A stretch of DNA of 64,000 bases, taken from IMG/VR virus record IMGVR_UViG_3300025536_000001, positions 1 to 64,000 of that record; one strand, given 5' to 3'. Positions 1 to 64,000 of this stretch are shown one piece after another. Origin of the DNA: a virus. The notes beneath the pieces are model-generated. The model was not told where the DNA came from. It ran no database searches and was given only the letters and a program-made list of their open reading frames with translations. The translations under genes and the position numbers were made by a program. Position 1 is the stretch's first letter; every line of letters begins with the position of its first letter.

Positions 1-108
1 GCGTTATTCTCCGAGGTCAATGCTGCCGCTGCTGATGCAGCCGCGTTGGTTTCTGCAGTCTCAGCGTTATTCTCCGAGGTCAATGCTGCCGCTGCTGATG
101 CAGCCGCG
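1..108. repeat. Tandem duplication with 63-bp period (exact 45-bp copies at 1-45 and 64-108) inside the fibre gene
   Basis: Direct reading: gcgttattctccgaggtcaatgctgccgctgctgatgcagccgcg occurs twice. It encodes the 21-aa unit ...AAASAAAALTSENNA. Confidence 0.9.
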
Positions 109-440
109 TCATCTACATACGCCTGGATAAAATCACTGTGCCCAGAGGAGAACACATGCTTTGCACCAGCAGAGAAATTAACTGGACTGTTTGAATTGCT
201 AGAAGCCACAACCGTCTGGCTTCCACCCCGGCGTAGCGTTGTAGCATCCACCATATCAGTGCTGCCGACTTCCCATTCCCCGGTGGTTTTACATTCAATC
301 ACATAGGGAAAAGTTTGACCGCCAAAACCATAGGCTGCGTTAAAACTTTGGTATGAGCTCTCAGCACCGGTCAAGGTGAAATTTCCCAACCCGGTTGTGG
401 TAGAATTCTCAAATACCCTATCCTTTAAAATATCTGGCAT
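1..440 (-). CDS. Tail fibre / host-recognition protein, N-terminal part; ORF runs off the left edge
   Basis: Own translation of the minus strand from ATG 440-438 (AAGGAGAGAAC just upstream) gives MPDILKDRVFENSTTTGLGNFTLTGAESSYQSF... The frame is open to position 1. Ala/Ser-rich repeats resemble fibre shafts, and the gene lies directly downstream of tail genes. It is absent from the ORF track because it has no stop in the window. Confidence 0.7.
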   Translation of the reverse strand, partial: MPDILKDRVFENSTTTGLGNFTLTGAESSYQSFNAAYGFGGQTFPYVIECKTTGEWEVGSTDMVDATTLRRGGSQTVVASSNSNSPVNFSAGAKHVFSSGHSDFIQAYVDDAAASAAAALTSENNAETAETNAAASAAAALTSENN

Positions 441-449
441 GTTCTCTCC

Positions 450-884
450 TTAAACCACAGGTTGATCGGTGAGAAGCCCACCCGACCCAAAAGTTATAAT
501 AGCATCCTCCCCCACAGGAAATGAGGTTGACCCTCCGAAATCTATGTAGGAAACAAGTTTATTTCCTGCTGTTACATTACGAATGACCGCCCCAGTGGTG
601 GGCCCTAAATCAATAGTATCTGGTGACCACAGTATATCGCTAGAGTCCCACACAACAATCCCATCCACCTGTTCCACAGTTTTATTGAGGAGGAGTTCCC
701 CACCCACTGTATAACCATTACCGTTAGCCAGTTCATATGAAGACGCGCTGCTCCAATCAGTATGATCAGCATCAAACACGTAATCATTAACGAGAGAGAT
801 TCTCAGCTCGTCATTCACCCCGTCGAAGTTCCCTTTTAAGGCTTCGGCCATTAGGTGGTTATATGTGTATACAGTAATAGCCAT
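450..884 (-). CDS. Distal tail / baseplate-region structural protein (function unknown)
   Basis: ORF track, 144 aa. There is a 2-nt gap to the upstream gene. It lies between the tape measure and the fibre gene. No motif recognised. Confidence 0.6.
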   Translation of the reverse strand: MAITVYTYNHLMAEALKGNFDGVNDELRISLVNDYVFDADHTDWSSASSYELANGNGYTVGGELLLNKTVEQVDGIVVWDSSDILWSPDTIDLGPTTGAVIRNVTAGNKLVSYIDFGGSTSFPVGEDAIITFGSGGLLTDQPVV

Positions 885-886
885 GA

Positions 887-1276
887 TTACTCCGGTATCT
901 CAATAAATTCTACTTCGAAAGCTTCTGTCGTACCACCCCCACCTAAGAGACTTTCTGGTTCCTCAAACGGTTTATTGAACCTGACTTCCAAAGTGCCGTA
1001 GACGGGGTGAGGATAGTGAAAACTCAAGAACAACTTATGCGCATGGTAGAAATCAATCAGGTTCTTCATATTGAAGGTGGGATTCACAGTAGCAGAAACC
1101 TCACTACCCTCAGTATAAAACCTCATCGCGGCAAAGGAAAGCTTGAAGATTCTCTGATCCGGCGCCGTAGGAGGGGCAGTAAAAATGTATGAGTTCCCGA
1201 ACTGACCCCGGATACCTGATTCTGGATTGACAGTTTTCACTTTATGAAATGGAAAATCAAAGACTTCTAAGGCCAT
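887..1276 (-). CDS. Minor tail protein, lambda gpM-like (tentative)
   Basis: ORF track, 129 aa. TAATG junction with the tape-measure stop. Size and position right after the tape measure, and the pattern FGNSY..F.LSF...F, recall gpM-type proteins (memory only). Confidence 0.5.
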   Translation of the reverse strand: MALEVFDFPFHKVKTVNPESGIRGQFGNSYIFTAPPTAPDQRIFKLSFAAMRFYTEGSEVSATVNPTFNMKNLIDFYHAHKLFLSFHYPHPVYGTLEVRFNKPFEEPESLLGGGGTTEAFEVEFIEIPE

Positions 1277-4200
1277 TACAATGCCCCCACTGAAATAGAC
1301 TTCACCAGCTTCTTGGTTGCCCCGCCGCGTATCATATCATCGGTGATAGCGGCCACCACATCATGCTTGGTCATAGAAGGTCTCTCGTTAGGAGGAACCA
1401 CATAGACGTTAAGGAACACAGGATCCGCTGGTTTTGAGTATGCTTGCGGCCTGGATTGAGACATTTTTCGATTACCATAGGCGTTGATCATATCCAGGTT
1501 TTCCTTACCGATCATCTGGACAGCAGACTGGCGCAGCATGTACTCACCCGGTTGGGCAAGGACAGGAACCGAGTCGCGGGTTGTGATACCACGACCTGTC
1601 GCGGCCCTCATCATCCCACCTTCTTTTTTACCTAAGAAGAAACCAAAAAGGTTACCTAAGAATCCACTACCCCCAGTGATGACGTTAGCTGCAGCAGCAT
1701 CTGCTACTTTCTTAATGAGGCTCTCAACTATCGTTACCCCAAGAGCCCTAGCAGCATCACCCATGGTGGCGGTGCCCTTCGCCCAGTCTTGAAGAAAAGT
1801 AGATAGAGCAGCTCTAGATGCCTCAAGAGACTCGGTTATATTCCTATTAATATTCTTCCCAAGATCAAAGTTCTTCTGCATCTGCTTATTACTAGCAGCT
1901 ACAGCCTCCTCGATGGCTTTCGACAACTCTAGATTATTCTGAGTAGAAATACCTATAGCAGCGTTATACTCCTCAGTGGCATCTGTTAACTGCTTATCCA
2001 ATTCCAGCTCTTTCTTCTTCTCCGCGTTTACCCCAGCTTGTAACCGGGCAAACGCCTCCCTATCAGAAAGACTAGCCGTATCGCTATCAGCCCCTGCAGC
2101 GGACAGAATACTTAATCGAGGAACCTGACCATTCTCTGGAGAATAAAGCCCGGTTCTCACCAGGTTTAATTCATTTCTTATGCGTTTTATTTCTATACTA
2201 AGTTTCTCCGTATCAATTTCTTTTAACTGATTATCAAATGAGGCAATAGTGGCATCAGAGAACCTTCCGTAAAGAGGACTGTTAATATCTTCATTCTCCT
2301 TTTTAAGAGCATTCAATTCTGCTGACTTTCTATCTAAAGGTAGTGTGGCGCGTTGTAATTCCAGGTTTACTTTTTCGAATACAGCCTGAGTTAATTCCAA
2401 GAAACTTGCAGCGGCCTCTCCCACACGAGAAATAGACTCAGACGTCTTCTCCCCAGTTTTTGCCAATAGGGTCTTAAGTTTTAAACTTAAATATTCGACC
2501 CCCTCTTTACCCACTTTTCCTGATTCGATTAAACCCTTTAGTTCATAAAGCTCACTATCAGGTGTGATACTTGCAGCAGCCGCAGCAAACGCAGCTTCCA
2601 TCTTCACAGAATCATTCTCAAGAAGATCGTCTAATGTTTTCTTCAGAGTATTTTGCAGTTCAGCAATATACTTCGTAATGCTCTCTTGAGCTTTAAGATT
2701 CCCTGAGGCTTCTGCTTTTGACAACTCAGATCTTTGGCTCTCTAATTCCAAAGTAATTCTGTCGATCTGATCATTAACACTCTTATATGGAAGAACTGTT
2801 TCACCAACCAGCCTGGCTTTTTCTTTTAAACTCTCCACATATGAATTATCAGCCTGGCTAGTTTTAGCTTCAGCCATTCGTACAAAATCTAATGCTTTAT
2901 TTATCTGGGATTTTAACTCTAAACCTTCTTTTAGGCGCCCCTCAGATTCTATTCTTGATTTTTCTGTGCCTTCAGCCAACCCCTGTGTCTTCTTATAAAT
3001 CCCTTGAATGATTTTCTCTATGTCAACACTGGCTTGAGTTAAGGTGGTACGAACATCAACTATGTCTTTTTTGTATATCTCTTGCTTGTTGGGATCAAGA
3101 AGATCATACCGGTTGTTGGCCATGAAGTTGAACATTGTGTCCGCACCAAGAACCCGTTCTCTAATGGGATAGAACGGAGAACTGGTTGGAGTAGTACCAG
3201 TCATCCCTTGCTGAAGAATAGAAACACTGGTAGGCGCTGGAGGAATAATATGCTTTATAGCCCCCGCTGCCTGTTGTAAAGTTAGGCTCTGTTGTGTAGA
3301 GGATATTCTTAATAGCTCTTGTAACCCCGCGTACTTCTCTGCGCTTGCTTCTAACTGGAGCTCTCTAAGTTTTTCTATTAACTCACCAACAGGGTCTATT
3401 GCCCCCTCTTTTATTGCTTTACCAAGCTCTGGAAATTTTATTTGGAGACGCAGTAACTCTGTTTCCAACGCGTTGTGATCGTCTGAAAGAAGAGCATATC
3501 GACCTACCAACCTGTCAATCTCTTCCTGATAACTATTTATTTTATCAGTTGCTGCCCCCACGTTAGATTGTTGAGTATTAAAAGCAGCGTTTGCTTTATC
3601 TAGTTGTTGATTTAGAGTAGGAAAAAACCTAGATAAGGTCTGCATTCCGACAATCAATGCTGTGATACCTACCGCCCATAGTGAGAGAGGAGATATACCT
3701 CTCCCAGCAACTCTTGCAAATGAAGAAGACAAACCGGTGGTTGCCACAGTTGCCGCTACAGAAGCTATCTCCACCCCCCTAATACTTTTTACTACGTTAC
3801 TTAGACCAGATATCATTATAGGAATGTCTGTGATTAACGTGCGTAGTCCTATTGCTCCCGCAATATCAAATATTTTCTTACCAGCGAAAGCAACGCCGAA
3901 ACCTGTAAGTAATGTGCCGAACGCAGGAAACACAACCTTCAAAGCCCTAAGAGTGTCTATGAAACTACCAGAAAGCTTTGTGATAACAATAAGAGCGTTT
4001 TTTACCGGTTCAAACCCTTGGTCTATAGCAACACCAAGTTGGCCAGAGAATTGTGAAAAAACATTTGAGAGGGAACGCATTTGTTTTGCGTTCGCCTCCG
4101 CAGCAGCATTAGTAAGAAGAATTTCTTTTTCAAGACGGGATGCCAACCCTATATTATTTGAGATAGCCAAGAACGCCGCGGCGCCTCTTACCTCAAATGC

Positions 4201-5706
4201 TTTGAACGCATTCTCAGTTCCAAAGCCTGCCTTAGTTAAATTCTGCAGTGCCCCAATAAGCCCCTGACTATTAATATCAACGTCATGCGCAGTCAAACCA
4301 ACTGCTTGGAGCTGTTCAATCAACTTCTTACTGGGGTTTTGAAGTTCAATTATTACATTACGAAGACCGGTACCAAGAGTGGAACCAGACTTAATACCAG
4401 CGTTGGCTAACGCACCAAGCACGGCAACCGTTTCTTCAAAGGTAGCTCCAGATTGTGCCGCGGCATTACCCGCGTATTGAAGACCAGTTACCAACTTATC
4501 AGTGGTCAATTTCGTCTTGTTGATCGCTCCAACTAAAACGTCTGCTACGTGAGCAGTGTCATCAACACTTAGATTAAAAATATTCAGAACTGAACTTGCT
4601 GATTCCGCGGCGGTAGTAAGATCAGTACCTACCGCGGTTGCAAAAAGACTAATGGGACCTATAGCCTTCTTGATCTGTTCAGCACCAAAACCAGCCTGCC
4701 CGAGGATCAGAGCGGCCTTAGAAATATCCACCGCAGTGAATTTGGTGGTAGATGCCACATCAATAATTGTGTCCTTCAATCCAACCATCTCAGTATCGGT
4801 AAGATCAGCAACGGCAGCGAGATCTTGAAGTGCTTTATCAAATTCTACCACGAAGCGTGAACCAAAACTGAATAGGCTAAAGATCTGAGACATGATAAGG
4901 TAGTTGCCCAGTAGACCAGCTTGAATCTTGAAAAGCTGTGGTAGATAGTTTGGGTCACCTAGACGGTTCGCTATCCCCTGCGCCGGCGTAGTCCCACGAC
5001 CAGGCAGGGCCAGCTGTGCGAAAGTCTTACCACCATTTACTGGGATTGACTCCTGACGCGAGGCAATAGCTGCTGCCTCTCCCCTCCTCTTGAGAAGAAG
5101 AATTCTAGCCTCTTCAGCACGATTTACAGCTATCAAACCTTTTTCAAGCTTGGCCAGCGCTGCTTGTTCTTTTTCAAGGATACCTAATCCAGCGGTTTGT
5201 CCCCGCGCTAATTTTGCATCAGCTTCAGCAGTGGCGGCGAATACTCTTGATCTCTGAGCAATAATCTGATCCGCAAGAATAGATTTATTCCGAGAGGCGA
5301 TCTCTTGAATTGCGTCTTTCAATTTAATCTTAGGAAGAAGATCAAGAGCCTTTGATTGAGATCGCATACCTGCATAGATAGCAGTTACGAGATCCGCCCC
5401 CATTTTCCCGTATTCGCCTTTTAGCTTTGCGATTTTTCCCTTATTATTTGTAAGGGCTAGAAGATTCTCAACCCCGCCGGCGCCAAGGTTTTTGAGAAGA
5501 TTATTAGCAGAGGTTCCTGCCCCAGCCATCGCTTTGTTGAATGCGACCGTCTCGCCGGCGATCTGCCCAACGAGCGTCCTCATGCTGTTGAAAGTTGTCT
5601 CTAGATTTCTGGCTGAGTTGTTGGATGAAAGAAGAGACTCTTGAAGCTTGGTGAGCTGATCAAGCCTCTGGATTACAATCTCTAAGGTTGGTTTATCTAC
5701 AGCCAC
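1276..5706 (-). CDS. Tail tape measure protein
   Basis: 1476 aa with long coiled-coil stretches. The block AAVADLTDTEMVGLKDTIIDVASTTKFTAVDISKAALILGQAGF matches the conserved tape-measure core (TP901 type). Hydrophobic Gly-rich segments are present. The GTG start abuts the chaperone -1 frame stop. Confidence 0.95.
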   Translation of the reverse strand: MAVDKPTLEIVIQRLDQLTKLQESLLSSNNSARNLETTFNSMRTLVGQIAGETVAFNKAMAGAGTSANNLLKNLGAGGVENLLALTNNKGKIAKLKGEYGKMGADLVTAIYAGMRSQSKALDLLPKIKLKDAIQEIASRNKSILADQIIAQRSRVFAATAEADAKLARGQTAGLGILEKEQAALAKLEKGLIAVNRAEEARILLLKRRGEAAAIASRQESIPVNGGKTFAQLALPGRGTTPAQGIANRLGDPNYLPQLFKIQAGLLGNYLIMSQIFSLFSFGSRFVVEFDKALQDLAAVADLTDTEMVGLKDTIIDVASTTKFTAVDISKAALILGQAGFGAEQIKKAIGPISLFATAVGTDLTTAAESASSVLNIFNLSVDDTAHVADVLVGAINKTKLTTDKLVTGLQYAGNAAAQSGATFEETVAVLGALANAGIKSGSTLGTGLRNVIIELQNPSKKLIEQLQAVGLTAHDVDINSQGLIGALQNLTKAGFGTENAFKAFEVRGAAAFLAISNNIGLASRLEKEILLTNAAAEANAKQMRSLSNVFSQFSGQLGVAIDQGFEPVKNALIVITKLSGSFIDTLRALKVVFPAFGTLLTGFGVAFAGKKIFDIAGAIGLRTLITDIPIMISGLSNVVKSIRGVEIASVAATVATTGLSSSFARVAGRGISPLSLWAVGITALIVGMQTLSRFFPTLNQQLDKANAAFNTQQSNVGAATDKINSYQEEIDRLVGRYALLSDDHNALETELLRLQIKFPELGKAIKEGAIDPVGELIEKLRELQLEASAEKYAGLQELLRISSTQQSLTLQQAAGAIKHIIPPAPTSVSILQQGMTGTTPTSSPFYPIRERVLGADTMFNFMANNRYDLLDPNKQEIYKKDIVDVRTTLTQASVDIEKIIQGIYKKTQGLAEGTEKSRIESEGRLKEGLELKSQINKALDFVRMAEAKTSQADNSYVESLKEKARLVGETVLPYKSVNDQIDRITLELESQRSELSKAEASGNLKAQESITKYIAELQNTLKKTLDDLLENDSVKMEAAFAAAAASITPDSELYELKGLIESGKVGKEGVEYLSLKLKTLLAKTGEKTSESISRVGEAAASFLELTQAVFEKVNLELQRATLPLDRKSAELNALKKENEDINSPLYGRFSDATIASFDNQLKEIDTEKLSIEIKRIRNELNLVRTGLYSPENGQVPRLSILSAAGADSDTASLSDREAFARLQAGVNAEKKKELELDKQLTDATEEYNAAIGISTQNNLELSKAIEEAVAASNKQMQKNFDLGKNINRNITESLEASRAALSTFLQDWAKGTATMGDAARALGVTIVESLIKKVADAAAANVITGGSGFLGNLFGFFLGKKEGGMMRAATGRGITTRDSVPVLAQPGEYMLRQSAVQMIGKENLDMINAYGNRKMSQSRPQAYSKPADPVFLNVYVVPPNERPSMTKHDVVAAITDDMIRGGATKKLVKSISVGAL

Positions 5707-6066
5707 CTAGTTCTTCCCCATCATTGCGGCGAATTGCATCTTCGCCTCTACAGCGTTTTTAGGTGCCGAAACTTCTTCCTTACCCCCGCCGAAGAGACCA
5801 GACACAACGTAGGCCAGGATTTGAAGATCCTCGGTAGACCTCGCCCGTTCGAAACCCAACTTTAGCTTCAAACGGGTTTTAATGTCCCACTCTGTATTCT
5901 GCCACAGAATTGCTTCCGTGTCACTTAACCGGCAGTCGTAGGCCCAGCAGAGGCACTCCCCTCCGGTAAGGCTTCCGTACCAGTCGGTGATCCCATTAAT
6001 TTCTGAAGCAGCGCTTCCGGGGCCGTCAGGTCTTTTTGCAGCCTCGTCGCGCTTTTCACGAAAAAA
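5707..6066 (-). CDS. Putative -1 frameshift extension of the tail assembly chaperone (GT-like product)
   Basis: Own translation: the -1 frame is open from the T_TTT_TTC heptamer (minus-strand reading of 6066-6060) to TAG at 5709-5707, which abuts the tape-measure GTG. It encodes ...DTEAILWQNTEWDIKTRLKLKLGFERARSTEDLQILAYVVSG... and has no start codon of its own. Confidence 0.5.
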   Translation of the reverse strand, partial: FFREKRDEAAKRPDGPGSAASEINGITDWYGSLTGGECLCWAYDCRLSDTEAILWQNTEWDIKTRLKLKLGFERARSTEDLQILAYVVSGLFGGGKEEVSAPKNAVEAKMQFAAMMGKN

Positions 6067-6365
6067 TAGAGGATGTGCTCCGTCACCCAGGTCGTAACGC
6101 GCTCCCCGTCTTCAATTGTCATAATGAAATCATCAAGGGAACATTCCGACTTAGGTTCCCCATGCCCAGCGCGGGGCCTGAGAGCTTCCAGCATAAGCTC
6201 TGATTGCAGGGGTACGTTGAAGTATAGCCCATGAACATCTTCACCTGAGGCCATCGTGCGCGTCACCAGGCGCCGTATTAGACCAGCCGACATGAACAGT
6301 TCGGCAGGTTTATCGTTAACCATAATGCTCAGCCGATCATTCGGCTTTTCCATAGTTTCTGACAT
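5925..6365 (-). CDS. Tail assembly chaperone (G-like)
   Basis: 146-aa ORF between the major tail gene and the tape measure, the canonical chaperone position. Confidence 0.7.
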   Translation of the reverse strand: MSETMEKPNDRLSIMVNDKPAELFMSAGLIRRLVTRTMASGEDVHGLYFNVPLQSELMLEALRPRAGHGEPKSECSLDDFIMTIEDGERVTTWVTEHILYFFVKSATRLQKDLTAPEALLQKLMGSPTGTEALPEGSASAGPTTAG

Positions 6366-6467
6366 GAGTTCTCCCTTTGTTGTGTTGTCCTAAAAGAACA
6401 ACCACCCCATGCTAACATGGGGTGGTTGACGCTGCAAGCCCGTTCGGGAGATAACGAGCGAGACGTT

Positions 6468-7241
6468 TTACTGGAGATACATCCTGGACTGATCACCACC
6501 GAACTCCGTATAGAACGGGTCAGTAGTAACCTGGCTGTAAATCGTGAACTCAAAGGGCAGATTGCCAAAGTCCTGAGACGTAAAGGCAAGGCTGAAACCT
6601 TTGATGATACGCAGTTTCGGGATCTCAATAACACAGACAGTGCCGTCTGCAAGCTTACCAGAGATCTTCGCAGCATAGTACGGCTGGTCATCTTTGGAAC
6701 CAATCGCCAGTTTGTTGACGAGCAGAACCTGTGCATTGTCGGCGATGTCAGGAAGAGCCATCGTAACGGTGATCACTTCACCAGTTGATGTAGATGCAAT
6801 CTCTCTGACAACGAAGTCATCTTCACTGTCGTTCTTGATCAGAATGAAATCCCCCGCAGAGAAAAGGGCATTGTCATCAACGACCAGATCGAACTCAGGA
6901 GGAGAGCCGGCAACGATGGCGCCATTTACTGCTGTGGTAGCCGTCAGAGCCGTAAAGCTCTCAGCATCCGCCAGGCCGAGGCCGTATGCAAGGTTACGCG
7001 CGGTATACTCATAGGTCTCCATCGTAGCACGAACAGGGTTGTTGGTAAGAACCGAGAACACGATCTCGTTCTTCACACCTTGACCAAGTTCAGTGTAAGA
7101 GGGTTCTGCCGTCAGCGTGAAGTTTTTCACGAGACCGATTGAGTGTTCTGCAGGATTGAGGTTGTGAAGATCAGCTTGTGGGCCGATCATTACAGTAGCG
7201 GTGTTCAGCATGAACTTTTGCGTTTTAGCTAAGCCGGGCAT
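6468..7241 (-). CDS. Major tail (tube) protein
   Basis: 257 aa. AAGGAG precedes the ATG. It sits immediately upstream of the chaperone/tape-measure pair. Confidence 0.7.
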   Translation of the reverse strand: MPGLAKTQKFMLNTATVMIGPQADLHNLNPAEHSIGLVKNFTLTAEPSYTELGQGVKNEIVFSVLTNNPVRATMETYEYTARNLAYGLGLADAESFTALTATTAVNGAIVAGSPPEFDLVVDDNALFSAGDFILIKNDSEDDFVVREIASTSTGEVITVTMALPDIADNAQVLLVNKLAIGSKDDQPYYAAKISGKLADGTVCVIEIPKLRIIKGFSLAFTSQDFGNLPFEFTIYSQVTTDPFYTEFGGDQSRMYLQ

Positions 7242-7264
7242 GGGAATCTCCTTTTTGCCATTGA

Positions 7265-7295
7265 TTGAAAAATGTCTTCAACAATCCAATATATC
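7265..7295 (+). promoter_or_regulatory. Candidate sigma70-like promoter for the RHH gene
   Basis: TTGAAA (7265-7270), then a 17-19 nt spacer, then the AATATATC region (7288-7295), in an 85-bp gap that no late gene covers. Confidence 0.35.
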
Positions 7296-7326
7296 ATGTT
7301 ATGTTTTAAGGAGTATAAATTAAACA

Positions 7327-7548
7327 GTGGCAAACCCTTTCATTAATATGAAAAAAGTCCCGGTGAACATCTACCTTCCTCCAGACCTAAACCAGGCCAT
7401 ACGAAACCGGGCCCGGAACAACAGCCGAAGTCTGTCTGGGGAAATTGAGAATATTTTGAAGAAGCACCTTCAGATGCAGATCAATCGAGAGATGGTGGAT
7501 TCTCTAGAGCAAGACCAAAGCGAAGAACAATCTCAATCAGAGGCCTGA
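7327..7548 (+). CDS. Ribbon-helix-helix (Arc/MetJ/CopG-type) DNA-binding protein, antisense to the late operon
   Basis: KKVPVNIYLPPDLNQAIRNRARNNSRSLSGEIENILKKHL fits the strand/helix/helix RHH pattern. It fills a 239-nt gap in minus-strand coding. The tail is acidic. The start may be GTG 7327 or ATG 7348. Confidence 0.7.
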   Translation: MANPFINMKKVPVNIYLPPDLNQAIRNRARNNSRSLSGEIENILKKHLQMQINREMVDSLEQDQSEEQSQSEA

Positions 7549-7933
7549 CCTCAGTGGTCGTAAGAGGCAATGCTGCTGTTGGTCTCATCACTATGGCTTG
7601 TCCTATTGGTTCTCCATCAACGGTTCTCACAATAGGGATTGCAAACCCAGGCTCTAATTTTGAATAGAGATAATCCACTACAGGCCGAAGCCGGCGAAGA
7701 TTGGCATCATCCGCCAAGGTGCATACAACAAAAGAACATGAACCAATATGTGTTTCTTCATCGTTCTCCAAAGAATATTCGGCTATTCCTATGAGATCCG
7801 CGTCTGGTAATTTATTCAATGTGGCGTTGCTATCGAAATCAAAAACCTGAAAATCATCCAGGGAGATGGCTTCTTTGGTTTCCTTACAAAACGCTAGTAG
7901 GGATGATTGAACATCTAGATAAATTCCACTCAT
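7481..7933 (-). CDS. Tail terminator / tail completion-like protein (by position)
   Basis: 150 aa from ATG 7933 (ATGA overlap with the upstream stop). It is the last gene before the major tail gene. Its 3' end overlaps the RHH gene convergently by 68 nt. Confidence 0.55.
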   Translation of the reverse strand: MSGIYLDVQSSLLAFCKETKEAISLDDFQVFDFDSNATLNKLPDADLIGIAEYSLENDEETHIGSCSFVVCTLADDANLRRLRPVVDYLYSKLEPGFAIPIVRTVDGEPIGQAIVMRPTAALPLTTTEVRPLIEIVLRFGLALENPPSLD

Positions 7934-8700
7934 ATTACACCACGCCTCATTGCTGATCTCATTTCCACTTTCAACCAATACTCCATATAGGCACGAAGTA
8001 CAAGACGCTTCCTACCAGATGCTGCGCCTATTTTTCCTCTGCCGGGTCCAGGGTTGGTGAGTTTTGCAGAAATATTTTGTCCAGTTTCGTGCTCGAAGAT
8101 AAACGTCTCGACCGCCATATCATCCCCGCCGGCTAATACACTCGTCGCAAATTCTCCCGTTAACACAGGGAATGGTGTGAGCTCCACAAACGCCGATAAA
8201 CTCTTCGGAAGCTTTGTCCTTTGGGATATTCTTGTTCCCTTTTTCCCGTATATAACTTTCTGGAATCCCGCCCTTCGTTGGATATATCTAACTTCTGCTC
8301 TATCCCCATGAGCAGTAGAGCCTAATTTGTACGTAAGGGTTGGCACACCAAAGATTGTCTCATAATTCAAGGAAGGAAGAGAGACACTCAAAGGAGTTCC
8401 TTTCGTTCTACCACTTTTATAAAACACATCCGATCGTATTTTATGCTGTTTATACCTACGGCTGGTATACAACTCAGTGAGCGGTGCCCAGTTTATAGGT
8501 TTCACCCCTTCAAACGAGGGGGATTTTTTCTTATTTACAATTTTATTGGTCAGAATCTTAAAGAATTTTTTATTGGTCTGATTTATATTTGTACGTATTG
8601 TCTTCATCATATTAATGATAGCAGAATCGATCTGATCCGTTAAAGAAGCGAAGATCTGATCCCCCAAAAGATTTATAGACTCTTCGTTTTTCTTACTCAT
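7930..8700 (-). CDS. Neck / head-tail joining region protein (unknown)
   Basis: ORF track, 256 aa. Overlapping stop/start junctions with both neighbours. Confidence 0.6.
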   Translation of the reverse strand: MSKKNEESINLLGDQIFASLTDQIDSAIINMMKTIRTNINQTNKKFFKILTNKIVNKKKSPSFEGVKPINWAPLTELYTSRRYKQHKIRSDVFYKSGRTKGTPLSVSLPSLNYETIFGVPTLTYKLGSTAHGDRAEVRYIQRRAGFQKVIYGKKGTRISQRTKLPKSLSAFVELTPFPVLTGEFATSVLAGGDDMAVETFIFEHETGQNISAKLTNPGPGRGKIGAASGRKRLVLRAYMEYWLKVEMRSAMRRGVI

Positions 8701-9242
8701 CGCTTCTTCAATTCCAGGACGTAGACCCCTAAGACCATATCTGATTTAACAACCACAAAGTCCCCAACACGATCATCCACCAATACCTGGCGGTCGCAAA
8801 TTGCGACATGTTGTTCTTGTGGGATGTGAAGATGATCAACCATTGATGCTTTCGGCTGAGTAGAAAGATATACCACCCCATTATCTTGATCTGTGAAAAC
8901 TTCCTTCACACCAGTCACAGCGTTCTCTTGTACAGTACTCCCATACCACGTAAGAATTTGATCAACACCAAACAGTTTGAAATGCTTGTAGATTGGGTCT
9001 ACCGAAAAACCTTCTCCATGCTCTGCAATGATATAGGTGGTGTCATGCGCAATCATTACATTCCCAGGGACCAAGAATGTGTTGGGAGCAGTTCTTAAAT
9101 ATCGACGCGCTGAGAGAAAGTTGCTAACCCGGCTAGTGTCGGGAATATCCAACATCTGCCCGAAAAATTCTCTACCATCAATGAGCTTGAACTGGCTACG
9201 AAACCGTTTTCCGACCCCAAGAAGCTTATTGAGCCCAACCAT
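8697..9242 (-). CDS. Neck / head-tail joining region protein (unknown)
   Basis: ORF track, 181 aa. Coupled to its neighbours in the late operon. Confidence 0.6.
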   Translation of the reverse strand: MVGLNKLLGVGKRFRSQFKLIDGREFFGQMLDIPDTSRVSNFLSARRYLRTAPNTFLVPGNVMIAHDTTYIIAEHGEGFSVDPIYKHFKLFGVDQILTWYGSTVQENAVTGVKEVFTDQDNGVVYLSTQPKASMVDHLHIPQEQHVAICDRQVLVDDRVGDFVVVKSDMVLGVYVLELKKR

Positions 9243-9249
9243 GGTTCAC

Positions 9250-9981
9250 CTATGTGTTTGTGACCGGATCAGTACCTACGGCCAGTGTAGAAAGAAGCGG
9301 CGCCTCGGGAGTATCAATCTCTAGAACCACGTTCAGCAGGGATGAATATTTCTTCGTGAGTTGATCTATGATCCCTGCAAAATCAATGTTCTGAAACCGG
9401 TTATATATTGTGTTATCTGCCTGCTCCATTTGAAACATCGATGTCTGGATAGAGATCATCAATGCCAAGGCTGCTTTATATTTAACAGCTTCGATGACGC
9501 TCGGTATTAAAATAGAACCCCCTGAGATGATTGTGTCAAGATTCACAGCCTCCCCAGCGTCAAGTTTTACTCCGTCATACGCCCTGAAAATATCAATGGC
9601 GTTGTCTGGCGCCTCTGATGAACTTACACCTAGAAGATCCCGCACATCCTGCTCATTTAAGGGGAAGTTAAGGCTCTCCCTAAGGATGTAGCTATCCCTT
9701 ATAAAGTAAGTCTTGTCTTGGTAGGTAAAACGGAATTCCAGATGCCTGAACTCGTAAGTCAAAGTGGAAGTGTTGTCGGCCCCGGAAAATTCCTCAACAT
9801 AGGAAGTGGCCAGTGCTGGGACCGCCAATTGAAGCTCATCATAATAATCGATTATGGTGCCGGCGTTGTTTGTAACCGTCAAATAGACGCTATCAACATC
9901 AGGAACTACAAGTTCCCCATCCACCATAAAAGAAACTTTATAGGCGTAAGCTGAGCCGTCTTTCACATACTTTGACATCAA
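9250..9981 (-). CDS. Head-tail adaptor-like protein (tentative)
   Basis: ORF track, 243 aa. It lies two genes after the capsid gene. The helical C-terminal half resembles connector/adaptor proteins (weak recall). Confidence 0.5.
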   Translation of the reverse strand: MMSKYVKDGSAYAYKVSFMVDGELVVPDVDSVYLTVTNNAGTIIDYYDELQLAVPALATSYVEEFSGADNTSTLTYEFRHLEFRFTYQDKTYFIRDSYILRESLNFPLNEQDVRDLLGVSSSEAPDNAIDIFRAYDGVKLDAGEAVNLDTIISGGSILIPSVIEAVKYKAALALMISIQTSMFQMEQADNTIYNRFQNIDFAGIIDQLTKKYSSLLNVVLEIDTPEAPLLSTLAVGTDPVTNT

Positions 9982-10352
9982 TCATTCTCTTTCGGATCAA
10001 AATGATCATCACTAAGCTGTTCCAGATCTCCCTCTTCTGGCCCTTCTTCATCCTCAAGAGTTCCTTCCATCTCAGTCAAGGGCTGACCATGAATATCTAC
10101 CCCGAGCATGGCGCAGTAAGAAGAAACCGCTAAGGTCTCATCCATCTTGCTGTCTCTCAACACCTCTAGGAATATATTTTGATTTGCGTCTTTCGATAGA
10201 TTAGAGGCATAGATTGTTAACTTACCAGCAGCAATAAGTCCCTCCAAATATGAAGTAAGGGTTACTACAGTAGGGCGGTTCGGTTTGATACTCTCCCGGT
10301 TGGGAAGAAGATATGACTCTGGTTTTTTAGGTTTTACGATGCACTTACTCAT
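9978..10352 (-). CDS. Acidic-tailed hypothetical head protein
   Basis: Start trimmed to ATG 10352 (GGGAGA SD-like upstream). The longer track ORF would run through the capsid terminator and overlap the capsid gene. Confidence 0.55.
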   Translation of the reverse strand: MSKCIVKPKKPESYLLPNRESIKPNRPTVVTLTSYLEGLIAAGKLTIYASNLSKDANQNIFLEVLRDSKMDETLAVSSYCAMLGVDIHGQPLTEMEGTLEDEEGPEEGDLEQLSDDHFDPKEND

Positions 10353-10370
10353 TTTATTCTCCCTGTTATT

Positions 10371-10405
10371 TAAAAACCCCACCCACACATTCCTGGCGGG
10401 TGGGG
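10371..10405 (-). terminator. Rho-independent terminator after the capsid gene
   Basis: 8-bp GC stem CCCCACCC/GGGTGGGG (10377-10384 and 10398-10405), 13-nt loop, and TTTTT on the minus strand (10376-10372). Confidence 0.7.
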
Positions 10406-10434
10406 TTTCTAAATTTATTGTAGTCTGGCGAATA

Positions 10435-11628
10435 TTATTCGTCAAACACAAACTGGCTTCTGGTGTCACCAAATACCAGTTTGTAACCCGTGTTCTCCGT
10501 GCGAACCATCGTGATGGTTTGCGTTTGGATTGCACGTTCCGTTTCCTGGATATTGGAACCCGACTCAACGAGTTCTTCCAGCGTATCACCTTTGCTGAAC
10601 CCGAGCAGGGTACCAGGTTCGGTAGCACTGGAAAGAACCGGCGTGATGTTCAGAGCCAGGTCGAGGCGACCAAGTTGAACACCGGCGGCATTGAGGTTGT
10701 CGATCGGACGAGCACCAAAGTTGTAGGTAGCGGCGCCAATGGTTTGCTTGCCAAACATCAGCATCCACTGCAGATACGCATCCCAGTTCATCAGGACTGT
10801 ATCAATAGGGGTGCCGGCTTGTGCGCGTGAAACCAACCAGGCCATAAGGTGAGCCCAGTTGATTTGACCGTTGGTGGCCGTGATACCAGTTGGTGTGTTG
10901 AAAGACGACTGGTTCACTGATGGAGCGGCACCATTCACACCATCACCATTCGTCAGAATGGTGGTGGCGGCGGTTACCTTGGAGATTTCCAGCTCACGAG
11001 CGATCCGGTTACCAAACGGAACCAGAAGATCCAGAGAAGCCCGGCGGCTGAACTCGTACGAAGTACGAATACCAGAACCATGCTTGAAGATCTTCACGGA
11101 CGTTTGAGAAGTCCTGATCGTACGGATCGGGATGCGGCCCATTTCAGGAACCGAGAAGGTATCGCGTTCCCCAGCGTCATCATTGATGACAGTGGAGAGC
11201 ATCTCGTTACCGGCGATGGTACGGCTATTGGCAAGCATCGGCGCCACGATTTCGAATTGATCTTGACGGGTTGCAAAACGAACCACATCATCAATCACTT
11301 CTGGGAACAGGGCACGGGTACCTGGGAAGGTTTGGAAAGTTTCCGAAGCGGCTTGCAGATAAATGCCGTTTGCGAAATCATTCCTGACGGGAAGATTCAG
11401 CTCGAACAGAGCCATCTCATAACCATCGAGACCGTCCTTTTTATCAATTTCACGACCTACCGCCAGTTGGAGGTAGTTGCGAATATTGACGCCGAAGCTG
11501 GAAGCATCCTTCGCAAGCTTGATGCCTGCGTTCTTTGATTCCTGCTCAACATCGGACTTCAGCTCTTTTACGAGCTTTGAGAGATCGATCTTTTTGATCT
11601 CACTCAGGGGGCGGGTATTGATTTGCAT
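10435..11628 (-). CDS. Major capsid protein (HK97-fold type)
   Basis: 397 aa. It follows the protease-scaffold and decoration genes and is followed by a terminator. Confidence 0.85.
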   Translation of the reverse strand: MQINTRPLSEIKKIDLSKLVKELKSDVEQESKNAGIKLAKDASSFGVNIRNYLQLAVGREIDKKDGLDGYEMALFELNLPVRNDFANGIYLQAASETFQTFPGTRALFPEVIDDVVRFATRQDQFEIVAPMLANSRTIAGNEMLSTVINDDAGERDTFSVPEMGRIPIRTIRTSQTSVKIFKHGSGIRTSYEFSRRASLDLLVPFGNRIARELEISKVTAATTILTNGDGVNGAAPSVNQSSFNTPTGITATNGQINWAHLMAWLVSRAQAGTPIDTVLMNWDAYLQWMLMFGKQTIGAATYNFGARPIDNLNAAGVQLGRLDLALNITPVLSSATEPGTLLGFSKGDTLEELVESGSNIQETERAIQTQTITMVRTENTGYKLVFGDTRSQFVFDE

Positions 11629-11639
11629 TGTGCTTCTCC

Positions 11640-12083
11640 TTAAACCCGGATGGCCACGACAGCAGCGCCGCTGTCGAGGACTTCAACAACCAACCAATCC
11701 TGAGGATCGGAAGATTGTGCTTTTTGAACATACCCCTTAATCGCTGGGGAAGAACTGTCGGTACCACCGACAAGATAATCCCCAAGAGCAGGAGTTTCAT
11801 CCGGGCTGGATGCAGTCGCATCAGGATTCACTACAAACTTGTAGCCACCTTTCAGCGCAATGGTGCCGATGCTGATGCCTTCAATGGCACGAACTTCTGC
11901 GACCATAAGGATACCGAGGATACGATCCCCGTTTCCTGCCAGCTTGACAGTATTTGCGGCACTCGAATCAAGAGTGACGGCTTTGCCTTCATCTGCCTGG
12001 GTAATACCTGACGCCAGCAAGAATGGATACTGGAACTCGTCATGAACGATACCCCGGAGAGAAGTGAGACCAATAGCAGCCAT
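11640..12083 (-). CDS. Head decoration / cement protein (DUF2190-like)
   Basis: 147 aa between scaffold and capsid. The Gly/Ala-rich beta-type sequence resembles DUF2190 decoration proteins (recall). Confidence 0.6.
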   Translation of the reverse strand: MAAIGLTSLRGIVHDEFQYPFLLASGITQADEGKAVTLDSSAANTVKLAGNGDRILGILMVAEVRAIEGISIGTIALKGGYKFVVNPDATASSPDETPALGDYLVGGTDSSSPAIKGYVQKAQSSDPQDWLVVEVLDSGAAVVAIRV

Positions 12084-12094
12084 GTTCTATCTCC

Positions 12095-13273
12095 TTATTT
12101 CTTGTTCACTCGGAAAGCTTCCTTGCGACGATCATCAGACGCATCCGTCTGCTTCACATCCTTCTTGCCCCCATCAGAGTGGGTTGCCCCAACTGCTTGA
12201 TGGAGTTTGAGCCCCTTTTCTTCAATCATGGTGAGCATAGCCACCAGATCTTCAGGAGGGGTTGCGTCAGCTGCACCGGAAGCGACCAATGCGGCTTTTG
12301 CATGCGGAAGCATCTTTGCAGTTGCTTCCGTCAATTTCGTCTCGGCCTTTTCAGCCCGAGCGTTAATCTCTTTCTCCGATTCGGTCTTTGCACCATCGAA
12401 GGTGGCGATTTTTTTCTCCGCCTCCGCGAGTTGCGCCGTCAAAGCAGTGATCTTTGCATCTTTTTCAGAGATGGAAATATCCTTCTTTGCCAAATCAGAG
12501 GAGAGGGTAGAAACCTTATCGATAAGGTCTTTATCCATTTTGTTATCTCCTTCTTTGGGTTGAGTGTCCTCGGTCAGCTTGAACGAGGCGGTTAGGACAC
12601 GACTATCAACCGGCATTGCGCCGCTAGCAGCCAACCTGTCCAGGGTTTCCTGTCCCATGCTTTGTTTTGCACGGGGCAGAATCTTTGCGTCCTTAGATGC
12701 GCCCTTACCGACCAGGCTCATCTCGGAAAAATACTCCAGACCTGTAAGTCTCACGTGAACGCCGTCTTCCCCGATCACGTGACCTTCAGCACAGGTCAAA
12801 TTGAAAAAATTCTCAAACGTAGCGTCTTTACCGAAGTAGTCAAAGTTACACTCTGAACAGAACGCATGCTTTGTAAGAACACCAACGCTTACCTCATCAA
12901 CAATGGAGTTCTCAATATCATTGACGAGCTTGGTCTCCGTATTTGAAAGAGCAAAAAGACTGTGAAGAGTTGTCTCACCATGCGTGTCGCTCATTAAGGC
13001 GCCGTTGAAAACTTTCCCCACGGGGAGCTGTCGGGTGTCGTGCATAATCTGTAGGGGGATAGCTCCACCCGCAGCGTTCAATTTCTCCTGCATCTCAATA
13101 AGTGTTGAAGCGCTCAACCGAGCTTTATTCCAAAACCCACCCTTTGAAAGGGGCGCCGTGGATACCATGTTGGCTTCAAAAATTGAAAACTTCGACGGAT
13201 CAGCGTCAGGATCGTCGAGTGCGAACCTGAGAGCAGACTTTATTTTCTCCGTAACGAGGACTTTTTTCCCCAT
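12095..13273 (-). CDS. Prohead protease - scaffolding fusion protein
   Basis: The N-terminal part has HK97-protease-like landmarks (LQIMHDTRQLPVGKV and EMSLVGKGASKDAKIL). The C-terminal 170 aa is Lys/Glu/Ala coiled coil, typical of scaffolds. Confidence 0.7.
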   Translation of the reverse strand: MGKKVLVTEKIKSALRFALDDPDADPSKFSIFEANMVSTAPLSKGGFWNKARLSASTLIEMQEKLNAAGGAIPLQIMHDTRQLPVGKVFNGALMSDTHGETTLHSLFALSNTETKLVNDIENSIVDEVSVGVLTKHAFCSECNFDYFGKDATFENFFNLTCAEGHVIGEDGVHVRLTGLEYFSEMSLVGKGASKDAKILPRAKQSMGQETLDRLAASGAMPVDSRVLTASFKLTEDTQPKEGDNKMDKDLIDKVSTLSSDLAKKDISISEKDAKITALTAQLAEAEKKIATFDGAKTESEKEINARAEKAETKLTEATAKMLPHAKAALVASGAADATPPEDLVAMLTMIEEKGLKLHQAVGATHSDGGKKDVKQTDASDDRRKEAFRVNKK

Positions 13274-13310
13274 GTAAACCCCTATCGACTTCTCTTTTAG
13301 GTATAACCTT

Positions 13311-13336
13311 ATTTGCCACTTATTACAAGATACTCG
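13311..13336. promoter_or_regulatory. Conserved late-region box, copy 1 (ATTTGCCACTTATTACAAGATACTCG)
   Basis: Near-repeat of 16958-16984. Both lie just upstream (minus-strand sense) of late genes. Read on the minus strand it gives TTGTAA, 17 nt, TATACC. Confidence 0.4.
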
Positions 13337-13367
13337 TTGCTACACAACTAATATACCATAATATTTA

Positions 13368-13676
13368 TTAATAGAAAGCAAAAATCCCTGTGGCTGTGGT
13401 GTCGGTTGCGTAGATCTGTTTAACGGCAAATGGGTAGTAAGTCTTCGCCAGCAGAGGCAAAGTCACATCCGTATCCGTTGGAGAGTTATCGTCGGCATCC
13501 GCCTCGAAAACCAGTCTGACGTTTCCCGCGACTGATACCATGATGCCGCGGGTACAATGAGGAAGCTCGTCATTATCGTCGGGAGTTACCGCGAAGCAGT
13601 GTCTCGCGGGAGCATTGAAACTATCACGATCACAATACCGGCCTTTTTCTGCCTTGGCTGAATTTGGAGAATCCAT
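13368..13676 (-). CDS. Small protein between portal and protease (unknown)
   Basis: ORF track, 102 aa. 2-nt gap to the portal stop. Confidence 0.6.
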   Translation of the reverse strand: MDSPNSAKAEKGRYCDRDSFNAPARHCFAVTPDDNDELPHCTRGIMVSVAGNVRLVFEADADDNSPTDTDVTLPLLAKTYYPFAVKQIYATDTTATGIFAFY

Positions 13677-13678
13677 GT

Positions 13679-15145
13679 TTATTTACCTCTCTTGACTGTG
13701 TTTGATTTGGCGGACTTGTTATCTGATGGGGTTATACTGCGACCCAGAGGGTCTGAGTTAGGACTTGCACTTCCAGCGTCGACACCGGCGGCGCCAGCCA
13801 TAGGCATGAAGCCCGTACCAGAAAGTGTTGGAGAACCTGTTGGTGGTGGCCGGTTGAAAATCTCGATATGATATTCAGCATCGGTAATAAGCCCAAGACT
13901 GAGGTTTTGCATCATCCTGGATTGGCGCATTGTCAGCATAGCTTCAAGCTCGGTCTTTGGACGAAGTTCTACATCATCGAACCTACAAACCACGTACCCT
14001 GAATATCCAGTGAGGCGCATCGCCAGAGTAAACGCATCAGAGAAAAGATCCGCCACCGGTGTATTGAGAGCTTGAGCGCTCAGAGAAAAAATCCTGGCCT
14101 CGACAGTAGATGTGTTTACACCACTCTCACCGCGACCGATGATAGAAGACATGGTCTTCAGCGCCGCCTGGTTCTGAGCATTTAACACATCGATGATGGA
14201 TGTAACATCCATAGCGGTGCCGGGGCCCTTCTCATTCAGGATCTTGGACTCCACCGCATCAGTATGAACATAAACTGCATCAGGGCGCATCGTAGCAACG
14301 TCTGCAGCCACGCTATTCAACCGGTCTCTCAACCAGGTTGTCATCTTTGCTTCACTGCCAGCAATCTCCGCAGGAGCATTCTTACGAAGCACATCCTCAA
14401 GCACGGTCAGCTCGATGCGCGGATATCCGGTCTTTTGCATGATCCGATAAAGATCATTGATGACCTGCTGACGCGCGGCGATCGTATTGATTGACGAAAC
14501 AAACGGGGATTGAGGATAAAGCTCTGTAGGATTCTGCCTGTGGTATTTGACAAACAGTGTTGGAATATCCAGTTGGAGTTTATCGCTGGAAGCCTTTGGT
14601 CTCTGTTCTGGCTTATACAAGCCAGGTTGTTTTTCGTACCAGTAAAGCTCCCCCGGGTCGACAATTCTGAAATCGTTAGGGATTAGAAGTTTATCGAACA
14701 GGAGCTCGGCAGCGCAAGCACCGCGCCAGAGAATACAATAACGAAGATCCTCAGAAACTTTTCCTTGAGAGTTGGTGAACTCAAAACCAGTTGAGTAGTC
14801 CGACCTTTGGAATAGCGACCGGCGTAGCGCATCGAGTTGCTCCTGTCCTGCTGGGTCAAGCTGACCGTTTTCATCATAAGCATATACCCGCAACGGCGTA
14901 TCAGAGATTGTTAAGAACGCATGCAGGGTGGCCGAGGTATCTGAGTCGAATTTCAGAAGGTCGGTGATAAGCTGACGCGCATCCTGAGATGTCCGGTCGG
15001 TGAATATATCCCTAAGATGCTGACGAAAATCTGGAGCCGCAAGCACCTGATCAGAGGAGCTGGCATTAAAGGTGGAAGTAGAAGAAGCCCCCTTTGGGTT
15101 AGCTTTTCTCTTCGGAAGTATGATTTGTGACAGGCTCAGAGCCAT
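13679..15145 (-). CDS. Portal protein
   Basis: 488 aa, immediately downstream of the large terminase. Size and order are typical. Confidence 0.85.
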   Translation of the reverse strand: MALSLSQIILPKRKANPKGASSTSTFNASSSDQVLAAPDFRQHLRDIFTDRTSQDARQLITDLLKFDSDTSATLHAFLTISDTPLRVYAYDENGQLDPAGQEQLDALRRSLFQRSDYSTGFEFTNSQGKVSEDLRYCILWRGACAAELLFDKLLIPNDFRIVDPGELYWYEKQPGLYKPEQRPKASSDKLQLDIPTLFVKYHRQNPTELYPQSPFVSSINTIAARQQVINDLYRIMQKTGYPRIELTVLEDVLRKNAPAEIAGSEAKMTTWLRDRLNSVAADVATMRPDAVYVHTDAVESKILNEKGPGTAMDVTSIIDVLNAQNQAALKTMSSIIGRGESGVNTSTVEARIFSLSAQALNTPVADLFSDAFTLAMRLTGYSGYVVCRFDDVELRPKTELEAMLTMRQSRMMQNLSLGLITDAEYHIEIFNRPPPTGSPTLSGTGFMPMAGAAGVDAGSASPNSDPLGRSITPSDNKSAKSNTVKRGK

Positions 15146-15165
15146 TATAATCCCCTCACACTACT

Positions 15166-16905
15166 TTATAGCCAGGAGTGTTTATTCGCAATAGCCTTGT
15201 TATCAGATTTCGAGACCCCGATCAAGCCGGCGCCCCCGTCTTTTATATCAACAACCTTACCAAGAACCATAGTTCTCGTCTCCAGTTTTGAAGTTAACCT
15301 AAACATTTCAAGTATATGCGGAGCAGCCAGCATGAACCCAGTTGCGTGGAAGAAGTGATCATTCTTCGTCAGCTTTCTCCATTGTGCAGGTTCACCCGGC
15401 ACTTCATCCCTTACCATGTCGCGGAGATGCTCTATGAACACGGTCTTATATTGTGAGTACCCGCTGATGCGTAATTTTCTCTTCTTAATGATTGTGGAAA
15501 CTCTATCAAGAAACGAGGTGTGATTTACTTGGACGTGGGAAAGATTTTTCTCCACATCGTAAACCATATTGATGTCTTTTTGTCCTCGATACTCCACGGC
15601 AACGATTTTACCGCCTGATACATTAAAAACATCTTGAGCAGTAGGTTCATAAGGATGCCTATCAATACAACCTCCATAAACATTTGATGTGGCACAAAGA
15701 TCTCTCACGTGTTCAACAAGTTGGTCTATATGAACCGTGTACATGTTGATGATCTCTGGGGACTCAGCGCTCCCGCGCCCGATAATGATATGGCACACCT
15801 GACCAACGTCTATACCGACCCAGATTCCTTCAGCCTTTGACGACTCCAGCGGTGCCGGGTTATCGGTCATACAGGCTATGATATCTTCTTTAGGAATTTG
15901 GATAGTTCCATCTGAATAGGGAAGGCCTAGAACTGTATTCCACCACCCGCGGGTGAACTCAAGCTTCTGATACTTCCAAAGTTCTCTGACAATATAATTG
16001 ACCGGGAGTTTGTTGGTACAGAACGGAGTAACACGATAGCCTCTCGATTCTGTCCTGCTTGGATATTTTGAAACCCATTCACCTATGTCTGACAGATCCA
16101 GCCTTGTACGACATTTGGCGCACATCACAAACGAAGCAGACAAATCAATAACATCTTGATGCTCTACACGAAGATCAGCAAGATTCTCGATATTATCCGG
16201 GAGTCCAGGAATGTTGATATACTCTCTATTGAACTCAGGAATATTCCAGTTCCCGCAACAGGTACAGCGGCGCATATAGTTGTGTTGATCGCTGGCTTGC
16301 CAGTTGAGGTCTATGCCGAATGCCGGGAATGAGGGGGTTGAAAATCTTTGACTTATCTTCCAGGTGGAGTTCTGTAGACGAGAACCGAACAGACCAAGGG
16401 TTTGTTGATTTGAAAGATCTACCTCATCATTAAAGACGGCATCAGCGCTGATGGAAGTCGCGGCGGTTTCTATCGCTGCGACCACGTAGAGAAATGATCT
16501 TCCGAACTGCATCATCCCCATCGATCGGGAGTTTCCGTCCTGCGCGGCAAATACTTTATCGGTATTGATAATGGGCTTGATACGCCCACTTGAAATCCGT
16601 TCGAACATCTCCTGGGTGGGTAAGCTGTAAATCGCAGACAAACCATCGTGGCGCCTGAGAAACGCGAGGATTTTTCTGATCATCACTTCAGTAAGACCGA
16701 CCTGAGATATTTTAATGCAATCCAGGTTGGGGTGCATGTCGTCCAGGATTTTTCTCTGGAAGTCGTATCCCTTAAACGAAAAAGGCTTTCCCAAAATTGT
16801 CGTATTTTTGCTGACCCACTCAGACATTGACATAGTGAGCGAGTCTACGGAAAACCTCTCGTCGGATTTTTTCAATAACTCTACGGCGAAACGATTTATG
16901 GACAT
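15166..16905 (-). CDS. Terminase large subunit (lambda GpA type)
   Basis: 579 aa. IKISQVGLTE resembles the gpA-type P-loop (KSARVGYS), and FNDEVDL is Walker-B-like. It is the first gene of the late operon. Confidence 0.9.
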   Translation of the reverse strand: MSINRFAVELLKKSDERFSVDSLTMSMSEWVSKNTTILGKPFSFKGYDFQRKILDDMHPNLDCIKISQVGLTEVMIRKILAFLRRHDGLSAIYSLPTQEMFERISSGRIKPIINTDKVFAAQDGNSRSMGMMQFGRSFLYVVAAIETAATSISADAVFNDEVDLSNQQTLGLFGSRLQNSTWKISQRFSTPSFPAFGIDLNWQASDQHNYMRRCTCCGNWNIPEFNREYINIPGLPDNIENLADLRVEHQDVIDLSASFVMCAKCRTRLDLSDIGEWVSKYPSRTESRGYRVTPFCTNKLPVNYIVRELWKYQKLEFTRGWWNTVLGLPYSDGTIQIPKEDIIACMTDNPAPLESSKAEGIWVGIDVGQVCHIIIGRGSAESPEIINMYTVHIDQLVEHVRDLCATSNVYGGCIDRHPYEPTAQDVFNVSGGKIVAVEYRGQKDINMVYDVEKNLSHVQVNHTSFLDRVSTIIKKRKLRISGYSQYKTVFIEHLRDMVRDEVPGEPAQWRKLTKNDHFFHATGFMLAAPHILEMFRLTSKLETRTMVLGKVVDIKDGGAGLIGVSKSDNKAIANKHSWL

Positions 16906-16957
16906 TACTTCGATCTTTTTGCAGAAATTAACGAATTTTTAATTTTTAGTTCTTGTG

Positions 16958-16984
16958 ATTTGCCACTAATTCATGGTATCACTG
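16958..16984. promoter_or_regulatory. Conserved late-region box, copy 2 (ATTTGCCACTAATTCATGGTATCACTG)
   Basis: Shares ATTTGCCACTwATT..(5-6 nt)..GrTAyC with 13311-13336. It lies in the 106-bp divergent region upstream of the terminase gene. Confidence 0.4.
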
Positions 16985-17011
16985 TTTTTATAGGAACACA
17001 CGGAGAATAAA

Positions 17012-17509
17012 ATGTCTTCAAATTTCTACCCACCCCTGCCGACCCAGCTTTTAAAGCAGGTAATGGATCTATATGAAAATAACCCAGAGTATTTCTCTGA
17101 CCCGGAATGTCCGTATGACCAGAGGGTCAAAGATCTTTTCACCTGCACCAGCCCAGTGAATGATTTTGATTCGCATGCCCACGTTTCAAAACCCATGGGA
17201 GAAAAAGACCTCCAACAAGAAATCTCCGATCTATATGAAGGACTGAAAACTTATGGAGAGACTGCGAAAACTTCCGACAATGCTGCCGACCGCAATACTT
17301 ATTTCAGGCTCTCAGTTGGGTTGCTTGAGAAGATTGTTGAACTAAAAGAAAGACTGATCTACATCCAGAACGTGAATACTTTCATTGAGACTGTCCTCGA
17401 TGCTATGGGTGACATTCTCAATCCTGACCAGAGAAACGAATTCACAGCCCGGATTTCTAAACTGACCCTCGACTTTGTACCAGCAGAGAAACAAGACTCA
17501 ATCCAATAG
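17012..17509 (+). CDS. Hypothetical protein, divergent from the terminase gene
   Basis: ORF track, 165 aa. GGAGAA SD-like upstream. No motif recognised. Confidence 0.6.
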   Translation: MSSNFYPPLPTQLLKQVMDLYENNPEYFSDPECPYDQRVKDLFTCTSPVNDFDSHAHVSKPMGEKDLQQEISDLYEGLKTYGETAKTSDNAADRNTYFRLSVGLLEKIVELKERLIYIQNVNTFIETVLDAMGDILNPDQRNEFTARISKLTLDFVPAEKQDSIQ

Positions 17510-17521
17510 GGAGCCTCACCT

Positions 17522-17692
17522 ATGCTATTCATACGCGCCTTCCTCTTTACAGCTGCCAGCTTATTGCTGATCAGCGCAGGTAAAGTGATCTACAACTTCT
17601 TTCCTCTCCCCACAGAATATTTTCCTCTCTCTATATCCATCTTCATCGGGCTCAGCCTGGCGATTGGATATAAGATTTACGAGGAGTATTGA
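17522..17692 (+). CDS. Small two-TM membrane protein (56 aa)
   Basis: Own translation: MLFIRAFLFTAASLLLISAGKVIYNFFPLPTEYFPLSISIFIGLSLAIGYKIYEEY. GGGAG upstream. Below the track length cut-off. Confidence 0.5.
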   Translation: MLFIRAFLFTAASLLLISAGKVIYNFFPLPTEYFPLSISIFIGLSLAIGYKIYEEY

Positions 17693-17694
17693 AC

Positions 17695-20124
17695 ATGATT
17701 TTCGGACAGGAAGCCCCTAAATATAACGCCCACGGCATCTCGGTTGTGCCACTTGGAGCGCATGGGAAAAAACGTAAGGCGCCCTTCTTCAATGACTGGA
17801 CGAAATGGAAAGACAAGCCCATAGATTCAGCCACCTTGGAAAACTGGTTGGCCAGGTTTGCAAACAACAACATCGGCCTGGTTTGTGGACCACAATCCCA
17901 AATCGTAGGTGTGGACTTAGATACTGAAGATCCCAAGATCGCCGCGGCGATCGAGAAACTCCTTCCTAAATCCCCGTGGCGCCGGGTGGGTCGTAAAGGG
18001 TTTGTACAAGCCTACAAGTTCAACCCAAAGTGCAACAACGGTAAGACCTTTAAGATCATAGACAAGAATGGAGCGATGCTCGTCGAGTGTCTGCAAATGG
18101 GGAACCAGTTTGTTCTTCCCCCATCCATCCACCCCGACACAGAGAAACCGTATACGTCTAACTGCAACTTGTATGATGTGCTTGATCAGCTTCTACCCCT
18201 TCCAGATGATTTCGAGGATCAGCTTCGCGCAGCGATCTCCCTTATCACACCGCTGGAGAACAAGAAGAGCTTCCGCGTTATGAACTATGTCTCCGCCGGG
18301 TCGCGCGACACAGCCATGACCCAATTCGCCGGCATGCAAGCCTACGCCATACAGCGCGGTGAAATCTCGGTCAAGACCGGCATCAACAACATGTATTCAT
18401 GGGTCACCAACCAGGTGCAGCAAGTGGCGGGTGACGCGACTGACCCCGATAAAGGTGTCAAGAGCATGCTGCAGTTTCTGATCAAGGACATTCACAGCAA
18501 AGGACACATCCTCCCTACTGGTTGGGATGAGGACATGACCGAAGAAGAGCTGAAGGGTTACGGACTGATCTTCACGGAAGATCAACAAGAATGGACACAT
18601 GATCAAATCTACGCGTACTTGAAGGGTGAGTTCGAAGCACCAGAGGGTGGCAGTTCGAGAAAATACACGGCTATAGAGCTGATGCTGAAAAAAATATCTG
18701 TCTCCCCTAAACTGTCGATCATAGAAAAGAAACGGCTGATGAAATATATCAGCGGAAATTCCCCAGAAAAAGTACCGATGGGTGTGTTCGAGGCTCGAGT
18801 CAGAGAACTACAGCGCGGCGGTATCGCCGGTGCCAACCATACCGAGATCGCCCACGAAGCGATAAAAGAGTTCGAAGATAAAATAGGCCCACTCGCCTTC
18901 GCCGAAGGTTTCTTTATGACTTGGGGCGGGTCTCACTGGAAGAAGGTTGTTGAGAAGGACATCCTGAGAATGATCGCCGTGGACTTCGGCGCCATGGATG
19001 CGGCAAGGAGGGAGAGCGATCATAAGGGAATCATGCGCACCATATCAACTCTGGTACCTCAGGAGTTGAGCAAGACCCGAGTGTTCGGGGTGAACTTCGC
19101 CAACGGGTTCCTGACCACCGATATGAGACTGGTAGAGCATCAACCCAGCTTCGGAATGACCTACACACTCCCGTTCAGGTATATGCCTAGTCAGGCTGGG
19201 AAGTGCCCAAGGTTCCTGAAGATGATGGAAGACTTCTGGGGTAATGAAAAAGATTACGCCGAGCGTCTTCATGCCCTGAAGGAAGTGATCTCCGCGACGA
19301 TCATGGGTAAGGGACCCGCATACCAACAGGCGATCCTTCTAAAAGGAAAAGGCGGAACAGGAAAATCACAGCTCCTGAATATAATCGAGACGATGATCCC
19401 TGAAGAAGCCCAGATTGCACTTCCTCCAACGGAATGGAGCGAGAAGTTTGAGTTCGCAGGCCTGGCCGGCAAGTTGTTAAACGTCTGCGGAGAGTTGCCT
19501 GAGAAAGCATATATCGATGGCGCCGCATTCAAAAGTGTTGTGGCAGGGGATAAAAAAACCTCACGTCATATTTTTGGAAGCCCGTTCAGCTTCTTCCCTG
19601 TAGCAGCGCATTGGTTTTCATCGAACCACTTTCCCAAATCGAGAGACACCAGTTTTGGTTTTAACCGCAGATGGGCGATCTTCACATTCAACAACCACAT
19701 CTACAATGAAGATAAGGTGGAATCTATCGGTAAAAGTATCGCGGAAGAAGAGATTGAAGAGATCGTGGCTTGGGCTCTCGAGATTTACCCGGAGATGAGT
19801 GGACGACCAACATATAAATTACCACCAAGCCATTTTGAAGCGCTGAAAGATCTTGAACTGACAAACTCAAGCGTCAGACAATTTCTTGTAGAACGAGTTG
19901 TGGTCGAAGAAGGCGCGACCATAGGTCTGGATGAGGCGCACCTTGCGTACTGGTCATACGCAACGGTTGCAGCCTCATCCAGTGCTGTCTCAAAACAACG
20001 GTTCAAAACCGAGATGGAAGACTACTGCAATGAAGGACGGGAGAAGGGTGAACTGAACATCACCTTCGAGCGCGGAGCCCAAGGCAAATTCGTATTTCAT
20101 AATATGAAAGTGCTGAAGAAATGA
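17695..20124 (+). CDS. Bifunctional primase-polymerase (Prim-Pol) / D5-P4-type helicase
   Basis: The N-terminus (GISVVPL...NNIGLVCGPQSQIVGVDLD) fits the Prim-Pol domain. The C-terminus has Walker A LLKGKGGTGKSQLLN, as in P4/D5 primase-helicases. ATG 17695 follows GAGGAG. Confidence 0.85.
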   Translation: MIFGQEAPKYNAHGISVVPLGAHGKKRKAPFFNDWTKWKDKPIDSATLENWLARFANNNIGLVCGPQSQIVGVDLDTEDPKIAAAIEKLLPKSPWRRVGRKGFVQAYKFNPKCNNGKTFKIIDKNGAMLVECLQMGNQFVLPPSIHPDTEKPYTSNCNLYDVLDQLLPLPDDFEDQLRAAISLITPLENKKSFRVMNYVSAGSRDTAMTQFAGMQAYAIQRGEISVKTGINNMYSWVTNQVQQVAGDATDPDKGVKSMLQFLIKDIHSKGHILPTGWDEDMTEEELKGYGLIFTEDQQEWTHDQIYAYLKGEFEAPEGGSSRKYTAIELMLKKISVSPKLSIIEKKRLMKYISGNSPEKVPMGVFEARVRELQRGGIAGANHTEIAHEAIKEFEDKIGPLAFAEGFFMTWGGSHWKKVVEKDILRMIAVDFGAMDAARRESDHKGIMRTISTLVPQELSKTRVFGVNFANGFLTTDMRLVEHQPSFGMTYTLPFRYMPSQAGKCPRFLKMMEDFWGNEKDYAERLHALKEVISATIMGKGPAYQQAILLKGKGGTGKSQLLNIIETMIPEEAQIALPPTEWSEKFEFAGLAGKLLNVCGELPEKAYIDGAAFKSVVAGDKKTSRHIFGSPFSFFPVAAHWFSSNHFPKSRDTSFGFNRRWAIFTFNNHIYNEDKVESIGKSIAEEEIEEIVAWALEIYPEMSGRPTYKLPPSHFEALKDLELTNSSVRQFLVERVVVEEGATIGLDEAHLAYWSYATVAASSSAVSKQRFKTEMEDYCNEGREKGELNITFERGAQGKFVFHNMKVLKK

Positions 20125-20558
20125 AACTCCGTGTCATAAACGCTGGCCAGCTCTTGGACAGAATGGGTAACAAGCCCTTTCCAAAAGGAATTATTAGAAA
20201 AATTTCTGTTAAAAAATTGCTGAAATTGTGGGAAAAACAGATGGAAAAACAGAAAAGTCACAAGATTTGCCTCGATTTAAGCGCAATTTCTCAGAAAAAA
20301 CCTCCTAAAATACCAAAAGTTCCTGGTTTTTGCACATTAACCACCAAAAATACCCACAGAGAGTTCGTCGTTACACCTGAACAGTTCAGAATAGCGAAGG
20401 ACACCCAATGGTTTGAGGACAGAGGCAACATCCTGTATTGCCTCGTAGGAACCCGCTTCGAAACGTATGTGGGGATGGAAATAGGCGGGGGACGGGGCCC
20501 GTTTGACTTCAGAGAGAAAGAAACCGAGGAAACCATAGAGGAGAACCATGATGCTTAA
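20121..20558 (+). CDS. Hypothetical Lys-rich protein
   Basis: ORF track, 145 aa. ATGA overlap with the primase stop. Confidence 0.55.
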   Translation: MKLRVINAGQLLDRMGNKPFPKGIIRKISVKKLLKLWEKQMEKQKSHKICLDLSAISQKKPPKIPKVPGFCTLTTKNTHREFVVTPEQFRIAKDTQWFEDRGNILYCLVGTRFETYVGMEIGGGRGPFDFREKETEETIEENHDA

Positions 20559-20961
20559 TACGATAAAAGGAATAGACGAGACGACGAAGGCTACCGTAAA
20601 ACCAACTCAGTTCATTTACCTGGCCGGCCCGTACTCACACGACCTGCCATCGATGAGGGAGAACCGATACCTGGCGCACAAGCAATGCCTGACGAAGATG
20701 ATGAACGAAGGAGACAAGGTGTTCGCCCCTATAGTGCAGGGACACCTTCTCGATCTGAACCATTGGGGCGGCGCCGAATGGCTCGGCTTCGACTTGCCGA
20801 TACTGGATCGCTGCGACCTTCTTGCCGTCCTGACGATACCGGGGTGGGATAAAAGCTGGGGAGTCGATAAGGAGATCACTCGCGCGAAAGAGACGAACAA
20901 ACCAATCGTCTATCTGGATCCGAAGGATTACGTCGACCATAAATTGTTGGAGATGCTCTAA
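20548..20961 (+). CDS. DUF1937-like protein (nucleoside 2-deoxyribosyltransferase-like fold)
   Basis: [10 protein letters not shown]...[27 protein letters not shown] matches the DUF1937 signature as I recall it. Coupled to thyA. Confidence 0.6.
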
Positions 20962-21821
20962 TGGAAACACAATACCTGAACCTGATGAAAGACATCCTCG
21001 AGAACGGCGCACAGAAGGGAGACCGCACCGGCACTGGGACGCTCTCCGTCTTTGGCCGTCAGCTTCGCTGTGACCTGACGAAAGGTTTTCCGCTCCTGAC
21101 AACCAAGAAGATGCATATGAAGTCCATCGTGCATGAGCTCCTATGGTTTATTTCTGGAAACACAAACATCAAGACCCTGCAGGAGAACGGGGTTCGGATC
21201 TGGGACGAATGGGCGGACGAGAACGGCGACCTGGGCCCCGTCTACGGAAAGCAGTGGCGCAACTTCGGCGCGATAGACTTTCCGATGAGGGAAATCAGAC
21301 AGAGGGGAGACGTGATAGTTCAAGAGGTCACCACCATAAAGATCAAAGGAGTCGACCAGCTTGCCAACGTGGTGGAGAGGATCAAGACCAACCCGGACTG
21401 CCGGCGCCTGATCGTAACCGGGTGGAACCCGATGGAGATAGGGCAGGTGAAGCTTCCCCCGTGCCATACGCTGTTCCAGTTCTATGTCGTCAACGGGAAG
21501 CTGTCCTGCCAGCTTTATCAAAGAAGCGCCGACCTGTTCCTGGGCGTCCCGTTCAACATCGCGTCCTACGCCTTGCTGACCAGCATGGTCGCGCAGGTAA
21601 CAGGCCTCGAGCTCGGGGACTTCGTGCACACCTTTGGAGATGTTCACATCTACAACAACCATATCAAGCAGGCGAAGCAGCAGCTTCAGAGAGACCTGTT
21701 CGATCCTCCAGACCTGCTGCTGAATAAAGAAATCAAAAACCTCTTTGATTTTAAATTCGATGATGTTACTCTGGGGAACTACCACTCTCATCCGCCGATC
21801 AAGGCAAGAGTATCAATCTGA
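20961..21821 (+). CDS. thyA: Thymidylate synthase ThyA
   Basis: Aligns by eye with E. coli ThyA along its whole length ([58 protein letters not shown]-terminal PIKARVSI). It has a 27-aa insertion after KQWRNF. Confidence 0.95.
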
Positions 21822-21832
21822 AGGAGATTACA

Positions 21833-21898
21833 ATGGCTGCACCAAAGAAAAAGAAGGCTTCGAAAAAACCCGGCAAGTCGAAAGCCCCTAAGTACTAG
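21833..21898 (+). CDS. Micro-ORF encoding a 21-aa Lys-rich peptide
   Basis: Own translation: MAAPKKKKASKKPGKSKAPKY. AAGGAG lies 6 nt upstream, and a terminator follows immediately. Confidence 0.4.
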   Translation: MAAPKKKKASKKPGKSKAPKY

Positions 21899-21915
21899 AC
21901 ATCCGCCAGGCCCTG

Positions 21916-21948
21916 AAAACCCGTACCGCGAGGTACGGGTTTTTATTT
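21916..21948 (+). terminator. Rho-independent terminator closing the 17.0-21.9 kb unit
   Basis: ACCCGTACC, GCGA loop, GGTACGGGT, then TTTTTATTT. Confidence 0.85.
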
Positions 21949-22078
21949 GGGACATTTTTGCGGACATTATGATCCGTTTTCTCCGCATAAACGTCTCATA
22001 TATGATCCTTTAATTGGCTACTTGGGACTTAAGGGATAACACTTAGACCTTTAATAGCGATGATAGCGACTTACGGGT

Positions 22079-22172
22079 GCCCGACACCGCCGGCGCCCGA
22101 CACCGCCGGCGCCCGACACCGCCGGCGCCCGACACCGCCGACACCGCCGGCGCCCGACACCGCCGGCGCCCG
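22079..22172. repeat. GC-rich 16-bp tandem repeat (GCCCGACACCGCCGGC), about 5.8 copies
   Basis: Direct reading: units start at 22079, 22095, 22111, 22127 (with an internal 9-bp GACACCGCC duplication) and 22152. The array lies in an otherwise AT-rich non-coding region. Confidence 0.95.
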
Positions 22173-22367
22173 TCCTATGTCCTTGACACAGGACAATTAC
22201 CATAACCTGGAGTAAACGGTCAAAAATTTTTTATAATAGACCCAACATTATAATAGCACACGCCCTAGTTGTGAAAATAAAATCATAGTACCCTTATTAT
22301 ACATATTTATTATGTAAGTCATTGATTCAATTGAATTATATTATTTATTTTAATCGTTAAAATTGTG

Positions 22368-22396
22368 TTGATTTATTTTTAACAGTAGGCTATATT
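22368..22396 (+). promoter_or_regulatory. Near-consensus sigma70-type early promoter
   Basis: TTGATT (22368-22373), 17 nt, TATATT (22391-22396), with AT-rich upstream sequence. It faces the early block. Confidence 0.65.
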
Positions 22397-22403
22397 GGGG
22401 ATA

Positions 22404-22424
22404 GTTAATTGATAGTCAATTAAC
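22404..22424. promoter_or_regulatory. 21-bp perfect palindrome (operator-like) just downstream of the -10 element
   Basis: GTTAATTGA tag TCAATTAAC: 9-bp arms and 3-nt spacer, starting 8 nt after the -10 hexamer. Confidence 0.6.
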
Positions 22425-22523
22425 GTAAATGAAAGGTTTACAATGGCCGGAGGTAGGTCTGATTTTCATAACGGGGTGCGCCCTGAACAAGGGACAACCA
22501 TGTCTAAAATCAACCTGCTGCTG

Positions 22524-22536
22524 GTTAGAGTCTAAC
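22524..22536. repeat. GTTAGAnTCTAAC palindrome, copy 1 (n=G), in the leader of the first early gene
   Basis: Exact match. Flanks extend it to GGTTAGAGTCTAACC. It closes an 11-codon leader ORF (22500-22535). Confidence 0.95.
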
Positions 22537-22557
22537 CTTTTTAATGGAGTGAAAAAC

Positions 22558-23046
22558 ATGACTGCTAAAAAAATCGACGTAAAATCTAATTTGAAAGCTA
22601 TTAATACGGCTTTTGAAAATCTAGCTTCTGCCGACTCGGTAAAAAAAGGCGCGGTTGCTATTATCGCAAACAATAGCTTTGCATTGCTTCAATCAGGCGA
22701 CTTAAATGCTCTCGCTGAATTGCAGGCCATACAAAATAACAAGGCGCTTAATTCGTCCGGCAAGTCGGCAATTTCCCAAGCAAAAAGCGTATTCAAAGCT
22801 AATCCCGATTTTACGGGAAGCATTTTGACTGAAGCAAAGCGCATGAGAGACGAAAAACGAGCTGCTGAAAAAGCGAAAGAAGCAGAAGCAGAAGCAGCGA
22901 AAAAATCCGCTCCAGTCATTCCAATGTCTGAGCAGGTAACAAAGTATCTTCTGCACATCCGGGACACAGATAAGGAGACGTTCGCTGCGATTATGGCAAG
23001 CGTCCTCCCGAAAACCGCAGCGGTCAAAACCAAAAAAGCCGCGTAA
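22558..23046 (+). CDS. First early protein, Lys/Ala-rich (162 aa)
   Basis: ATG 22558 after GGAGTG. C-terminal AEKAKEAEAEAAKK...KTAAVKTKKAA is basic and low-complexity. The longer track start lies upstream of the leader palindrome and is unlikely. Confidence 0.6.
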   Translation: MTAKKIDVKSNLKAINTAFENLASADSVKKGAVAIIANNSFALLQSGDLNALAELQAIQNNKALNSSGKSAISQAKSVFKANPDFTGSILTEAKRMRDEKRAAEKAKEAEAEAAKKSAPVIPMSEQVTKYLLHIRDTDKETFAAIMASVLPKTAAVKTKKAA

Positions 23047-23061
23047 TATCAACCACTTAGC

Positions 23062-23101
23062 AGGGCGCCGTCCTCACCGGCGGCGCCCTCGCTATCTTTT
23101 T
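23062..23101 (+). terminator. Possible terminator / attenuator
   Basis: AGGGCGCCG and CGGCGCCCT form a 9-bp stem. The T-run starts 6 nt after the stem, so the structure is imperfect. Confidence 0.45.
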
Positions 23102-23129
23102 GCTCAAACATTTTTCATGGAGAAAAATT

Positions 23130-23645
23130 ATGAATTTCCAAAAAGCCAAAATTCTCGTTGCCCAAGCGCGTACATTTTCTGACCCCTACACTTTTCTGGT
23201 CAACTCGATGGCCGGCGCTCGTAATGCCGAAGAACTCGCGTACCCGCTCTGCGCCTATCTCGAGTTAGACTCTAACGCGGTAGTGCCCCAGACTCCCATG
23301 TTCGTATCCGCCATGACCATCATTGAGAATGCGCGGTATTACGAGGCACAGGCTTTCCTGCACAAGCTTGGGGTCCTGCAGACCGGCACCGCCCGTTCTC
23401 TCCTCTCAGAACTGCCCAGAAGCGCCCTGCAGGGGCCCAGGGACACCCTTGTCTCAAAGTATGAGCCAGACATCTCACCATCTGATATGATGCGCAAAGA
23501 AGCCGCGCAGCAGCGTTCTCTGACTGGTTCTGGTGGTCATATCCTGAAATCGATCAAGAAGCGTAAGTTCGGGGCCCCGGACGACAGGGTGTTCTCCCAC
23601 TCAAAGACCGCATTCACAATCAAAACCTCAGGAGGGTTGATGTAA
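23130..23645 (+). CDS. Early hypothetical protein (171 aa)
   Basis: ATG 23130 after GGAGAA. Contains palindrome copy 2 in frame (LELDSNAV). Confidence 0.6.
   Translation: MNFQKAKILVAQARTFSDPYTFLVNSMAGARNAEELAYPLCAYLELDSNAVVPQTPMFVSAMTIIENARYYEAQAFLHKLGVLQTGTARSLLSELPRSALQGPRDTLVSKYEPDISPSDMMRKEAAQQRSLTGSGGHILKSIKKRKFGAPDDRVFSHSKTAFTIKTSGGLM
23264..23276. repeat. GTTAGAnTCTAAC palindrome, copy 2 (n=C), inside a CDS
   Basis: Exact match, read as L-D-S-N. Confidence 0.95.
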
Positions 23646-23652
23646 TCGCCAC

Positions 23653-23769
23653 GGGCACCCTCCCCGACTCCATGCGGGTCTCGAGGGTGCCCCGCTTGAC
23701 GGGCACCGTCCGTATTCTGCGCGACACGCGCCACACCCTGTGTGCGTGATGCCGTTACGGACGGTGCCC
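23653..23769 (+). other. Nested long hairpins built from GGGCACC-type motifs
   Basis: GGGCACCCTC (23653-62) pairs with GAGGGTGCCC (23683-92). GGGCACCGTCCGT (23701-13) pairs with ACGGACGGTGCCC (23757-69). The second loop holds GCGCG-aca-CGCGC and CACAC-cct-GTGTG mini-hairpins. Confidence 0.7.
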
Positions 23770-23799
23770 GGATTGCGTTGCATGCTGATATAGCAGTTT

Positions 23800-23812
23800 G
23801 TTAGAGTCTAAC
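23800..23812. repeat. GTTAGAnTCTAAC palindrome, copy 3 (n=G), intergenic
   Basis: Exact match, 17 nt upstream of the parS site. Confidence 0.95.
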
Positions 23813-23828
23813 CTAATGCCATACCCAT

Positions 23829-23844
23829 TGTTTCACGTGAAACA
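23829..23844. promoter_or_regulatory. parS: Canonical parS site TGTTTCACGTGAAACA
   Basis: Exact match to the palindromic chromosomal parS consensus (TGTTNCACGTGAAACA). Flanks extend it to the 20-bp palindrome ATTGTTTCACGTGAAACAAT (23827-23846). Confidence 0.8.
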
Positions 23845-23867
23845 ATCGTCAGAACTCGCAAACCATT

Positions 23868-23907
23868 TTAACTCGCCGAATTAACTCGCCCATCAGTTTA
23901 ACTCGCC
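23868..23907 (+). repeat. Three direct TTAACTCGCC repeats (iteron-like)
   Basis: Copies at 23868-77, 23881-90 and 23898-907, plus a degenerate AGAACTCGCA at 23851-60. An AT-rich tract of about 450 bp follows. Confidence 0.8.
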
Positions 23908-24382
23908 GGTTTAGGCTGGGGAGGGTGCCCTCACACCGTTGTGCTATCTATTTGACATAGCGAAGCAGATACAATAACTTTCCATATTTTATACTCTTTG
24001 TATTCTATTTTTTATATATAATATAGATATAGTATAAAAGAGATACCATTCAAAAAATTATGAAAATACCCTTGACCCTGGAATTGGAAAATAAAGTGTA
24101 GTACACAGTGAATCGCCTATAAGTGAGATTTCACCATTTATTTATAATACACTATTATGACTAAAAATGTTAACGATTAGGGCACCATCCCCCTGATTTC
24201 TCTCATCTATTTTTTTCACCTTTTTTTTCATTTTCCTTAAAAATGACTTCCAATAACACGAAGTTATCTTACACTTTTTGAGCCTTTTTTGAAAACTCAA
24301 AAATGAGGTACTATAGCACCACTTTTATTCTTTTCCACTAACATTATGACGGATTATCAATATTATTTAATTACAAAATTTT

Positions 24383-24395
24383 GTTAGATTCTAAC
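24383..24395. repeat. GTTAGAnTCTAAC palindrome, copy 4 (n=T), intergenic
   Basis: Exact match. Flanks TT...AA extend the symmetry to 17 bp. Confidence 0.95.
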
Positions 24396-24440
24396 AAGAC
24401 TACGAATAATATTTAATCCATAATAATCCCATTTCTCTCA

Positions 24441-24469
24441 TTGACCCTACCTAAAAAGTGTATTACACT
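24441..24469 (+). promoter_or_regulatory. Candidate promoter overlapping a GTGTAnTACAC palindrome
   Basis: TTGACC, 17 nt, TACACT. The spacer and -10 contain AGTGTAtTACACT (24458-24470). A related TTGACCCT...GTGTAgTACAC module lies at 24072-24106. Confidence 0.4.
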
Positions 24470-24509
24470 AGCCAACATATCTCCACTTACAATTCACAAA
24501 GGATTACAT

Positions 24510-25247
24510 ATGAAAAGCGAAGACGGATACTTAGGGTTCTACGGCCTGTCTCACTACAAACCAGAGAAATTCGAACCCGCAATCCCTAAGGTAATGAAGA
24601 AACACATTCTGGTTTTACCTGAATGGACGGAGCCTTCCAATTTTCGCCTAATGGAATGCGCGGAGCGCCGGGCGCTGATGGGCACCCTCCGTGATACCTC
24701 TGTCACTACCTTCGAATATAACCTCCCCTGGGTGTGGTTTGGGGGCTACACCACGAAGCGGAAGCATGCAACCTACCATGAGGGCAGCACCATCCGTCCC
24801 GTTGCGCGTAGCCTGTTCGAAATCGCATTCGGAGAGACGCCCTTCATTCAGGGGCGCCGTATGTATTCTATCCGCAAGAGGATGCCGCGTATCATGCCGG
24901 TAGAGGGATTCTATCTCAGCGATGTAAACCCGTTTCACTACATGCCGGCTGGACTCGGCCATTATCGAGAGAACGTAATAGGGTGGATGAACCGTACCTA
25001 CCTGCCGCACAGTGATGCCAGTAAAGCTGACCGCTTCAAGAAATGGGTATTCGAGAACCGCATGCGGTACTGTTTCGACGATGTGTTCGACGGGCATGTG
25101 CAGTGTGAGGATGATACTTGGGTGGACAATGTACTCGCACTCGTCGTGCGCGAAGGAAAGGACTTCAGCCGTGAAGTAATAAAAGAACTCATGGACAGGT
25201 ACAAGGCATTACCCAACAGCCGAATACTCGACCACCTGGATTTTTGA
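24510..25247 (+). CDS. Early protein with a degenerate His-Me finger / HNH_3-like region (tentative)
   Basis: 245 aa from ATG 24510. PVARSLFEIAFGE...VEGFYLSDVNPFHYMP resembles the homing-endonuclease pattern (fG.iP...H.C.N..CvNP.HL) but lacks the Cys/His ligands. Confidence 0.4.
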   Translation: MKSEDGYLGFYGLSHYKPEKFEPAIPKVMKKHILVLPEWTEPSNFRLMECAERRALMGTLRDTSVTTFEYNLPWVWFGGYTTKRKHATYHEGSTIRPVARSLFEIAFGETPFIQGRRMYSIRKRMPRIMPVEGFYLSDVNPFHYMPAGLGHYRENVIGWMNRTYLPHSDASKADRFKKWVFENRMRYCFDDVFDGHVQCEDDTWVDNVLALVVREGKDFSREVIKELMDRYKALPNSRILDHLDF

Positions 25248-25275
25248 AACACTAAGGGAATAAAGGAGGTACTAA

Positions 25276-25521
25276 ATGAGCTTAGTAATTATGATGCGTG
25301 AGCGTCATCTCGTGAATACCGACCCGCAGCGCCGTTGCTATTGGGGTGTGAATGCAAAGGAAGAATTGCAGTGGCAACCTTGGGAAGTCCTGGAATACAC
25401 GAAAGCTGAGCACTCAGAGGAGCGCCTGAAGTTCTGGCGTAATCTTAATGATTACGCTGTGAGCCAGCGTGGTAAGGGCGCTAGAACGGAGTTCAAGGTC
25501 GTGGAGGCAACAGATTGTTAG
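25276..25521 (+). CDS. Early hypothetical protein (81 aa)
   Basis: AAGGAGG SD. The stop codon TAG is supplied by palindrome copy 5. Confidence 0.65.
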   Translation: MSLVIMMRERHLVNTDPQRRCYWGVNAKEELQWQPWEVLEYTKAEHSEERLKFWRNLNDYAVSQRGKGARTEFKVVEATDC

Positions 25522-25575
25522 ATTCTAACAAGGGCACCCTCCCCATTGAGGGAATAAACAAAGGAGAACGAAATG
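25517..25575 (+). repeat. Intergenic cassette A: palindrome copy 5 (n=T) + GGGCACCCTCCCC + SD + ATG
   Basis: gttagattctaacaagggcaccctccccattgagggaataaacaaaggagaacgaaatg is nearly identical to cassette B at 25868-25928. Confidence 0.9.
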
Positions 25576-25872
25576 GCTGCAGAATTTATCTATGAAATCC
25601 TCCCAGGTATTATTACCAAGGAGAAACTTAACAGTCAGCTGAGAATGTGGCAGGACAACGACCGGGTCAGAAACGGCCATCAGGAAGGTTATTCAGGGGA
25701 TTGGCAAACTGTGAATGAAATAAAGCTTCATCCCGGAGTCGTAATGGGCAATAACGAAGCATCCAAAATAGCCCAGAACTTAGCCGAGAAATGGCAATTT
25801 GGGTATGCTGTCCATTATATGGACACAGAGAAGGGCGCCATGACTTATGTGGGCGCCTGGGCTGCGTGTTAG
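25573..25872 (+). CDS. Early hypothetical protein (99 aa)
   Basis: GGAGAA SD inside cassette A. The stop TAG is supplied by palindrome copy 6. Confidence 0.65.
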   Translation: MAAEFIYEILPGIITKEKLNSQLRMWQDNDRVRNGHQEGYSGDWQTVNEIKLHPGVVMGNNEASKIAQNLAEKWQFGYAVHYMDTEKGAMTYVGAWAAC

Positions 25873-25928
25873 ATTCTAACTGATGGGCACCCTCCCCATT
25901 GAGGGCAACAACAAAGGAGAACGAAATG
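25868..25928 (+). repeat. Intergenic cassette B: palindrome copy 6 (n=T) + GGGCACCCTCCCC + SD + ATG
   Basis: gttagattctaactgatgggcaccctccccattgagggcaacaacaaaggagaacgaaatg. Confidence 0.9.
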
Positions 25929-26312
25929 GCGACAGAAGAACAAGTTTGCTGCAGGGAAAAACTCAGCGATAAAATCGGGATGAAAGCTGCACAACAGGTG
26001 CAGGACGATTTGGATGCGCAAGCAAAAGTGGGACGAGTCTCATTTAGCACAAACTCAGCTCCGTTGGAGGCCTTGGTTTTAAATCTTGAGGAGCGCATGA
26101 GAATGTTAGAAATCCGAAGTGATGAGGTTGGGGATTCAATCACCAACCTGGACAATCGTCTCGGGTATCTTGAGGAAAAGAGGATGAAGAATGTGTCAAG
26201 CTATATCGACTGCATCAAGTTGGTTCGTTCCCTCTCAGGACTCGGCTTGAAGGCGTCAAAGGACGTGGTCGATACGCTGAAGGAGCGAGGGTACATCAAT
26301 GCGGATATCTAA
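25926..26312 (+). CDS. Early protein with a ribosomal L7/L12 C-terminal-domain-like segment
   Basis: 128 aa from ATG 25926. IDCIKLVRSLSGLGLKASKDVVDTLKERG resembles the L7/L12 segment [20 protein letters not shown] (recall). Confidence 0.5.
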   Translation: MATEEQVCCREKLSDKIGMKAAQQVQDDLDAQAKVGRVSFSTNSAPLEALVLNLEERMRMLEIRSDEVGDSITNLDNRLGYLEEKRMKNVSSYIDCIKLVRSLSGLGLKASKDVVDTLKERGYINADI

Positions 26313-26712
26313 AATCAACCCTGCGCGTAACCTCGACCCGCTTTACTCAGCCTACACCCTGGCTGTGCACACTATGGGAGCCTATCCCCATAAGTCCAAG
26401 GTCAGCGGCAAGGAGTTCATCGAGGGGCGTTATCGAAAGGCTGTGGCCATCGCCCATAAAATGGGCATGGTCACCCGAATCGGGAACGTGGAGCGTGAGC
26501 TTCCGGCGGCTGAGTTCTGCCAGGAGCTCAAGTGCCTGTTCGATTACGTGACCTCTGAGTATGACGGGGAGGCATTCGCCTATCTCCTGAGGGTACTCAA
26601 GTACCTCACCAAGAGGCGTCCGCCTCTCAAGCCAGTCTTCATGAATTGGGACTGGTGGAGGCAACTGCGTGATATCAACAAGGTGATAAGGGAGAAACAA
26701 AATGCTCAATGA
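26299..26712 (+). CDS. Early hypothetical protein (137 aa)
   Basis: ORF track. Overlaps the upstream stop by 14 nt. Confidence 0.55.
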   Translation: MRISKINPARNLDPLYSAYTLAVHTMGAYPHKSKVSGKEFIEGRYRKAVAIAHKMGMVTRIGNVERELPAAEFCQELKCLFDYVTSEYDGEAFAYLLRVLKYLTKRRPPLKPVFMNWDWWRQLRDINKVIREKQNAQ

Positions 26713-26842
26713 GTGGGAGAGAAAACTTATCGCCGATATCTTGAGGATGATATGGGCAATCCACAACAACGATGTTGACCATGCGAAGCTAGACCGCGAT
26801 ATCACCAAGTATCTTGTCCAACTTCAAGGACCACCACACTAA
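26702..26842 (+). CDS. Small early ORF (46 aa)
   Basis: Own translation: MLNEWERKLIADILRMIWAIHNNDVDHAKLDRDITKYLVQLQGPPH. GGGAGAAACAAAATG context. Confidence 0.45.
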   Translation: MLNEWERKLIADILRMIWAIHNNDVDHAKLDRDITKYLVQLQGPPH

Positions 26843-26853
26843 GGAGAAACAAA

Positions 26854-27072
26854 ATGATTGACCAACCTGCTGACTACGATGAGGCCGTGAGTGTTATCAA
26901 GATTCTCATGGAGACCATAGGTCTTAAAGACCAGACCATTAAGTCAATGCGTGAGTCGCTTGATATACATGAGCAGAACATGAAGACTTATATCTCTATC
27001 ATGAATAAGGTAGCTGATATAGGCGACAAGCTGTCCCAGCTTCGGGATATCGCAGCAAGGACAGAGAAATGA
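26854..27072 (+). CDS. Early hypothetical protein (72 aa)
   Basis: AAGGAGAAACAAAATG context. ORF track. Confidence 0.6.
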   Translation: MIDQPADYDEAVSVIKILMETIGLKDQTIKSMRESLDIHEQNMKTYISIMNKVADIGDKLSQLRDIAARTEK

Positions 27073-27320
27073 CCGACAAATTCAAACCGGTAACACCAGA
27101 AGAATTTGATAACTTCCTGCTAGCATATCCACGCCCATTAGACAGACACTTGACGGCGATTTGCGAACCACCGCAGATTTCATACAATGATTTCACTTTA
27201 GGTAATTGGCCTGATAGCGTTGTGGCGTCGTTTTGTATCGACGATTACCTGGAAACCGATGCCAAGAAATACAGGCTTGTTGATGGCAGAAAAGAGACAA
27301 GACACGTGGTGTTAAAATGA
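27069..27320 (+). CDS. Early hypothetical protein (83 aa)
   Basis: ATGA coupling to the upstream gene. ORF track. Confidence 0.6.
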   Translation: MTDKFKPVTPEEFDNFLLAYPRPLDRHLTAICEPPQISYNDFTLGNWPDSVVASFCIDDYLETDAKKYRLVDGRKETRHVVLK

Positions 27321-27448
27321 CAGATAAACTAACAGAGAGCCCGTGCCGATGGTTTAAGGCTTACAAGGCAATCAGCGCCCAGCTGTAGCTGCCTACCATA
27401 CCATCAGAAATACACAAAAGCATGGGCTTAAAAACTATGGAGAAGGAA

Positions 27449-28177
27449 ATGACCGAGTTGCAGAAGGCGATTGATTTGATAAGAGCCCACGACACGATTA
27501 TTGCCGAAGGTATCGGTGCAGATGTGTGGCAGGCAATTACAAAACTCATCGAATTGGAGGCCGTCAACAAGAAACTGAAAACTCAACTGATATTATCAGA
27601 GTATGGTGACGTTGTTGAGATGCTCCAGGGCGACATTCGAGAATTTAAGGCGCGGATTAAGGAACTGGAAGAGGAGAAACCATATGTAAATTTTGAGGAT
27701 GAGCTTAGTAGAAGGCTCCTTGCTGGGTGGGTGCGCCTTCCTACCGCGGCGGTCATAGTTGCAGCGGAGAAGATGGATGGGCTGATATCGACATTACGAT
27801 CAATTGAGGAGAACAGTCGTGATCCAGCGAGTTGTGCAATTGCTGGAGAAGCCTTAAACAGAATGGGAGAAAACAAAATGTTAGACTCTAACATAATGTG
27901 GAGGCCGGTCTTCAACTCCAAGTTTGGCCAATGGAGGATTTGTCACAACGGGGGGTGTGAGGTAGGCGAGACCAGTATCATTGCCACCGTTCACACATCT
28001 TTGGATGAGGAAACTGACGAGAAGACTGCACATCTGATAGCCTCGGCTCCCTATTTGTTGGTGGCGTTGGAGGAGGCAGTATGGAGGCACGAAGACGGTC
28101 AGCAGGGATATCAGCTTCACCCTGAAAACTATGAACGCGCGAAACAAGCAATCAAGAGATCGAAAGGAGAAATATAA
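27449..28177 (+). CDS. Early hypothetical coiled-coil protein; possible in-frame internal start at 27878
   Basis: Track ORF trimmed to ATG 27449 (GGAGAAGG SD). An internal GGGAGAAAACAAAATG at 27864-27880 duplicates the SD/spacer used by neighbouring genes. Confidence 0.55.
   Translation: MTELQKAIDLIRAHDTIIAEGIGADVWQAITKLIELEAVNKKLKTQLILSEYGDVVEMLQGDIREFKARIKELEEEKPYVNFEDELSRRLLAGWVRLPTAAVIVAAEKMDGLISTLRSIEENSRDPASCAIAGEALNRMGENKMLDSNIMWRPVFNSKFGQWRICHNGGCEVGETSIIATVHTSLDEETDEKTAHLIASAPYLLVALEEAVWRHEDGQQGYQLHPENYERAKQAIKRSKGEI
27880..27892. repeat. GTTAGAnTCTAAC palindrome, copy 7 (n=C), inside a CDS and overlapping an internal ATG
   Basis: Exact match. Flanks give the 17-bp palindrome ATGTTAGACTCTAACAT (27878-27894). 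Read as M-L-D-S-N. Confidence 0.95.
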
Positions 28178-28389
28178 TGCAAACTTATCTCGTAATGATC
28201 TGGTTATCCGCCACACCTGCAATATGGTCTGGTGGATACATGGAAGTCTCAAGCATGAGCGCGTGTCATACCGTCGCCCGTCACATGGCTGAAGACCCTC
28301 TGAACGATATCATTCCTACTACATACTTCTGTAGCCAGGATATCATCGACCCGAGGATGCTGCACCCCAAACAAGAAGGAGAGAAATAA
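28177..28389 (+). CDS. Early hypothetical protein (70 aa)
   Basis: AAAGGAGAA SD. ORF track. Confidence 0.55.
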   Translation: MQTYLVMIWLSATPAIWSGGYMEVSSMSACHTVARHMAEDPLNDIIPTTYFCSQDIIDPRMLHPKQEGEK

Positions 28390-28390
28390 G

Positions 28391-28639
28391 ATGTTGAAAC
28401 GTGAAGAGATTGAACCACACTGGACTGACGCATGTGCGAAGCTGCTGGTCGGCAAGACCGTCAAGCGCGTTTATTATATGGGTAAGAAGGATGCCGATGA
28501 ACTGGGTTGGTCAGGACGCTCACTCATTATTCAGTTCACTGATGGGACTGAGATTCAGGCCATGTCTGATGATGAGGGCAATGATGGCGGCGCCTATGCC
28601 ACCAACGACGATAAGCTGCCCACCATTCCGGTGATATGA
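28391..28639 (+). CDS. Early hypothetical protein (82 aa)
   Basis: AAGGAGAGAA SD. ORF track. Confidence 0.6.
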   Translation: MLKREEIEPHWTDACAKLLVGKTVKRVYYMGKKDADELGWSGRSLIIQFTDGTEIQAMSDDEGNDGGAYATNDDKLPTIPVI

Positions 28640-28758
28640 TGGGCTCGATAAAGAGGCGCATATTCAAATTGCTTGATGTGTGCTCAATAGCCATCATAAT
28701 CTATGGGCCGTTCTTACTAGCCTATTTGGTCAAACTATTATGGGAGTGGATGAGATGA
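28636..28758 (+). CDS. Tiny membrane peptide (40 aa)
   Basis: Own translation: MMGSIKRRIFKLLDVCSIAIIIYGPFLLAYLVKLLWEWMR. ATGA coupling at both ends. Confidence 0.45.
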   Translation: MMGSIKRRIFKLLDVCSIAIIIYGPFLLAYLVKLLWEWMR

Positions 28759-28994
28759 GCAACGCAGTCGAGTCCATCGAGCAGGTGCTTCAGGAGCATG
28801 CTGAGCGAGGACTGGAGATACGTGAACTCCAGCGAACAATCAGGAACCAGGACACCCGCATTGTCATGCTCGGTCAACTCCTGACTACCTGCATCGGTTT
28901 GTTAGACTCTAACAAAATCAGCTTGGATGAGCAGTCAAAGCTTGATAGGGTGGGGCTGACTGCGTTAGGTCTAATTTGCAAAAAGGAGAAATGA
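28755..28994 (+). CDS. Early hypothetical protein (79 aa)
   Basis: Track ORF trimmed to ATG 28755. Contains palindrome copy 8 in frame (GLLDSNKI). Confidence 0.55.
   Translation: MSNAVESIEQVLQEHAERGLEIRELQRTIRNQDTRIVMLGQLLTTCIGLLDSNKISLDEQSKLDRVGLTALGLICKKEK
28901..28913. repeat. GTTAGAnTCTAAC palindrome, copy 8 (n=C), inside a CDS
   Basis: Exact match. TT...AA flanks extend the symmetry. Confidence 0.95.
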
Positions 28995-28995
28995 G

Positions 28996-29184
28996 ATGAA
29001 AATAGGAACAGGGTTTAGCCCAGAGGAAGTATTTGTACAGATTGTTGTCAACAAGGATGAATTGTTTGCTCTGACTTCACGTGGAAGAGTATTAGCAAAA
29101 GCTGCCTACGGTGATTGGGTAGAGGTTGATATGCCTGAGATTGACGAGCAGGGATACTTCATCACAGGAGTGCCTAAATCATGA
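28996..29184 (+). CDS. Early hypothetical protein (62 aa)
   Basis: AAGGAGAA SD. ORF track. Confidence 0.6.
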   Translation: MKIGTGFSPEEVFVQIVVNKDELFALTSRGRVLAKAAYGDWVEVDMPEIDEQGYFITGVPKS

Positions 29185-29327
29185 CCGCACTGCTGTTTTG
29201 CATCAATATTCTTATCTGGTCTATTGGCTGGAAATCCAATCATGAGAAGGTCACCATGATTATATCGACCTTCATGGTTCTTATGGTTCTTATGAACCTT
29301 GCTGGTCTGCTCCTGGTGCTGCAATGA
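29181..29327 (+). CDS. Tiny two-TM membrane peptide (48 aa)
   Basis: Own translation: MTALLFCINILIWSIGWKSNHEKVTMIISTFMVLMVLMNLAGLLLVLQ. ATGA coupling at both ends. Confidence 0.45.
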   Translation: MTALLFCINILIWSIGWKSNHEKVTMIISTFMVLMVLMNLAGLLLVLQ

Positions 29328-29812
29328 AACTGCTTTTTCAGGATAAGCTCACTGAACTGTGGTCGGGTGATTCCACAAAATACACAAACATCGGGGCTAA
29401 CTTCGTGCTTACCAATCCATATGCGGTGATACCTCACCACCTTCGGTCATGTCCAATGCTGGTATGTGACTTCGTAGAGAGAGAAGCTCTCGCAGAGCAA
29501 CGGTGCGGTTCCAAGCTCGAACTGGTTAGCAAATGGCATCTGGGCAAGGCGGCTATCTGGGTTGGCAATGCCCCGAATATGAAGGTCGATCTATCTGACC
29601 TTGTGTCAGAGGGCATCTTCTTTCCTGAAGCGCTCCCCGCGCGGCTTCTGGCAGCCTACATCAAAATCTTCCCGAAGATGGTTGTGTGGGATGGGTTCAT
29701 GGGGCGCGGTACGGTCGGTAGGGTATGCCGGCGCAGAAATATACCATTTATTGGTATAGAGAAGGATGGGCTTCTCGCAAATCAAGCCTATCAATACGTG
29801 TTAGGAGAGTGA
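29324..29812 (+). CDS. Miniature beta-class (motif IV before motif I, CcrM/HinfI order) DNA methyltransferase-like protein
   Basis: 162 aa. The C-terminus FFPEALPARLLAAYIKIFPKMVVWDGFMGRGTVGRVCRRRNIPFIGIEKD fits the N4/N6-MTase AdoMet region (FP..L...VlDPF.GSGT...gR.fiGiE). N-terminal NFVLTNPYA occupies the DPPY position but is degenerate. Confidence 0.55.
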   Translation: MKLLFQDKLTELWSGDSTKYTNIGANFVLTNPYAVIPHHLRSCPMLVCDFVEREALAEQRCGSKLELVSKWHLGKAAIWVGNAPNMKVDLSDLVSEGIFFPEALPARLLAAYIKIFPKMVVWDGFMGRGTVGRVCRRRNIPFIGIEKDGLLANQAYQYVLGE

Positions 29813-29813
29813 C

Positions 29814-29918
29814 ATGAAGGTTCTCGCTGAATTGATGGAGATGATAGCCATCATGATTGTTGTGATGTGTGTGATTGCTACGATAGGATTTCCTATTATC
29901 ATGGTTTTAGCACCATGA
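29814..29918 (+). CDS. Tiny membrane peptide (34 aa)
   Basis: Own translation: MKVLAELMEMIAIMIVVMCVIATIGFPIIMVLAP. Starts 2 nt after the upstream stop. Confidence 0.35.
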   Translation: MKVLAELMEMIAIMIVVMCVIATIGFPIIMVLAP

Positions 29919-30028
29919 AAAAGAAATTCAACAAGGCAGCAAAGTGCATCTACTGCCTGAAGAAGGTTCGCAAGAACCACAATAAGAAGCGATGCGCGGA
30001 GAAAACGTGGAACGAGAAGGATTTATGA
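29915..30028 (+). CDS. Tiny basic Cys-containing peptide (37 aa)
   Basis: Own translation: MKKKFNKAAKCIYCLKKVRKNHNKKRCAEKTWNEKDL. ATGA coupling. Confidence 0.35.
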   Translation: MKKKFNKAAKCIYCLKKVRKNHNKKRCAEKTWNEKDL

Positions 30029-30198
30029 GTTCACAGTGGATTTCAATCAATCCGTTTATACAAGACGGGCAAGTGTGGTATGGAGTTCTCAGAAACACGG
30101 GGGGTAGTGGCTGCTTGACTTCTGTCCGTATTGATATTTTTCTGAGAGAAGTAAGGCGATTGCGGTGGCAAAAGGAATTGCCTTCCGCCGTAAGATAG
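30025..30198 (+). CDS. Small early ORF (57 aa)
   Basis: Track ORF trimmed to ATG 30025 (ATGA coupling). Confidence 0.4.
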   Translation: MSSQWISINPFIQDGQVWYGVLRNTGGSGCLTSVRIDIFLREVRRLRWQKELPSAVR

Positions 30199-30235
30199 CC
30201 TGGGTTGATGAATATATGAATGAAGGGAGCTAATC

Positions 30236-30661
30236 ATGACCAGCAACAGCGCACAAATGTCTCTCGAAGAGAAACTCGTCCAGCATATTAAGACGACGAG
30301 CTTCATGCTCCTCATCGACGATGAGGACGCAATCACCGAGCTTACACGCCGGGCTTTGACGGAGGCTCTGGTTCAAAAGAGGAGAGTGAGCACCAATTCA
30401 TATGGTGGATACACCGAGCATGACTCTCCTGTGGTTGAGGCTGCACGGAACGTGGCGACCAAGGCTCTCGAGAAGCTTATGCAGGATGAGATTGATAAAC
30501 TTCTGGCAACCCCTGATACGCTGATTCAGCTGCGCAAAGCGATGATGATGATGCTACCAAAAATTCTTGAGGAGAAGATTGGTGCAGTCTATCAAGGTAT
30601 CGTCCAGCACTCCTCAAATGAGGCGCTTGAAATTCTTAGAAATGGAGGGTTCATAAAATGA
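30236..30661 (+). CDS. Early hypothetical protein (141 aa)
   Basis: GGGAG SD. ORF track. Confidence 0.6.
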   Translation: MTSNSAQMSLEEKLVQHIKTTSFMLLIDDEDAITELTRRALTEALVQKRRVSTNSYGGYTEHDSPVVEAARNVATKALEKLMQDEIDKLLATPDTLIQLRKAMMMMLPKILEEKIGAVYQGIVQHSSNEALEILRNGGFIK

Positions 30662-30912
30662 CGTTGTATCCAAAAAGATATCGAAAGACTGACCAAAACA
30701 TTCTACGTGCTAAACGTGCGAAGTCTGCTCTCAACCTTTACTCGGGTGGTCTGTACGGAAAGCCGGCTCCGATCACTGAGGAGAATATCGCAGATTTGGT
30801 CTGTGACCTTCAGCATCTCGCGCGTCAACATCAGATTAATTGGCAGGATGTACAGGCTACTGCCATAGTTCATTTTGAGACTGAGGCACAAGACCAGTCA
30901 GGTCTACGTTAG
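30658..30912 (+). CDS. Early hypothetical protein (84 aa)
   Basis: ATGA coupling. The stop TAG is supplied by palindrome copy 9. Confidence 0.6.
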   Translation: MTLYPKRYRKTDQNILRAKRAKSALNLYSGGLYGKPAPITEENIADLVCDLQHLARQHQINWQDVQATAIVHFETEAQDQSGLR

Positions 30913-30920
30913 AGTCTAAC
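30908..30920. repeat. GTTAGAnTCTAAC palindrome, copy 9 (n=G), at a gene end
   Basis: Exact match. GGGCACCCTCC follows 5 nt later. Confidence 0.95.
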
Positions 30921-31123
30921 AACTAGGGCACCCTCCTTGCCCAGACACGTAAGTGTCTCAACCTTCGGCTGCGTAACGAGGTCCATTCCTCGTATGGCAC
31001 GTCTCTGTTGATGGGGTGGACGAGTAAATCCATTAAAACTCATTGTGTGGGCACCCTCCCCGCTGACCTTCCCTTGGCCGGGAATAAAGTGGGGAGGAGG
31101 CTCCTTAACCTAGGAGAACGACG
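30921..31123 (+). other. Structured 200-bp intergenic region with two GGGCACCCTCC motifs
   Basis: Motifs at 30926-36 and 31049-61. Hairpins AGACAC-gtaa-GTGTCT and ACGAGG-tccatt-CCTCGT. No ORF. Ends in a GGAGAA SD. Confidence 0.5.
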
Positions 31124-31306
31124 ATGAAATATCTACCACTGATTCCAATCATCTACTTACTAATGGCCATCTTCACCTTCGGGCATGCTGCTTCACACTG
31201 TGAGAAGCAGACCTATCATGTGTGTGATAGTGGAGACCGCAGCTTCCGCGGAATGGCGTCGGCAATGGTTTGGCCGATGTATTGGTCATGGGAGTTGCAG
31301 GAATGA
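31124..31306 (+). CDS. Small secreted/membrane protein (60 aa)
   Basis: N-terminus MKYLPLIPIIYLLMAIFTFGHAAS looks like a signal or TM segment. ORF track. Confidence 0.55.
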   Translation: MKYLPLIPIIYLLMAIFTFGHAASHCEKQTYHVCDSGDRSFRGMASAMVWPMYWSWELQE

Positions 31307-31476
31307 GAAAGTTCATTTGGGAGACCCGATGGAGGTTTGGCCTCTGGTTGTTCAGGAGAGCGTTTGATGTATGCCCTAAAGACGCCGCGCGATACAATCT
31401 ATTGTTGGCTCATCTTGTTTGGAGCAGGAGTGGGCAGCTTGAGGCAGACGAGGAGAGAAGGTATGGAAAAACCTGA
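31303..31476 (+). CDS. Small early ORF (57 aa)
   Basis: Track ORF trimmed to ATG 31303 (ATGA coupling). Confidence 0.45.
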   Translation: MRKFIWETRWRFGLWLFRRAFDVCPKDAARYNLLLAHLVWSRSGQLEADEERRYGKT

Positions 31477-31678
31477 GCCTACCTTTCGGATGCGAGGCGA
31501 TGCAGTTCTGTCATTCTGGACAGCAGACCCAGCACCTTGGGGAGACGAGATTGTCCATCGACGATGGAGGCATGCCACTCCGTTGGAGTGGGAAGAGGCT
31601 GGAAAGAAGCCTAGGCGCCCTACGCCGAGGCGGATACTTCAGAAGGACGGAAAGAGGTACTACGTTGTTAGATTCTAA
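31463..31678 (+). CDS. Small basic early protein (71 aa)
   Basis: Track ORF trimmed to ATG 31463 (AGGAGAGAAGG upstream). The stop TAA is supplied by palindrome copy 10. Confidence 0.5.
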   Translation: MEKPEPTFRMRGDAVLSFWTADPAPWGDEIVHRRWRHATPLEWEEAGKKPRRPTPRRILQKDGKRYYVVRF

Positions 31679-31679
31679 C
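31667..31679. repeat. GTTAGAnTCTAAC palindrome, copy 10 (n=T), at a gene end and 4 nt before the next SD
   Basis: Exact match. TT...AA flanks. GAAGGAGAGAAACATG follows. Confidence 0.95.
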
Positions 31680-31695
31680 AAAGAAGGAGAGAAAC

Positions 31696-31866
31696 ATGAA
31701 GCAACATCATTTCGTAGCCAGACCCGCTGTTATTATTGAAGAGCGGATTGAAGACGGTCTGACTTTTTATGAGGCTCACCAGCTTGTAAACGGGAAGATA
31801 ACGATTACTGGTGTCGGGCTAACCAGAAACGAAGCGAGGATGAAACTGGAGGAGAAATTGAAATGA
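31696..31866 (+). CDS. Small early ORF (56 aa)
   Basis: Own translation: MKQHHFVARPAVIIEERIEDGLTFYEAHQLVNGKITITGVGLTRNEARMKLEEKLK. Strong SD. Confidence 0.5.
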   Translation: MKQHHFVARPAVIIEERIEDGLTFYEAHQLVNGKITITGVGLTRNEARMKLEEKLK

Positions 31867-32042
31867 ATTCATTCAGGGAGCCTAACGAAGTGGCTAGAGA
31901 GTTCAATACCGAACCTGACCCACAGGGATACAAGAACTCTGCATGGAAGCATGCAACCAAGCAAGAGTGGGATAGTGCTAGTGAGCATCGTCGAGAGATT
32001 CTTATGAAACCCAACGGCATCATCTTTGTGGTGGCAGCATGA
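31863..32042 (+). CDS. Small early ORF (59 aa)
   Basis: Own translation: MNSFREPNEVAREFNTEPDPQGYKNSAWKHATKQEWDSASEHRREILMKPNGIIFVVAA. ATGA coupling at both ends. Confidence 0.5.
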   Translation: MNSFREPNEVAREFNTEPDPQGYKNSAWKHATKQEWDSASEHRREILMKPNGIIFVVAA

Positions 32043-32245
32043 CCGAAGAGAAATACCATGTGATGGTTCACATTGAGGTAAAGCCCGGTAAGTGGGAGTG
32101 GAGGCCTATGAGACCAACTGGTGGTAGGCCTTATGAGTTCGATAAGGCGACTGCAGAGTCGTGGGCTCATACATACAACCTTGAGAATGGTTTCAAGGGT
32201 CAACACAAAATCCAGAAAGTGGAAGTAGCGAGGATATATGACTAA
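32039..32245 (+). CDS. Early hypothetical protein (68 aa)
   Basis: ORF track. ATGA coupling. Confidence 0.55.
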   Translation: MTEEKYHVMVHIEVKPGKWEWRPMRPTGGRPYEFDKATAESWAHTYNLENGFKGQHKIQKVEVARIYD

Positions 32246-32288
32246 ACAAAGAACCAGAACCATGAAAGAGGCAAAGCTTTGCGCCTTG

Positions 32289-32459
32289 TGATTGCCCAGC
32301 ACGATTTACTTGGTGAACTCCGTCAGATAGTGCGCTACTATCACGAGCACGAAGGGTGCTGCGGTACTCAGCAGGCGATGAGCACCCTGCTGCGCAGGGC
32401 TGCAGCCGTAATAGAAAAGGAGACAGAAGATGAGGAAACAGTTCCAACAGGCATCTGAA
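32289..32459 (+). CDS. Small early ORF (56 aa, GTG start)
   Basis: Own translation: MIAQHDLLGELRQIVRYYHEHEGCCGTQQAMSTLLRRAAAVIEKETEDEETVPTGI. The start is uncertain. Confidence 0.3.
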
Positions 32460-32582
32460 CTGCCGAGGCAGGTTAGCTGTGATGTTCAGGGCTTATGTCC
32501 CAAATGCCTGCGACCTGTAGGCAAGTGGCATTCATGCAAGAGATTCCTGCGGGAGTGGAATTGGGTGAAACGTGCCGCTTGA
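32430..32582 (+). CDS. Small Cys-rich early ORF (50 aa)
   Basis: Own translation: MRKQFQQASELPRQVSCDVQGLCPKCLRPVGKWHSCKRFLREWNWVKRAA. AAAGGAGA SD. Confidence 0.4.
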   Translation: MRKQFQQASELPRQVSCDVQGLCPKCLRPVGKWHSCKRFLREWNWVKRAA

Positions 32583-32683
32583 GTTCAAGGACGCATCACC
32601 GATAATCCTGTGCAAGGTTCATGGGGTTGTTATGTCTGATAGGGACAATCGTTGTCCTCAATGTCTGAAGGAGGCTAAGAAAA

Positions 32684-32992
32684 ATGACGCTAACAAAGAG
32701 GATTCTGGGCACCCTCCGTAAGGCAAGAAACGGACTGAACGGCCTTCAGGTTGATGAACTCATCAACGAAAACCCTGATGATTTCTATGCTGATACACAT
32801 GTTGTGCTCACAACGCTTGTCCGATGTGTTAAGCGAGGGTTTGTCCTCAACGAGGGAAAAACTAAATGTAACCACTGCCTGGCGGTTCTCAACAACTATA
32901 GGATTACTGAGGAGGGGATAATTTTTCATGAAAAAGGATGCAGCGTTAGAAAAGAAGTTCAACGAGAAAGCAAAGAAGACCAAACACTGTAA
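32684..32992 (+). CDS. Winged-helix-like putative DNA-binding protein
   Basis: 102 aa, AAGGAGG SD. LRKARNGLNGLQVDELI...VLTTLVRCVKRGFVLNEGK looks like a MarR/wHTH-type recognition unit (weak). Contains GGGCACCCTCC in frame (LGTLR). Confidence 0.45.
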   Translation: MTLTKRILGTLRKARNGLNGLQVDELINENPDDFYADTHVVLTTLVRCVKRGFVLNEGKTKCNHCLAVLNNYRITEEGIIFHEKGCSVRKEVQRESKEDQTL

Positions 32993-33068
32993 CCATTGTG
33001 GTAAGACAGTGCCTAAGAGCCACGTTACAAAGTGGTGCAAATACGCTCAACATGTGAAAGGGAATTGA
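32928..33068 (+). CDS. Small basic Cys/His ORF (46 aa), overlaps the previous gene by 65 nt
   Basis: Own translation: MKKDAALEKKFNEKAKKTKHCNHCGKTVPKSHVTKWCKYAQHVKGN. GAGGAGGGG upstream. Confidence 0.3.
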   Translation: MKKDAALEKKFNEKAKKTKHCNHCGKTVPKSHVTKWCKYAQHVKGN

Positions 33069-33069
33069 T

Positions 33070-33309
33070 ATGGCTGAAGACCAGAGACCTGTGCTTGAAG
33101 ACAAACACAATGAGGCTATACGTGCCGGCTTGGCCGTTGTCGCCAAGAACAACAACATGAACCAGAAGGCCAAGATGTATATGCAGTTTGGCGTCATTGT
33201 GGCGCTTGAGGGCATGGGCATCCAAATCCCGCCAGTCTGGTACATCATGACGATGGCTGGCCGTGAAATCTTCACGGTAGAGAAACCGAAGAAGGAGAAA
33301 CGCGCATGA
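33070..33309 (+). CDS. Early hypothetical protein (79 aa)
   Basis: ORF track. Confidence 0.5.
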   Translation: MAEDQRPVLEDKHNEAIRAGLAVVAKNNNMNQKAKMYMQFGVIVALEGMGIQIPPVWYIMTMAGREIFTVEKPKKEKRA

Positions 33310-33785
33310 CTTACGAAGTACAGCACCTTGTATCTGGGTGTTGGTTCAACAATTGGGTGGTGTATGACAGCGCTATGACCCCTCATCCACAGGAGTTCCC
33401 CACAGTCACTGAGGCGCAGGCCGCGTTGGACGAGTTCTTTGAGGATATTGCCGAGTATATCCGCGAAGAGACCCGCAACCCAGATGAAGGTTACTCACGA
33501 AGCGAGTTCAGGATTGTACCTGTTGGTACAGGCAGCGATACTGACGTGGATGATTTAAGCAGACAGGAGGAAACAGTGGCTAAATCAGCGAAAGAACTTT
33601 GGGATGAAATCTATGCTTATCTCCAGGAGACGGAACAGGAGTCGTTCGACGTATTTATTGATGATGAGGGCGGCGACCCAGACAACCACATCCTGGGGAA
33701 GGCGCATGAATTCAATGCCCTCTTCAACCACAAGTTAGATTCTAACAAAACGGAGGAAGAGGATGACAATAATCGTTGCTCTTAA
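33306..33785 (+). CDS. Acidic early protein (159 aa)
   Basis: ORF track. ATGA coupling. Contains palindrome copy 11 in frame (HKLDSNKT). Confidence 0.6.
   Translation: MTYEVQHLVSGCWFNNWVVYDSAMTPHPQEFPTVTEAQAALDEFFEDIAEYIREETRNPDEGYSRSEFRIVPVGTGSDTDVDDLSRQEETVAKSAKELWDEIYAYLQETEQESFDVFIDDEGGDPDNHILGKAHEFNALFNHKLDSNKTEEEDDNNRCS
33734..33746. repeat. GTTAGAnTCTAAC palindrome, copy 11 (n=T), inside a CDS and 5 nt before the SD of the next gene
   Basis: Exact match. CGGAGGAAGAGGATG (start 33763) follows. Confidence 0.95.
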
Positions 33786-33984
33786 TTCAGTTGGAACTGA
33801 ACCGAACACGTTGGTATTGGCTATGTGGTCTGAAGATTTCAAGAAGAGCACCGATATTCAGGTCACTAAGGGGAAACTTGCGGCCATGAAACAAAAGAAG
33901 AAATACAAGTTCGTTGAGTGGACTGAGCTGCCACCATCGGCCTTGACCGCGGAGATCATGCAGAAAGAGGAGGATTTGGAATGA
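33763..33984 (+). CDS. Early hypothetical protein (73 aa)
   Basis: ORF track. GGAGGAAGAGG SD. Confidence 0.55.
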   Translation: MTIIVALNSVGTEPNTLVLAMWSEDFKKSTDIQVTKGKLAAMKQKKKYKFVEWTELPPSALTAEIMQKEEDLE

Positions 33985-34226
33985 AGATGCTTATAATCGT
34001 AGAGGGCGGAGTGGTGCAGGAGATTGTCACCGATGGTGCGCCAGAAATCTACCTGCTCGATCGAGACGACATGATGGCCAATGCTGAAATCGCCTTGAAA
34101 AGATTCAACAGTGGTTACCCAGCCATGATAAAAGACAAAAGAATTGGAGATCGCATCACCATGGCCCGGATGGAGATCGAGCAAGAACAGGGCATTCAAA
34201 ACCTTCAGATAGGAGCATCAGCATGA
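33981..34226 (+). CDS. Early hypothetical protein (81 aa)
   Basis: ORF track. ATGA coupling. Confidence 0.55.
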   Translation: MKMLIIVEGGVVQEIVTDGAPEIYLLDRDDMMANAEIALKRFNSGYPAMIKDKRIGDRITMARMEIEQEQGIQNLQIGASA

Positions 34227-34660
34227 CAGCAGAGTTCACCGGCGATCAGATCAACGAGATGATTTCTAAAATCCAGAAATATGAAGCAGAGCGTTCTCTG
34301 CTCATTCAACAACTCAAGGAACAGACAGAGTTAATTCGCAAGCCTATTCCGCTCCGCATGCTTCTCCTCCATGGCCGGGTAGACCCAGAGGCATCTCCTG
34401 GGGATGATTGGGGTTTCGATGGGCCGACTATCGAGGGAATTGTCTATGTGCATGCGGTGTATCGAAATCAGGAAACCGTTGGTTTCATTACACAAGCCCA
34501 GGCGGAATACGCTCATCGTCAGACAGGGTGGGATTTTTTCGATGAAAAAACCTTGGAAATAAGGTACTATGACGATCTGGTCGTGATTGACCCACCAGGT
34601 CAACCCTCATCGAAAAAATTCTTTGGGGACAAAGAACTCCAGATCATATCTAAGGAGTAA
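34223..34660 (+). CDS. Early hypothetical protein (145 aa)
   Basis: ORF track. Overlapping start. Confidence 0.6.
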   Translation: MTAEFTGDQINEMISKIQKYEAERSLLIQQLKEQTELIRKPIPLRMLLLHGRVDPEASPGDDWGFDGPTIEGIVYVHAVYRNQETVGFITQAQAEYAHRQTGWDFFDEKTLEIRYYDDLVVIDPPGQPSSKKFFGDKELQIISKE

Positions 34661-34661
34661 C

Positions 34662-34874
34662 ATGGATACCGAACTCTCAATACTCCTTCCCCTCGCGAAG
34701 GAGAGAAAGCCTTTTGACCCTCTGGAGTTCATTGCGACTCTTGACAGGTACACTGATGCTAAATTCCAGTATTTGAGGTATCAAGCTGATGGGCAGCGTT
34801 CCATGCTTGAGCATTTCAAAGACCAATCAGACCTAGAGCTGGGGCGTCTGATTGAAATCATATCCCGGCGTTAA
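34662..34874 (+). CDS. Early hypothetical protein (70 aa)
   Basis: Track ORF trimmed to ATG 34662 after TAAGGAG. Confidence 0.55.
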   Translation: MDTELSILLPLAKERKPFDPLEFIATLDRYTDAKFQYLRYQADGQRSMLEHFKDQSDLELGRLIEIISRR

Positions 34875-34890
34875 CAAAGGAGAACTGAAT

Positions 34891-35295
34891 ATGGGAGACA
34901 GAGCACTCGTTATTTTCGTCAGCAAAGACCGTTCCGAGGTATCACCGGTGGTGTATTCTCACTGGCAAGGTGAAAGCATTCCTCAGTTTATTGAGGATCT
35001 GAAAGTTTACATGGGGGAGAGAAAGGATGATGTGCAGTATGCGACTGCAAGATTCATCGGTTTGCTCCACGCATCAGTCGACGACTCACCGCTCGGCCTG
35101 GGTGTCTGGAATACTCCAGATAACATCAAGGAAGCAGCAAAAAACCTGGAGTTGATATCCTCAATCAACACGCTGGAAGAATATTCCCACGGCGATGCCG
35201 GTGTTATCATCGTCAAAGCTTTCGACTTCTCGTGGAGGGCATTTGGCGGGTATCTAAAGGACGTTGCAAATGATGATGGGGGTAAAGCTGCTTGA
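34891..35295 (+). CDS. Early hypothetical protein (134 aa)
   Basis: Track ORF trimmed to ATG 34891 after AAAGGAGAA. Confidence 0.6.
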   Translation: MGDRALVIFVSKDRSEVSPVVYSHWQGESIPQFIEDLKVYMGERKDDVQYATARFIGLLHASVDDSPLGLGVWNTPDNIKEAAKNLELISSINTLEEYSHGDAGVIIVKAFDFSWRAFGGYLKDVANDDGGKAA

Positions 35296-35756
35296 AGATA
35301 GCAGCCCTCATAATCCTGTTCCTGTTGTTAGACTCTAACACGGCTAATCCCGCGTTGGACGTCCAGCAACGGGAACTGGATTGCCTGGCGACCGCGATCT
35401 ACCATGAGGCGAGGGGAGAACCTACTCGTGGTCAGGTCGCGGTGGCTGCGGTTATTGAGAACCGCAGGCGCTCTGGGTTATATCCGGGTACCTATTGTGG
35501 GGTCGTCTATCAGAAAGCGCAGTTCACTGGTATCAAGCATGCACGTCCCAGATTTGGATCGAGAGCTTGGGCCCAGGCCATGGACATTGCCTCAAAAACA
35601 TTCAAGAAGAAACTGTCTGATCCCACGAAAGGTGCGCTCTGGTATTTTGCACACGACAAAATTCCGATGCCTGTGTGGGTCTCGGGAAAGGTATTGACGG
35701 TGCGTATCAACAATCACTCGTTCTACAAAACAGGAGGGAAATATGGGACGACCTAA
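35292..35756 (+). CDS. Secreted SleB-type cell-wall hydrolase (Hydrolase_2 family)
   Basis: CLATAIYHEARGEPTRGQVAVAAVIENRRRSGLYPGTYCGVVYQKAQFTG fits the SleB signature. The N-terminus MKIAALIILFLLL is signal-like. TTG start overlaps the upstream stop. Confidence 0.75.
   Translation: MKIAALIILFLLLDSNTANPALDVQQRELDCLATAIYHEARGEPTRGQVAVAAVIENRRRSGLYPGTYCGVVYQKAQFTGIKHARPRFGSRAWAQAMDIASKTFKKKLSDPTKGALWYFAHDKIPMPVWVSGKVLTVRINNHSFYKTGGKYGTT
35327..35339. repeat. GTTAGAnTCTAAC palindrome, copy 12 (n=C), inside the signal-peptide coding region
   Basis: Exact match, read as L-D-S-N. Confidence 0.95.
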
Positions 35757-35874
35757 GAAGGTGAAAGACCAAGGGCGCCTGGCGCCTTTGGGGGACAAGA
35801 GAGACTGGGCTCTTATCCAGAAGGAGCCTGGATACTGGAAAGGTTTCTGGAACACCAGAAATCCAAAGAAGTAA
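35743..35874 (+). CDS. Small basic ORF (43 aa)
   Basis: Own translation: MGRPKKVKDQGRLAPLGDKRDWALIQKEPGYWKGFWNTRNPKK. AGGAGGGAA SD. Confidence 0.4.
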   Translation: MGRPKKVKDQGRLAPLGDKRDWALIQKEPGYWKGFWNTRNPKK

Positions 35875-35902
35875 CTTAACCACTAACAAATGGAGAACTG
35901 AT

Positions 35903-38257
35903 ATGATAATCAATGAAGCAAAGCGTTTTCTTCAAACGGACGGGCTTGACAACGTCCCCCGTCAATTTTCTATCCAACAAGGCTCAAAGGCTTTCGAAAT
36001 CTTGAGTTCGAACATCTATTCGGACAAACCACTCGCCGTGGTTCGTGAGTATGCTTGCAACGCCTGGGACAGCCATGTTGAGGCAGGCAAAACTGATGTA
36101 CCTATTGAGGTACACATCCCGAACACCCTTGAGCCATATTTCTACATTAGGGATTTTGGGGTCGGCATCTCTGAGGACAATATCTATTCCATCTATACGG
36201 TCTACTTCAATTCCACGAAGGGCAGCAACAACCAACTCATTGGGGCGCTCGGATTGGGATGCAAAAGCGCCTTCGCCTATGTAGATCAGTTCATGATCGA
36301 GTCTATCCACGGAGGAAGAAAGAAGTCCTATGCCGCATTCATCGGGCCTGATGGAACACCGACAGTCACAAAGGTGAACGATGAAGTTTCGTTAGAGTCT
36401 AACGGAGTAAAGATCCAGGTACCGGTGAAACCTTCCGACTTCGGCGTCTTTCTTGAGAAGACCAGGGATATCTTCAAGCGGTTCCCTGTTATGCCGGTGT
36501 TGGTGGGCACTGATGAGAAGATCGAGCCTATAGATTATGTGTTCAAGTCGGTAAACTTTGCTATGAAGGAAACCGGCGGTAGCTACTATTACTCATACCG
36601 GGGGCAGGGTGCAGTTGCCGTTCAGGGCAACGTCCCATACCCCATCAAGCTCGATGTAGTAAGTGATCAGCTTGATGATCTTGAGAGGAAAATCCTCGAA
36701 AGCTCTGCGTTTGATCTCTTCTTCCCGCTTGGGAGTCTCAATATCTCAGCCTCGCGCGAGGCTCTGCACTATGATGAGAACACGAAGAAGTCTATCGTGG
36801 CAGTTGTGAAGGAGATCAAATCCAAGATCAAGGAGGAGTTCGAAAAGCAGATTGCAGAGGCGCCAACCCTCTGGAAGGCAAAGCAGATTGCTCTCTATAC
36901 TCAACCTGGAGAGAACAACGGCGGATTGACTTCCTTTGCTGGTTTCATCCGCGGTCAGACGTTCCTCTATCAAGGACAGGAAATCACACCTGATAAAATC
37001 CAAATATCCGTGAAGGATTTCGGTGTAGATACAGAGGAGCTGTTATCCGGTCAGTACTACATAGATCGGATGGATGATTATCGCCATCTGCAAAAGAGAA
37101 TCTGCAGGTATAAACGCCACGATATGATCGGTGTTTATCCAAAGGAGAATACCTTTATCGTCTTCGACGATAAGAAGGTTCCCTCGTTCAAGAGGACAGT
37201 GATATATTACTTCGCAGACCTTCTGGACTCGAAGAAGATCGAGAGAGACTTCAACATCTACATGGTCAAGGTTCCTGTCGGGCAAGAAGCGGCAGTCCTT
37301 GAAGCGTTGGGGAACCCGCCGGCTTCCCAGGTTTACTATACCTCGAATATGCCGGAACCACCGAAGAAAGTGAACAAGAAGGGAGACCCTTCCACCTACA
37401 AAGCCATTCGTCAGGATAAGATGAACGCAGTAATAGAACTGCGCCAAATGGTTCACAATAACAACTGGCGATTTGATGACTGGACGGCGCCGGGGATGAG
37501 AAAGTCTGTCAAGTTCGGTGATGGGGGCTTCTACATGAAGGTCAATAATCACCTGTTCCTGACCGACACGGTTATGTTTGATGAAAACAAAAAACCGAGA
37601 GCATCTTATGGTGACGACCTTATTGTTCAAGGTATGAGGGCTGCTATCAATATGGGTCTTGTTCCTAAAAACCTATATGCTGTGAACAATACTGAGGAGG
37701 CTGCTCTCAAAGAATCTGGGGCTGATTGGAAGAACTTTCTTGATGTGCTGCCAGGGCTTGTTGAGCAGCATCTTCTTGTACCAGAGAACATGAGGAAGGT
37801 CTCACTTTATAAGTCTACCGACCAGTTGCAGAAATCATTCGGCTCAATGGAAAGGTTGATCAGAACTATTTTCAAGAATGACCTCTCCAAAGGTAAACTT
37901 AAACCTGCTTTGGAAAGTTTATGGTCGGCCTATCAAAATTCTTTTCCTACTTTGGGTAAAGATAAAATGTTCACGTTCCCAGAACGGGAACGATGGGATC
38001 AAATCGAAAGCCTTGAACTGCTGGTTCAAGGTAAGACCAAGAAACCTCTAAGAATAAAATCCTCCGAGGAGGGTGATAAGGTGCTTTATATTCTGGATAA
38101 CTATTATCCCCAGCTGATTCCTCTGGCATATAACTGCAGCTTTCACTACTATTCTGAAACTTCAGAGAAGGTGACTCTGTTAAAAGAGTTCATCGAGCTC
38201 TGTGAGAGTGTCTACAAACGTCCTAAACCACAACCAAAGAAGGAGGCTACAATATGA
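35903..38257 (+). CDS. rIIA: rIIA-like protein (N-terminal GHKL/HATPase_c fold)
   Basis: 784 aa. It has an N-box-like REYACNAWDS, a G1-like IRDFGVGIS and a G2-like GALGLGCKSAF, as in T4 rIIA. An rIIB-like gene follows. Confidence 0.7.
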   Translation: MIINEAKRFLQTDGLDNVPRQFSIQQGSKAFEILSSNIYSDKPLAVVREYACNAWDSHVEAGKTDVPIEVHIPNTLEPYFYIRDFGVGISEDNIYSIYTVYFNSTKGSNNQLIGALGLGCKSAFAYVDQFMIESIHGGRKKSYAAFIGPDGTPTVTKVNDEVSLESNGVKIQVPVKPSDFGVFLEKTRDIFKRFPVMPVLVGTDEKIEPIDYVFKSVNFAMKETGGSYYYSYRGQGAVAVQGNVPYPIKLDVVSDQLDDLERKILESSAFDLFFPLGSLNISASREALHYDENTKKSIVAVVKEIKSKIKEEFEKQIAEAPTLWKAKQIALYTQPGENNGGLTSFAGFIRGQTFLYQGQEITPDKIQISVKDFGVDTEELLSGQYYIDRMDDYRHLQKRICRYKRHDMIGVYPKENTFIVFDDKKVPSFKRTVIYYFADLLDSKKIERDFNIYMVKVPVGQEAAVLEALGNPPASQVYYTSNMPEPPKKVNKKGDPSTYKAIRQDKMNAVIELRQMVHNNNWRFDDWTAPGMRKSVKFGDGGFYMKVNNHLFLTDTVMFDENKKPRASYGDDLIVQGMRAAINMGLVPKNLYAVNNTEEAALKESGADWKNFLDVLPGLVEQHLLVPENMRKVSLYKSTDQLQKSFGSMERLIRTIFKNDLSKGKLKPALESLWSAYQNSFPTLGKDKMFTFPERERWDQIESLELLVQGKTKKPLRIKSSEEGDKVLYILDNYYPQLIPLAYNCSFHYYSETSEKVTLLKEFIELCESVYKRPKPQPKKEATI
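36391..36403. repeat. GTTAGAnTCTAAC palindrome, copy 13 (n=G), inside rIIA-like CDS
   Basis: Exact match, read as L-E-S-N. C...G flanks extend the symmetry to 15 bp. Confidence 0.95.
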
Positions 38258-39072
38258 TCCCGTATATTTTTACATCCGATGCTATCTCCCTGTTCCTTCC
38301 CGATAACAAGTCGTTTTCGATCAGGAAAGACCACAAGTATTTCAAGGCGCTTGTGGAGGCTATCAATGCGTCAGACGATACCGCTGTTCTGAATGTCGTC
38401 GACATGGCGCAGAAGATCGCAAACTTCGTCGAGGGAAAGGTGGTTGTCCAGAATGGGCAACTCTTCTATGGAGATGAGCTTCTCAGCGGGGCGATCGTTG
38501 ATCGTATCCTGCAGGGTATCTCGATGGGGTTGGAGTCGAAGTCCTATATCCTGTTCCTTGAGAACCTGATGAAGAATCCTTCCTTTCAATCTCGGAAGGA
38601 ACTTTATCTCTTCCTGGAGGCATGTGATCTACCAATCACTGAGGATGGTAGGTTCATCGCCTACAAGTCAGTGAGGGATAACTACTATGACGCGCACAGC
38701 GGCAAGTACCTCAATAAGGTTGGCGCCATCATCGAGATGCCCCGGCATCTCGTCAATGATGATCGTCAGCAGACATGCTCCGCCGGCCTTCACGTGTGCT
38801 CCAGGGCCTACGGGAAGTTCTCCCAGCGGCTCCTGCTTGTGGCAGTCAATCCCGCGGACGTTGTGTCAGTTCCCTATGACTACAACAACGCGAAGATGAG
38901 GGTCTGCAAGTATGAGGTCTTGAAGGAGATCGAAGAGTTCCAATCCTTCTCAGAAGACCCGGTCTGGGGCGATGATGAGGAAGAAGAAGGCGAGATCGAT
39001 ACCTGCCCGGAGTGCGGGTCGTCCCCAGAAACCGGAGCGTATTGCTCAAGCTGCGGGGCGTCATTGTCATAA
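38254..39072 (+). CDS. rIIB: rIIB-like protein with C-terminal zinc ribbon
   Basis: 272 aa. FLENLMKNPS, ITEDGRFIAYKSV, MPRHLVNDDRQQTCSAGLHVCS and DVVSVPYDYNNAKMRVCKYEV match T4 rIIB blocks as I recall them. It also has CPECG...CSSCG. Confidence 0.7.
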   Translation: MIPYIFTSDAISLFLPDNKSFSIRKDHKYFKALVEAINASDDTAVLNVVDMAQKIANFVEGKVVVQNGQLFYGDELLSGAIVDRILQGISMGLESKSYILFLENLMKNPSFQSRKELYLFLEACDLPITEDGRFIAYKSVRDNYYDAHSGKYLNKVGAIIEMPRHLVNDDRQQTCSAGLHVCSRAYGKFSQRLLLVAVNPADVVSVPYDYNNAKMRVCKYEVLKEIEEFQSFSEDPVWGDDEEEEGEIDTCPECGSSPETGAYCSSCGASLS

Positions 39073-39111
39073 TACTAACTAATCTCAGAAAATTTTTCAA
39101 AAATTTCTGGT

Positions 39112-39124
39112 GTTAGAGTCTAAC
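39112..39124. repeat. GTTAGAnTCTAAC palindrome, copy 14 (n=G), intergenic, last copy
   Basis: Exact match, immediately before a terminator-like hairpin. Confidence 0.95.
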
Positions 39125-39154
39125 CGGTGGGGGCAATAGGGCTCCCGCCGTTTT
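39125..39154 (+). terminator. Terminator-like hairpin closing the early block
   Basis: CGGTGGGGG pairs with CTCCCGCCG (9 bp, two G-U pairs), 8-nt loop, then TTTT. Confidence 0.5.
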
Positions 39155-39169
39155 AACAAGGAGGATAAA

Positions 39170-39550
39170 ATGGGCTTAGATATGTACTTAACTGGCCGGC
39201 GGTCGCTGCGAAACAATTCTCGTCCAGAGATTGACGGACATCCTGTTTCTGCCGAAGAAGTTGATTTGGGTTATTGGAGAAAACACCCAAATCTCCACGG
39301 CTTCATCGTCAGAGAATTTGCCGAGGGAAGAGATGAGTGTCAGCAGATAGTTCTTTCTGAAGAGAATATCGGTGCTATCATTGCTGCAGTAGACGGCAAT
39401 ACTCTTCCACCCACATCAGGTTTCTTCTTTGGAACCAGTGATGGTTCGGAGAAGGAAGAGGATTTGAAAATCCTGAACTCAGCGTTAAAGTGGTTGGCCA
39501 ATGAGCAAGACGGTGAATATCGTTCGGTCAACTATCAAGCATCATGGTAA
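39170..39550 (+). CDS. Hypothetical protein (126 aa)
   Basis: AAGGAGGATAAAATG. ORF track. Confidence 0.65.
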   Translation: MGLDMYLTGRRSLRNNSRPEIDGHPVSAEEVDLGYWRKHPNLHGFIVREFAEGRDECQQIVLSEENIGAIIAAVDGNTLPPTSGFFFGTSDGSEKEEDLKILNSALKWLANEQDGEYRSVNYQASW

Positions 39551-39560
39551 GGAGAGAGAC

Positions 39561-39953
39561 ATGACAACAAACAAAGCACAACTGCTCGTCGATGATAAGA
39601 AACTTGTCGGCGATGATATCCTTCTGTGGGCACCGATGGTGCCTGTAGCCTCAAGAACACTCAGAACCTTCCAGAAGTATAAAGAGCTGGAAGAAAAGCT
39701 GAACACCGATAAGGCATTCCTGCGTGAGCAGGCTCTGGGCAGGAAAGTCTCGATCGTAATCGAGAACACCGGCACAGTGCAGATCAAGACTCCCCCTGAA
39801 TCAAAACCAACGAAGAGTTGGGTGGTTAATGGTGATGCTCTTGGGGCGCTGCCTATTTCCATCAAGAAGATGCTGATCAAGAAGGGTGTGATCAGGGTCG
39901 AGAAGAAACCCGCCAGAATATCCACAGCATCTGTGGATATCAGGCCAGTCTAA
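39561..39953 (+). CDS. Hypothetical protein (130 aa)
   Basis: Track ORF trimmed to ATG 39561 after AAGGAGAGAGAC. Confidence 0.6.
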   Translation: MTTNKAQLLVDDKKLVGDDILLWAPMVPVASRTLRTFQKYKELEEKLNTDKAFLREQALGRKVSIVIENTGTVQIKTPPESKPTKSWVVNGDALGALPISIKKMLIKKGVIRVEKKPARISTASVDIRPV

Positions 39954-39958
39954 ACTGT

Positions 39959-39995
39959 GTGAGCTATAGAAATAATTCTATAGCTCACCTTTTAT
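39959..39995 (+). terminator. Rho-independent terminator
   Basis: 13-bp stem GTGAGCTATAGAA/TTCTATAGCTCAC, ATAA loop, then CTTTTAT. Confidence 0.75.
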
Positions 39996-40010
39996 AAGGA
40001 GGTTGCAAAT

Positions 40011-40682
40011 ATGACGCTCACCTTTAGGGATGCAATGATACTCATCGGCGGGGTTTCTACCCCGTCGAAGATGCCGGGCTACTCTTGGAGCACATCGGCT
40101 CTTGATTGCCAAACCGGTACCCAGCTGCGCGAGAAGGAAGGCTCTGTATGCTCGGGCTGCTACGCGATGAAGGGGAACTACAGGTTCAAGAACGTCAAGG
40201 AGGCTCACAATAGGCGGCTTGAAGCCATAAAGAACCCGCGCTTTGTCGAAGCATTCTGTATAGTATTGAACTCCCTCTACTCAAAAACCAGGAAGGTTTA
40301 TGAGAAAGATGGTGTTGAGATACGAGAGAACAGGTTCCGCTGGCATGACTCGGGCGATATCCAATCGGTAGATCACTTGAAGATGATCGATGAGATAGCC
40401 CTGGAATGTCCTCATCTAGACTTCTGGTTACCAACGAAAGAATCCGGTATGTTAAATGAATTCATGAAGAAACATGAGTTTGCACCGAACCTAAATGTTC
40501 GCTTGTCTCACCCGATGATCGGTGGTACATTTAAGGTGAAGCCTAACGGGTTGAATTTTTCTACCGTTGGGGTGAAGGAGGCACCGAACCACTGCCCTGC
40601 ATACAATCAAGGTGGAAAGTGCTTGAGCTGCAACAACTGCTGGAACAGGGAGATCGTCAGTGTCAACTATCCAAAACACTAG
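40011..40682 (+). CDS. Cys-rich protein, possibly Gp88-family (uncertain)
   Basis: 223 aa. CQTG...CSGCYAMKGNYRF and C-terminal CPAYNQGGKCLSCNNCW suggest metal or Fe-S binding. The family name is from memory only. Confidence 0.4.
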   Translation: MTLTFRDAMILIGGVSTPSKMPGYSWSTSALDCQTGTQLREKEGSVCSGCYAMKGNYRFKNVKEAHNRRLEAIKNPRFVEAFCIVLNSLYSKTRKVYEKDGVEIRENRFRWHDSGDIQSVDHLKMIDEIALECPHLDFWLPTKESGMLNEFMKKHEFAPNLNVRLSHPMIGGTFKVKPNGLNFSTVGVKEAPNHCPAYNQGGKCLSCNNCWNREIVSVNYPKH

Positions 40683-40698
40683 AGAAGTGAGAAGAAGG

Positions 40699-40887
40699 AT
40701 GATTAGAATAGGGGATATCGTTACGGCGCCGGGTGGTGAGGGTGTAGGCCGGGTGAAGGCAATCCAAGGGGCTGCTGTCACTGTCATGCTCGACACTCAA
40801 ACCAACCTGGTGAAAAAATACTTCCTCGCAGCAGTAAAGAAGGCGCCGCTGTCGGAAGCAGCACAATGGGAGGAACTCAATGGCTAA
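40699..40887 (+). CDS. Hypothetical protein (62 aa)
   Basis: Track ORF trimmed to ATG 40699. Confidence 0.5.
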   Translation: MIRIGDIVTAPGGEGVGRVKAIQGAAVTVMLDTQTNLVKKYFLAAVKKAPLSEAAQWEELNG

Positions 40888-41092
40888 AAAGAAAAGGGAA
40901 ATCGTAAAGCATTCAGAAGCTGATGTTGTTATCGTCCAACTTATCGGTGGGAATAAGAAGGGAAAGAAAATCCTCTTTGAAGATATCCTTGCCGCCGCTC
41001 AGAAGAGAGACATCAACGTGATTGTTAGGCAGGTCGGAGAGGCCAGCCTGATCTATAACTTTGACCCGATGGAAGAAGCGTTTAAGAGATAG
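40880..41092 (+). CDS. Hypothetical protein (70 aa)
   Basis: ORF track. GGGAGGAA SD. Confidence 0.55.
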   Translation: MAKKKREIVKHSEADVVIVQLIGGNKKGKKILFEDILAAAQKRDINVIVRQVGEASLIYNFDPMEEAFKR

Positions 41093-41230
41093 GCCCCTGT
41101 CCACTCCAGGGCGGGTGTGCTTACCCGCGGCAAACAAAGTCCTATCGATGGTGTCGTCAGGGGTTTTGGGGAGGTTGCGTGATTATCCTCACCCACTTCA
41201 TATCAAAGCCGTGTAATAGGATAGAAGCAG

Positions 41231-41650
41231 GTGTGGCCTACCAGGGAGCAATCCCATACAGGGCCAACTTTTCAGGAGGAAGCTATTTCTAAGAAGAACA
41301 AAAAGAAGCGCATCATACCAAAAGGCGCCTGTTATTATTGCGAGAAGCCAATCTTCAAACGCACTGGCGGAGATTGGGAGAGGACGCTTAAGCATGATGA
41401 GGCGACTGAGGATCATATTCATCCCCTCTCTAGGGGCGGGAGAGACATACCTGAGAACAGGGTCATGTGTTGCCATGAGTGCAACCAGATAAAGGCTGAC
41501 CTTTCTCTTGAAGAATTCAAGCTTGTTTTACAGAGGAGAAAAGAAAATGACGGACGTGTTTTTGGAGCTGTCCCAGGGAAAGAGAAAAGTCCTCCAGAAG
41601 GTGGAGGAAATATCACAGGTCCACGAACAGAAGTGGGTCGAAAAAATTAA
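41231..41650 (+). CDS. HNH endonuclease
   Basis: CYYCEKP...EDHIHPLSRGGRDIPENRVMCCHECNQIK is a classical HNH motif. The start is uncertain (GTG 41231). Confidence 0.8.
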   Translation: MWPTREQSHTGPTFQEEAISKKNKKKRIIPKGACYYCEKPIFKRTGGDWERTLKHDEATEDHIHPLSRGGRDIPENRVMCCHECNQIKADLSLEEFKLVLQRRKENDGRVFGAVPGKEKSPPEGGGNITGPRTEVGRKN

Positions 41651-41867
41651 GGGGGAGAGGGCTCCTAAGGGCCCCAAGGGTGCGTTCATTGTGTCGAGCG
41701 TCAATGAGTGCAACCTGGCGGTAGAGGAAACTTACGGGGAAGTAGTATCAATGATGGTTCGCGCGGGAACCCTCATCATTTCCCTTGAGGGAGAGAAGTC
41801 TGAAGCCGCGCTTAAACTTGTAACAGAGGAGGAAGAACCTGATGAACCCGTTGCTGCAAAATCTTAA
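41547..41867 (+). CDS. Hypothetical acidic protein (106 aa), overlaps the HNH gene by 104 nt
   Basis: Track ORF trimmed to ATG 41547 after GAGGAGAAAAG. Confidence 0.5.
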   Translation: MTDVFLELSQGKRKVLQKVEEISQVHEQKWVEKIKGERAPKGPKGAFIVSSVNECNLAVEETYGEVVSMMVRAGTLIISLEGEKSEAALKLVTEEEEPDEPVAAKS

Positions 41868-42264
41868 GAAAGAACTGCCAGTCGTGCTGGTACCTGTCAA
41901 GGTTGAAGTGTCGGCACAGAAGATCTGTGATCAGTTGTGCGCTGCGTTTGAAGGAGGCAGCAATTACTGGTTACGAGCAGCCGCACTGATTGACTCCTTG
42001 GTTCCACCTAAGAAAGGTAACATCTGGTACGGACAAGAGAAAATTTACACCCCCGGTTTTAGATGTGAGTTGGGGTATGATGATCCAGAAGGTCCAGGTG
42101 AGACGGTGAAAATTATTACCTGGGATGATCTTGCGAAAGGTCTCCAGATTATGGCAGAGAAATATCCTCGGCATTTTGCAGACGTAATAGATGAGACCGG
42201 GGATGCCATCACTGGTGATGTCTACATTCAATGTGTTATCTTCGGAGAAATAGTATACGGATGA
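41842..42264 (+). CDS. Hypothetical protein (140 aa)
   Basis: ORF track. GAGGAGGAAG SD. Confidence 0.6.
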   Translation: MNPLLQNLKKELPVVLVPVKVEVSAQKICDQLCAAFEGGSNYWLRAAALIDSLVPPKKGNIWYGQEKIYTPGFRCELGYDDPEGPGETVKIITWDDLAKGLQIMAEKYPRHFADVIDETGDAITGDVYIQCVIFGEIVYG

Positions 42265-42275
42265 TCAAGTTTTAG

Positions 42276-42329
42276 TTGACACCTGAAATGGTTTCAGGCT
42301 ACGACTAGAAGACGCCACAATCATGTGGC
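42276..42329 (+). promoter_or_regulatory. TTGACA element followed by two short perfect hairpins
   Basis: TTGACA 42276-81. CCTGAAA-tgg-TTTCAGG at 42282-98. GCCACA-atca-TGTGGC at 42314-29. The -10 element is weak (TACGAC). Confidence 0.3.
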
Positions 42330-42348
42330 TTAAGTGAAGGAAGAAAAG

Positions 42349-42600
42349 ATGAAAACGAAAGTCAAAAAACAAGAAGTGATCAAGAACCTGAAGACAACCG
42401 GTTTTGGTACGATTGAACTCAAAGGTTTCGGGCGCCGTAAGCTTGAGAAGCTGATCGACGCAGCAAACCTGGGAAGCACTGATAAGTTCCAACCGGTGAA
42501 GATTACCATTGAAGCTGAGATCGTCGACATCTCGAACTCTTTCGATGGTAAGGGTCAAGAGTTCCAGCTGAGCGTCAAGAAGCTCAAGCAGGTCGCTTGA
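42349..42600 (+). CDS. Hypothetical protein (83 aa)
   Basis: Track ORF trimmed to ATG 42349 after GAAGGAAGAAAAG. Confidence 0.55.
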   Translation: MKTKVKKQEVIKNLKTTGFGTIELKGFGRRKLEKLIDAANLGSTDKFQPVKITIEAEIVDISNSFDGKGQEFQLSVKKLKQVA

Positions 42601-42791
42601 CATCCGACTCTGAAAAGAAGGTTGAGGAGACGGGGTTAACTCCCGTCTCCCATCTTCGTCTTCTGCAAGAGAAACGCGCAGAGGCACAAGCTTCTATCTA
42701 CGCACAGCTCACACGGTCGGGCATGTCCAGGAAAGAACGGCGAAGGATCAAGAGCCAAGTGAAGAAGGCCATCGTGAAGGGTATAAAATGA
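42597..42791 (+). CDS. Hypothetical basic protein (64 aa, TTG start)
   Basis: ORF track. TTGA overlap with the upstream stop. Confidence 0.45.
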   Translation: MTSDSEKKVEETGLTPVSHLRLLQEKRAEAQASIYAQLTRSGMSRKERRRIKSQVKKAIVKGIK

Positions 42792-43432
42792 AGATCATTC
42801 TTGTCTGCCGTTCAGGTGGAGACTACAGACCACAGCATGCCAACTGGTTGATGCAGCAGCTTCCTCAGGGGGCTAGGGTCTCTATCATTACGGATTTTAT
42901 ACACGCGAACTTCATCAGGAATGCCCACGTAATTCCGCTTGAGAACTCACACTGGCTTGGTTGGTGGAGCAAGATGGAATTGTTCAGACCGGGGGTTATT
43001 GTGGAGCCAACGCTTTATCTAGACCTGGATACGGTGATTAAAGAACTCCCCGGCAAATACTTCTTCAACAAGCGGAGCGTGGTGCTCTCTGATTTTTATA
43101 AGCCAGAGAGACCTGCATCAGGAATGATGCTCATTCGTCCGCAGGACTGCGCTTCTGTGTGGGATAAGTGGATCAAGTCTCCAGAACAATGGATGAGGGA
43201 GTGCGGCTCTCATGGTGATCAGGCATTCATCGGTCCTAATTTAAAGGCGGATAGATGGCAGACGCTATACCCAAAAGAGATCATCTCATACAAAGCACAG
43301 TGTGTGAAGGGGAACAGGTTCTATAGCCCAGACGCGGGAACCTTTGAGACCGCGAAGATCATTTGCTTTCATGGCAAACCCAGGCCCTGGGAATCAAAAC
43401 AGGATTGGATACCAACCTATGCAGGAGTATAA
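42788..43432 (+). CDS. Putative GT-A-fold glycosyltransferase
   Basis: 214 aa. N-terminal MKIILVCRSGGDY and a DxD-like YLDLDTVI resemble small phage nucleotide-sugar transferases (recall). Confidence 0.5.
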   Translation: MKIILVCRSGGDYRPQHANWLMQQLPQGARVSIITDFIHANFIRNAHVIPLENSHWLGWWSKMELFRPGVIVEPTLYLDLDTVIKELPGKYFFNKRSVVLSDFYKPERPASGMMLIRPQDCASVWDKWIKSPEQWMRECGSHGDQAFIGPNLKADRWQTLYPKEIISYKAQCVKGNRFYSPDAGTFETAKIICFHGKPRPWESKQDWIPTYAGV

Positions 43433-44093
43433 GGTAACGAAGCGTTGCCACAAGGTAGCTATCATAGCCAGTGGATTGAGCCTGGTTGGGGTGGACTTCT
43501 CCAACCATGGTTTTAGAAACGATGGGTATATAATCTGCGTGAATGATTCATGGAGGAATCCTCTTGCGCCAGACCCAGATTGTGTGGTGACGATTGACAC
43601 AGTGAAACTCACCGAGAGATTCAGAGGCTGTCCTCACAAGGTGATCGCAGGTGTTCCTGATAATTTCGGTACCCACAAAGCAAAAGAACCCATAGATAGG
43701 ATTCCTCCTAAAAGATCTCTGTTGACGATGAGACGGTTAGGGTTGCTTGGTTTTTCGGAAGACGAGGGCGCCATCCATAGCGGGGAGAATAGCGGGTACG
43801 CTGCCTTCAACCTGGCATACCTTATGAGACCAGAACATATATTCCTATTTGGGATAGACCTGACGAATATGGGACAGCATTGTCACCAACATACTGATCC
43901 TAGAAAGAGACTGCCTGTGACAGAGGACAGACTACCCGGTAATTTCTTCTCTGTAGTCCCTCAAGTAGAGAGTAAAGGCATCAAGGTGATAAACGGTTCC
44001 CTTATTAGTAAGGTGCCTCATTTCAGGCAGGTCTCCCCGCACGAAGCTATCCGCGCGTGGAACTTTATAGGGAGTGAAAATGATAGAGTTTAA
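43419..44093 (+). CDS. DUF115 (MptE/Maf-like) putative glycosyltransferase
   Basis: Track ORF trimmed to ATG 43419. VAIIASGLSL...GYIICVNDS and SGENSGYAAFNLAYLMRPEHIFLFGIDL fit the DUF115 pattern (G.GPSL ... N ... G.D). Confidence 0.5.
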   Translation: MQEYKVTKRCHKVAIIASGLSLVGVDFSNHGFRNDGYIICVNDSWRNPLAPDPDCVVTIDTVKLTERFRGCPHKVIAGVPDNFGTHKAKEPIDRIPPKRSLLTMRRLGLLGFSEDEGAIHSGENSGYAAFNLAYLMRPEHIFLFGIDLTNMGQHCHQHTDPRKRLPVTEDRLPGNFFSVVPQVESKGIKVINGSLISKVPHFRQVSPHEAIRAWNFIGSENDRV

Positions 44094-44556
44094 AGAGCTT
44101 CCAGTCCTGACTAAGAGGAGTCTTCTCCATGTATTCTTTTCGGGGAAGCAAGGAGACTATAGCACAAATCATTTCCATTTCCAGGGAAAGGACTATGACG
44201 CTGGGTATAGCCGGCTCTTCGTAAGAGACACCACAAACCAATGGTACAACACTGAGGATTATAGTAACGCGGTGTTGCGCATAAGGGAACGCTGTTCAAT
44301 GTTTGAAGATGTGATCTTCATAGGGTCAAGTATGGGTGGGTACGGGGCTCTTAAGTTTGCCCTCGACTTCAGACCAAGAAAGGTGTTGGCATTCTCTCCT
44401 CAAGTAGAGACGCCATTTGGTCCTGATCTTTCTTACTTGTATTCCAATGTGATGGAGAGGCCTGAGATTGAGATACATCTGTGTAGGACCTCGAAGAATA
44501 AAAACTGGGATGATCTGGGGGCAGCACAAAAATGTCCTTCTGTTCTAAAATTATAA
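44080..44556 (+). CDS. Alpha/beta-hydrolase-like protein, possibly truncated by a frame change
   Basis: GSSMGG is a nucleophile elbow. No catalytic His follows in this frame, but an overlapping frame (44514-44636) encodes ...KHDCDDHNCAEIL... Confidence 0.5.
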   Translation: MIEFKELPVLTKRSLLHVFFSGKQGDYSTNHFHFQGKDYDAGYSRLFVRDTTNQWYNTEDYSNAVLRIRERCSMFEDVIFIGSSMGGYGALKFALDFRPRKVLAFSPQVETPFGPDLSYLYSNVMERPEIEIHLCRTSKNKNWDDLGAAQKCPSVLKL

Positions 44557-44628
44557 AGCACGACTGCGATGATCATAACTGTGCAGAGATCCTAAAGAAT
44601 AAAGGAAAACTGCGGGAGATTATCCTCA

Positions 44629-45182
44629 ATGCGTAAGCGTGTGATGGTGGTTGCTCACCCAGATGATGAGACTATATGGGCGGGTGGACTTGTCCTCCTC
44701 AACCCAGGAGACTGGACTATTATCTCCTGCCAGATTCCTAAAATAGATCCTGTCAGGTCAGATAGTTTCCTACAAGCATGCCGGTTGTTGGGCGCAAAGG
44801 GTGTAAACAGGCCCCAGGCGTTAGACCCAGACTTCCACTTTAAGTTGGGGGATATGGATTTATCTGGATACGATCACATCGTTACACACGGGCAAAGGGA
44901 GAGTATGGTCACCCAGACCATATCAATCTTCATAACTTCGTCATTAAAAACTGGGCAAATAAACCTATCACCACTTTCGGGTATTTGTCCGGGAAGTATG
45001 TGTTGAGGTTAGACGCGCTGACAACTAATAAGAAGTTGGACGCGCTTAAAAAATACGACTACCTACGCTCCATGTATGAGAGCGGAAAGAACATTCCCAT
45101 GTGGAAATCTATAGTAAATAATAGATATAAAGGAGGTATAAGAATGGATGTGGAAACTTATGATGGAGCGTGGCCAATATGA
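44629..45182 (+). pseudogene. PIG-L/LmbE-family deacetylase split by a 1-nt frame change near 44894-44899
   Basis: Frame 1 gives MVVAHPDDETIWAGG...YDHIVTHGQR. The second family motif GEYGHPDHINLH continues only in the -1 frame, which then runs to 45182. The junction is at the homopolymer AAAGGG. Confidence 0.75.
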
Positions 45183-45829
45183 CGCACCCAAAAGCACCAG
45201 ACGAGTGGTTCAACCAGAGGATCATAGAAGGAAACGGTATCTTTGATCGTGATTCCTACGAGCTGATGATGTCAGCTGTGAAAAGTTTCAGGACAGCTAT
45301 CGATATTGGGGCGCACGTGGGAACCTGGTCTATCCCTATGGCGTCTCACTTCAAACAAGTCATGTCTTTTGAACCTGACTGGGTGAATTTCAAATACCTC
45401 CTGGCTAATACGTCTGGGATTAATAACATCATCAAGCACAACATAGCTCTTGGTGCTGCTAATGAGTGGGTAGGAATGGAGAAGGGGTCAGAGAATAGTG
45501 GTCAGAGTTTCATATCGACCAACACAAAAAATCTATCCCAACCAATTCTCATGGCAGCTTTGGACGATTACGATCTTTCAGGAGTAGATCTAATCAAAAT
45601 AGATACTGAGGGATTTGAGTTGAATGTATTGAGAGGGGCAGCGTTTACGATAGCAAAGTGCTCACCAGTTATAATGGTGGAGCTAAATGGTTTGGGTAAA
45701 CGCTACGGAATCATGGACTCGCAGGTGAAAGAGTTCCTGGAGAGCTTGAGCTATAAACTATTTGGAAAACAAAATAAGGATTATGTGTATGTCAGAAAAT
45801 ACGATGGACAGACCTATCCCCTGTCCTAA
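45179..45829 (+). CDS. FkbM-family methyltransferase
   Basis: AIDIGAHVGTWSI...FEPD...IKIDTEGFELNVLRGA matches the FkbM signature. ATGA coupling to the deacetylase C-terminal frame. Confidence 0.75.
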   Translation: MTHPKAPDEWFNQRIIEGNGIFDRDSYELMMSAVKSFRTAIDIGAHVGTWSIPMASHFKQVMSFEPDWVNFKYLLANTSGINNIIKHNIALGAANEWVGMEKGSENSGQSFISTNTKNLSQPILMAALDDYDLSGVDLIKIDTEGFELNVLRGAAFTIAKCSPVIMVELNGLGKRYGIMDSQVKEFLESLSYKLFGKQNKDYVYVRKYDGQTYPLS

Positions 45830-46130
45830 CTGCGGGAAGAACCTTCTGCTAGATGTGACTACAGAGGCTTATCGTTGTTCCTGTAAGGCCAAACTTGTTG
45901 AACGCTCGATGGATCTAATAGGGCTCTGCTGTCCAAGATGCAACTCTAGTGCTCCGCACTTCATGCCGTTCTTCAGTGAGCAGGGAGCAGTCTGCGCTAT
46001 CGCATGCTTCTCATATGCATGCCAGGGGACGACGATGATCTTCATCAAGAACGGAGTATTGGAATCTGTTGAGGTTGGACATATAAAAAGGTACGAAGAC
46101 GATGATCCGAATTTTAAAGAACCAGCTTGA
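45789..46130 (+). CDS. Zinc-ribbon protein (113 aa)
   Basis: CPNCG...CSC and CCPRC motifs. ATG 45789 lies 8 nt after TAAGGA. Confidence 0.5.
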   Translation: MSENTMDRPIPCPNCGKNLLLDVTTEAYRCSCKAKLVERSMDLIGLCCPRCNSSAPHFMPFFSEQGAVCAIACFSYACQGTTMIFIKNGVLESVEVGHIKRYEDDDPNFKEPA

Positions 46131-46596
46131 CCAGGAGGAATTTAAATCGTATCTAGAGAAATTGGGCGCAGACTTCTCTAAGGAGTCTCCGTTCTTTTCG
46201 TTCAGGGTATCTGAACGATGCTACACTCGGTTCTACGACAAGGTGTATGTAGACGGGTGGGATCTAATAGGGCCAGAAGAAAACCTGGTTCTAAATTTTA
46301 TCGAAAGGAAGACTGAGATGGAAACAAGCGCAGTAAAGAAAGAGATCGAAGACAACGGCATTGAGCAGCAGGCGCTTTCAACAGCAGAGTTTATTCCTGT
46401 TGAGAGTTCCAACCTGGAAGCTGTAGCCTATGTCGCGGAGCAAAGCCTGCTCTTCATTCGCTTCAAAAGCACCGGGACCTATGCGTTCTATAGCGTATCC
46501 CCCGACACTTTCAAGACGCTTCTGGGCGCCGAGAGCAAGGGCACGTTCTTCAACGATACCATCAAGGGAAAGTACAGCTACGCAAAGGTGGCCTGA
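46102..46596 (+). CDS. KTSC-domain protein
   Basis: C-terminus VESSNLEAVAYVAEQSLLFIRFKSTGTYAFYSVSPDTFKTLLGAESKGTFFNDTIKGKY fits the KTSC domain. Confidence 0.7.
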   Translation: MIRILKNQLDQEEFKSYLEKLGADFSKESPFFSFRVSERCYTRFYDKVYVDGWDLIGPEENLVLNFIERKTEMETSAVKKEIEDNGIEQQALSTAEFIPVESSNLEAVAYVAEQSLLFIRFKSTGTYAFYSVSPDTFKTLLGAESKGTFFNDTIKGKYSYAKVA

Positions 46597-46778
46597 TGGA
46601 TAGACAAGAACTATCGATCTACTGGAACTACTCAATGGCAGTCTACAGAAATACGGTCGACGCAGAGACGCTCGATGGTCGTATTGATGTGATGCTACAA
46701 TATACGGAGATCAGCCCGTGGCTAAGAACAAAACTCACCGGTCTCCAGACCGTAAACAAGAGGAAGTTAGCCGCTTAA
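46596..46778 (+). CDS. Hypothetical protein (60 aa)
   Basis: ORF track. TGATG and TAATG coupling at its ends. Confidence 0.5.
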   Translation: MDRQELSIYWNYSMAVYRNTVDAETLDGRIDVMLQYTEISPWLRTKLTGLQTVNKRKLAA

Positions 46779-47458
46779 TGACTGCGTATCCGTTTGGACT
46801 CCACCAAGACCCCGAAAACGGGGCTTGGTGGATGCTCCAAAAGAACGCAGCGCATAACGCGATCGGACTTCCTGAAACCACCTGCCCATTTGTAGTCCCT
46901 ACCAGAGGGGAATGCCCTCACCAGGTAAGACTTACTGGTGAATATCCAGAGAGCAACATATTATCAGACTTTGCAGAACTGCTGGACAACCCAGGTATTC
47001 TAAATCACTTCCTACCTATGGTGTCTCTACCCACAAAGATCATGGTGATCAGGGCGCGTCCTAACCATCACAGGTTGGTGGCGAACCTTCATAAGCTGTC
47101 TTGCCCAACAGCAAACATGTGTGTTGTACTGACGGGGCCTGTCTCGCCCATCATAAAGAAAGCAGCCGTGGCTTCTCTTTCTAATATGGGGCACCTTCTT
47201 ATCATAGGTGCTACCGACTTCGCCTCATATAAGCTCAGAGAGATAGTGAACCAATGCCTGGTGACCAATACTAAGCTGACGATCATCTCTGAGGACGATC
47301 TTACGCTATCAAGCCGTGGTGGTCAGTACGCCAAAGTGACTCTCGAACAGGAGTCAAAGATATTCGATTTCCTTTCTGTTTGGGGGGAGGAGGATGAACA
47401 GTTCCCAACCTTGGGGGCTTATTATCTATACAACAAGATGCGTGGAAATAGTATTTAG
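46778..47458 (+). CDS. Hypothetical protein (226 aa)
   Basis: Track ORF trimmed to ATG 46778. Confidence 0.55.
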   Translation: MTAYPFGLHQDPENGAWWMLQKNAAHNAIGLPETTCPFVVPTRGECPHQVRLTGEYPESNILSDFAELLDNPGILNHFLPMVSLPTKIMVIRARPNHHRLVANLHKLSCPTANMCVVLTGPVSPIIKKAAVASLSNMGHLLIIGATDFASYKLREIVNQCLVTNTKLTIISEDDLTLSSRGGQYAKVTLEQESKIFDFLSVWGEEDEQFPTLGAYYLYNKMRGNSI

Positions 47459-47469
47459 AGGAGGGAAGA

Positions 47470-48882
47470 ATGCCAGAACCTTTATTCGATTGGCAGATAG
47501 ATGATCTCGCGTTCTATATGAAGAACGAACGATGCGTAAATCTCAGCGACCCAGGCAGCGCCAAGACTCCTACGGTTTGCGTCTACTTGGAGTGGCTTTG
47601 GAACAAGAAGAAATGCAAGTCCATTTGGACTATGCCTAAATCGCTCATGCGCAAGAATAGGGATGAGCTTCTTCGCTTCACCAACTTTACGAAGGCGGAC
47701 ATTGCGATAGTGGATGGAACCCCTGCTGTTCGTGAGGAGATAATGAATAGGCCGGCAAAAGTGTTCATCATGGGCTTCAAGAGATTCTCCGATGATTGGA
47801 AGAAGATCAGGACTCTTCACCCAGAGATAGATATGGTGGCTATCGATGAGGTTCATATGGGCTTCAAGTCACACAATAGTCAGAGAACTAAAGAGCTCTT
47901 CGTGGCGATGAGAAGCATCAAGCACTTCCTTCCCATGTCTGGGTCTCTTATCGACGGGCGCCTGGATAGCGCATATCCAACCATCCATATCATAGAGCCT
48001 AGATATTACACTAATCATTGGTCGTTCATGGCACAGCATGCAATCTCTGACGAATACGGCAGAGTTATAATGTGGAGCAACCATGAGAAGCTTGGGAGAA
48101 TATTCAAGAGGCATGGCATTCGTCGTACATTCGAATCGGTTTGGAAGGACGCGCAGAAGCCAGTCATTATCACTGAGAGGGTGGAAATGTCTGAGAAGCA
48201 GCGTAAAATCTATAACGAGTTCGAAGAGAAAGCCATCCTCGAATTGGAGGACGGTTACCTGGAAGGCTTCAATCCCGCTGTGAATGCCATACGCTGCCGC
48301 CAAATTATGGCTCACCCTGAGACCTTCAAGCTTCTTAAGGAGGGGGAGATCACTGGTAAGGATGAAGCTCTGCAGGTTCACCTTGAAGATCACATCAACA
48401 AGAAAGAGCCTATTCTTATCTATGCTGCCTTGGTTCCAGAGCAGGAACGTATTGCAAAGATATGTACGGACGCTGGTTTCAAGGTTGGGCTTATGAATGG
48501 GGCTACGTCCGCTCCTGATCGGTCAGACATAGACGAGAAGTTTCGTTCAGGTGAAATTGATTGCATCGTAGGATCACCACAGGTCGCAGCGGTTGGTTTC
48601 AACTGGGGTCATATCGACCACGTGGTATTCACCAGTCTCAACTATCAGAATGTGGACTTCGTACAAGCATACCGCCGGGCGATCCGCGGGGCGCGTAAGA
48701 AGCCGCTGCGCGTAACGGTGCTTGAATACGCAGACTCAATAGACCAGAGGATATTTCAGATCGTCAATAAGAAGTCCTTGGACTTGGCCAAGGTGGATTC
48801 CAGCTACGATGTTCTCACTCTGGGTTCCCAGAAAGAAGATAGTATTCTGGATAAGGTAATTGATGCAAGAAAAGCAAAATAG
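47470..48882 (+). CDS. SNF2-family helicase/ATPase
   Basis: 470 aa with DPGSAKT (motif I-like), AIDEVHMGF (DEVH box) and a C-terminal helicase domain ending ...QAYRRAIRGARKKP. Confidence 0.85.
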   Translation: MPEPLFDWQIDDLAFYMKNERCVNLSDPGSAKTPTVCVYLEWLWNKKKCKSIWTMPKSLMRKNRDELLRFTNFTKADIAIVDGTPAVREEIMNRPAKVFIMGFKRFSDDWKKIRTLHPEIDMVAIDEVHMGFKSHNSQRTKELFVAMRSIKHFLPMSGSLIDGRLDSAYPTIHIIEPRYYTNHWSFMAQHAISDEYGRVIMWSNHEKLGRIFKRHGIRRTFESVWKDAQKPVIITERVEMSEKQRKIYNEFEEKAILELEDGYLEGFNPAVNAIRCRQIMAHPETFKLLKEGEITGKDEALQVHLEDHINKKEPILIYAALVPEQERIAKICTDAGFKVGLMNGATSAPDRSDIDEKFRSGEIDCIVGSPQVAAVGFNWGHIDHVVFTSLNYQNVDFVQAYRRAIRGARKKPLRVTVLEYADSIDQRIFQIVNKKSLDLAKVDSSYDVLTLGSQKEDSILDKVIDARKAK

Positions 48883-48885
48883 TTG

Positions 48886-48945
48886 TTGACCGGGTTTCCC
48901 CAAACTGGCATAAATGGGTTGTCCTTCAGAAATTGTTTCTGAAGG
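48886..48945 (+). promoter_or_regulatory. Promoter-like element plus 23-bp perfect palindrome in the leader
   Basis: TTGACC (48886-91), 18 nt, ATAAAT. Then CCTTCAGAAA-ttg-TTTCTGAAGG at 48923-48945. Confidence 0.5.
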
Positions 48946-48971
48946 TTACAACGAAGAAGGAGACCTATCTT

Positions 48972-49646
48972 ATGTCGCAACCAAATCCTGTTGACGCTGC
49001 CATTGCAAAAGCTGAAGCGCAAGCCGCAGCAAATGCTCCATCCAATCTGCCCCAACAAGGGCAGGTGGTAGATATGGTACCGGCCAACGGTACGTACTCT
49101 GCACCAGCCCCGGTTAGCCTGGGAGACCTGAAGAAAGGAATGAACGTAGATTCATTCCTGAAGCTCAGCTTCTATGGGATGGCTATCGGGAATCCTGAAC
49201 CTCTCTTCCAAGGCCCAATCAAAGCCAAGATCGATATGGCTGAGTTCCAGGCTTTTGAAGGGTTGGTTTACGGTAAGCCTCCAGTTTACATCAAGACGTT
49301 CGACCGTATCACGGAAGAAAATGGTGGAAGCTGGGCTGATGCAATGAACAAAGCTCGTCGCGCAGACCCTTCTGCTCGTTCTTACACTGGTGTCAACATC
49401 TCTGCTACGCTGCTGGAGAATGTCGCTGCTGATGGTAAGACGATTGCAGAAGCCGGCCTCCGCATCGGCTATTCGACGCCTCAGTCGGCTCGTGCGAACA
49501 TGTCGAAGTTCGTTGAAGAGGTCACAAAACTTGGCCTGATCAACAGCTGCGTCGATGTTCTCATCGGCTACGAGAAGCGTACGAATAAAGACGGTCAGAA
49601 GTGGGGTGGTATCACTCTCGAACTGATCGGCGAACACAAGTCTTAA
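48972..49646 (+). CDS. Abundant-looking replication/recombination accessory protein, possibly ssDNA-binding (function not established)
   Basis: 224 aa from ATG 48972 (AAGGAG). It has its own promoter-like element and a strong terminator. No motif recognised. Confidence 0.35.
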   Translation: MSQPNPVDAAIAKAEAQAAANAPSNLPQQGQVVDMVPANGTYSAPAPVSLGDLKKGMNVDSFLKLSFYGMAIGNPEPLFQGPIKAKIDMAEFQAFEGLVYGKPPVYIKTFDRITEENGGSWADAMNKARRADPSARSYTGVNISATLLENVAADGKTIAEAGLRIGYSTPQSARANMSKFVEEVTKLGLINSCVDVLIGYEKRTNKDGQKWGGITLELIGEHKS

Positions 49647-49664
49647 GAGTCTACCTAGGACTGC

Positions 49665-49701
49665 GGGGCACCGTCCTTAAAACGGGCGGTGCCTCTTTTT
49701 T
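49665..49701 (+). terminator. Rho-independent terminator
   Basis: GGCACCGTCC pairs with GGGCGGTGCC (10 bp with one G-U), 7-nt loop, then TCTTTTTT. Confidence 0.8.
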
Positions 49702-49716
49702 AGAGGAGGGAGTTTG

Positions 49717-50499
49717 ATGATAAATCTCACCATCGTTGATGGAAATAATTGGTTCAGGCGCCGGGCTGAGACCGACATAATGGGTCTCCCTGTTAGGAAA
49801 TGCTTCCAGGAAATTCAGGGGAATAGTGAACACGTCATCGTCGTGTGGGACGGCATGAACGCCAACGCGCGGCGCCGTGCTATCTATCCAGATTACAAAG
49901 TGAAACGGATTACTCCTGGAGAGGACATATTCAAGAGCCAGGATTTACTGAAGAGACTTTTGGTTCTTGGTAAGGCATCACAAGTCCAGGTGGATGGTTA
50001 CGAGGGAGATGATGTGGTTGCTGCCTTGGCTCTCTACTACAAAGACAAGGTGGACAATATCTTCATCGAGTCAAATGACGCTGACTTGGGGCAGCTTGGC
50101 TTTCCTATGTCCCGCGCGACACCCCTACCGGAGAAGCCTGAGTTCATTGCCATCTACAAAGCGATAGTGGGAGACGCTTCAGACAACATCCCTGGCGCTA
50201 AAGGTTTCGGTAAGGGCTCGTGGGAGAAACTCACTGACGCACAGAAGCGCATGCTGCACCACGTTGTGGCAAACTGTATCAACGAAACTGAAACCGTGAT
50301 TAAGGCTAAGGTGGAAGCTTTCTTTCCGCCGAAGGCGCTCACCTGGTTTGTAAAGAAGGAGAACAGGATGCAGGTTCTGGACTTCTACCGTATCGTGAAC
50401 TTCCTACCGATCCCAATGAGCGTGATACAAAGTAATACGCGGGTGGGATTGAACGTGCCGGGTGAGGCTCTTCAGATTCTGGAGGAATATTTTATATGA
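49717..50499 (+). CDS. 5'-3' exonuclease / flap endonuclease
   Basis: IVDGNNWFRR, GYEGDDVVAALA, SNDADLGQL and GDASDNIPGAKGFG are the FEN / Pol I 5'-exonuclease motifs. Confidence 0.9.
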   Translation: MINLTIVDGNNWFRRRAETDIMGLPVRKCFQEIQGNSEHVIVVWDGMNANARRRAIYPDYKVKRITPGEDIFKSQDLLKRLLVLGKASQVQVDGYEGDDVVAALALYYKDKVDNIFIESNDADLGQLGFPMSRATPLPEKPEFIAIYKAIVGDASDNIPGAKGFGKGSWEKLTDAQKRMLHHVVANCINETETVIKAKVEAFFPPKALTWFVKKENRMQVLDFYRIVNFLPIPMSVIQSNTRVGLNVPGEALQILEEYFI

Positions 50500-50636
50500 G
50501 ACCCTACAAGATCGTGAAATGGAGAGGAACCTATTTCATGGTGGCTAGATGGTTTACTGAAGACGACATGATAAGAACTGACCAACTTATAAAGGAGTAC
50601 AACAATGACCAAGTTCAAACCACAACTGGCAGCTAA
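50496..50636 (+). CDS. Small ORF (46 aa) bridging the FEN and ligase genes
   Basis: Own translation: MRPYKIVKWRGTYFMVARWFTEDDMIRTDQLIKEYNNDQVQTTTGS. GGAGGA SD. ATGA coupling. Confidence 0.35.
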   Translation: MRPYKIVKWRGTYFMVARWFTEDDMIRTDQLIKEYNNDQVQTTTGS

Positions 50637-51585
50637 AGTTAAAGCAGACGAGAAGAAGGGTGAGACGTTCATTCAGAAAATGACTGACTTCATTATTTCC
50701 GAAGTCAAGTATCCAGTCCTTGCTTCCCCAAAGCTTGATGGTATCCGCGCCATCGTTATTGATGGGGAGGTAAAGAGTCGGAAGCTTATTAACATTCCTA
50801 ACAAACATGTTCAGGCTTTACTGGGGCAGCAAGCTCTGCAGGGGCTCGATGGAGAACTGATCGTAGGTAATCCCTGCGATCCAGATGCCTACACGAACAG
50901 CTACTCTGGCGTCATGTCAGAGGATAAAATCCCTGAGTTCAAGTTCTATGTATTCGACATGGTTCCAGAGTTGTTGGGTTTCGAACCTCCTAACAGGGAA
51001 TTTAATACCCGCCTTAATTGGGTAAGACAGTGGATGCTGGACCATTCCACCTACGGACATTTGGTGGAGGTAGTTCCTCACGTACTAATCTACTCCGCAG
51101 AAGAACTGATCGCCTATGAAGAGAAGATGGTTGCTCTTGGTTATGAGGGAGTGATGATCCGCGACCCGAAGGGCTCGTACAAATATGGACGATCTACCCT
51201 AAAGGAACAAGGTCTCGTTAAGGTCATTCGCGTTGAGGATGGCGAGTACGAGATCGTCGGGTTCAAGGAGAGGATGGAGAATAATAATGAGAAGACTACC
51301 GACAACCTTGGACGCAGCAAGCGCTCTTCCCACGCAGAAAATAAAACTGGCCGAGGAGACCTTGGGTCTTTCATCTGCAAGATGCCTAATGGTGAGACGT
51401 TTGACGCAAGCGGGAAGATGGACGACCCAACTCGAAAAGAAATATGGGATAACAAATCTAAGTATCTGGGAATGATGGCCAAGATACAACATCGCCCTTA
51501 TGGGGGCTATGATAAGCCCAGGTTCCCTGTGTTCCTGGGATTCCGTCACGAAATGGACATGGATAAAGAAGGAGAAGCAGCATGA
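50605..51585 (+). CDS. ATP-dependent DNA ligase
   Basis: 326 aa with the adenylation motif SPKLDGIRAIV (KxDG). Size is typical of phage ligases. Confidence 0.9.
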   Translation: MTKFKPQLAAKVKADEKKGETFIQKMTDFIISEVKYPVLASPKLDGIRAIVIDGEVKSRKLINIPNKHVQALLGQQALQGLDGELIVGNPCDPDAYTNSYSGVMSEDKIPEFKFYVFDMVPELLGFEPPNREFNTRLNWVRQWMLDHSTYGHLVEVVPHVLIYSAEELIAYEEKMVALGYEGVMIRDPKGSYKYGRSTLKEQGLVKVIRVEDGEYEIVGFKERMENNNEKTTDNLGRSKRSSHAENKTGRGDLGSFICKMPNGETFDASGKMDDPTRKEIWDNKSKYLGMMAKIQHRPYGGYDKPRFPVFLGFRHEMDMDKEGEAA

Positions 51586-51764
51586 AAGAATCAGTGATAC
51601 ATGGGGTTAAGAACTATGTCTTTGAGATCAGAGATCCTCAGGATCAGCAAGGTGCATCCACACTGGTGAAAGTAACCCAAGCAGTTAATCTTATAAATGC
51701 AGTGGGGGCAGTCATGGGGGCGCATGATAATAAAGTCATCCTCAGTGTCTATCAGGAGGTTTGA
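51582..51764 (+). CDS. Hypothetical protein (60 aa)
   Basis: ORF track. ATGA coupling. Confidence 0.5.
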   Translation: MKESVIHGVKNYVFEIRDPQDQQGASTLVKVTQAVNLINAVGAVMGAHDNKVILSVYQEV

Positions 51765-52117
51765 TGGAACATACTGAAGCAGAGAAAACTGCGCTAATGA
51801 AAACCTGGGCTTCTCATCATGGTTTGAAGCTCCATAAAGGAAATAGAAACTGGGCGGCGCTTGTTAAGCCTCCCTATAAAAAACCAAAGACTCCTATGCA
51901 GGATCACTATGGACCTGGAGACGATCACTGTTCATTATGGTACAAAGATGGAAAACCATACTGTTGGGTCTCTCAACCGTATGGTCTAAGACCTAATGAT
52001 TTGTTAAGGATGATGGCTCATGCAAACTTATATGGGCTTGACTTCACAATAGGGTCGTGGCCAGCTTGGTACTATCCAGGGCGTGTCCTGTTTGTTGTTT
52101 GGAAAAGGAAAGACTGA
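51761..52117 (+). CDS. Hypothetical protein (118 aa)
   Basis: ORF track. CAGGAGG SD. Confidence 0.55.
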   Translation: MMEHTEAEKTALMKTWASHHGLKLHKGNRNWAALVKPPYKKPKTPMQDHYGPGDDHCSLWYKDGKPYCWVSQPYGLRPNDLLRMMAHANLYGLDFTIGSWPAWYYPGRVLFVVWKRKD

Positions 52118-54801
52118 TGGAACAGATCCCCACAGTACTGATCGACAGGAGAAACATATCAGAACAGATGCCCATATTGTTAGAGAAGATGAAGTCTTCT
52201 ACTCTTGTGGGGTTTGATACTGAGACCCAGGACGTTGACTTCGCACACGATGGCCTGAAAAAGTTTCGGGGTAAAGATGCCTCGCCATTTGATTGGCGCC
52301 GTATGAAGATCACCGGGTTCTCTTTATATTTCGACGAGGATACAGTGGCCTATTACTTCAACATCCTTCATAAGGATGTTGAGAACAGGATTGTGTGGCC
52401 TGAGGTCAGACAGTTGTTTGAGCTTAAGCCGGCTGGTTGCACCATGGTTTGTCACAACGCACCGTTTGAGTTAACGGTGATGGGAAACGATCCAGACATA
52501 AATCTGCCCGATGTGGTTTGCACTATGCAGATGGCGGTTTCAGCTTGGGGGCCTGATGAGTATGACCATAATGATTATATCAATGCCCAGTTCGGGGAGA
52601 TCAAGAACCTGTTCCCTGATATCGAGATGGCTTTCAGGAATCATCGTTCGAACGACAAGGATGAAGAAGGGAGAGATAAATTGTCGCCTCTCCAGGCAGA
52701 GCTGATCTCAAAAATTCTCGGGAAGAGTTCTGATGCCACGCATTCCTACGCCGGCTTCACAAAGAGCCTCTCTTTCGGTTACGGCCTCAAAGGTCTTGTG
52801 AAGAAATTCTTCGAATACCAGATGGCTACTTTCGAGGAGACCTTGGCTGCGGGGGGCGCCACTCACATGGGTGAGTTGACGGGAGAGCAGGTAGCTGATT
52901 ACGGTGCTGACGATGCTTATTGGACAGTGAAGTTGTTCTATCGCATCTACCAGTACATGAAGGAGAATTGTCCAGAGACGATTCCCACATTCTTCTCCCA
53001 AGAGAACCCGATGATTTATATCTTTTCTGATATAAGACGTCAGGGGTTGAAAGTGAACCCAAAGGGGATAGCAGATCGTACCGCCCTGGAACGCGCTGAG
53101 TTCGCAAAGGTATTGCGCGAGGTCAAGGCAGCGATCAACGCGCTGCTGCCGTTCAAACCAGAGTTGGATGAGAAGTTACTGAAGTACGAGAAATGGTATC
53201 AGACGAAGGGTCAGTATTACAGACAACGCCTGTCTAACTGGGCGGCGTTACCCGACAGCAACGATGATAAGATTCAGGCTGCACAGGTCAGCAGCGCGGT
53301 CTCCAACGCCTGGCTCGGCGAGAAGAACACTGGGGATATAAATCTCACTCACTACTTCCAGAGCCGGCTTCTCATGTACGACCTGACAGGTTTGCCCCCC
53401 ATCCTCTACAAGGGAAAGGTTCAGTCGGACGCGGAGACGCGCGGGGAAGTTAAGGACAAGCTGCAGAAGATGCTCAAGGCCCTTGAAGCTGAGCCTGAAG
53501 GCACCCAGCCAGCCCAGACCAACAAGGCTGAAAATCTTAAACTTTGCATAACTATGGTCACCAAGTTGGGGGAACTGGCCAGTATAGAGCAGCGCATGAA
53601 GCTGTATCTGACGCCCTACAGCTTGCTTACAGACCCTGAGACTGGGCGGATGTACCCAGAAGTGTCCAGCATGCTTGCAACCCGCAGGATGGCCTGTTCT
53701 AACCCCAATGGTATGCAGCTGGCGAAGCGAGGGGAGAGCACTTACGTCCGAGGGTTCTTCCTGCCAGACAAAGACGACCACGTGTTACTTTCCATAGACT
53801 GGTCACAGATCGAACTGGTCTTGATCGGGGAAGAGAGCGGAGACCCAGAGTTCAAGAAGGCTTTTGGCCAGACACCCTATAAGGATTTACATATTGGGGC
53901 GGCAGCAGACGTCTTGAAAGTGATGATCCCCGAAGTCACTGAAGAGATGCTCAAGAACATGAACAAGATGAAGCCAGAAGACCTGCCCCCACAACTGCTG
54001 GTAAAACCAAATGGGGAGCCGCTCGACCCCGCCAAGGCAAAGAAGTTTTGGAGAACAGAAATCGGTAAAGGTTCCAACTTCAATTACTGGTATAGCGGAG
54101 CGCTGTCAACTGTGGGGGAGAAACTCGGATGGACGTCAGAGCAGATGTGGAAAGCCACCGAAAAATATCGTGAGAGATTCGCGGTGGCTGAAGCCTGGAG
54201 AAAGAAGGTGATCGAAGATGCCACATGGACTGGCTACACGATGCTCCCTGACGGGCACCGCCGGTCTCGGTGGGAGATTACTTATGACTGGACGAACATC
54301 ACGCACAGAATGCTTGAGGCTTACAACGCGCCTGGGCTGAAGAACTTTGCTCCGACTCTCATCAAGAACCTGAAATCCCGAGCTGGGAACCAACTGGTGA
54401 ACGCAAAGATTCAGGGCTCATGCGCCACGCTGGCGAAGAGATCCAGCATCTCTATCAACAAGGAGATCAAGTCTGCCGGATATGACGCATTGTTTAAGAT
54501 GCCAATCCACGATGAGTTGCTCTTCTCTGTCAATCGTAGGGAAGTAAAAGACTTCCTACCTATGGCTAAGAAGATCATGTGCACTCACCCTGAGATTGTC
54601 AAAGACCTGGTGATCGACGCATCAGCATCAATAGGTTTGACCTTCGAGCCATTCGATCCAAGGAAGGCGCCTGTAGGACAGATCGAGATTGATGAGGCTC
54701 CTGACATGTTGGGATGGAAAGAAGGTTCAAAGCTTAACCTGACAGAGATTGAACAGGCGATGGATTATTTATTCGATAAAAGAAAGGAGATCGGGATATG
54801 A
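52117..54801 (+). CDS. Family A DNA polymerase with 3'-5' exonuclease domain
   Basis: ExoI VGFDTET, motif A IDWSQIELVLIG, motif B RTEIGKGSNFNYWYSG, motif C MPIHDELLF. ATG 52117 chosen (TGATG junction). Confidence 0.95.
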   Translation: MEQIPTVLIDRRNISEQMPILLEKMKSSTLVGFDTETQDVDFAHDGLKKFRGKDASPFDWRRMKITGFSLYFDEDTVAYYFNILHKDVENRIVWPEVRQLFELKPAGCTMVCHNAPFELTVMGNDPDINLPDVVCTMQMAVSAWGPDEYDHNDYINAQFGEIKNLFPDIEMAFRNHRSNDKDEEGRDKLSPLQAELISKILGKSSDATHSYAGFTKSLSFGYGLKGLVKKFFEYQMATFEETLAAGGATHMGELTGEQVADYGADDAYWTVKLFYRIYQYMKENCPETIPTFFSQENPMIYIFSDIRRQGLKVNPKGIADRTALERAEFAKVLREVKAAINALLPFKPELDEKLLKYEKWYQTKGQYYRQRLSNWAALPDSNDDKIQAAQVSSAVSNAWLGEKNTGDINLTHYFQSRLLMYDLTGLPPILYKGKVQSDAETRGEVKDKLQKMLKALEAEPEGTQPAQTNKAENLKLCITMVTKLGELASIEQRMKLYLTPYSLLTDPETGRMYPEVSSMLATRRMACSNPNGMQLAKRGESTYVRGFFLPDKDDHVLLSIDWSQIELVLIGEESGDPEFKKAFGQTPYKDLHIGAAADVLKVMIPEVTEEMLKNMNKMKPEDLPPQLLVKPNGEPLDPAKAKKFWRTEIGKGSNFNYWYSGALSTVGEKLGWTSEQMWKATEKYRERFAVAEAWRKKVIEDATWTGYTMLPDGHRRSRWEITYDWTNITHRMLEAYNAPGLKNFAPTLIKNLKSRAGNQLVNAKIQGSCATLAKRSSISINKEIKSAGYDALFKMPIHDELLFSVNRREVKDFLPMAKKIMCTHPEIVKDLVIDASASIGLTFEPFDPRKAPVGQIEIDEAPDMLGWKEGSKLNLTEIEQAMDYLFDKRKEIGI

Positions 54802-55208
54802 AGAATGACGGTACTGCAGCCCAGGATGATTTCGTATCTATGATGGAGGAGAGATACGGGAAGAATGTTTACATTTACCGCCTCACCGACACGAAAGAAA
54901 TCAAGGGAGCCTTGAAGCAGGGCTTTGTTAAGAAGACTCCATCGGACTATATCGTCACTGCAAACGGTAAGATGATCTACGCCGAAGTGAAGTCCACTAT
55001 CGACCCTAAGAAGTTTTCCTTCAAGTTCCAAAAGGGGCAGCATATAGCCATGCTTCGGCAGACAAACGCCGGTGGTGATTATATGGTGTTCATCAACTCT
55101 CTGCACCATAAGTGTTGGTATATGGTTCCAGCAGAATTCTTTTTAGCCAACGAGAAAAAATCAGCAACGTGGAAGGAATTAGAATGCTTTATACTGACGT
55201 CATGGTAG
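54798..55208 (+). CDS. PD-(D/E)xK nuclease, Hjc/resolvase-like (tentative)
   Basis: 136 aa. SDYIVTANGKMIYAEVKS gives a D...E.K arrangement. Confidence 0.45.
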   Translation: MKNDGTAAQDDFVSMMEERYGKNVYIYRLTDTKEIKGALKQGFVKKTPSDYIVTANGKMIYAEVKSTIDPKKFSFKFQKGQHIAMLRQTNAGGDYMVFINSLHHKCWYMVPAEFFLANEKKSATWKELECFILTSW

Positions 55209-55735
55209 ACATAGAGACTACGGGAACAATGCCCGATCGACACGGCATCCTGCAGATCTCGGCGGTTAAATTCAATCTTGAGGAAATGACGGTAGACCCC
55301 GAGTTCTTCAACGTATGTATGTTCAACGCACCCCATCGGTCATGGGATCAAGGAACAGTAGCGTGGTGGAACAGGAAGCCTGATGTTCTCAAGAGCATCA
55401 TGCAGAGGGCTCAACCGTATCAGAAAGCGATAGGAGACTTCGCGGATTGGAGCTATCCGGCAGGGCATCTGCGGTTCTGGTCAAAGCCGTCCCACTTCGA
55501 CTTCATGTTCCTCTCATCATACTTCAACGATGCGGGGCTGGGAAACCCGTTCCATTACAGGGAAGCGTACGATATGCACAGCTATCTGCGAGGCTTATGG
55601 TTTCCAGAGGTTCCCCCAAATCTTGAAGTGAGGGTCGCGGGGCCGGCGCACGATGCATTAAACGACACGCTGTGGCAGCTGAAGACACTGTTTGCCCACA
55701 TTCAAGCTAGGAAGGAGAAGCTCAGTGGAAGTTAA
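55184..55735 (+). CDS. DnaQ-like (DEDD) 3'-5' exonuclease
   Basis: VDIETTG (ExoI) and PAHDALNDT (ExoIII with His). Track ORF trimmed to ATG 55184. Confidence 0.75.
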   Translation: MLYTDVMVDIETTGTMPDRHGILQISAVKFNLEEMTVDPEFFNVCMFNAPHRSWDQGTVAWWNRKPDVLKSIMQRAQPYQKAIGDFADWSYPAGHLRFWSKPSHFDFMFLSSYFNDAGLGNPFHYREAYDMHSYLRGLWFPEVPPNLEVRVAGPAHDALNDTLWQLKTLFAHIQARKEKLSGS

Positions 55736-56762
55736 ACCATCCTACTCAATCATCTTCACAGGGGGACCCGCCGTTATCGGCGACCCCCACCTGGGGAAGA
55801 AGTTCACAAACGGGGTTCCCCTCGATCGCCGAGGGGAGCGTGAGGCTCATCAGTATGAGACCTTCAGGGTAAGCCTTCATGCTGCAGCAGAAGAATCATC
55901 CCTGGTGGTTATGATGGGAGACCTGTTCGACCAATACATGGTTGAAGGTTCTGACCTTTATGAGACCTACTTGATCTATAAGGAGGTAGCGGAGGCACAC
56001 CCGGCGGTTCGTTTCGTTCTTATAAGGGGCAACCATGATGTGTCGAGGTATATTGCCAGAAGGAGTTCTTTTGATATCCTGGCAGCGATGCTGGAGAAGT
56101 TCAACAACATCATCGTAGTCTTACAACCAATCCTCCTGAAAGAAAACTCAGACGTATATCTTTTCTTTCCCTATGACGCGTTCCAAAGTACCCGAGAACT
56201 ACTGACTGGGATTATGCGGCAGTTTACTACGCCGGGGGAGAAATACACCGCAATCTTCGGCCACTGGGATATAGAAAGTTTCGGAGGCAGCGATTACAAT
56301 TTATGCCCATTCGACCTACTGGCTCCAACACTGGTAGATGGTGGGAAGATTATCACTGGTCACGTCCACGAGGCTCAGATTTTTACCATCCCTGATGAAA
56401 CCTTCCAGGTTATAGTCACAGGCTCTATGCTCCCATACTCACATGGTGAAGATTCCAATGGTAACATATATGTTACTATGACCCTCGCCGAGTTCGAGGC
56501 TGCGCCCATCTCATTCAGGGATAAGTCGGTTCGTCTCCTGCTCCGTCCGGGGCAGGTTCCCCCTGACAACATCGATGCCCTGCAGATTTCCCACAAGTAT
56601 GTGGACGACAATAAAGTCGAAGAGACAGAGGTAAGAATGACAAACTTCTCGTTTAAGGAGTTGTTCGAAAAGGTTTTTTCAGAGCACGGGCTGGACGAGG
56701 AAGTGACAAACGCCTATTGGGAAAAGTACAAGGAGAAGAATACAGATGATCATACAGCTTAA
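55725..56762 (+). CDS. sbcD: SbcD/Mre11-type nuclease
   Basis: Calcineurin-fold motifs GDPHLG, GDLFD, GNHD, GHWD and GHVH. GTG 55725 lies 7 nt after GAAGGAG. Confidence 0.85.
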   Translation: MEVKPSYSIIFTGGPAVIGDPHLGKKFTNGVPLDRRGEREAHQYETFRVSLHAAAEESSLVVMMGDLFDQYMVEGSDLYETYLIYKEVAEAHPAVRFVLIRGNHDVSRYIARRSSFDILAAMLEKFNNIIVVLQPILLKENSDVYLFFPYDAFQSTRELLTGIMRQFTTPGEKYTAIFGHWDIESFGGSDYNLCPFDLLAPTLVDGGKIITGHVHEAQIFTIPDETFQVIVTGSMLPYSHGEDSNGNIYVTMTLAEFEAAPISFRDKSVRLLLRPGQVPPDNIDALQISHKYVDDNKVEETEVRMTNFSFKELFEKVFSEHGLDEEVTNAYWEKYKEKNTDDHTA

Positions 56763-58821
56763 TTTTGAAGTAGAGTTTGCCTCCACGGGGAAGAAGTTAC
56801 AAGGTTGTCACGAGTTCAAACCTGGCATGACTGCAATCACTGGCCCCAATGAGAGTGGTAAGTCGATGCGCCTGGAGATGATTCGTTACGCCCTGTTTGG
56901 TACCAAGGCCTTGAGGGCCCCGTCCTCATCGTATAAAACACTTAACGTATCGATGTGGTTCACCGTGAATGGAAAGAGTTATTCCGTTGTACGTAGTACA
57001 TCTCACGCGTCTCTGAAGCAGGATGGGAACATGGTGGCCAACGGAACCAAGGCCACCAACGCGGCGATGATTGATATCTTTGGATACAATCTTGATGTGT
57101 TTGATACGGCCAATGCTATCTGCCAGAAGGAAGCAGAGTCCTTAACGCGAAAGGCGCCGGCTGATCGGAAGAAGATGGTGGATAAGGTTATCGGCTTGGA
57201 GACTATAGATGATCTAGTGAACGAGGTCTCTGAACAAATCACACTCACAAACGCGGAGATCAACGTGGCCGGTAAGATGTTGGGTGAGGCTCCCCAACCA
57301 CCAGAGGTACCCAATGGGTACCAACCATCAGAGACCTTGAAGTCTCTTCTGATCGTCCACGACAAGCGGCGGGAAAGGGAAATTCAATACAAAGCACAGT
57401 TGGACGCGGCTCGGGTAGATGAACCAACTCCCCCAGGAGGAGAGCCATTACCAGCTGAGTATGTTCAATCTCTCATAAATCAGAAGGTGGAGTATGACAC
57501 ACTACAACAGTGGGTAAAAGACTCTACGCAGATTTGCAACGAAGTGGAGAAGGACTGGGCTAAAAATAATGTACGCTGGTTAGCGTACTTGGAAACAGCA
57601 TCAATGGAATATATGCAAGAGTACGTTTCCAATGGATACGGAGCCTTGTTTGAGAAGTTCCATGATTGGAAAGCCAGACAGGCAAAGATTGAGGAACCGA
57701 AGATCTCGCTGGCCGAGTTGGCTTTGGTGAACAAATACATTCAGAACTACATGATCAACATCGATCTTCGTCAGTACGAGAATGATGGGGTTGAATGCCC
57801 ACACTGCCACGTATCGTTTAACCTTGATCAGTCAAAGATTGATGCACTCAAGGCACAACTTCATAATATAGATGAGGGAGCAGCGAAAGAACTTGTTACA
57901 AAACATAACATATCTTCTCTGAAAGATTGTGTAAAACATGCCCAAGCCTGGGATCAATACGAAGGAATCTTGAGCATACCAGAGCCACCTATACCCGCGG
58001 GTAAATTCTTGGGATCGGATAGATATGTCCTGGGGGTAATAGAGGATTTGAGCAAAAGAGATTCTGATGAAACTACGTTGGCTGTAAGACAAGCCAATAG
58101 GGATAAGGCCATCGAGTCTGTGAAGGGTAAAGAAGATCCTACTGATAGGCTTCGCATAGCTACGGAAGATTTAGGAGAGTGGAATAAATACCGAGATTTA
58201 AAAGAGAGATGGGATAAGTATGAGGCACTACGCGCGGAGTTGGAACCCTCCCTCGGTATCCTCGCGGACTCCGCACAGGAAAGAGCATCCTGTTCCTACG
58301 CCCTTAACCTCTCTCTTCAGTATGAGAGAGATCTCAAATCTTTTGACGAAAGAGTGTCAGCAAGGGCAACAGCGGAGCAGATGGTTAAGGAAACAGAGGC
58401 AAAGTTGCTGCAGCTTACCACTGTGAAGAAGGCTCTTGCTGCTTTAAAGCCGCGTGTCAAGTCATATTTGATGCCAAGTCTTAACCGCGTGTCCTCAAAT
58501 CTTTTGTCACAAATGACAAACGGAGCGCGAAATAGAATTGAAATCAACGACCAGTTTGATATACTGGTGGACGGTCAGTCTGTTTCAGAGATGTCTGGAT
58601 CTGGAGAGGCCATCGTAAACTTGGCTATCCGGCTGGCGCTGGGCACCGTCCTCACTAACAAGGTGTTCAGTGTTCTTCTGGCAGATGAAATTGATGCTTC
58701 GATGGATAAGGAACGGGCGGCGTATACGGCAGAGTGTTTGAGAAACCTGAAGCAGACCATTTCTCAGATCATCATTGTCAGCCACCAGAAACCAGAAGCG
58801 GATTTTCAAATAGAACTCTGA
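56746..58821 (+). CDS. sbcC: SbcC/Rad50-type ATPase
   Basis: Walker A GPNESGKS, long coiled coil with CPHC zinc hook, and C-terminal LLADEIDASMD. Confidence 0.85.
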   Translation: MIIQLNFEVEFASTGKKLQGCHEFKPGMTAITGPNESGKSMRLEMIRYALFGTKALRAPSSSYKTLNVSMWFTVNGKSYSVVRSTSHASLKQDGNMVANGTKATNAAMIDIFGYNLDVFDTANAICQKEAESLTRKAPADRKKMVDKVIGLETIDDLVNEVSEQITLTNAEINVAGKMLGEAPQPPEVPNGYQPSETLKSLLIVHDKRREREIQYKAQLDAARVDEPTPPGGEPLPAEYVQSLINQKVEYDTLQQWVKDSTQICNEVEKDWAKNNVRWLAYLETASMEYMQEYVSNGYGALFEKFHDWKARQAKIEEPKISLAELALVNKYIQNYMINIDLRQYENDGVECPHCHVSFNLDQSKIDALKAQLHNIDEGAAKELVTKHNISSLKDCVKHAQAWDQYEGILSIPEPPIPAGKFLGSDRYVLGVIEDLSKRDSDETTLAVRQANRDKAIESVKGKEDPTDRLRIATEDLGEWNKYRDLKERWDKYEALRAELEPSLGILADSAQERASCSYALNLSLQYERDLKSFDERVSARATAEQMVKETEAKLLQLTTVKKALAALKPRVKSYLMPSLNRVSSNLLSQMTNGARNRIEINDQFDILVDGQSVSEMSGSGEAIVNLAIRLALGTVLTNKVFSVLLADEIDASMDKERAAYTAECLRNLKQTISQIIIVSHQKPEADFQIEL

Positions 58822-58828
58822 GGATGGT

Positions 58829-59200
58829 ATGTACGTACCAAGAGAAGAAAGGAAACAAATTGTGAGTGCGCTTCTAGCAGCGAAAGGAGACCTGACCGCC
58901 GTATCACAGCGGTTGAAGATCCCTCTTGCGAGGGTGAAGTGGGTTGACGTTGTGGAGAACAACCGGTTTGGTATTAAGATCGAAGCGCTTCCGCGCCCTG
59001 AATTGTATCCATACATCATAGCTGTCAGGGATAATGAGTCATGCCGTGGGTGGGGAGCTAAAGACCCAGTGATAATGGAAGCCCGTAGGCTTTACAACGA
59101 GGGTCTGGTAGAGATCACGTCAATGACCCATGAGAACATCGTGGTCTTGTATGCTATCCCCAGACGAGAGAAAAGAATCCGCCAGGATTATTTCAAGTAG
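58829..59200 (+). CDS. Putative HTH DNA-binding protein (123 aa)
   Basis: N-terminus IVSALLAAKGDLTAVSQRLKIPLARVKW looks like a helix-turn-helix. Function unknown. Confidence 0.45.
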   Translation: MYVPREERKQIVSALLAAKGDLTAVSQRLKIPLARVKWVDVVENNRFGIKIEALPRPELYPYIIAVRDNESCRGWGAKDPVIMEARRLYNEGLVEITSMTHENIVVLYAIPRREKRIRQDYFK

Positions 59201-59266
59201 GAGAAGATAGATGAGAAGAACATTTTGGATGAAACTACGGAGCTTCATACTGGGTTATGGGTGGGC

Positions 59267-59707
59267 ATGATGAACACGAAAGACACCAATCCCAAGGATG
59301 CCATAGGAATAAAGAAGGCTCCTCTTTCCACAGTGCCCTGCGCGGTACTTATGGAGCTAGGTGTGGGTATGTTGGAGGGAGCATGCAAATACTCTCGGCA
59401 TAATTACCGGGTCGCCGGCGTTCGCGGGTCTGTCTATTATGACGCAACAATGCGGCATCTCATGTCGTGGTGGGAAGGTGAAGATCTAGATCCTGACAGC
59501 GGCCTGTCCCATATCACCAAAGCTATTGCTTCTCTTGTCGTCTTGAGAGACGCGATGATCAACAACAAAATGACTGACGACCGTCCTCCCAAGCTGCCGG
59601 AAGGATGGTTGAATGATCTGAATGCTAAGGCAGCAGCACTACTGGAAAAATACCCAGAACCAAAACCCGCCTACATAGAAGGCGATCAACACAAAGGAGA
59701 AGTCTAA
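59267..59707 (+). CDS. DUF5664-like (dATP/dGTP diphosphohydrolase N-terminal-type) protein
   Basis: NPKDAIGIKKAPLSTVP...GACKYSRHNYR...YYDATMRHLMSWWEGEDLDPDSGLSHITKAI fits that family as I recall it. Confidence 0.5.
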   Translation: MMNTKDTNPKDAIGIKKAPLSTVPCAVLMELGVGMLEGACKYSRHNYRVAGVRGSVYYDATMRHLMSWWEGEDLDPDSGLSHITKAIASLVVLRDAMINNKMTDDRPPKLPEGWLNDLNAKAAALLEKYPEPKPAYIEGDQHKGEV

Positions 59708-59961
59708 TGTCGACGATGAGAGCAAAACTGAGGGTGAGCTACATTAAAGAGCACGAATATGACGGCAAAAAGCAGGGTGAGAAACTCAGCTTCCACGCTG
59801 TTTGTGCCAGCAAGTATCCTGAAGATGGTTCCGACGAGAACAATACCTACGCAAAGTTCTCTCCGAGCGCCAACTTTGAGATCCACGTTGCCAATCCTGC
59901 CTTGTTCGACAAGTTTAAGGTCGGTGAAGAGTACTACGTGGACTTCACGAAAGCTGAATAA
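59707..59961 (+). CDS. Hypothetical protein (84 aa)
   Basis: ORF track. AAAGGAGAAG SD. Confidence 0.55.
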   Translation: MSTMRAKLRVSYIKEHEYDGKKQGEKLSFHAVCASKYPEDGSDENNTYAKFSPSANFEIHVANPALFDKFKVGEEYYVDFTKAE

Positions 59962-59985
59962 CCCTCAACATAAAGGAATACAACC

Positions 59986-60552
59986 ATGCAAATGAGAGAT
60001 TACCTGGAGCAGAGCTCCAGAACGGCTGACGCTGAGCCGCGTATCGACCTGACCATTATTGAGACAGAGCATAAACTTCTCCATGAAATGACCAACATGG
60101 CCATCATGGGTCTGACGGGGGATTTTATGAAGCGTACCCTATTCTATCGGGTGCATAAAGGTCTCGACGATTACTACTCAAAAGAGCTTGACCGGGTTAA
60201 TGAGTTGTCAAAGGCGATTGACACCACAGGCGAGATCAACTTCATCTCCGATGAGATCAATATGATCCACGCCATTCTCGGCATCCAGAGTGAGCTGTCA
60301 GAGCTTACGGAAGCACTGGTAGGCGCTGTTACCTCTGGGAAACGCATTGACGTTGTTAATGTGAAGGAAGAGGCTGGTGATATTCTATGGTACACAGCCA
60401 TGCTGCTCCGTGCGATCGGCAGCAGCTTTGAGGAAGCTGCCCAGAGCAATATCGATAAGCTGAAGGTTCGCTATCCTGAGAAGTTTGAGACGCATCAGGC
60501 CGTGAACCGTGACCGCGCCGCCGAGAGAGCAGCCCTTGAAGGGAACGCATAA
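59986..60552 (+). CDS. mazG: MazG-like nucleoside triphosphate pyrophosphohydrolase
   Basis: SELSELTEAL...KEEAGDILWY carries the EExxE/D metal-binding pattern of MazG. Confidence 0.8.
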   Translation: MQMRDYLEQSSRTADAEPRIDLTIIETEHKLLHEMTNMAIMGLTGDFMKRTLFYRVHKGLDDYYSKELDRVNELSKAIDTTGEINFISDEINMIHAILGIQSELSELTEALVGAVTSGKRIDVVNVKEEAGDILWYTAMLLRAIGSSFEEAAQSNIDKLKVRYPEKFETHQAVNRDRAAERAALEGNA

Positions 60553-60553
60553 A

Positions 60554-60787
60554 ATGAACATCAAAGAATTGCTGACGTTGTCACATGAAGCGATCAGGGA
60601 TAAGGGAAAGGATGCCAGGGTGGTTGTGGCAATGCCATATAAAATGAGCGGGTCATCCCTCCCCTACGGGGTGAATGGACCGGTTTGCCACATCATAAAG
60701 AGCAGTGAGCAGATGACGGTGCTGGAGTTCAAGGCCCAGGAAGTCCTGGATTTTGTAGCTGGCGATAAGACGGTCGCTGCCATTTAG
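60554..60787 (+). CDS. Hypothetical protein (77 aa), last plus-strand gene
   Basis: Track ORF trimmed to ATG 60554. Its stop lies 3 nt from the convergent spanin stop. Confidence 0.5.
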   Translation: MNIKELLTLSHEAIRDKGKDARVVVAMPYKMSGSSLPYGVNGPVCHIIKSSEQMTVLEFKAQEVLDFVAGDKTVAAI

Positions 60788-60789
60788 TC

Positions 60790-60951
60790 TTAGCACTTCT
60801 CATAAACGGCATTGTTCTTTTGAATTTGATCGACGGTCTTTTTAGTGTCACGTTTTGAAAACGAAACTGGGTCATAGGTGAGACAGAAACTCCCTGGTAA
60901 GTGTTGACACCCAGAGAGAAGAGCGATCAGGATAATCCACCTTAAATCCAT
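60790..60951 (-). CDS. o-spanin (outer-membrane lipoprotein, Rz1-like)
   Basis: Own translation: MDLRWIILIALLSGCQHLPGSFCLTYDPVSFSKRDTKKTVDQIQKNNAVYEKC, with lipobox LLSGC. ATGA overlap with the i-spanin stop. Confidence 0.7.
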   Translation of the reverse strand: MDLRWIILIALLSGCQHLPGSFCLTYDPVSFSKRDTKKTVDQIQKNNAVYEKC

Positions 60952-61166
60952 CAATCCCTCTGGTACTTTTTATCGAGCTCGGCGCGGAACTCTGGGTCAT
61001 TATCCAGGCGTTCACGTATCTTCTTGGCCTCTGCTACAGCCTCAAGGGTACGAGCCGCCTGGCGCCCACGCTCCTCGGCTTTTGCCCTACCCCCGGCAAG
61101 GTGAATGATGGCCCCAATAAGGAGGCTAACAATCGCCAGGCCGAGGATGTAGGGCAGCAGCGTCAT
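60951..61166 (-). CDS. i-spanin (Rz-like)
   Basis: 71 aa with an N-terminal TM (LLPYILGLAIVSLLIGAII) followed by a charged helical region. Sits in the lysis cassette. Confidence 0.6.
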   Translation of the reverse strand: MTLLPYILGLAIVSLLIGAIIHLAGGRAKAEERGRQAARTLEAVAEAKKIRERLDNDPEFRAELDKKYQRD

Positions 61167-61351
61167 TTCTCGATGTTCCGATCAGTGATGAAGATCTGGA
61201 TCAGGCCAACAAGAGACATACCAGCGGTCATAATGGCTGCAGCCTGCTCTGGCTTGAAGGCCAGACCGGCGGCAGTGAGGATAGAAAAGATACCCTTCCA
61301 GGTGCTGTCGTGCTTTAGGTATTCGAAGATGTTATCAAGAAAGCTGTTCAT
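61163..61351 (-). CDS. Holin (two TM segments)
   Basis: 62 aa with GIFSILTAAGLAF and AAAIMTAGMSLVGLIQIFI. Immediately downstream of the endolysin. Confidence 0.6.
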   Translation of the reverse strand: MNSFLDNIFEYLKHDSTWKGIFSILTAAGLAFKPEQAAAIMTAGMSLVGLIQIFITDRNIEK

Positions 61352-62007
61352 TTTGATTCTCCCTTTTGCTTGGTGAATAACCTGGCAAAAAATCCAGGCC
61401 TATTCTTAGTCTCAACCGGGGGTGGTTTTTTGTCAACCTCTTTAGGAATAAGAAGTTCCATATTACTTAAGAACCAGTTGGCTCTGTTTATCCAACCATC
61501 GTGGTTGACCACCTGCGCGGGATCCAAATGGATAATATTTTCATAAAAATCTTTACGTTGAGTAACGATCTCTGTCAGGACGGCCTTCGCCCCATATTTC
61601 TCCACCGCGGCTCGGGCCCAGGTTAGGGTATAAGGGCCTATCAGACCATCAGGGCGGGGCGCGAAGCACTGCATGTTCTTCAGGCCCCATTGCAGGATGC
61701 GCCCAGCATTGCCGGCGCCGTGGTTAACCGCCATGTCGAATACTAGGCAACGAAGACATTCAGGAAGCTTATTGCAGCTTACATCGTTCCAATAAACTTC
61801 AGTATAGATCTTAACCGCGGTCTCACGTGTAAGGTTCTGCACATCCTTATCGGTAACAGCCTTGGTGAGATAGGATTGAAGAGTCCTCTTAGTGATGCCG
61901 AATTTGGTGGCGCCCCCACGGTCGCTCTTTCGGTTAGTGTACTTCGCCCCACCCTCAAACCGGTCGATTGTGTGGTTGATTATGTCGTCTCTTTCAATAA
62001 GCATCAC
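61348..62007 (-). CDS. Endolysin, glycoside hydrolase family 108 with C-terminal peptidoglycan-binding domain
   Basis: IDRFEGGAKYTNRKSDRGGATKFGIT is the GH108 signature. Confidence 0.85.
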   Translation of the reverse strand: MMLIERDDIINHTIDRFEGGAKYTNRKSDRGGATKFGITKRTLQSYLTKAVTDKDVQNLTRETAVKIYTEVYWNDVSCNKLPECLRCLVFDMAVNHGAGNAGRILQWGLKNMQCFAPRPDGLIGPYTLTWARAAVEKYGAKAVLTEIVTQRKDFYENIIHLDPAQVVNHDGWINRANWFLSNMELLIPKEVDKKPPPVETKNRPGFFARLFTKQKGESK

Positions 62008-62255
62008 TTATCCCCCAACCCTATATGTGAGATGATAAAGTTTGAGAACAGCGCCCAGATAGTACTGACGAGGATGCTGACACCAGTAATGAGGCGCATG
62101 TTGAACTTATCTGTAGTTTTTTCCTCAACGTCAGCAGCTATTTTGTGAGCTTCAAGAGTGCTCACCTTGGTAGTGAGATTATTGAGGGTTGTATCTACCC
62201 GGTCAAACCGGCTCTCCATGCTCTTGAAGTACTGTACGATCAGATCTTCATTCAT
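62004..62255 (-). CDS. Membrane-anchored lysis-associated protein (second holin/antiholin candidate)
   Basis: 83 aa from ATG 62255. Helical N-terminus and a single C-terminal TM (LITGVSILVSTIWALFSNFIISHI). Confidence 0.45.
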   Translation of the reverse strand: MNEDLIVQYFKSMESRFDRVDTTLNNLTTKVSTLEAHKIAADVEEKTTDKFNMRLITGVSILVSTIWALFSNFIISHIGLGDK

Positions 62256-62262
62256 CTGGCAC

Positions 62263-62616
62263 CTATGCGGTTGGCTCGTTAGTATTGCTATCGTCAAGCT
62301 GGAACTTCCCAGTCATTACTACAACCTCGGTCTCCGTACCATCCATGAGTCGGAACTCATGATAGTACAGACCGGAGGTCTCTTCATCAGTATCGTTGTG
62401 GTCAAAAGGAATCTCGACGGTGCCCTCGCCGGTGATCTCGCAGTCCGTTTCATCTTTCTCGATGATATAGGTGGTTGACTTCGAGTTCTTTGAAACACGA
62501 TAAAGCATGGTCTTACTGTCGAGAGGGACGAGAGCCCCGTCCTCATCCTTGATAGTGAGAACAATCTTCTTGACCTCACCCTTATAAATCTGAAAATTCT
62601 GGTTTATCTTAGCCAT
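62263..62616 (-). CDS. Hypothetical tail-associated protein (117 aa)
   Basis: ORF track. Beta-rich and acidic. Lies between fibre-region genes and the lysis cassette. Confidence 0.5.
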   Translation of the reverse strand: MAKINQNFQIYKGEVKKIVLTIKDEDGALVPLDSKTMLYRVSKNSKSTTYIIEKDETDCEITGEGTVEIPFDHNDTDEETSGLYYHEFRLMDGTETEVVVMTGKFQLDDSNTNEPTA

Positions 62617-62618
62617 CT

Positions 62619-62873
62619 TTATTCCTTAATCGAGCCCTGAAGGGCAACGTCCGTATGATATTTTCCTTCGAGAGATTCAAGAACATTGGTAGAACCGGTT
62701 AGGGGTATCTCTGGGCTATATATTCCATCCAAATTGTTGGTTTTATCAGAGGAACCAAGGAGAGCAAGCGTCGATCTATAAAGCCCAACAAGATAGGTGA
62801 CGCCCACCTTGACAAAGTTTAAAAACCCTGTCCCCCCTATACTCTTTCCACCTATTGAACCTAGACCTGGCAT
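62619..62873 (-). CDS. Hypothetical Gly-rich protein (84 aa)
   Basis: Track ORF trimmed to ATG 62873 (GAGG upstream). Confidence 0.4.
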   Translation of the reverse strand: MPGLGSIGGKSIGGTGFLNFVKVGVTYLVGLYRSTLALLGSSDKTNNLDGIYSPEIPLTGSTNVLESLEGKYHTDVALQGSIKE

Positions 62874-62934
62874 TTGACCTCGTAAGATTATTATACTAGA
62901 AAGAAAACCTTCTGACAAAGGCTTATCTTGTATC

Positions 62935-63114
62935 CTATTCTATATAAACAGATATAGGCTTCTGCACCCACTCGCTACCACTATACCATTTTACGGTCTT
63001 TAGCACAAAATCCCCTGAGTAATGTACATCTATTTTATCATCGGAAATCTGTTCGAAATCCGATGGTTTCGTGAAGGCCACACCAAGAGCACTTAATCTT
63101 GTTAATGAGATCAT
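62935..63114 (-). CDS. Small ORF (59 aa) downstream of the fibre gene
   Basis: Own translation: MISLTRLSALGVAFTKPSDFEQISDDKIDVHYSGDFVLKTVKWYSGSEWVQKPISVYIE. Just below the track cut-off. Confidence 0.4.
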   Translation of the reverse strand: MISLTRLSALGVAFTKPSDFEQISDDKIDVHYSGDFVLKTVKWYSGSEWVQKPISVYIE

Positions 63115-63119
63115 AATCC

Positions 63120-64000
63120 CTACACTATTATGAATGGGTCAGTGTTTGCTGGTGCTGCAGTGAACGCAGGATTTACTGTGATTAATTTAGTAGTCCCGTT
63201 GTAAGCAGTAATCGTCCTAGCCTCACCTGAAATCCCACCACCCGTGAAAACAATAACCCTTTTTTTATAAACGTCATCCACAGAACTTGTAAGGTCGGTT
63301 GTCATCTGGGTGGTAGTCAATGTACCCGTTATTGCAGTTCCAGGTTTCATAGAGGCGGCAGACAGAGCAAGATTTGCTGCTGCTGTTGCTGATCCATTTA
63401 TATACCTGGCATTAGCATTAATTTCATTCGCAACAGTAAAGGTCAGCTTGTCAGTCTGAGTTTTAATAGCCCCTACCTCAGTGTCAACATAATCGTCGAG
63501 GGTATCAAGACTCGTTTGACTTGCCCTGCTCGAAATGGTTGCATCAAGATTTGATGCAGTTAAACCTGTGACTGAACCAACACTACCTGACAGATTACCG
63601 GTAATATCACCAGTGATGTTCATCGTCTGGTCTGGAAGATTTATCGCGGTAAGACCAGCGCCTGCAACACCGATCTCGGCTGTATCTACCAATATGGCCG
63701 CGGTATCTACCTTCATGGCTATAATATCAGCAGCTACATTTGTCCCTGTAGCGTCTGTGACCACCGATTGATAAATAGTCGTCGCGTCTGCTGCAGGATC
63801 ACCTATTGCTTGGCCGAATGTTCCTTGTGTTTGGTGACCAGTGGCGTCCTCATCCCACACAGCATCCGCAATAACCGCAGCGGTTGGAATATCACCTACC
63901 GCAGCAGGAGAGGCAGGGATTAGATCGGTCTTCGCCTTGATAGCAGCAACTTCAGTATCCACAAAGTCATCGACGGTGGTAATCATCGCAGGGATATCCC
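63120..64000 (-). CDS. Tail fibre protein, C-terminal part; frame open to the right edge
   Basis: Thr/Ala/Asp-rich sequence with an internal repeat (DDFVDTEVAAIKAKTD and DDYVDTEVGAIKTQTD). The frame upstream of ATG 63986 has no stop before position 64000. Confidence 0.7.
   Translation of the reverse strand, partial: DIPAMITTVDDFVDTEVAAIKAKTDLIPASPAAVGDIPTAAVIADAVWDEDATGHQTQGTFGQAIGDPAADATTIYQSVVTDATGTNVAADIIAMKVDTAAILVDTAEIGVAGAGLTAINLPDQTMNITGDITGNLSGSVGSVTGLTASNLDATISSRASQTSLDTLDDYVDTEVGAIKTQTDKLTFTVANEINANARYINGSATAAANLALSAASMKPGTAITGTLTTTQMTTDLTSSVDDVYKKRVIVFTGGGISGEARTITAYNGTTKLITVNPAFTAAPANTDPFIIV

What the first reader, a model, noticed from the sequence alone, without database searches (positions are those of the whole stretch)
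42788..45829. Five-gene glycan-modification cluster in the replication/middle block
Consecutive, translationally coupled genes encode:
- a small GT-A-like glycosyltransferase (DxD-like DLD)
- a DUF115 (Maf/MptE-like) putative glycosyltransferase
- an alpha/beta hydrolase (GSSMGG)
- a PIG-L/LmbE deacetylase (AHPDDE, GHPDH)
- an FkbM methyltransferase

The cluster has its own upstream hairpin/TTGACA region (42276-42329). No hydroxymethylase or deazapurine genes are present, so a DNA sugar modification lacks an obvious acceptor base. Glycosylation and methylation of virion proteins (known for some mycobacteriophages) is one possibility. Remodelling of a host surface glycan or of flagellin (DUF115/Maf proteins glycosylate flagellins) to block superinfection is another. 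The combination with a deacetylase and hydrolase is unusual for a phage.
Basis: partly seen in the sequence, partly recalled or inferred. Interest (0 to 1): 0.68.

Follow-up and report, generated by a model that had tools for sequence, protein, structure and literature searches.

The report
Partly decayed phage glycan-tailoring gene cassette
This lytic-looking phage carries a cassette of sugar-adding and sugar-trimming enzymes that recurs in many unrelated phages, usually among the head genes, which suggests it puts a methylated sugar coat on virus particles; in this genome two of its five genes are broken by single-base frameshifts.

Summary
The five genes are at the stated coordinates and four of the five domain calls hold, with three corrections.

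- **The PIG-L gene is frameshifted.** AHPDDE and GHPDH lie in different frames, split by a 1-nt loss at GGG 44890-44892. All three assemblies on record share this. About 300 homologues are intact.
- **The alpha/beta-hydrolase gene is truncated in this window only.** An A5 run replaces A6 at 44528-44532, which removes the family's near-invariant His.
- **The combination is not unusual for a phage.** A pair made of a GT8-like glycosyltransferase (the P1 PmgQ family) and a DUF115, sialyltransferase-like protein recurs in many viral contigs and prophages. It often comes with this small PIG-L deacetylase and a SAM methyltransferase.
  - In seven loci examined, from several head-gene lineages, the cassette sits in or next to the head/packaging module.
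  - The pair also occurs fused, as DUF115+GT8 and as O-methyltransferase+GT8.

The TTGACA "promoter" is not supported. The hairpin next to it is real.

My best reading is a cytoplasmic glycan-building and glycan-tailoring module that most likely decorates phage structural proteins. It would be analogous to, but not homologous with, the mycobacteriophage virion-glycosylation cassettes. The copy here is partly decayed. The target is inferred, not shown. I found no published description of the cassette.

The parts
42270..42329 (+). Structured intergenic element: two stem-loops just after a TTGACA. Its role is unknown. It is not shown to be a promoter or a terminator.
   Evidence: The RNA fold is -24.4 kcal/mol, z -3.5, and 0 of 200 shuffles fold as well. 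There is no -10 hexamer at a sigma-70 spacing. No U-tract follows. The element is unique in the window.
42334..42791 (+). Two small ORFs (88 aa and 64 aa). They overlap each other by 4 nt, and the second overlaps g1 by 4 nt, so they are probably co-translated with the cassette. Function unknown.
   Evidence: ORF list and junctions. No significant Pfam hit; sORF1 also has no PHROG hit. No counterpart in any of the other fetched loci searched.
42788..43432 (+). g1: GT8-like retaining GT-A glycosyltransferase of the P1 PmgQ / P7 HdmD family (214 aa). Intact.
   Evidence: phrog_1962 at E 3.7e-53. 39% identity to PmgQ/HdmD. AF2 pLDDT 96. Foldseek finds glycogenin, Skp1 GalT, LgtC and GlyE at TM 0.6-0.7. 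Invariant D79-L80-D81, plus H195-G196..P198-R199-P200-W.
43419..44093 (+). g2: DUF115/MptE-like protein with a sialyltransferase/Maf-like fold (224 aa). Intact. Its start overlaps g1 by 14 nt.
   Evidence: PF01973 at 27.5 bits, below the 34.6 cut-off. phrog_4603 at E 7e-13. AF2 pLDDT 80.6. Foldseek finds CstII at E 1.7e-4, Maf 5mu5 and MptE 8sd5.
44080..44556 (+). g3: small alpha/beta-hydrolase-fold protein, truncated here to 158 aa. The likely ancestral function is a glycan O-acetyl esterase or transferase.
   Evidence: G82-S84-G86 and D145 are invariant and H166 nearly so in the family. Of 40 homologues, 12 hit Hydrolase_4 and 9 hit Asp2. The Pfam hits of the window protein itself are sub-threshold.
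44528..44532 (+). A5 homopolymer: the site of the g3 frameshift. The same site is A6 in the Logan contig.
   Evidence: This is the single difference over 12.6 kb between the window and L003. The 185-aa product is on record from Logan and ENA. The 158-aa product is on record from JGI/IMG only.
44533..44636 (+). Out-of-frame remnant of the g3 3' end. It encodes ...HDCDDHNCAEILKNKGKLREIILNA*. Its TAA overlaps the g4 ATG.
   Evidence: Three-frame translation, the intact L003 product and the alignment with homologues.
44629..44892 (+). g4 5' part: the PIG-L/LmbE deacetylase N-terminal half, with AHPDDE. As the window reads, frame 0 runs on to a stop at 45006.
   Evidence: PIG-L scores 19.5 bits unrepaired.
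44890..44892 (+). GGG: the site of the 1-nt loss that splits g4. It falls between the family-invariant T86-H87 and G91-E92-Y93-G94-H95..H98.
   Evidence: Alignment of the repaired protein with 51 homologues. Codon comparison with L088, L006 and L007.
44893..45182 (+). g4 3' part in the -1 frame, with GEYGHPDH and the C-terminal half. Its stop overlaps the g5 ATG by 4 nt.
   Evidence: The repaired 184-aa protein passes the PIG-L gathering score, 30.6 against 28.2 bits. It covers 96-99% of about 300 homologues of 165-200 aa. A family profile hits MshB.
45179..45829 (+). g5: FkbM-family SAM-dependent methyltransferase (216 aa). Intact.
   Evidence: PF05050 at E 2.4e-15, 57.5 bits. TIGR01444 at 83.2 bits. 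phrog_8156 at E 7e-31.

Best explanation
The region is one copy of a modular, horizontally mobile phage cassette of soluble cytoplasmic enzymes that build and tailor a short glycan.

**Composition**
- The core is a pair: a GT8-like retaining glycosyltransferase (g1, the PmgQ family) and a DUF115 protein with a sialyltransferase/Maf-like fold (g2).
- Variable accessories are a small PIG-L/LmbE de-N-acetylase (g4), one or more SAM methyltransferases (here FkbM, g5) and, in this phage only, a small Ser-Asp-His alpha/beta hydrolase (g3).

**Inferred chemistry**
1. g1 transfers a hexose or HexNAc from a UDP-sugar onto the acceptor.
2. g4 removes the N-acetyl group. This follows the logic of the MshA/MshB, BshA/BshB and PIG-A/PIG-L pairs.
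3. g2 adds a second sugar, possibly from a CMP-activated donor.
4. g5 methylates a sugar.
5. g3 adds or removes an O-acetyl group.

**Inferred target.** The most likely acceptor is a phage structural protein, that is, virion glycosylation. The basis is that the cassette usually lies within or beside head genes and in places abuts or overlaps them.

**State in this genome.** The pathway is partly disabled. g4 is split by a frameshift in every assembly on record. g3 has lost its catalytic His in the window's assembly. At most g1, g2 and g5 can act.

**Shown.** Folds, family memberships, both frameshifts, and the recurrence, synteny and fusions.

**Inferred.** Donor sugars, order of steps and acceptor.
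For: **Enzyme identities.**

**Recurrence in viral contigs**
- I examined 20 contigs carrying close, full-length relatives of g4: 18 from the viral collection and 2 Logan/ENA phage contigs.
- 16 carry a g1-like gene within a few kb, 17 carry a methyltransferase (FkbM, MT1 or MT2), and at least 7 carry DUF115.
- None of about 60 loci with only distant PIG-L relatives carries any of these.

**Recurrence in bacterial genomes**
- In 72 g1-like loci, mostly from Proteobacteria, DUF115 lies close to the GT8-like gene in 31, usually directly upstream.
- Head protease, capsid, portal or MuF genes lie a few kb upstream in 12 or more.

**Position in the genome**
- L006 and L007: portal, then the cassette, then MuF, protease and capsid. 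In L006 the first cassette gene overlaps portal by 4 nt and MuF starts 1 nt after the last.
- L009 and L010: the cassette follows the capsid gene.
- L015: terminase, portal, cassette, tape measure.
- L008: the cassette follows portal.
- L019: the cassette precedes terminase.
- Jumbo phages XacN1 and Xoo-sp13: two DUF115 genes and a GT8 gene sit directly upstream of giant tail or host-specificity proteins.

**Fusions**
- XacN1 ORF373 is a TylF O-methyltransferase fused to a GT8-like domain.
- Phage proteins of 685-700 aa annotated MptE-like contain a g1-like domain at TM 0.70-0.74.

**Conservation in the lineage.** A related 80-kb phage (L088; helicase 54% identical) keeps DUF115, GT8, an intact PIG-L and a methyltransferase at the same genomic place.

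**Precedent**
- Corndog has an O-methyltransferase and three glycosyltransferases between portal and protease (PMC4351075).
- PBCV-1 A064R and A061L are virus-encoded glycosyltransferases plus sugar O-methyltransferases that act on capsid glycans (PMC9614988).

**Localisation.** None of g1-g5 has a transmembrane segment.

**Decay.**
Against: - No acceptor is identified.
- The capsid proteins of cassette-bearing phages belong to different families. They show no shared Ser/Thr-rich tail of the kind glycosylated in mycobacteriophages.
- In this window and in L088 the cassette lies in the replication and nucleotide-metabolism arm, not among the structural genes.
- The g1 family also occurs alone in moron-like positions, such as Chlobot between int and tail-fibre assembly.
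- P1 pmgQ is dispensable for plaque formation (PMC10695390).
- g2's fold matches a pyrophosphokinase (MptE) about as well as it matches sialyltransferases. g2 is below the Pfam cut-off.
- Two of the five genes are disrupted here, so the cassette may do little in this particular phage.
Confidence: 0.4

Rival explanations
1. The cassette remodels a host glycan: an LPS or capsule intermediate, or flagellin or pilin. This would change receptors and block superinfection, or act as lysogenic conversion when carried by prophages.
For: - Most g1-like loci in bacterial genomes look like prophages.
- In the lambdoid phage Chlobot, a lone g1 homologue sits between integrase and the tail-fibre assembly gene. 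That is a classic moron position.
- g2 resembles the Maf flagellin glycosyltransferases and CstII.
- GT8 includes LOS and LPS enzymes such as LgtC and WbbM.
Against: - The window phage looks lytic. It has its own primase, polymerase, helicase, ligase and rIIA/B, and no integrase turned up among the ORFs scanned.
- In small temperate-type phages the cassette's ends abut or overlap late head genes (L006) rather than forming an independent unit.
- The jumbo lytic phages carry it too.
- No membrane-anchoring segments are present.
Confidence: 0.2
2. In this phage the cluster is a decaying, essentially non-functional remnant. It was acquired horizontally and is now being lost.
For: - The g4 frameshift is present in all three assemblies on record, and the intact version is absent from the collection.
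- A second frameshift, in g3, is present in the window's assembly.
- Both disruptions lie within 360 nt of each other.
- The P1 homologue is dispensable (PMC10695390).
Against: - g1, g2 and g5 are full length and keep the family-invariant residues.
- Start/stop overlaps are preserved.
- The related phage L088 keeps GT8, DUF115 and PIG-L intact at the same locus.
- PIG-L is dispensable for the module: only 2 of 72 g1-like loci in bacterial genomes carry it. The cassette could work without it.
Confidence: 0.15
3. The enzymes act on a soluble or host cytoplasmic target. Candidates are a host protein (takeover or anti-defence by glycosylation) or a small molecule, by analogy with the GlcNAc-transfer-then-deacetylation routes to mycothiol, bacillithiol and aminoglycosides.
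For: - A glycosyltransferase paired with a PIG-L deacetylase is the canonical first two steps of those pathways. A family profile of g4 hits MshB.
- All five proteins are soluble.
- In this phage the cassette sits among early or middle genes.
Against: - PIG-L is only an occasional accessory of the core pair.
- No ligase or other downstream small-molecule enzymes accompany the cassette.
- This idea gives no reason for the head-module position seen elsewhere.
Confidence: 0.15
4. The cassette hypermodifies phage DNA with a sugar, to evade restriction.
For: - Here and in L088 it lies in the replication and nucleotide-metabolism arm. In L088 it is flanked by an NPPW methyltransferase-like gene and ThyX.
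- DNA glucosylation is the classical role of phage glycosyltransferases.
Against: - The only ThyA-family gene passes the thymidylate-synthase equivalog cut-off, 431 bits against 327.
- No hydroxymethylase or deazapurine gene turned up among the ORFs scanned.
- The cassette occurs in 36-41-kb HK97-like phages, between their head genes.
- To my knowledge, GT8-like, sialyltransferase-like and PIG-L enzymes are not known to act on DNA.
Confidence: 0.06

Closest known systems
Phage P1 PmgQ / P7 HdmD ('putative morphogenetic function'; RefSeq 'glycosyltransferase'; phrog_1962)
   Same: It is a homologue of g1: 39% identity over 98% of the length. The DxD motif and the C-terminal HG(K)PRPW motif are shared across the family.
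   Different: In P1 the gene stands alone, with no detectable DUF115, PIG-L or methyltransferase partner (one search returned only jumbo phages and one uncultured phage). It is dispensable (PMC10695390). Its activity and target have never been tested.
Mycobacteriophage virion-glycosylation cassettes (Corndog gp35-38; Che8-type)
   Same: Both are multi-gene sets of glycosyltransferases plus an O-methyltransferase encoded by a tailed phage. [quoted passage not shown]
   Different: There is no detectable sequence similarity. The Corndog set has no DUF115 and no PIG-L. Its hosts are Actinobacteria. In the window the cassette is not in the structural module.
Chlorovirus PBCV-1 A064R / A061L
   Same: These are virus-encoded cytoplasmic glycosyltransferase domains coupled, and in A064R fused, to sugar O-methyltransferases that finish the capsid-protein glycan (PMC9614988). 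The parallel here is the TylF-GT8 fusion in XacN1.
   Different: It is a eukaryotic giant virus. The glycosyltransferase families differ, and the glycans are N-linked.
GT8 retaining glycosyltransferases (glycogenin, Skp1 alpha-GalT, LgtC, GlyE)
   Same: The GT-A fold, the DxD motif and a C-terminal His-Gly..Lys/Arg-Pro-Trp motif. These are the top Foldseek matches.
   Different: g1 is shorter (214 aa). It has no hit to Pfam Glyco_transf_8 and only 11-16% identity to these enzymes.
Maf flagellin glycosyltransferases / CstII sialyltransferases / MptE (Pfam PF01973 and relatives)
   Same: g2's fold and its weak profile match.
   Different: g2 has only the roughly 220-aa core and lacks the Maf flanking domains. 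It scores below the gathering cut-off. Whether it is a glycosyltransferase or a pyrophosphokinase is unresolved.
GlcNAc-transferase + PIG-L deacetylase pairs (MshA/MshB, BshA/BshB, PIG-A/PIG-L)
   Same: A glycosyltransferase sits next to a PIG-L-family metal-dependent de-N-acetylase carrying the AHPDDE and HxxH motifs.
   Different: In those pathways the transferase is GT-B (GT4), not GT8. This deacetylase is a minimal 165-200-aa form, and here it is frameshifted.

Membership tests
CAZy GT8-like glycosyltransferase (g1) | GT-A Rossmann-like fold closest to GT8 structures | tested here: met
   The AF2 model has pLDDT 96. The top 50 Foldseek PDB hits are glycogenin, Skp1 GalT, LgtC, WbbM, GlyE and 3tzt, at E from 5e-8 to 4e-6 and TM 0.5-0.7.
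CAZy GT8-like glycosyltransferase (g1) | DxD metal/nucleotide-sugar motif and a C-terminal His..Lys/Arg-Pro-Trp motif | tested here: met
   D79, L80 and D81 are invariant. H195, G196, P198, R199 and P200 are invariant or nearly so in 70 homologues. That this matches the GT8 signature is from my own knowledge.
CAZy GT8-like glycosyltransferase (g1) | Significant match to Pfam PF01501 Glyco_transf_8 | tested here: not met
   No Pfam family at E <= 0.1 and no NCBIfam hit. The best PDB sequence hit is 6mw5, at only E 0.088.
CAZy GT8-like glycosyltransferase (g1) | Nucleotide-sugar-dependent transfer activity | not testable with these tools
   This needs an enzyme assay.
DUF115 / MptE-like, PF01973 (g2) | Score at or above the Pfam gathering cut-off | tested here: not met
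   27.5 bits against 34.6. The collection's precomputed table does list PF01973 for this protein.
DUF115 / MptE-like, PF01973 (g2) | Fold shared with CstII, Maf and MptE | tested here: met
   Foldseek finds 1ro7 at E 1.7e-4, 5mu5 at 7e-4 and 8sd5 at 2.6e-3, with TM about 0.5. The model pLDDT is 80.6 and there are three low-confidence loops.
PIG-L / LmbE deacetylase, PF02585 (g4) | One continuous ORF encoding the domain | tested here: not met
   A -1 frameshift at 44890-44892. It is the same in the JGI, Logan and ENA assemblies.
PIG-L / LmbE deacetylase, PF02585 (g4) | AHPDDE and HxxH metal-binding/catalytic motifs, and a Pfam score above the cut-off | tested here: inconclusive
   Both motifs are present, but in different frames. 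The score is 19.5 bits unrepaired and 30.6 repaired, against a cut-off of 28.2. The repaired protein aligns end to end with the family.
FkbM methyltransferase, PF05050 / TIGR01444 (g5) | Score above the curated cut-offs | tested here: met
   57.5 bits against 22.7 and 83.2 against 37.7.
Alpha/beta hydrolase (g3) | Ser-Asp-His triad, with the Ser in a GxSxG elbow | tested here: not met
   Ser84 and Asp145 are present. The near-invariant His166 is lost through the frameshift in the window copy. It is present in the 185-aa Logan/ENA allele.
Alpha/beta hydrolase (g3) | Pfam score above the cut-off | tested here: not met
   Abhydrolase_1 scores 18 bits against 25.8, and Esterase 17.6 against 22. 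Homologues do hit Hydrolase_4 (12 of 40) and Asp2 (9 of 40).
Phage virion-glycosylation system (mycobacteriophage type) | Homology to the Corndog/Che8 enzymes | tested here: not met
   BLASTP of Corndog gp35-38 against the cassette proteins gives nothing better than E 0.12.
Phage virion-glycosylation system (mycobacteriophage type) | Location inside the virion structural operon | tested here: not met
   Not met for the window or for L088, where the cassette lies in the replication arm. Met for homologous cassettes in L006-L010, L015 and L019.
Phage virion-glycosylation system (mycobacteriophage type) | Glycans on capsid or tail proteins | not testable with these tools
   This needs mass spectrometry of virions.

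The most novel reading that the evidence does not exclude
The window carries a decaying copy of a widespread, so far undescribed phage system. Its core is a DUF115 plus GT8-like pair, with PIG-L, methyltransferase and esterase accessories. The system would glycosylate the virions of phages that infect Proteobacteria with a methylated glycan containing an amino sugar. That would make virion glycosylation a general feature of tailed phages rather than an actinobacteriophage peculiarity.
Probability: 0.3. Interest if true: 0.75.

Novelty: new variant of a known kind. Interest (0 to 1): 0.5.

Why it matters
Virion glycosylation has been shown experimentally only for a few mycobacteriophages and for giant algal or amoebal viruses.

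A non-homologous cassette that recurs within or beside the head genes of many unrelated phages and prophages of Proteobacteria would widen that picture. Its presence in cultured phages is useful: XacN1, Xoo-sp13, RAS14 and CM1 carry the pair, and P1-like and lambdoid phages carry the GT8 gene alone. It would mean glycan coats on phage particles are much more common than assumed. That bears on phage-therapy immunogenicity, receptor interactions, environmental stability and the annotation of the 'PmgQ' family.

The cultured carriers make the idea directly testable.

The window also shows how such cassettes are lost: through homopolymer frameshifts in accessory genes while the core stays intact.

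Tried and rejected
- **Near-identical DNA in cultured phages.** None found.
- **Single-protein scan of viral contigs with g2.** No relatives.
- **Exact-pattern scans for an intact or alternative allele of the g4 frameshift site.** No match in viral contigs or in metagenome contigs.
- **Programmed -1 frameshift in g4.** Rejected. There is no X XXY YYZ heptamer in phase with frame 0 around 44885-44900 (by inspection). The run is only GGG. Relatives encode the junction in one frame.
- **Sequencing error as the sole cause of the g4 shift.** Unlikely, because three assemblies share it. I could not establish whether they come from independent samples.
- **Sigma-70 promoter at the TTGACA.** Not supported.
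- **Hidden hydroxymethylase.** The ThyA-like gene is a thymidylate-synthase equivalog.
- **Ser/Thr-rich C-terminal tails on the capsid proteins of cassette-bearing phages.** None seen.
- **Atypical GC content of the cluster.** Not remarkable, at the 14th percentile.
- **The 33-aa match of g3 to the DUF115 gene of XacN1.** Treated as a chance GxSxGG-like similarity.
- **Look-ups of the truncated g3 product.**
  - The contig index gave nothing.
  - The cluster look-up resolved it.
- **Literature searches for this cassette.** Searches on DUF115, MptE-like or LmbE combined with phage found nothing relevant.

Full report
**Setting**

The window is most of an uncultured siphovirus-type genome of about 81 kb.
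- Terminase, portal and major head genes lie on the minus strand at 10.4-16.9 kb.
- A long plus-strand arm carries primase, ThyA, rIIA/rIIB, an SNF2 helicase, a 5'-3' exonuclease, ligase, DNA polymerase, SbcCD-like proteins and MazG.
- Its terminase is only 42% identical to that of the nearest cultured phage, Achromobacter phage JWF.
- The cluster has no near-identical DNA in GenBank phages.

**Checking the observation**

Five plus-strand ORFs occupy 42788-45829.

g1 (42788-43432, 214 aa)
- It has no Pfam or NCBIfam hit.
- It matches phrog_1962 'glycosyltransferase' at E 3.7e-53.
- It is 39% identical over its whole length to P1 PmgQ / P7 HdmD.
- An AlphaFold model built on 70 homologues has pLDDT 96. 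Its best solved-structure matches are all GT8 retaining GT-A enzymes: glycogenin, Skp1 alpha-galactosyltransferase, LgtC, WbbM and GlyE (E from 5e-8, TM 0.6-0.7).
A C-terminal H195-G196-K-P-R-P-W is also conserved.

g2 (43419-44093, 224 aa)
- It matches MptE-like/DUF115 at 27.5 bits, below the cut-off of 34.6.
- Its model (pLDDT 80.6) is most similar to CstII sialyltransferase, then to the Maf flagellin glycosyltransferase and the archaeal MptE pyrophosphokinase.
- The fold class is therefore supported. The activity is not settled.

g5 (45179-45829)
- It is a solid FkbM-family methyltransferase.

g4
- The PIG-L gene starts at 44629 and encodes AHPDDE in frame 0. The GHPDH motif and the whole C-terminal half are in the -1 frame, which ends at 45182.
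- Inserting one G after GGG 44890-44892 gives a 184-aa protein. It passes the PIG-L gathering score (30.6 against 28.2 bits; unrepaired, 19.5 bits).
- The repaired protein aligns end to end with about 300 intact homologues of 165-200 aa.
- The break falls between the invariant T86-H87 and G91-E92-Y93-G94-H95..H98.
- Relatives encode ...THG-A-x-GEYGH... in one frame.
- No in-phase slippery heptamer is present, so programmed frameshifting is unlikely.

g3
- It stops at 44556, which leaves a 72-nt gap before g4.
- A contig assembled from run SRR6213120 matches window 36788-49431 exactly except for one base: A6 instead of A5 at 44528-44532.
- With A6, g3 is 185 aa and its stop overlaps the g4 start.

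Which allele is where
- The 185-aa g3 is in the Logan and ENA assemblies (81,140-bp contig).
- The 158-aa g3 is only in the JGI/IMG contig (81,127 bp), which is evidently the window's source.
- The truncated 125-aa g4 product is in all three.
- The repaired g4 is nowhere in the collection.

What g3 is
- An exhaustive search found 247 relatives.
- The small ones, about 185 aa, share an invariant G-x-S-x-G, an invariant Asp145 and a near-invariant His166 in an HDCDxHN motif.
- The window copy loses His166.
- Of 40 relatives, 12 hit Hydrolase_4 and 9 hit Asp2. From my own knowledge, Asp2 is the alpha/beta-fold O-acetyltransferase of GlcNAc on serine-rich-repeat glycoproteins.

Consequence for coupling

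**Upstream element**
- The stem-loops at 42270-42329 are significantly stable (z -3.5) and unique in the window.
- The TTGACA has no -10 hexamer.
- Two small coupled ORFs (42334-42791) lie between this element and g1.
- A dedicated promoter is therefore not supported.

**The cassette is recurrent**

Loci found through the PIG-L gene
- Using an alignment of PIG-L homologues, I fetched 80 viral-contig loci and searched them with the cassette proteins.
- I counted the 18 viral loci whose PIG-L is a close, full-length relative, together with two Logan/ENA phage contigs, 20 in all.
  - 16 have a g1-like gene.
  - 17 have a methyltransferase. This is FkbM, a 194-aa class-I enzyme, or a 350-aa enzyme with a C-terminal CTP-dependent riboflavin-kinase-like domain.
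  - At least 7 have DUF115.
- None of about 60 loci with only distant PIG-L relatives has any of these.

Loci in bacterial genomes
- Of 72 g1-like loci, mostly prophages of Proteobacteria, DUF115 lies close to the GT8-like gene in 31, usually directly upstream. PIG-L occurs in only 2.
- The core is therefore the DUF115 + GT8-like pair. PIG-L, the methyltransferases and the hydrolase are accessories.
- g3 has no counterpart in any other locus fetched.

Fusions that confirm the coupling
- XacN1 ORF373 is a TylF sugar-O-methyltransferase fused to the GT8-like domain.
- Phage proteins of 685-700 aa annotated 'MptE-like' contain a g1-like domain.

Conservation in this lineage
- A related 80-kb phage (L088) keeps DUF115, GT8, an intact PIG-L and a methyltransferase at the same place in the genome.

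**Where the cassette sits**

All seven loci I annotated have it in or beside the head/packaging module.
- L006 and L007: portal, then the cassette, then MuF, protease and capsid. In L006 the first cassette gene overlaps portal by 4 nt and MuF starts 1 nt after the last.
- L009 and L010: after the capsid gene.
- L015: between portal and the tape measure gene.
- L008: after portal.
- L019: before terminase.

Other positions
- Several prophage loci show protease, capsid and then the cassette.
- In the jumbo phages XacN1 and Xoo-sp13 it precedes giant tail or host-specificity proteins.
- In this window and in L088 it lies in the replication arm.
- In lambdoid Chlobot a lone GT8-like gene sits between int and tail-fibre assembly.

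**Mechanism**

Shown
- Folds and family memberships.
- Soluble proteins without membrane segments.
- Synteny, fusions and the two frameshifts.

Inferred
- A GT8-like enzyme adds a sugar from a UDP-sugar.
- PIG-L de-N-acetylates a HexNAc, following the logic of the MshA/MshB, BshA/BshB and PIG-A/PIG-L pairs. A g4 family profile hits MshB.
- The sialyltransferase-like protein adds a second sugar.
- FkbM methylates a sugar.
- The hydrolase handles O-acetyl groups.

Target
- I take the acceptor to be a phage structural protein, because of the head-module position.
- The closest published parallels are two:
  - Corndog's O-methyltransferase and three glycosyltransferases, which lie between portal and protease (PMC4351075). 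They show no sequence similarity to this cassette.
  - PBCV-1 A064R and A061L (PMC9614988).
- No acceptor was found.
- Capsid families differ among the carriers, and they show no shared Ser/Thr-rich tail.

State in this phage
- At most g1, g2 and g5 are functional.

**Rivals**
- Host glycan remodelling. Moron-like contexts and the Maf similarity favour it. The lytic character of this phage and the tight abutment with late head genes in L006 argue against it.
- Plain decay of the cluster.
- A soluble or host cytoplasmic target.
- DNA modification. The ThyA gene is a thymidylate-synthase equivalog, no hydroxymethylase was found among the ORFs scanned, and the cassette occurs in small HK97-like phages.

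**Novelty and score**
- P1 pmgQ is annotated 'glycosyltransferase' in RefSeq, and it is dispensable (PMC10695390).
- Literature searches found no description of this cassette.
- I rate it a new variant of a known kind, phage-encoded glycosylation cassettes.
- It is of moderate interest. The recurrent head-module cassette is worth testing in cultured carriers. The instance in this window is partly broken, and its function is inferred.

Noticed in passing
window 20961-21821 (+): A ThyA-family gene (PF00303, E 2e-118). It passes NCBIfam's thymidylate-synthase equivalog cut-off, 431 bits against 327. So the phage makes dTMP, and nothing points to a hydroxymethylase.
   Followed up: yes
window 42270-42329 (+): A stable double stem-loop in the 69-nt gap upstream of the operon (z -3.5). 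It is unique in the window, has no U-tract and has no -10 box. Its function is unknown.
   Followed up: partly
L006 8521-9576, and the equivalent gene in L007, L009-L014, L016, L018, L021, L022, L024 and L027: A protein of about 350 aa (shorter in some loci, e.g. 261 aa in L007). It is a class-I methyltransferase with a C-terminal domain that matches the CTP-dependent riboflavin kinase family (PF01982, 25.6 bits). In most other cassettes it immediately follows the PIG-L gene. It is absent from the window, and its role is unexplained.
   Followed up: partly
BFVD entries A0A6J5PVH5 (700 aa) and A0A6J7XC21 (685 aa): Uncultured-phage proteins annotated 'MptE-like' contain a domain that matches the g1 model at TM 0.70-0.74. 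They are natural DUF115 + GT8-like fusions.
   Followed up: partly
L088 8803-9393 and 11818-12489: In the related 80-kb phage the cassette is flanked by two genes. One is a 196-aa protein with an NPPW motif, which looks like a DNA N6/N4-methyltransferase but has no Pfam hit. The other is ThyX.
   Followed up: no
window 46102-48882 (+): A KTSC-domain protein, a 60-aa ORF, a 226/246-aa protein and an SNF2-family helicase form a block. The block is syntenic with L088 (helicase 54% identical).
   Followed up: partly
window 35903-39072 (+): rIIA-like (784 aa, phrog_612 at E 7e-117) and rIIB-like (272 aa, PF26926) genes lie upstream of the cassette.
   Followed up: no
window 41231-41650 (+): By eye this ORF carries an HNH-endonuclease-like motif (HIHPLSRGG...CCHECNQIK). 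I did not test it against profiles.
   Followed up: no
window 61348-62007 (-): An endolysin-like protein with Glyco_hydro_108 and PG_binding_3 domains. This is consistent with a Gram-negative host.
   Followed up: no
L165 (Escherichia phage Chlobot) 7001-7720: A lone g1 homologue sits between integrase and the tail-fibre assembly and tail-fibre genes. This is a moron-like position. The GT8-like gene also travels without DUF115.
   Followed up: partly
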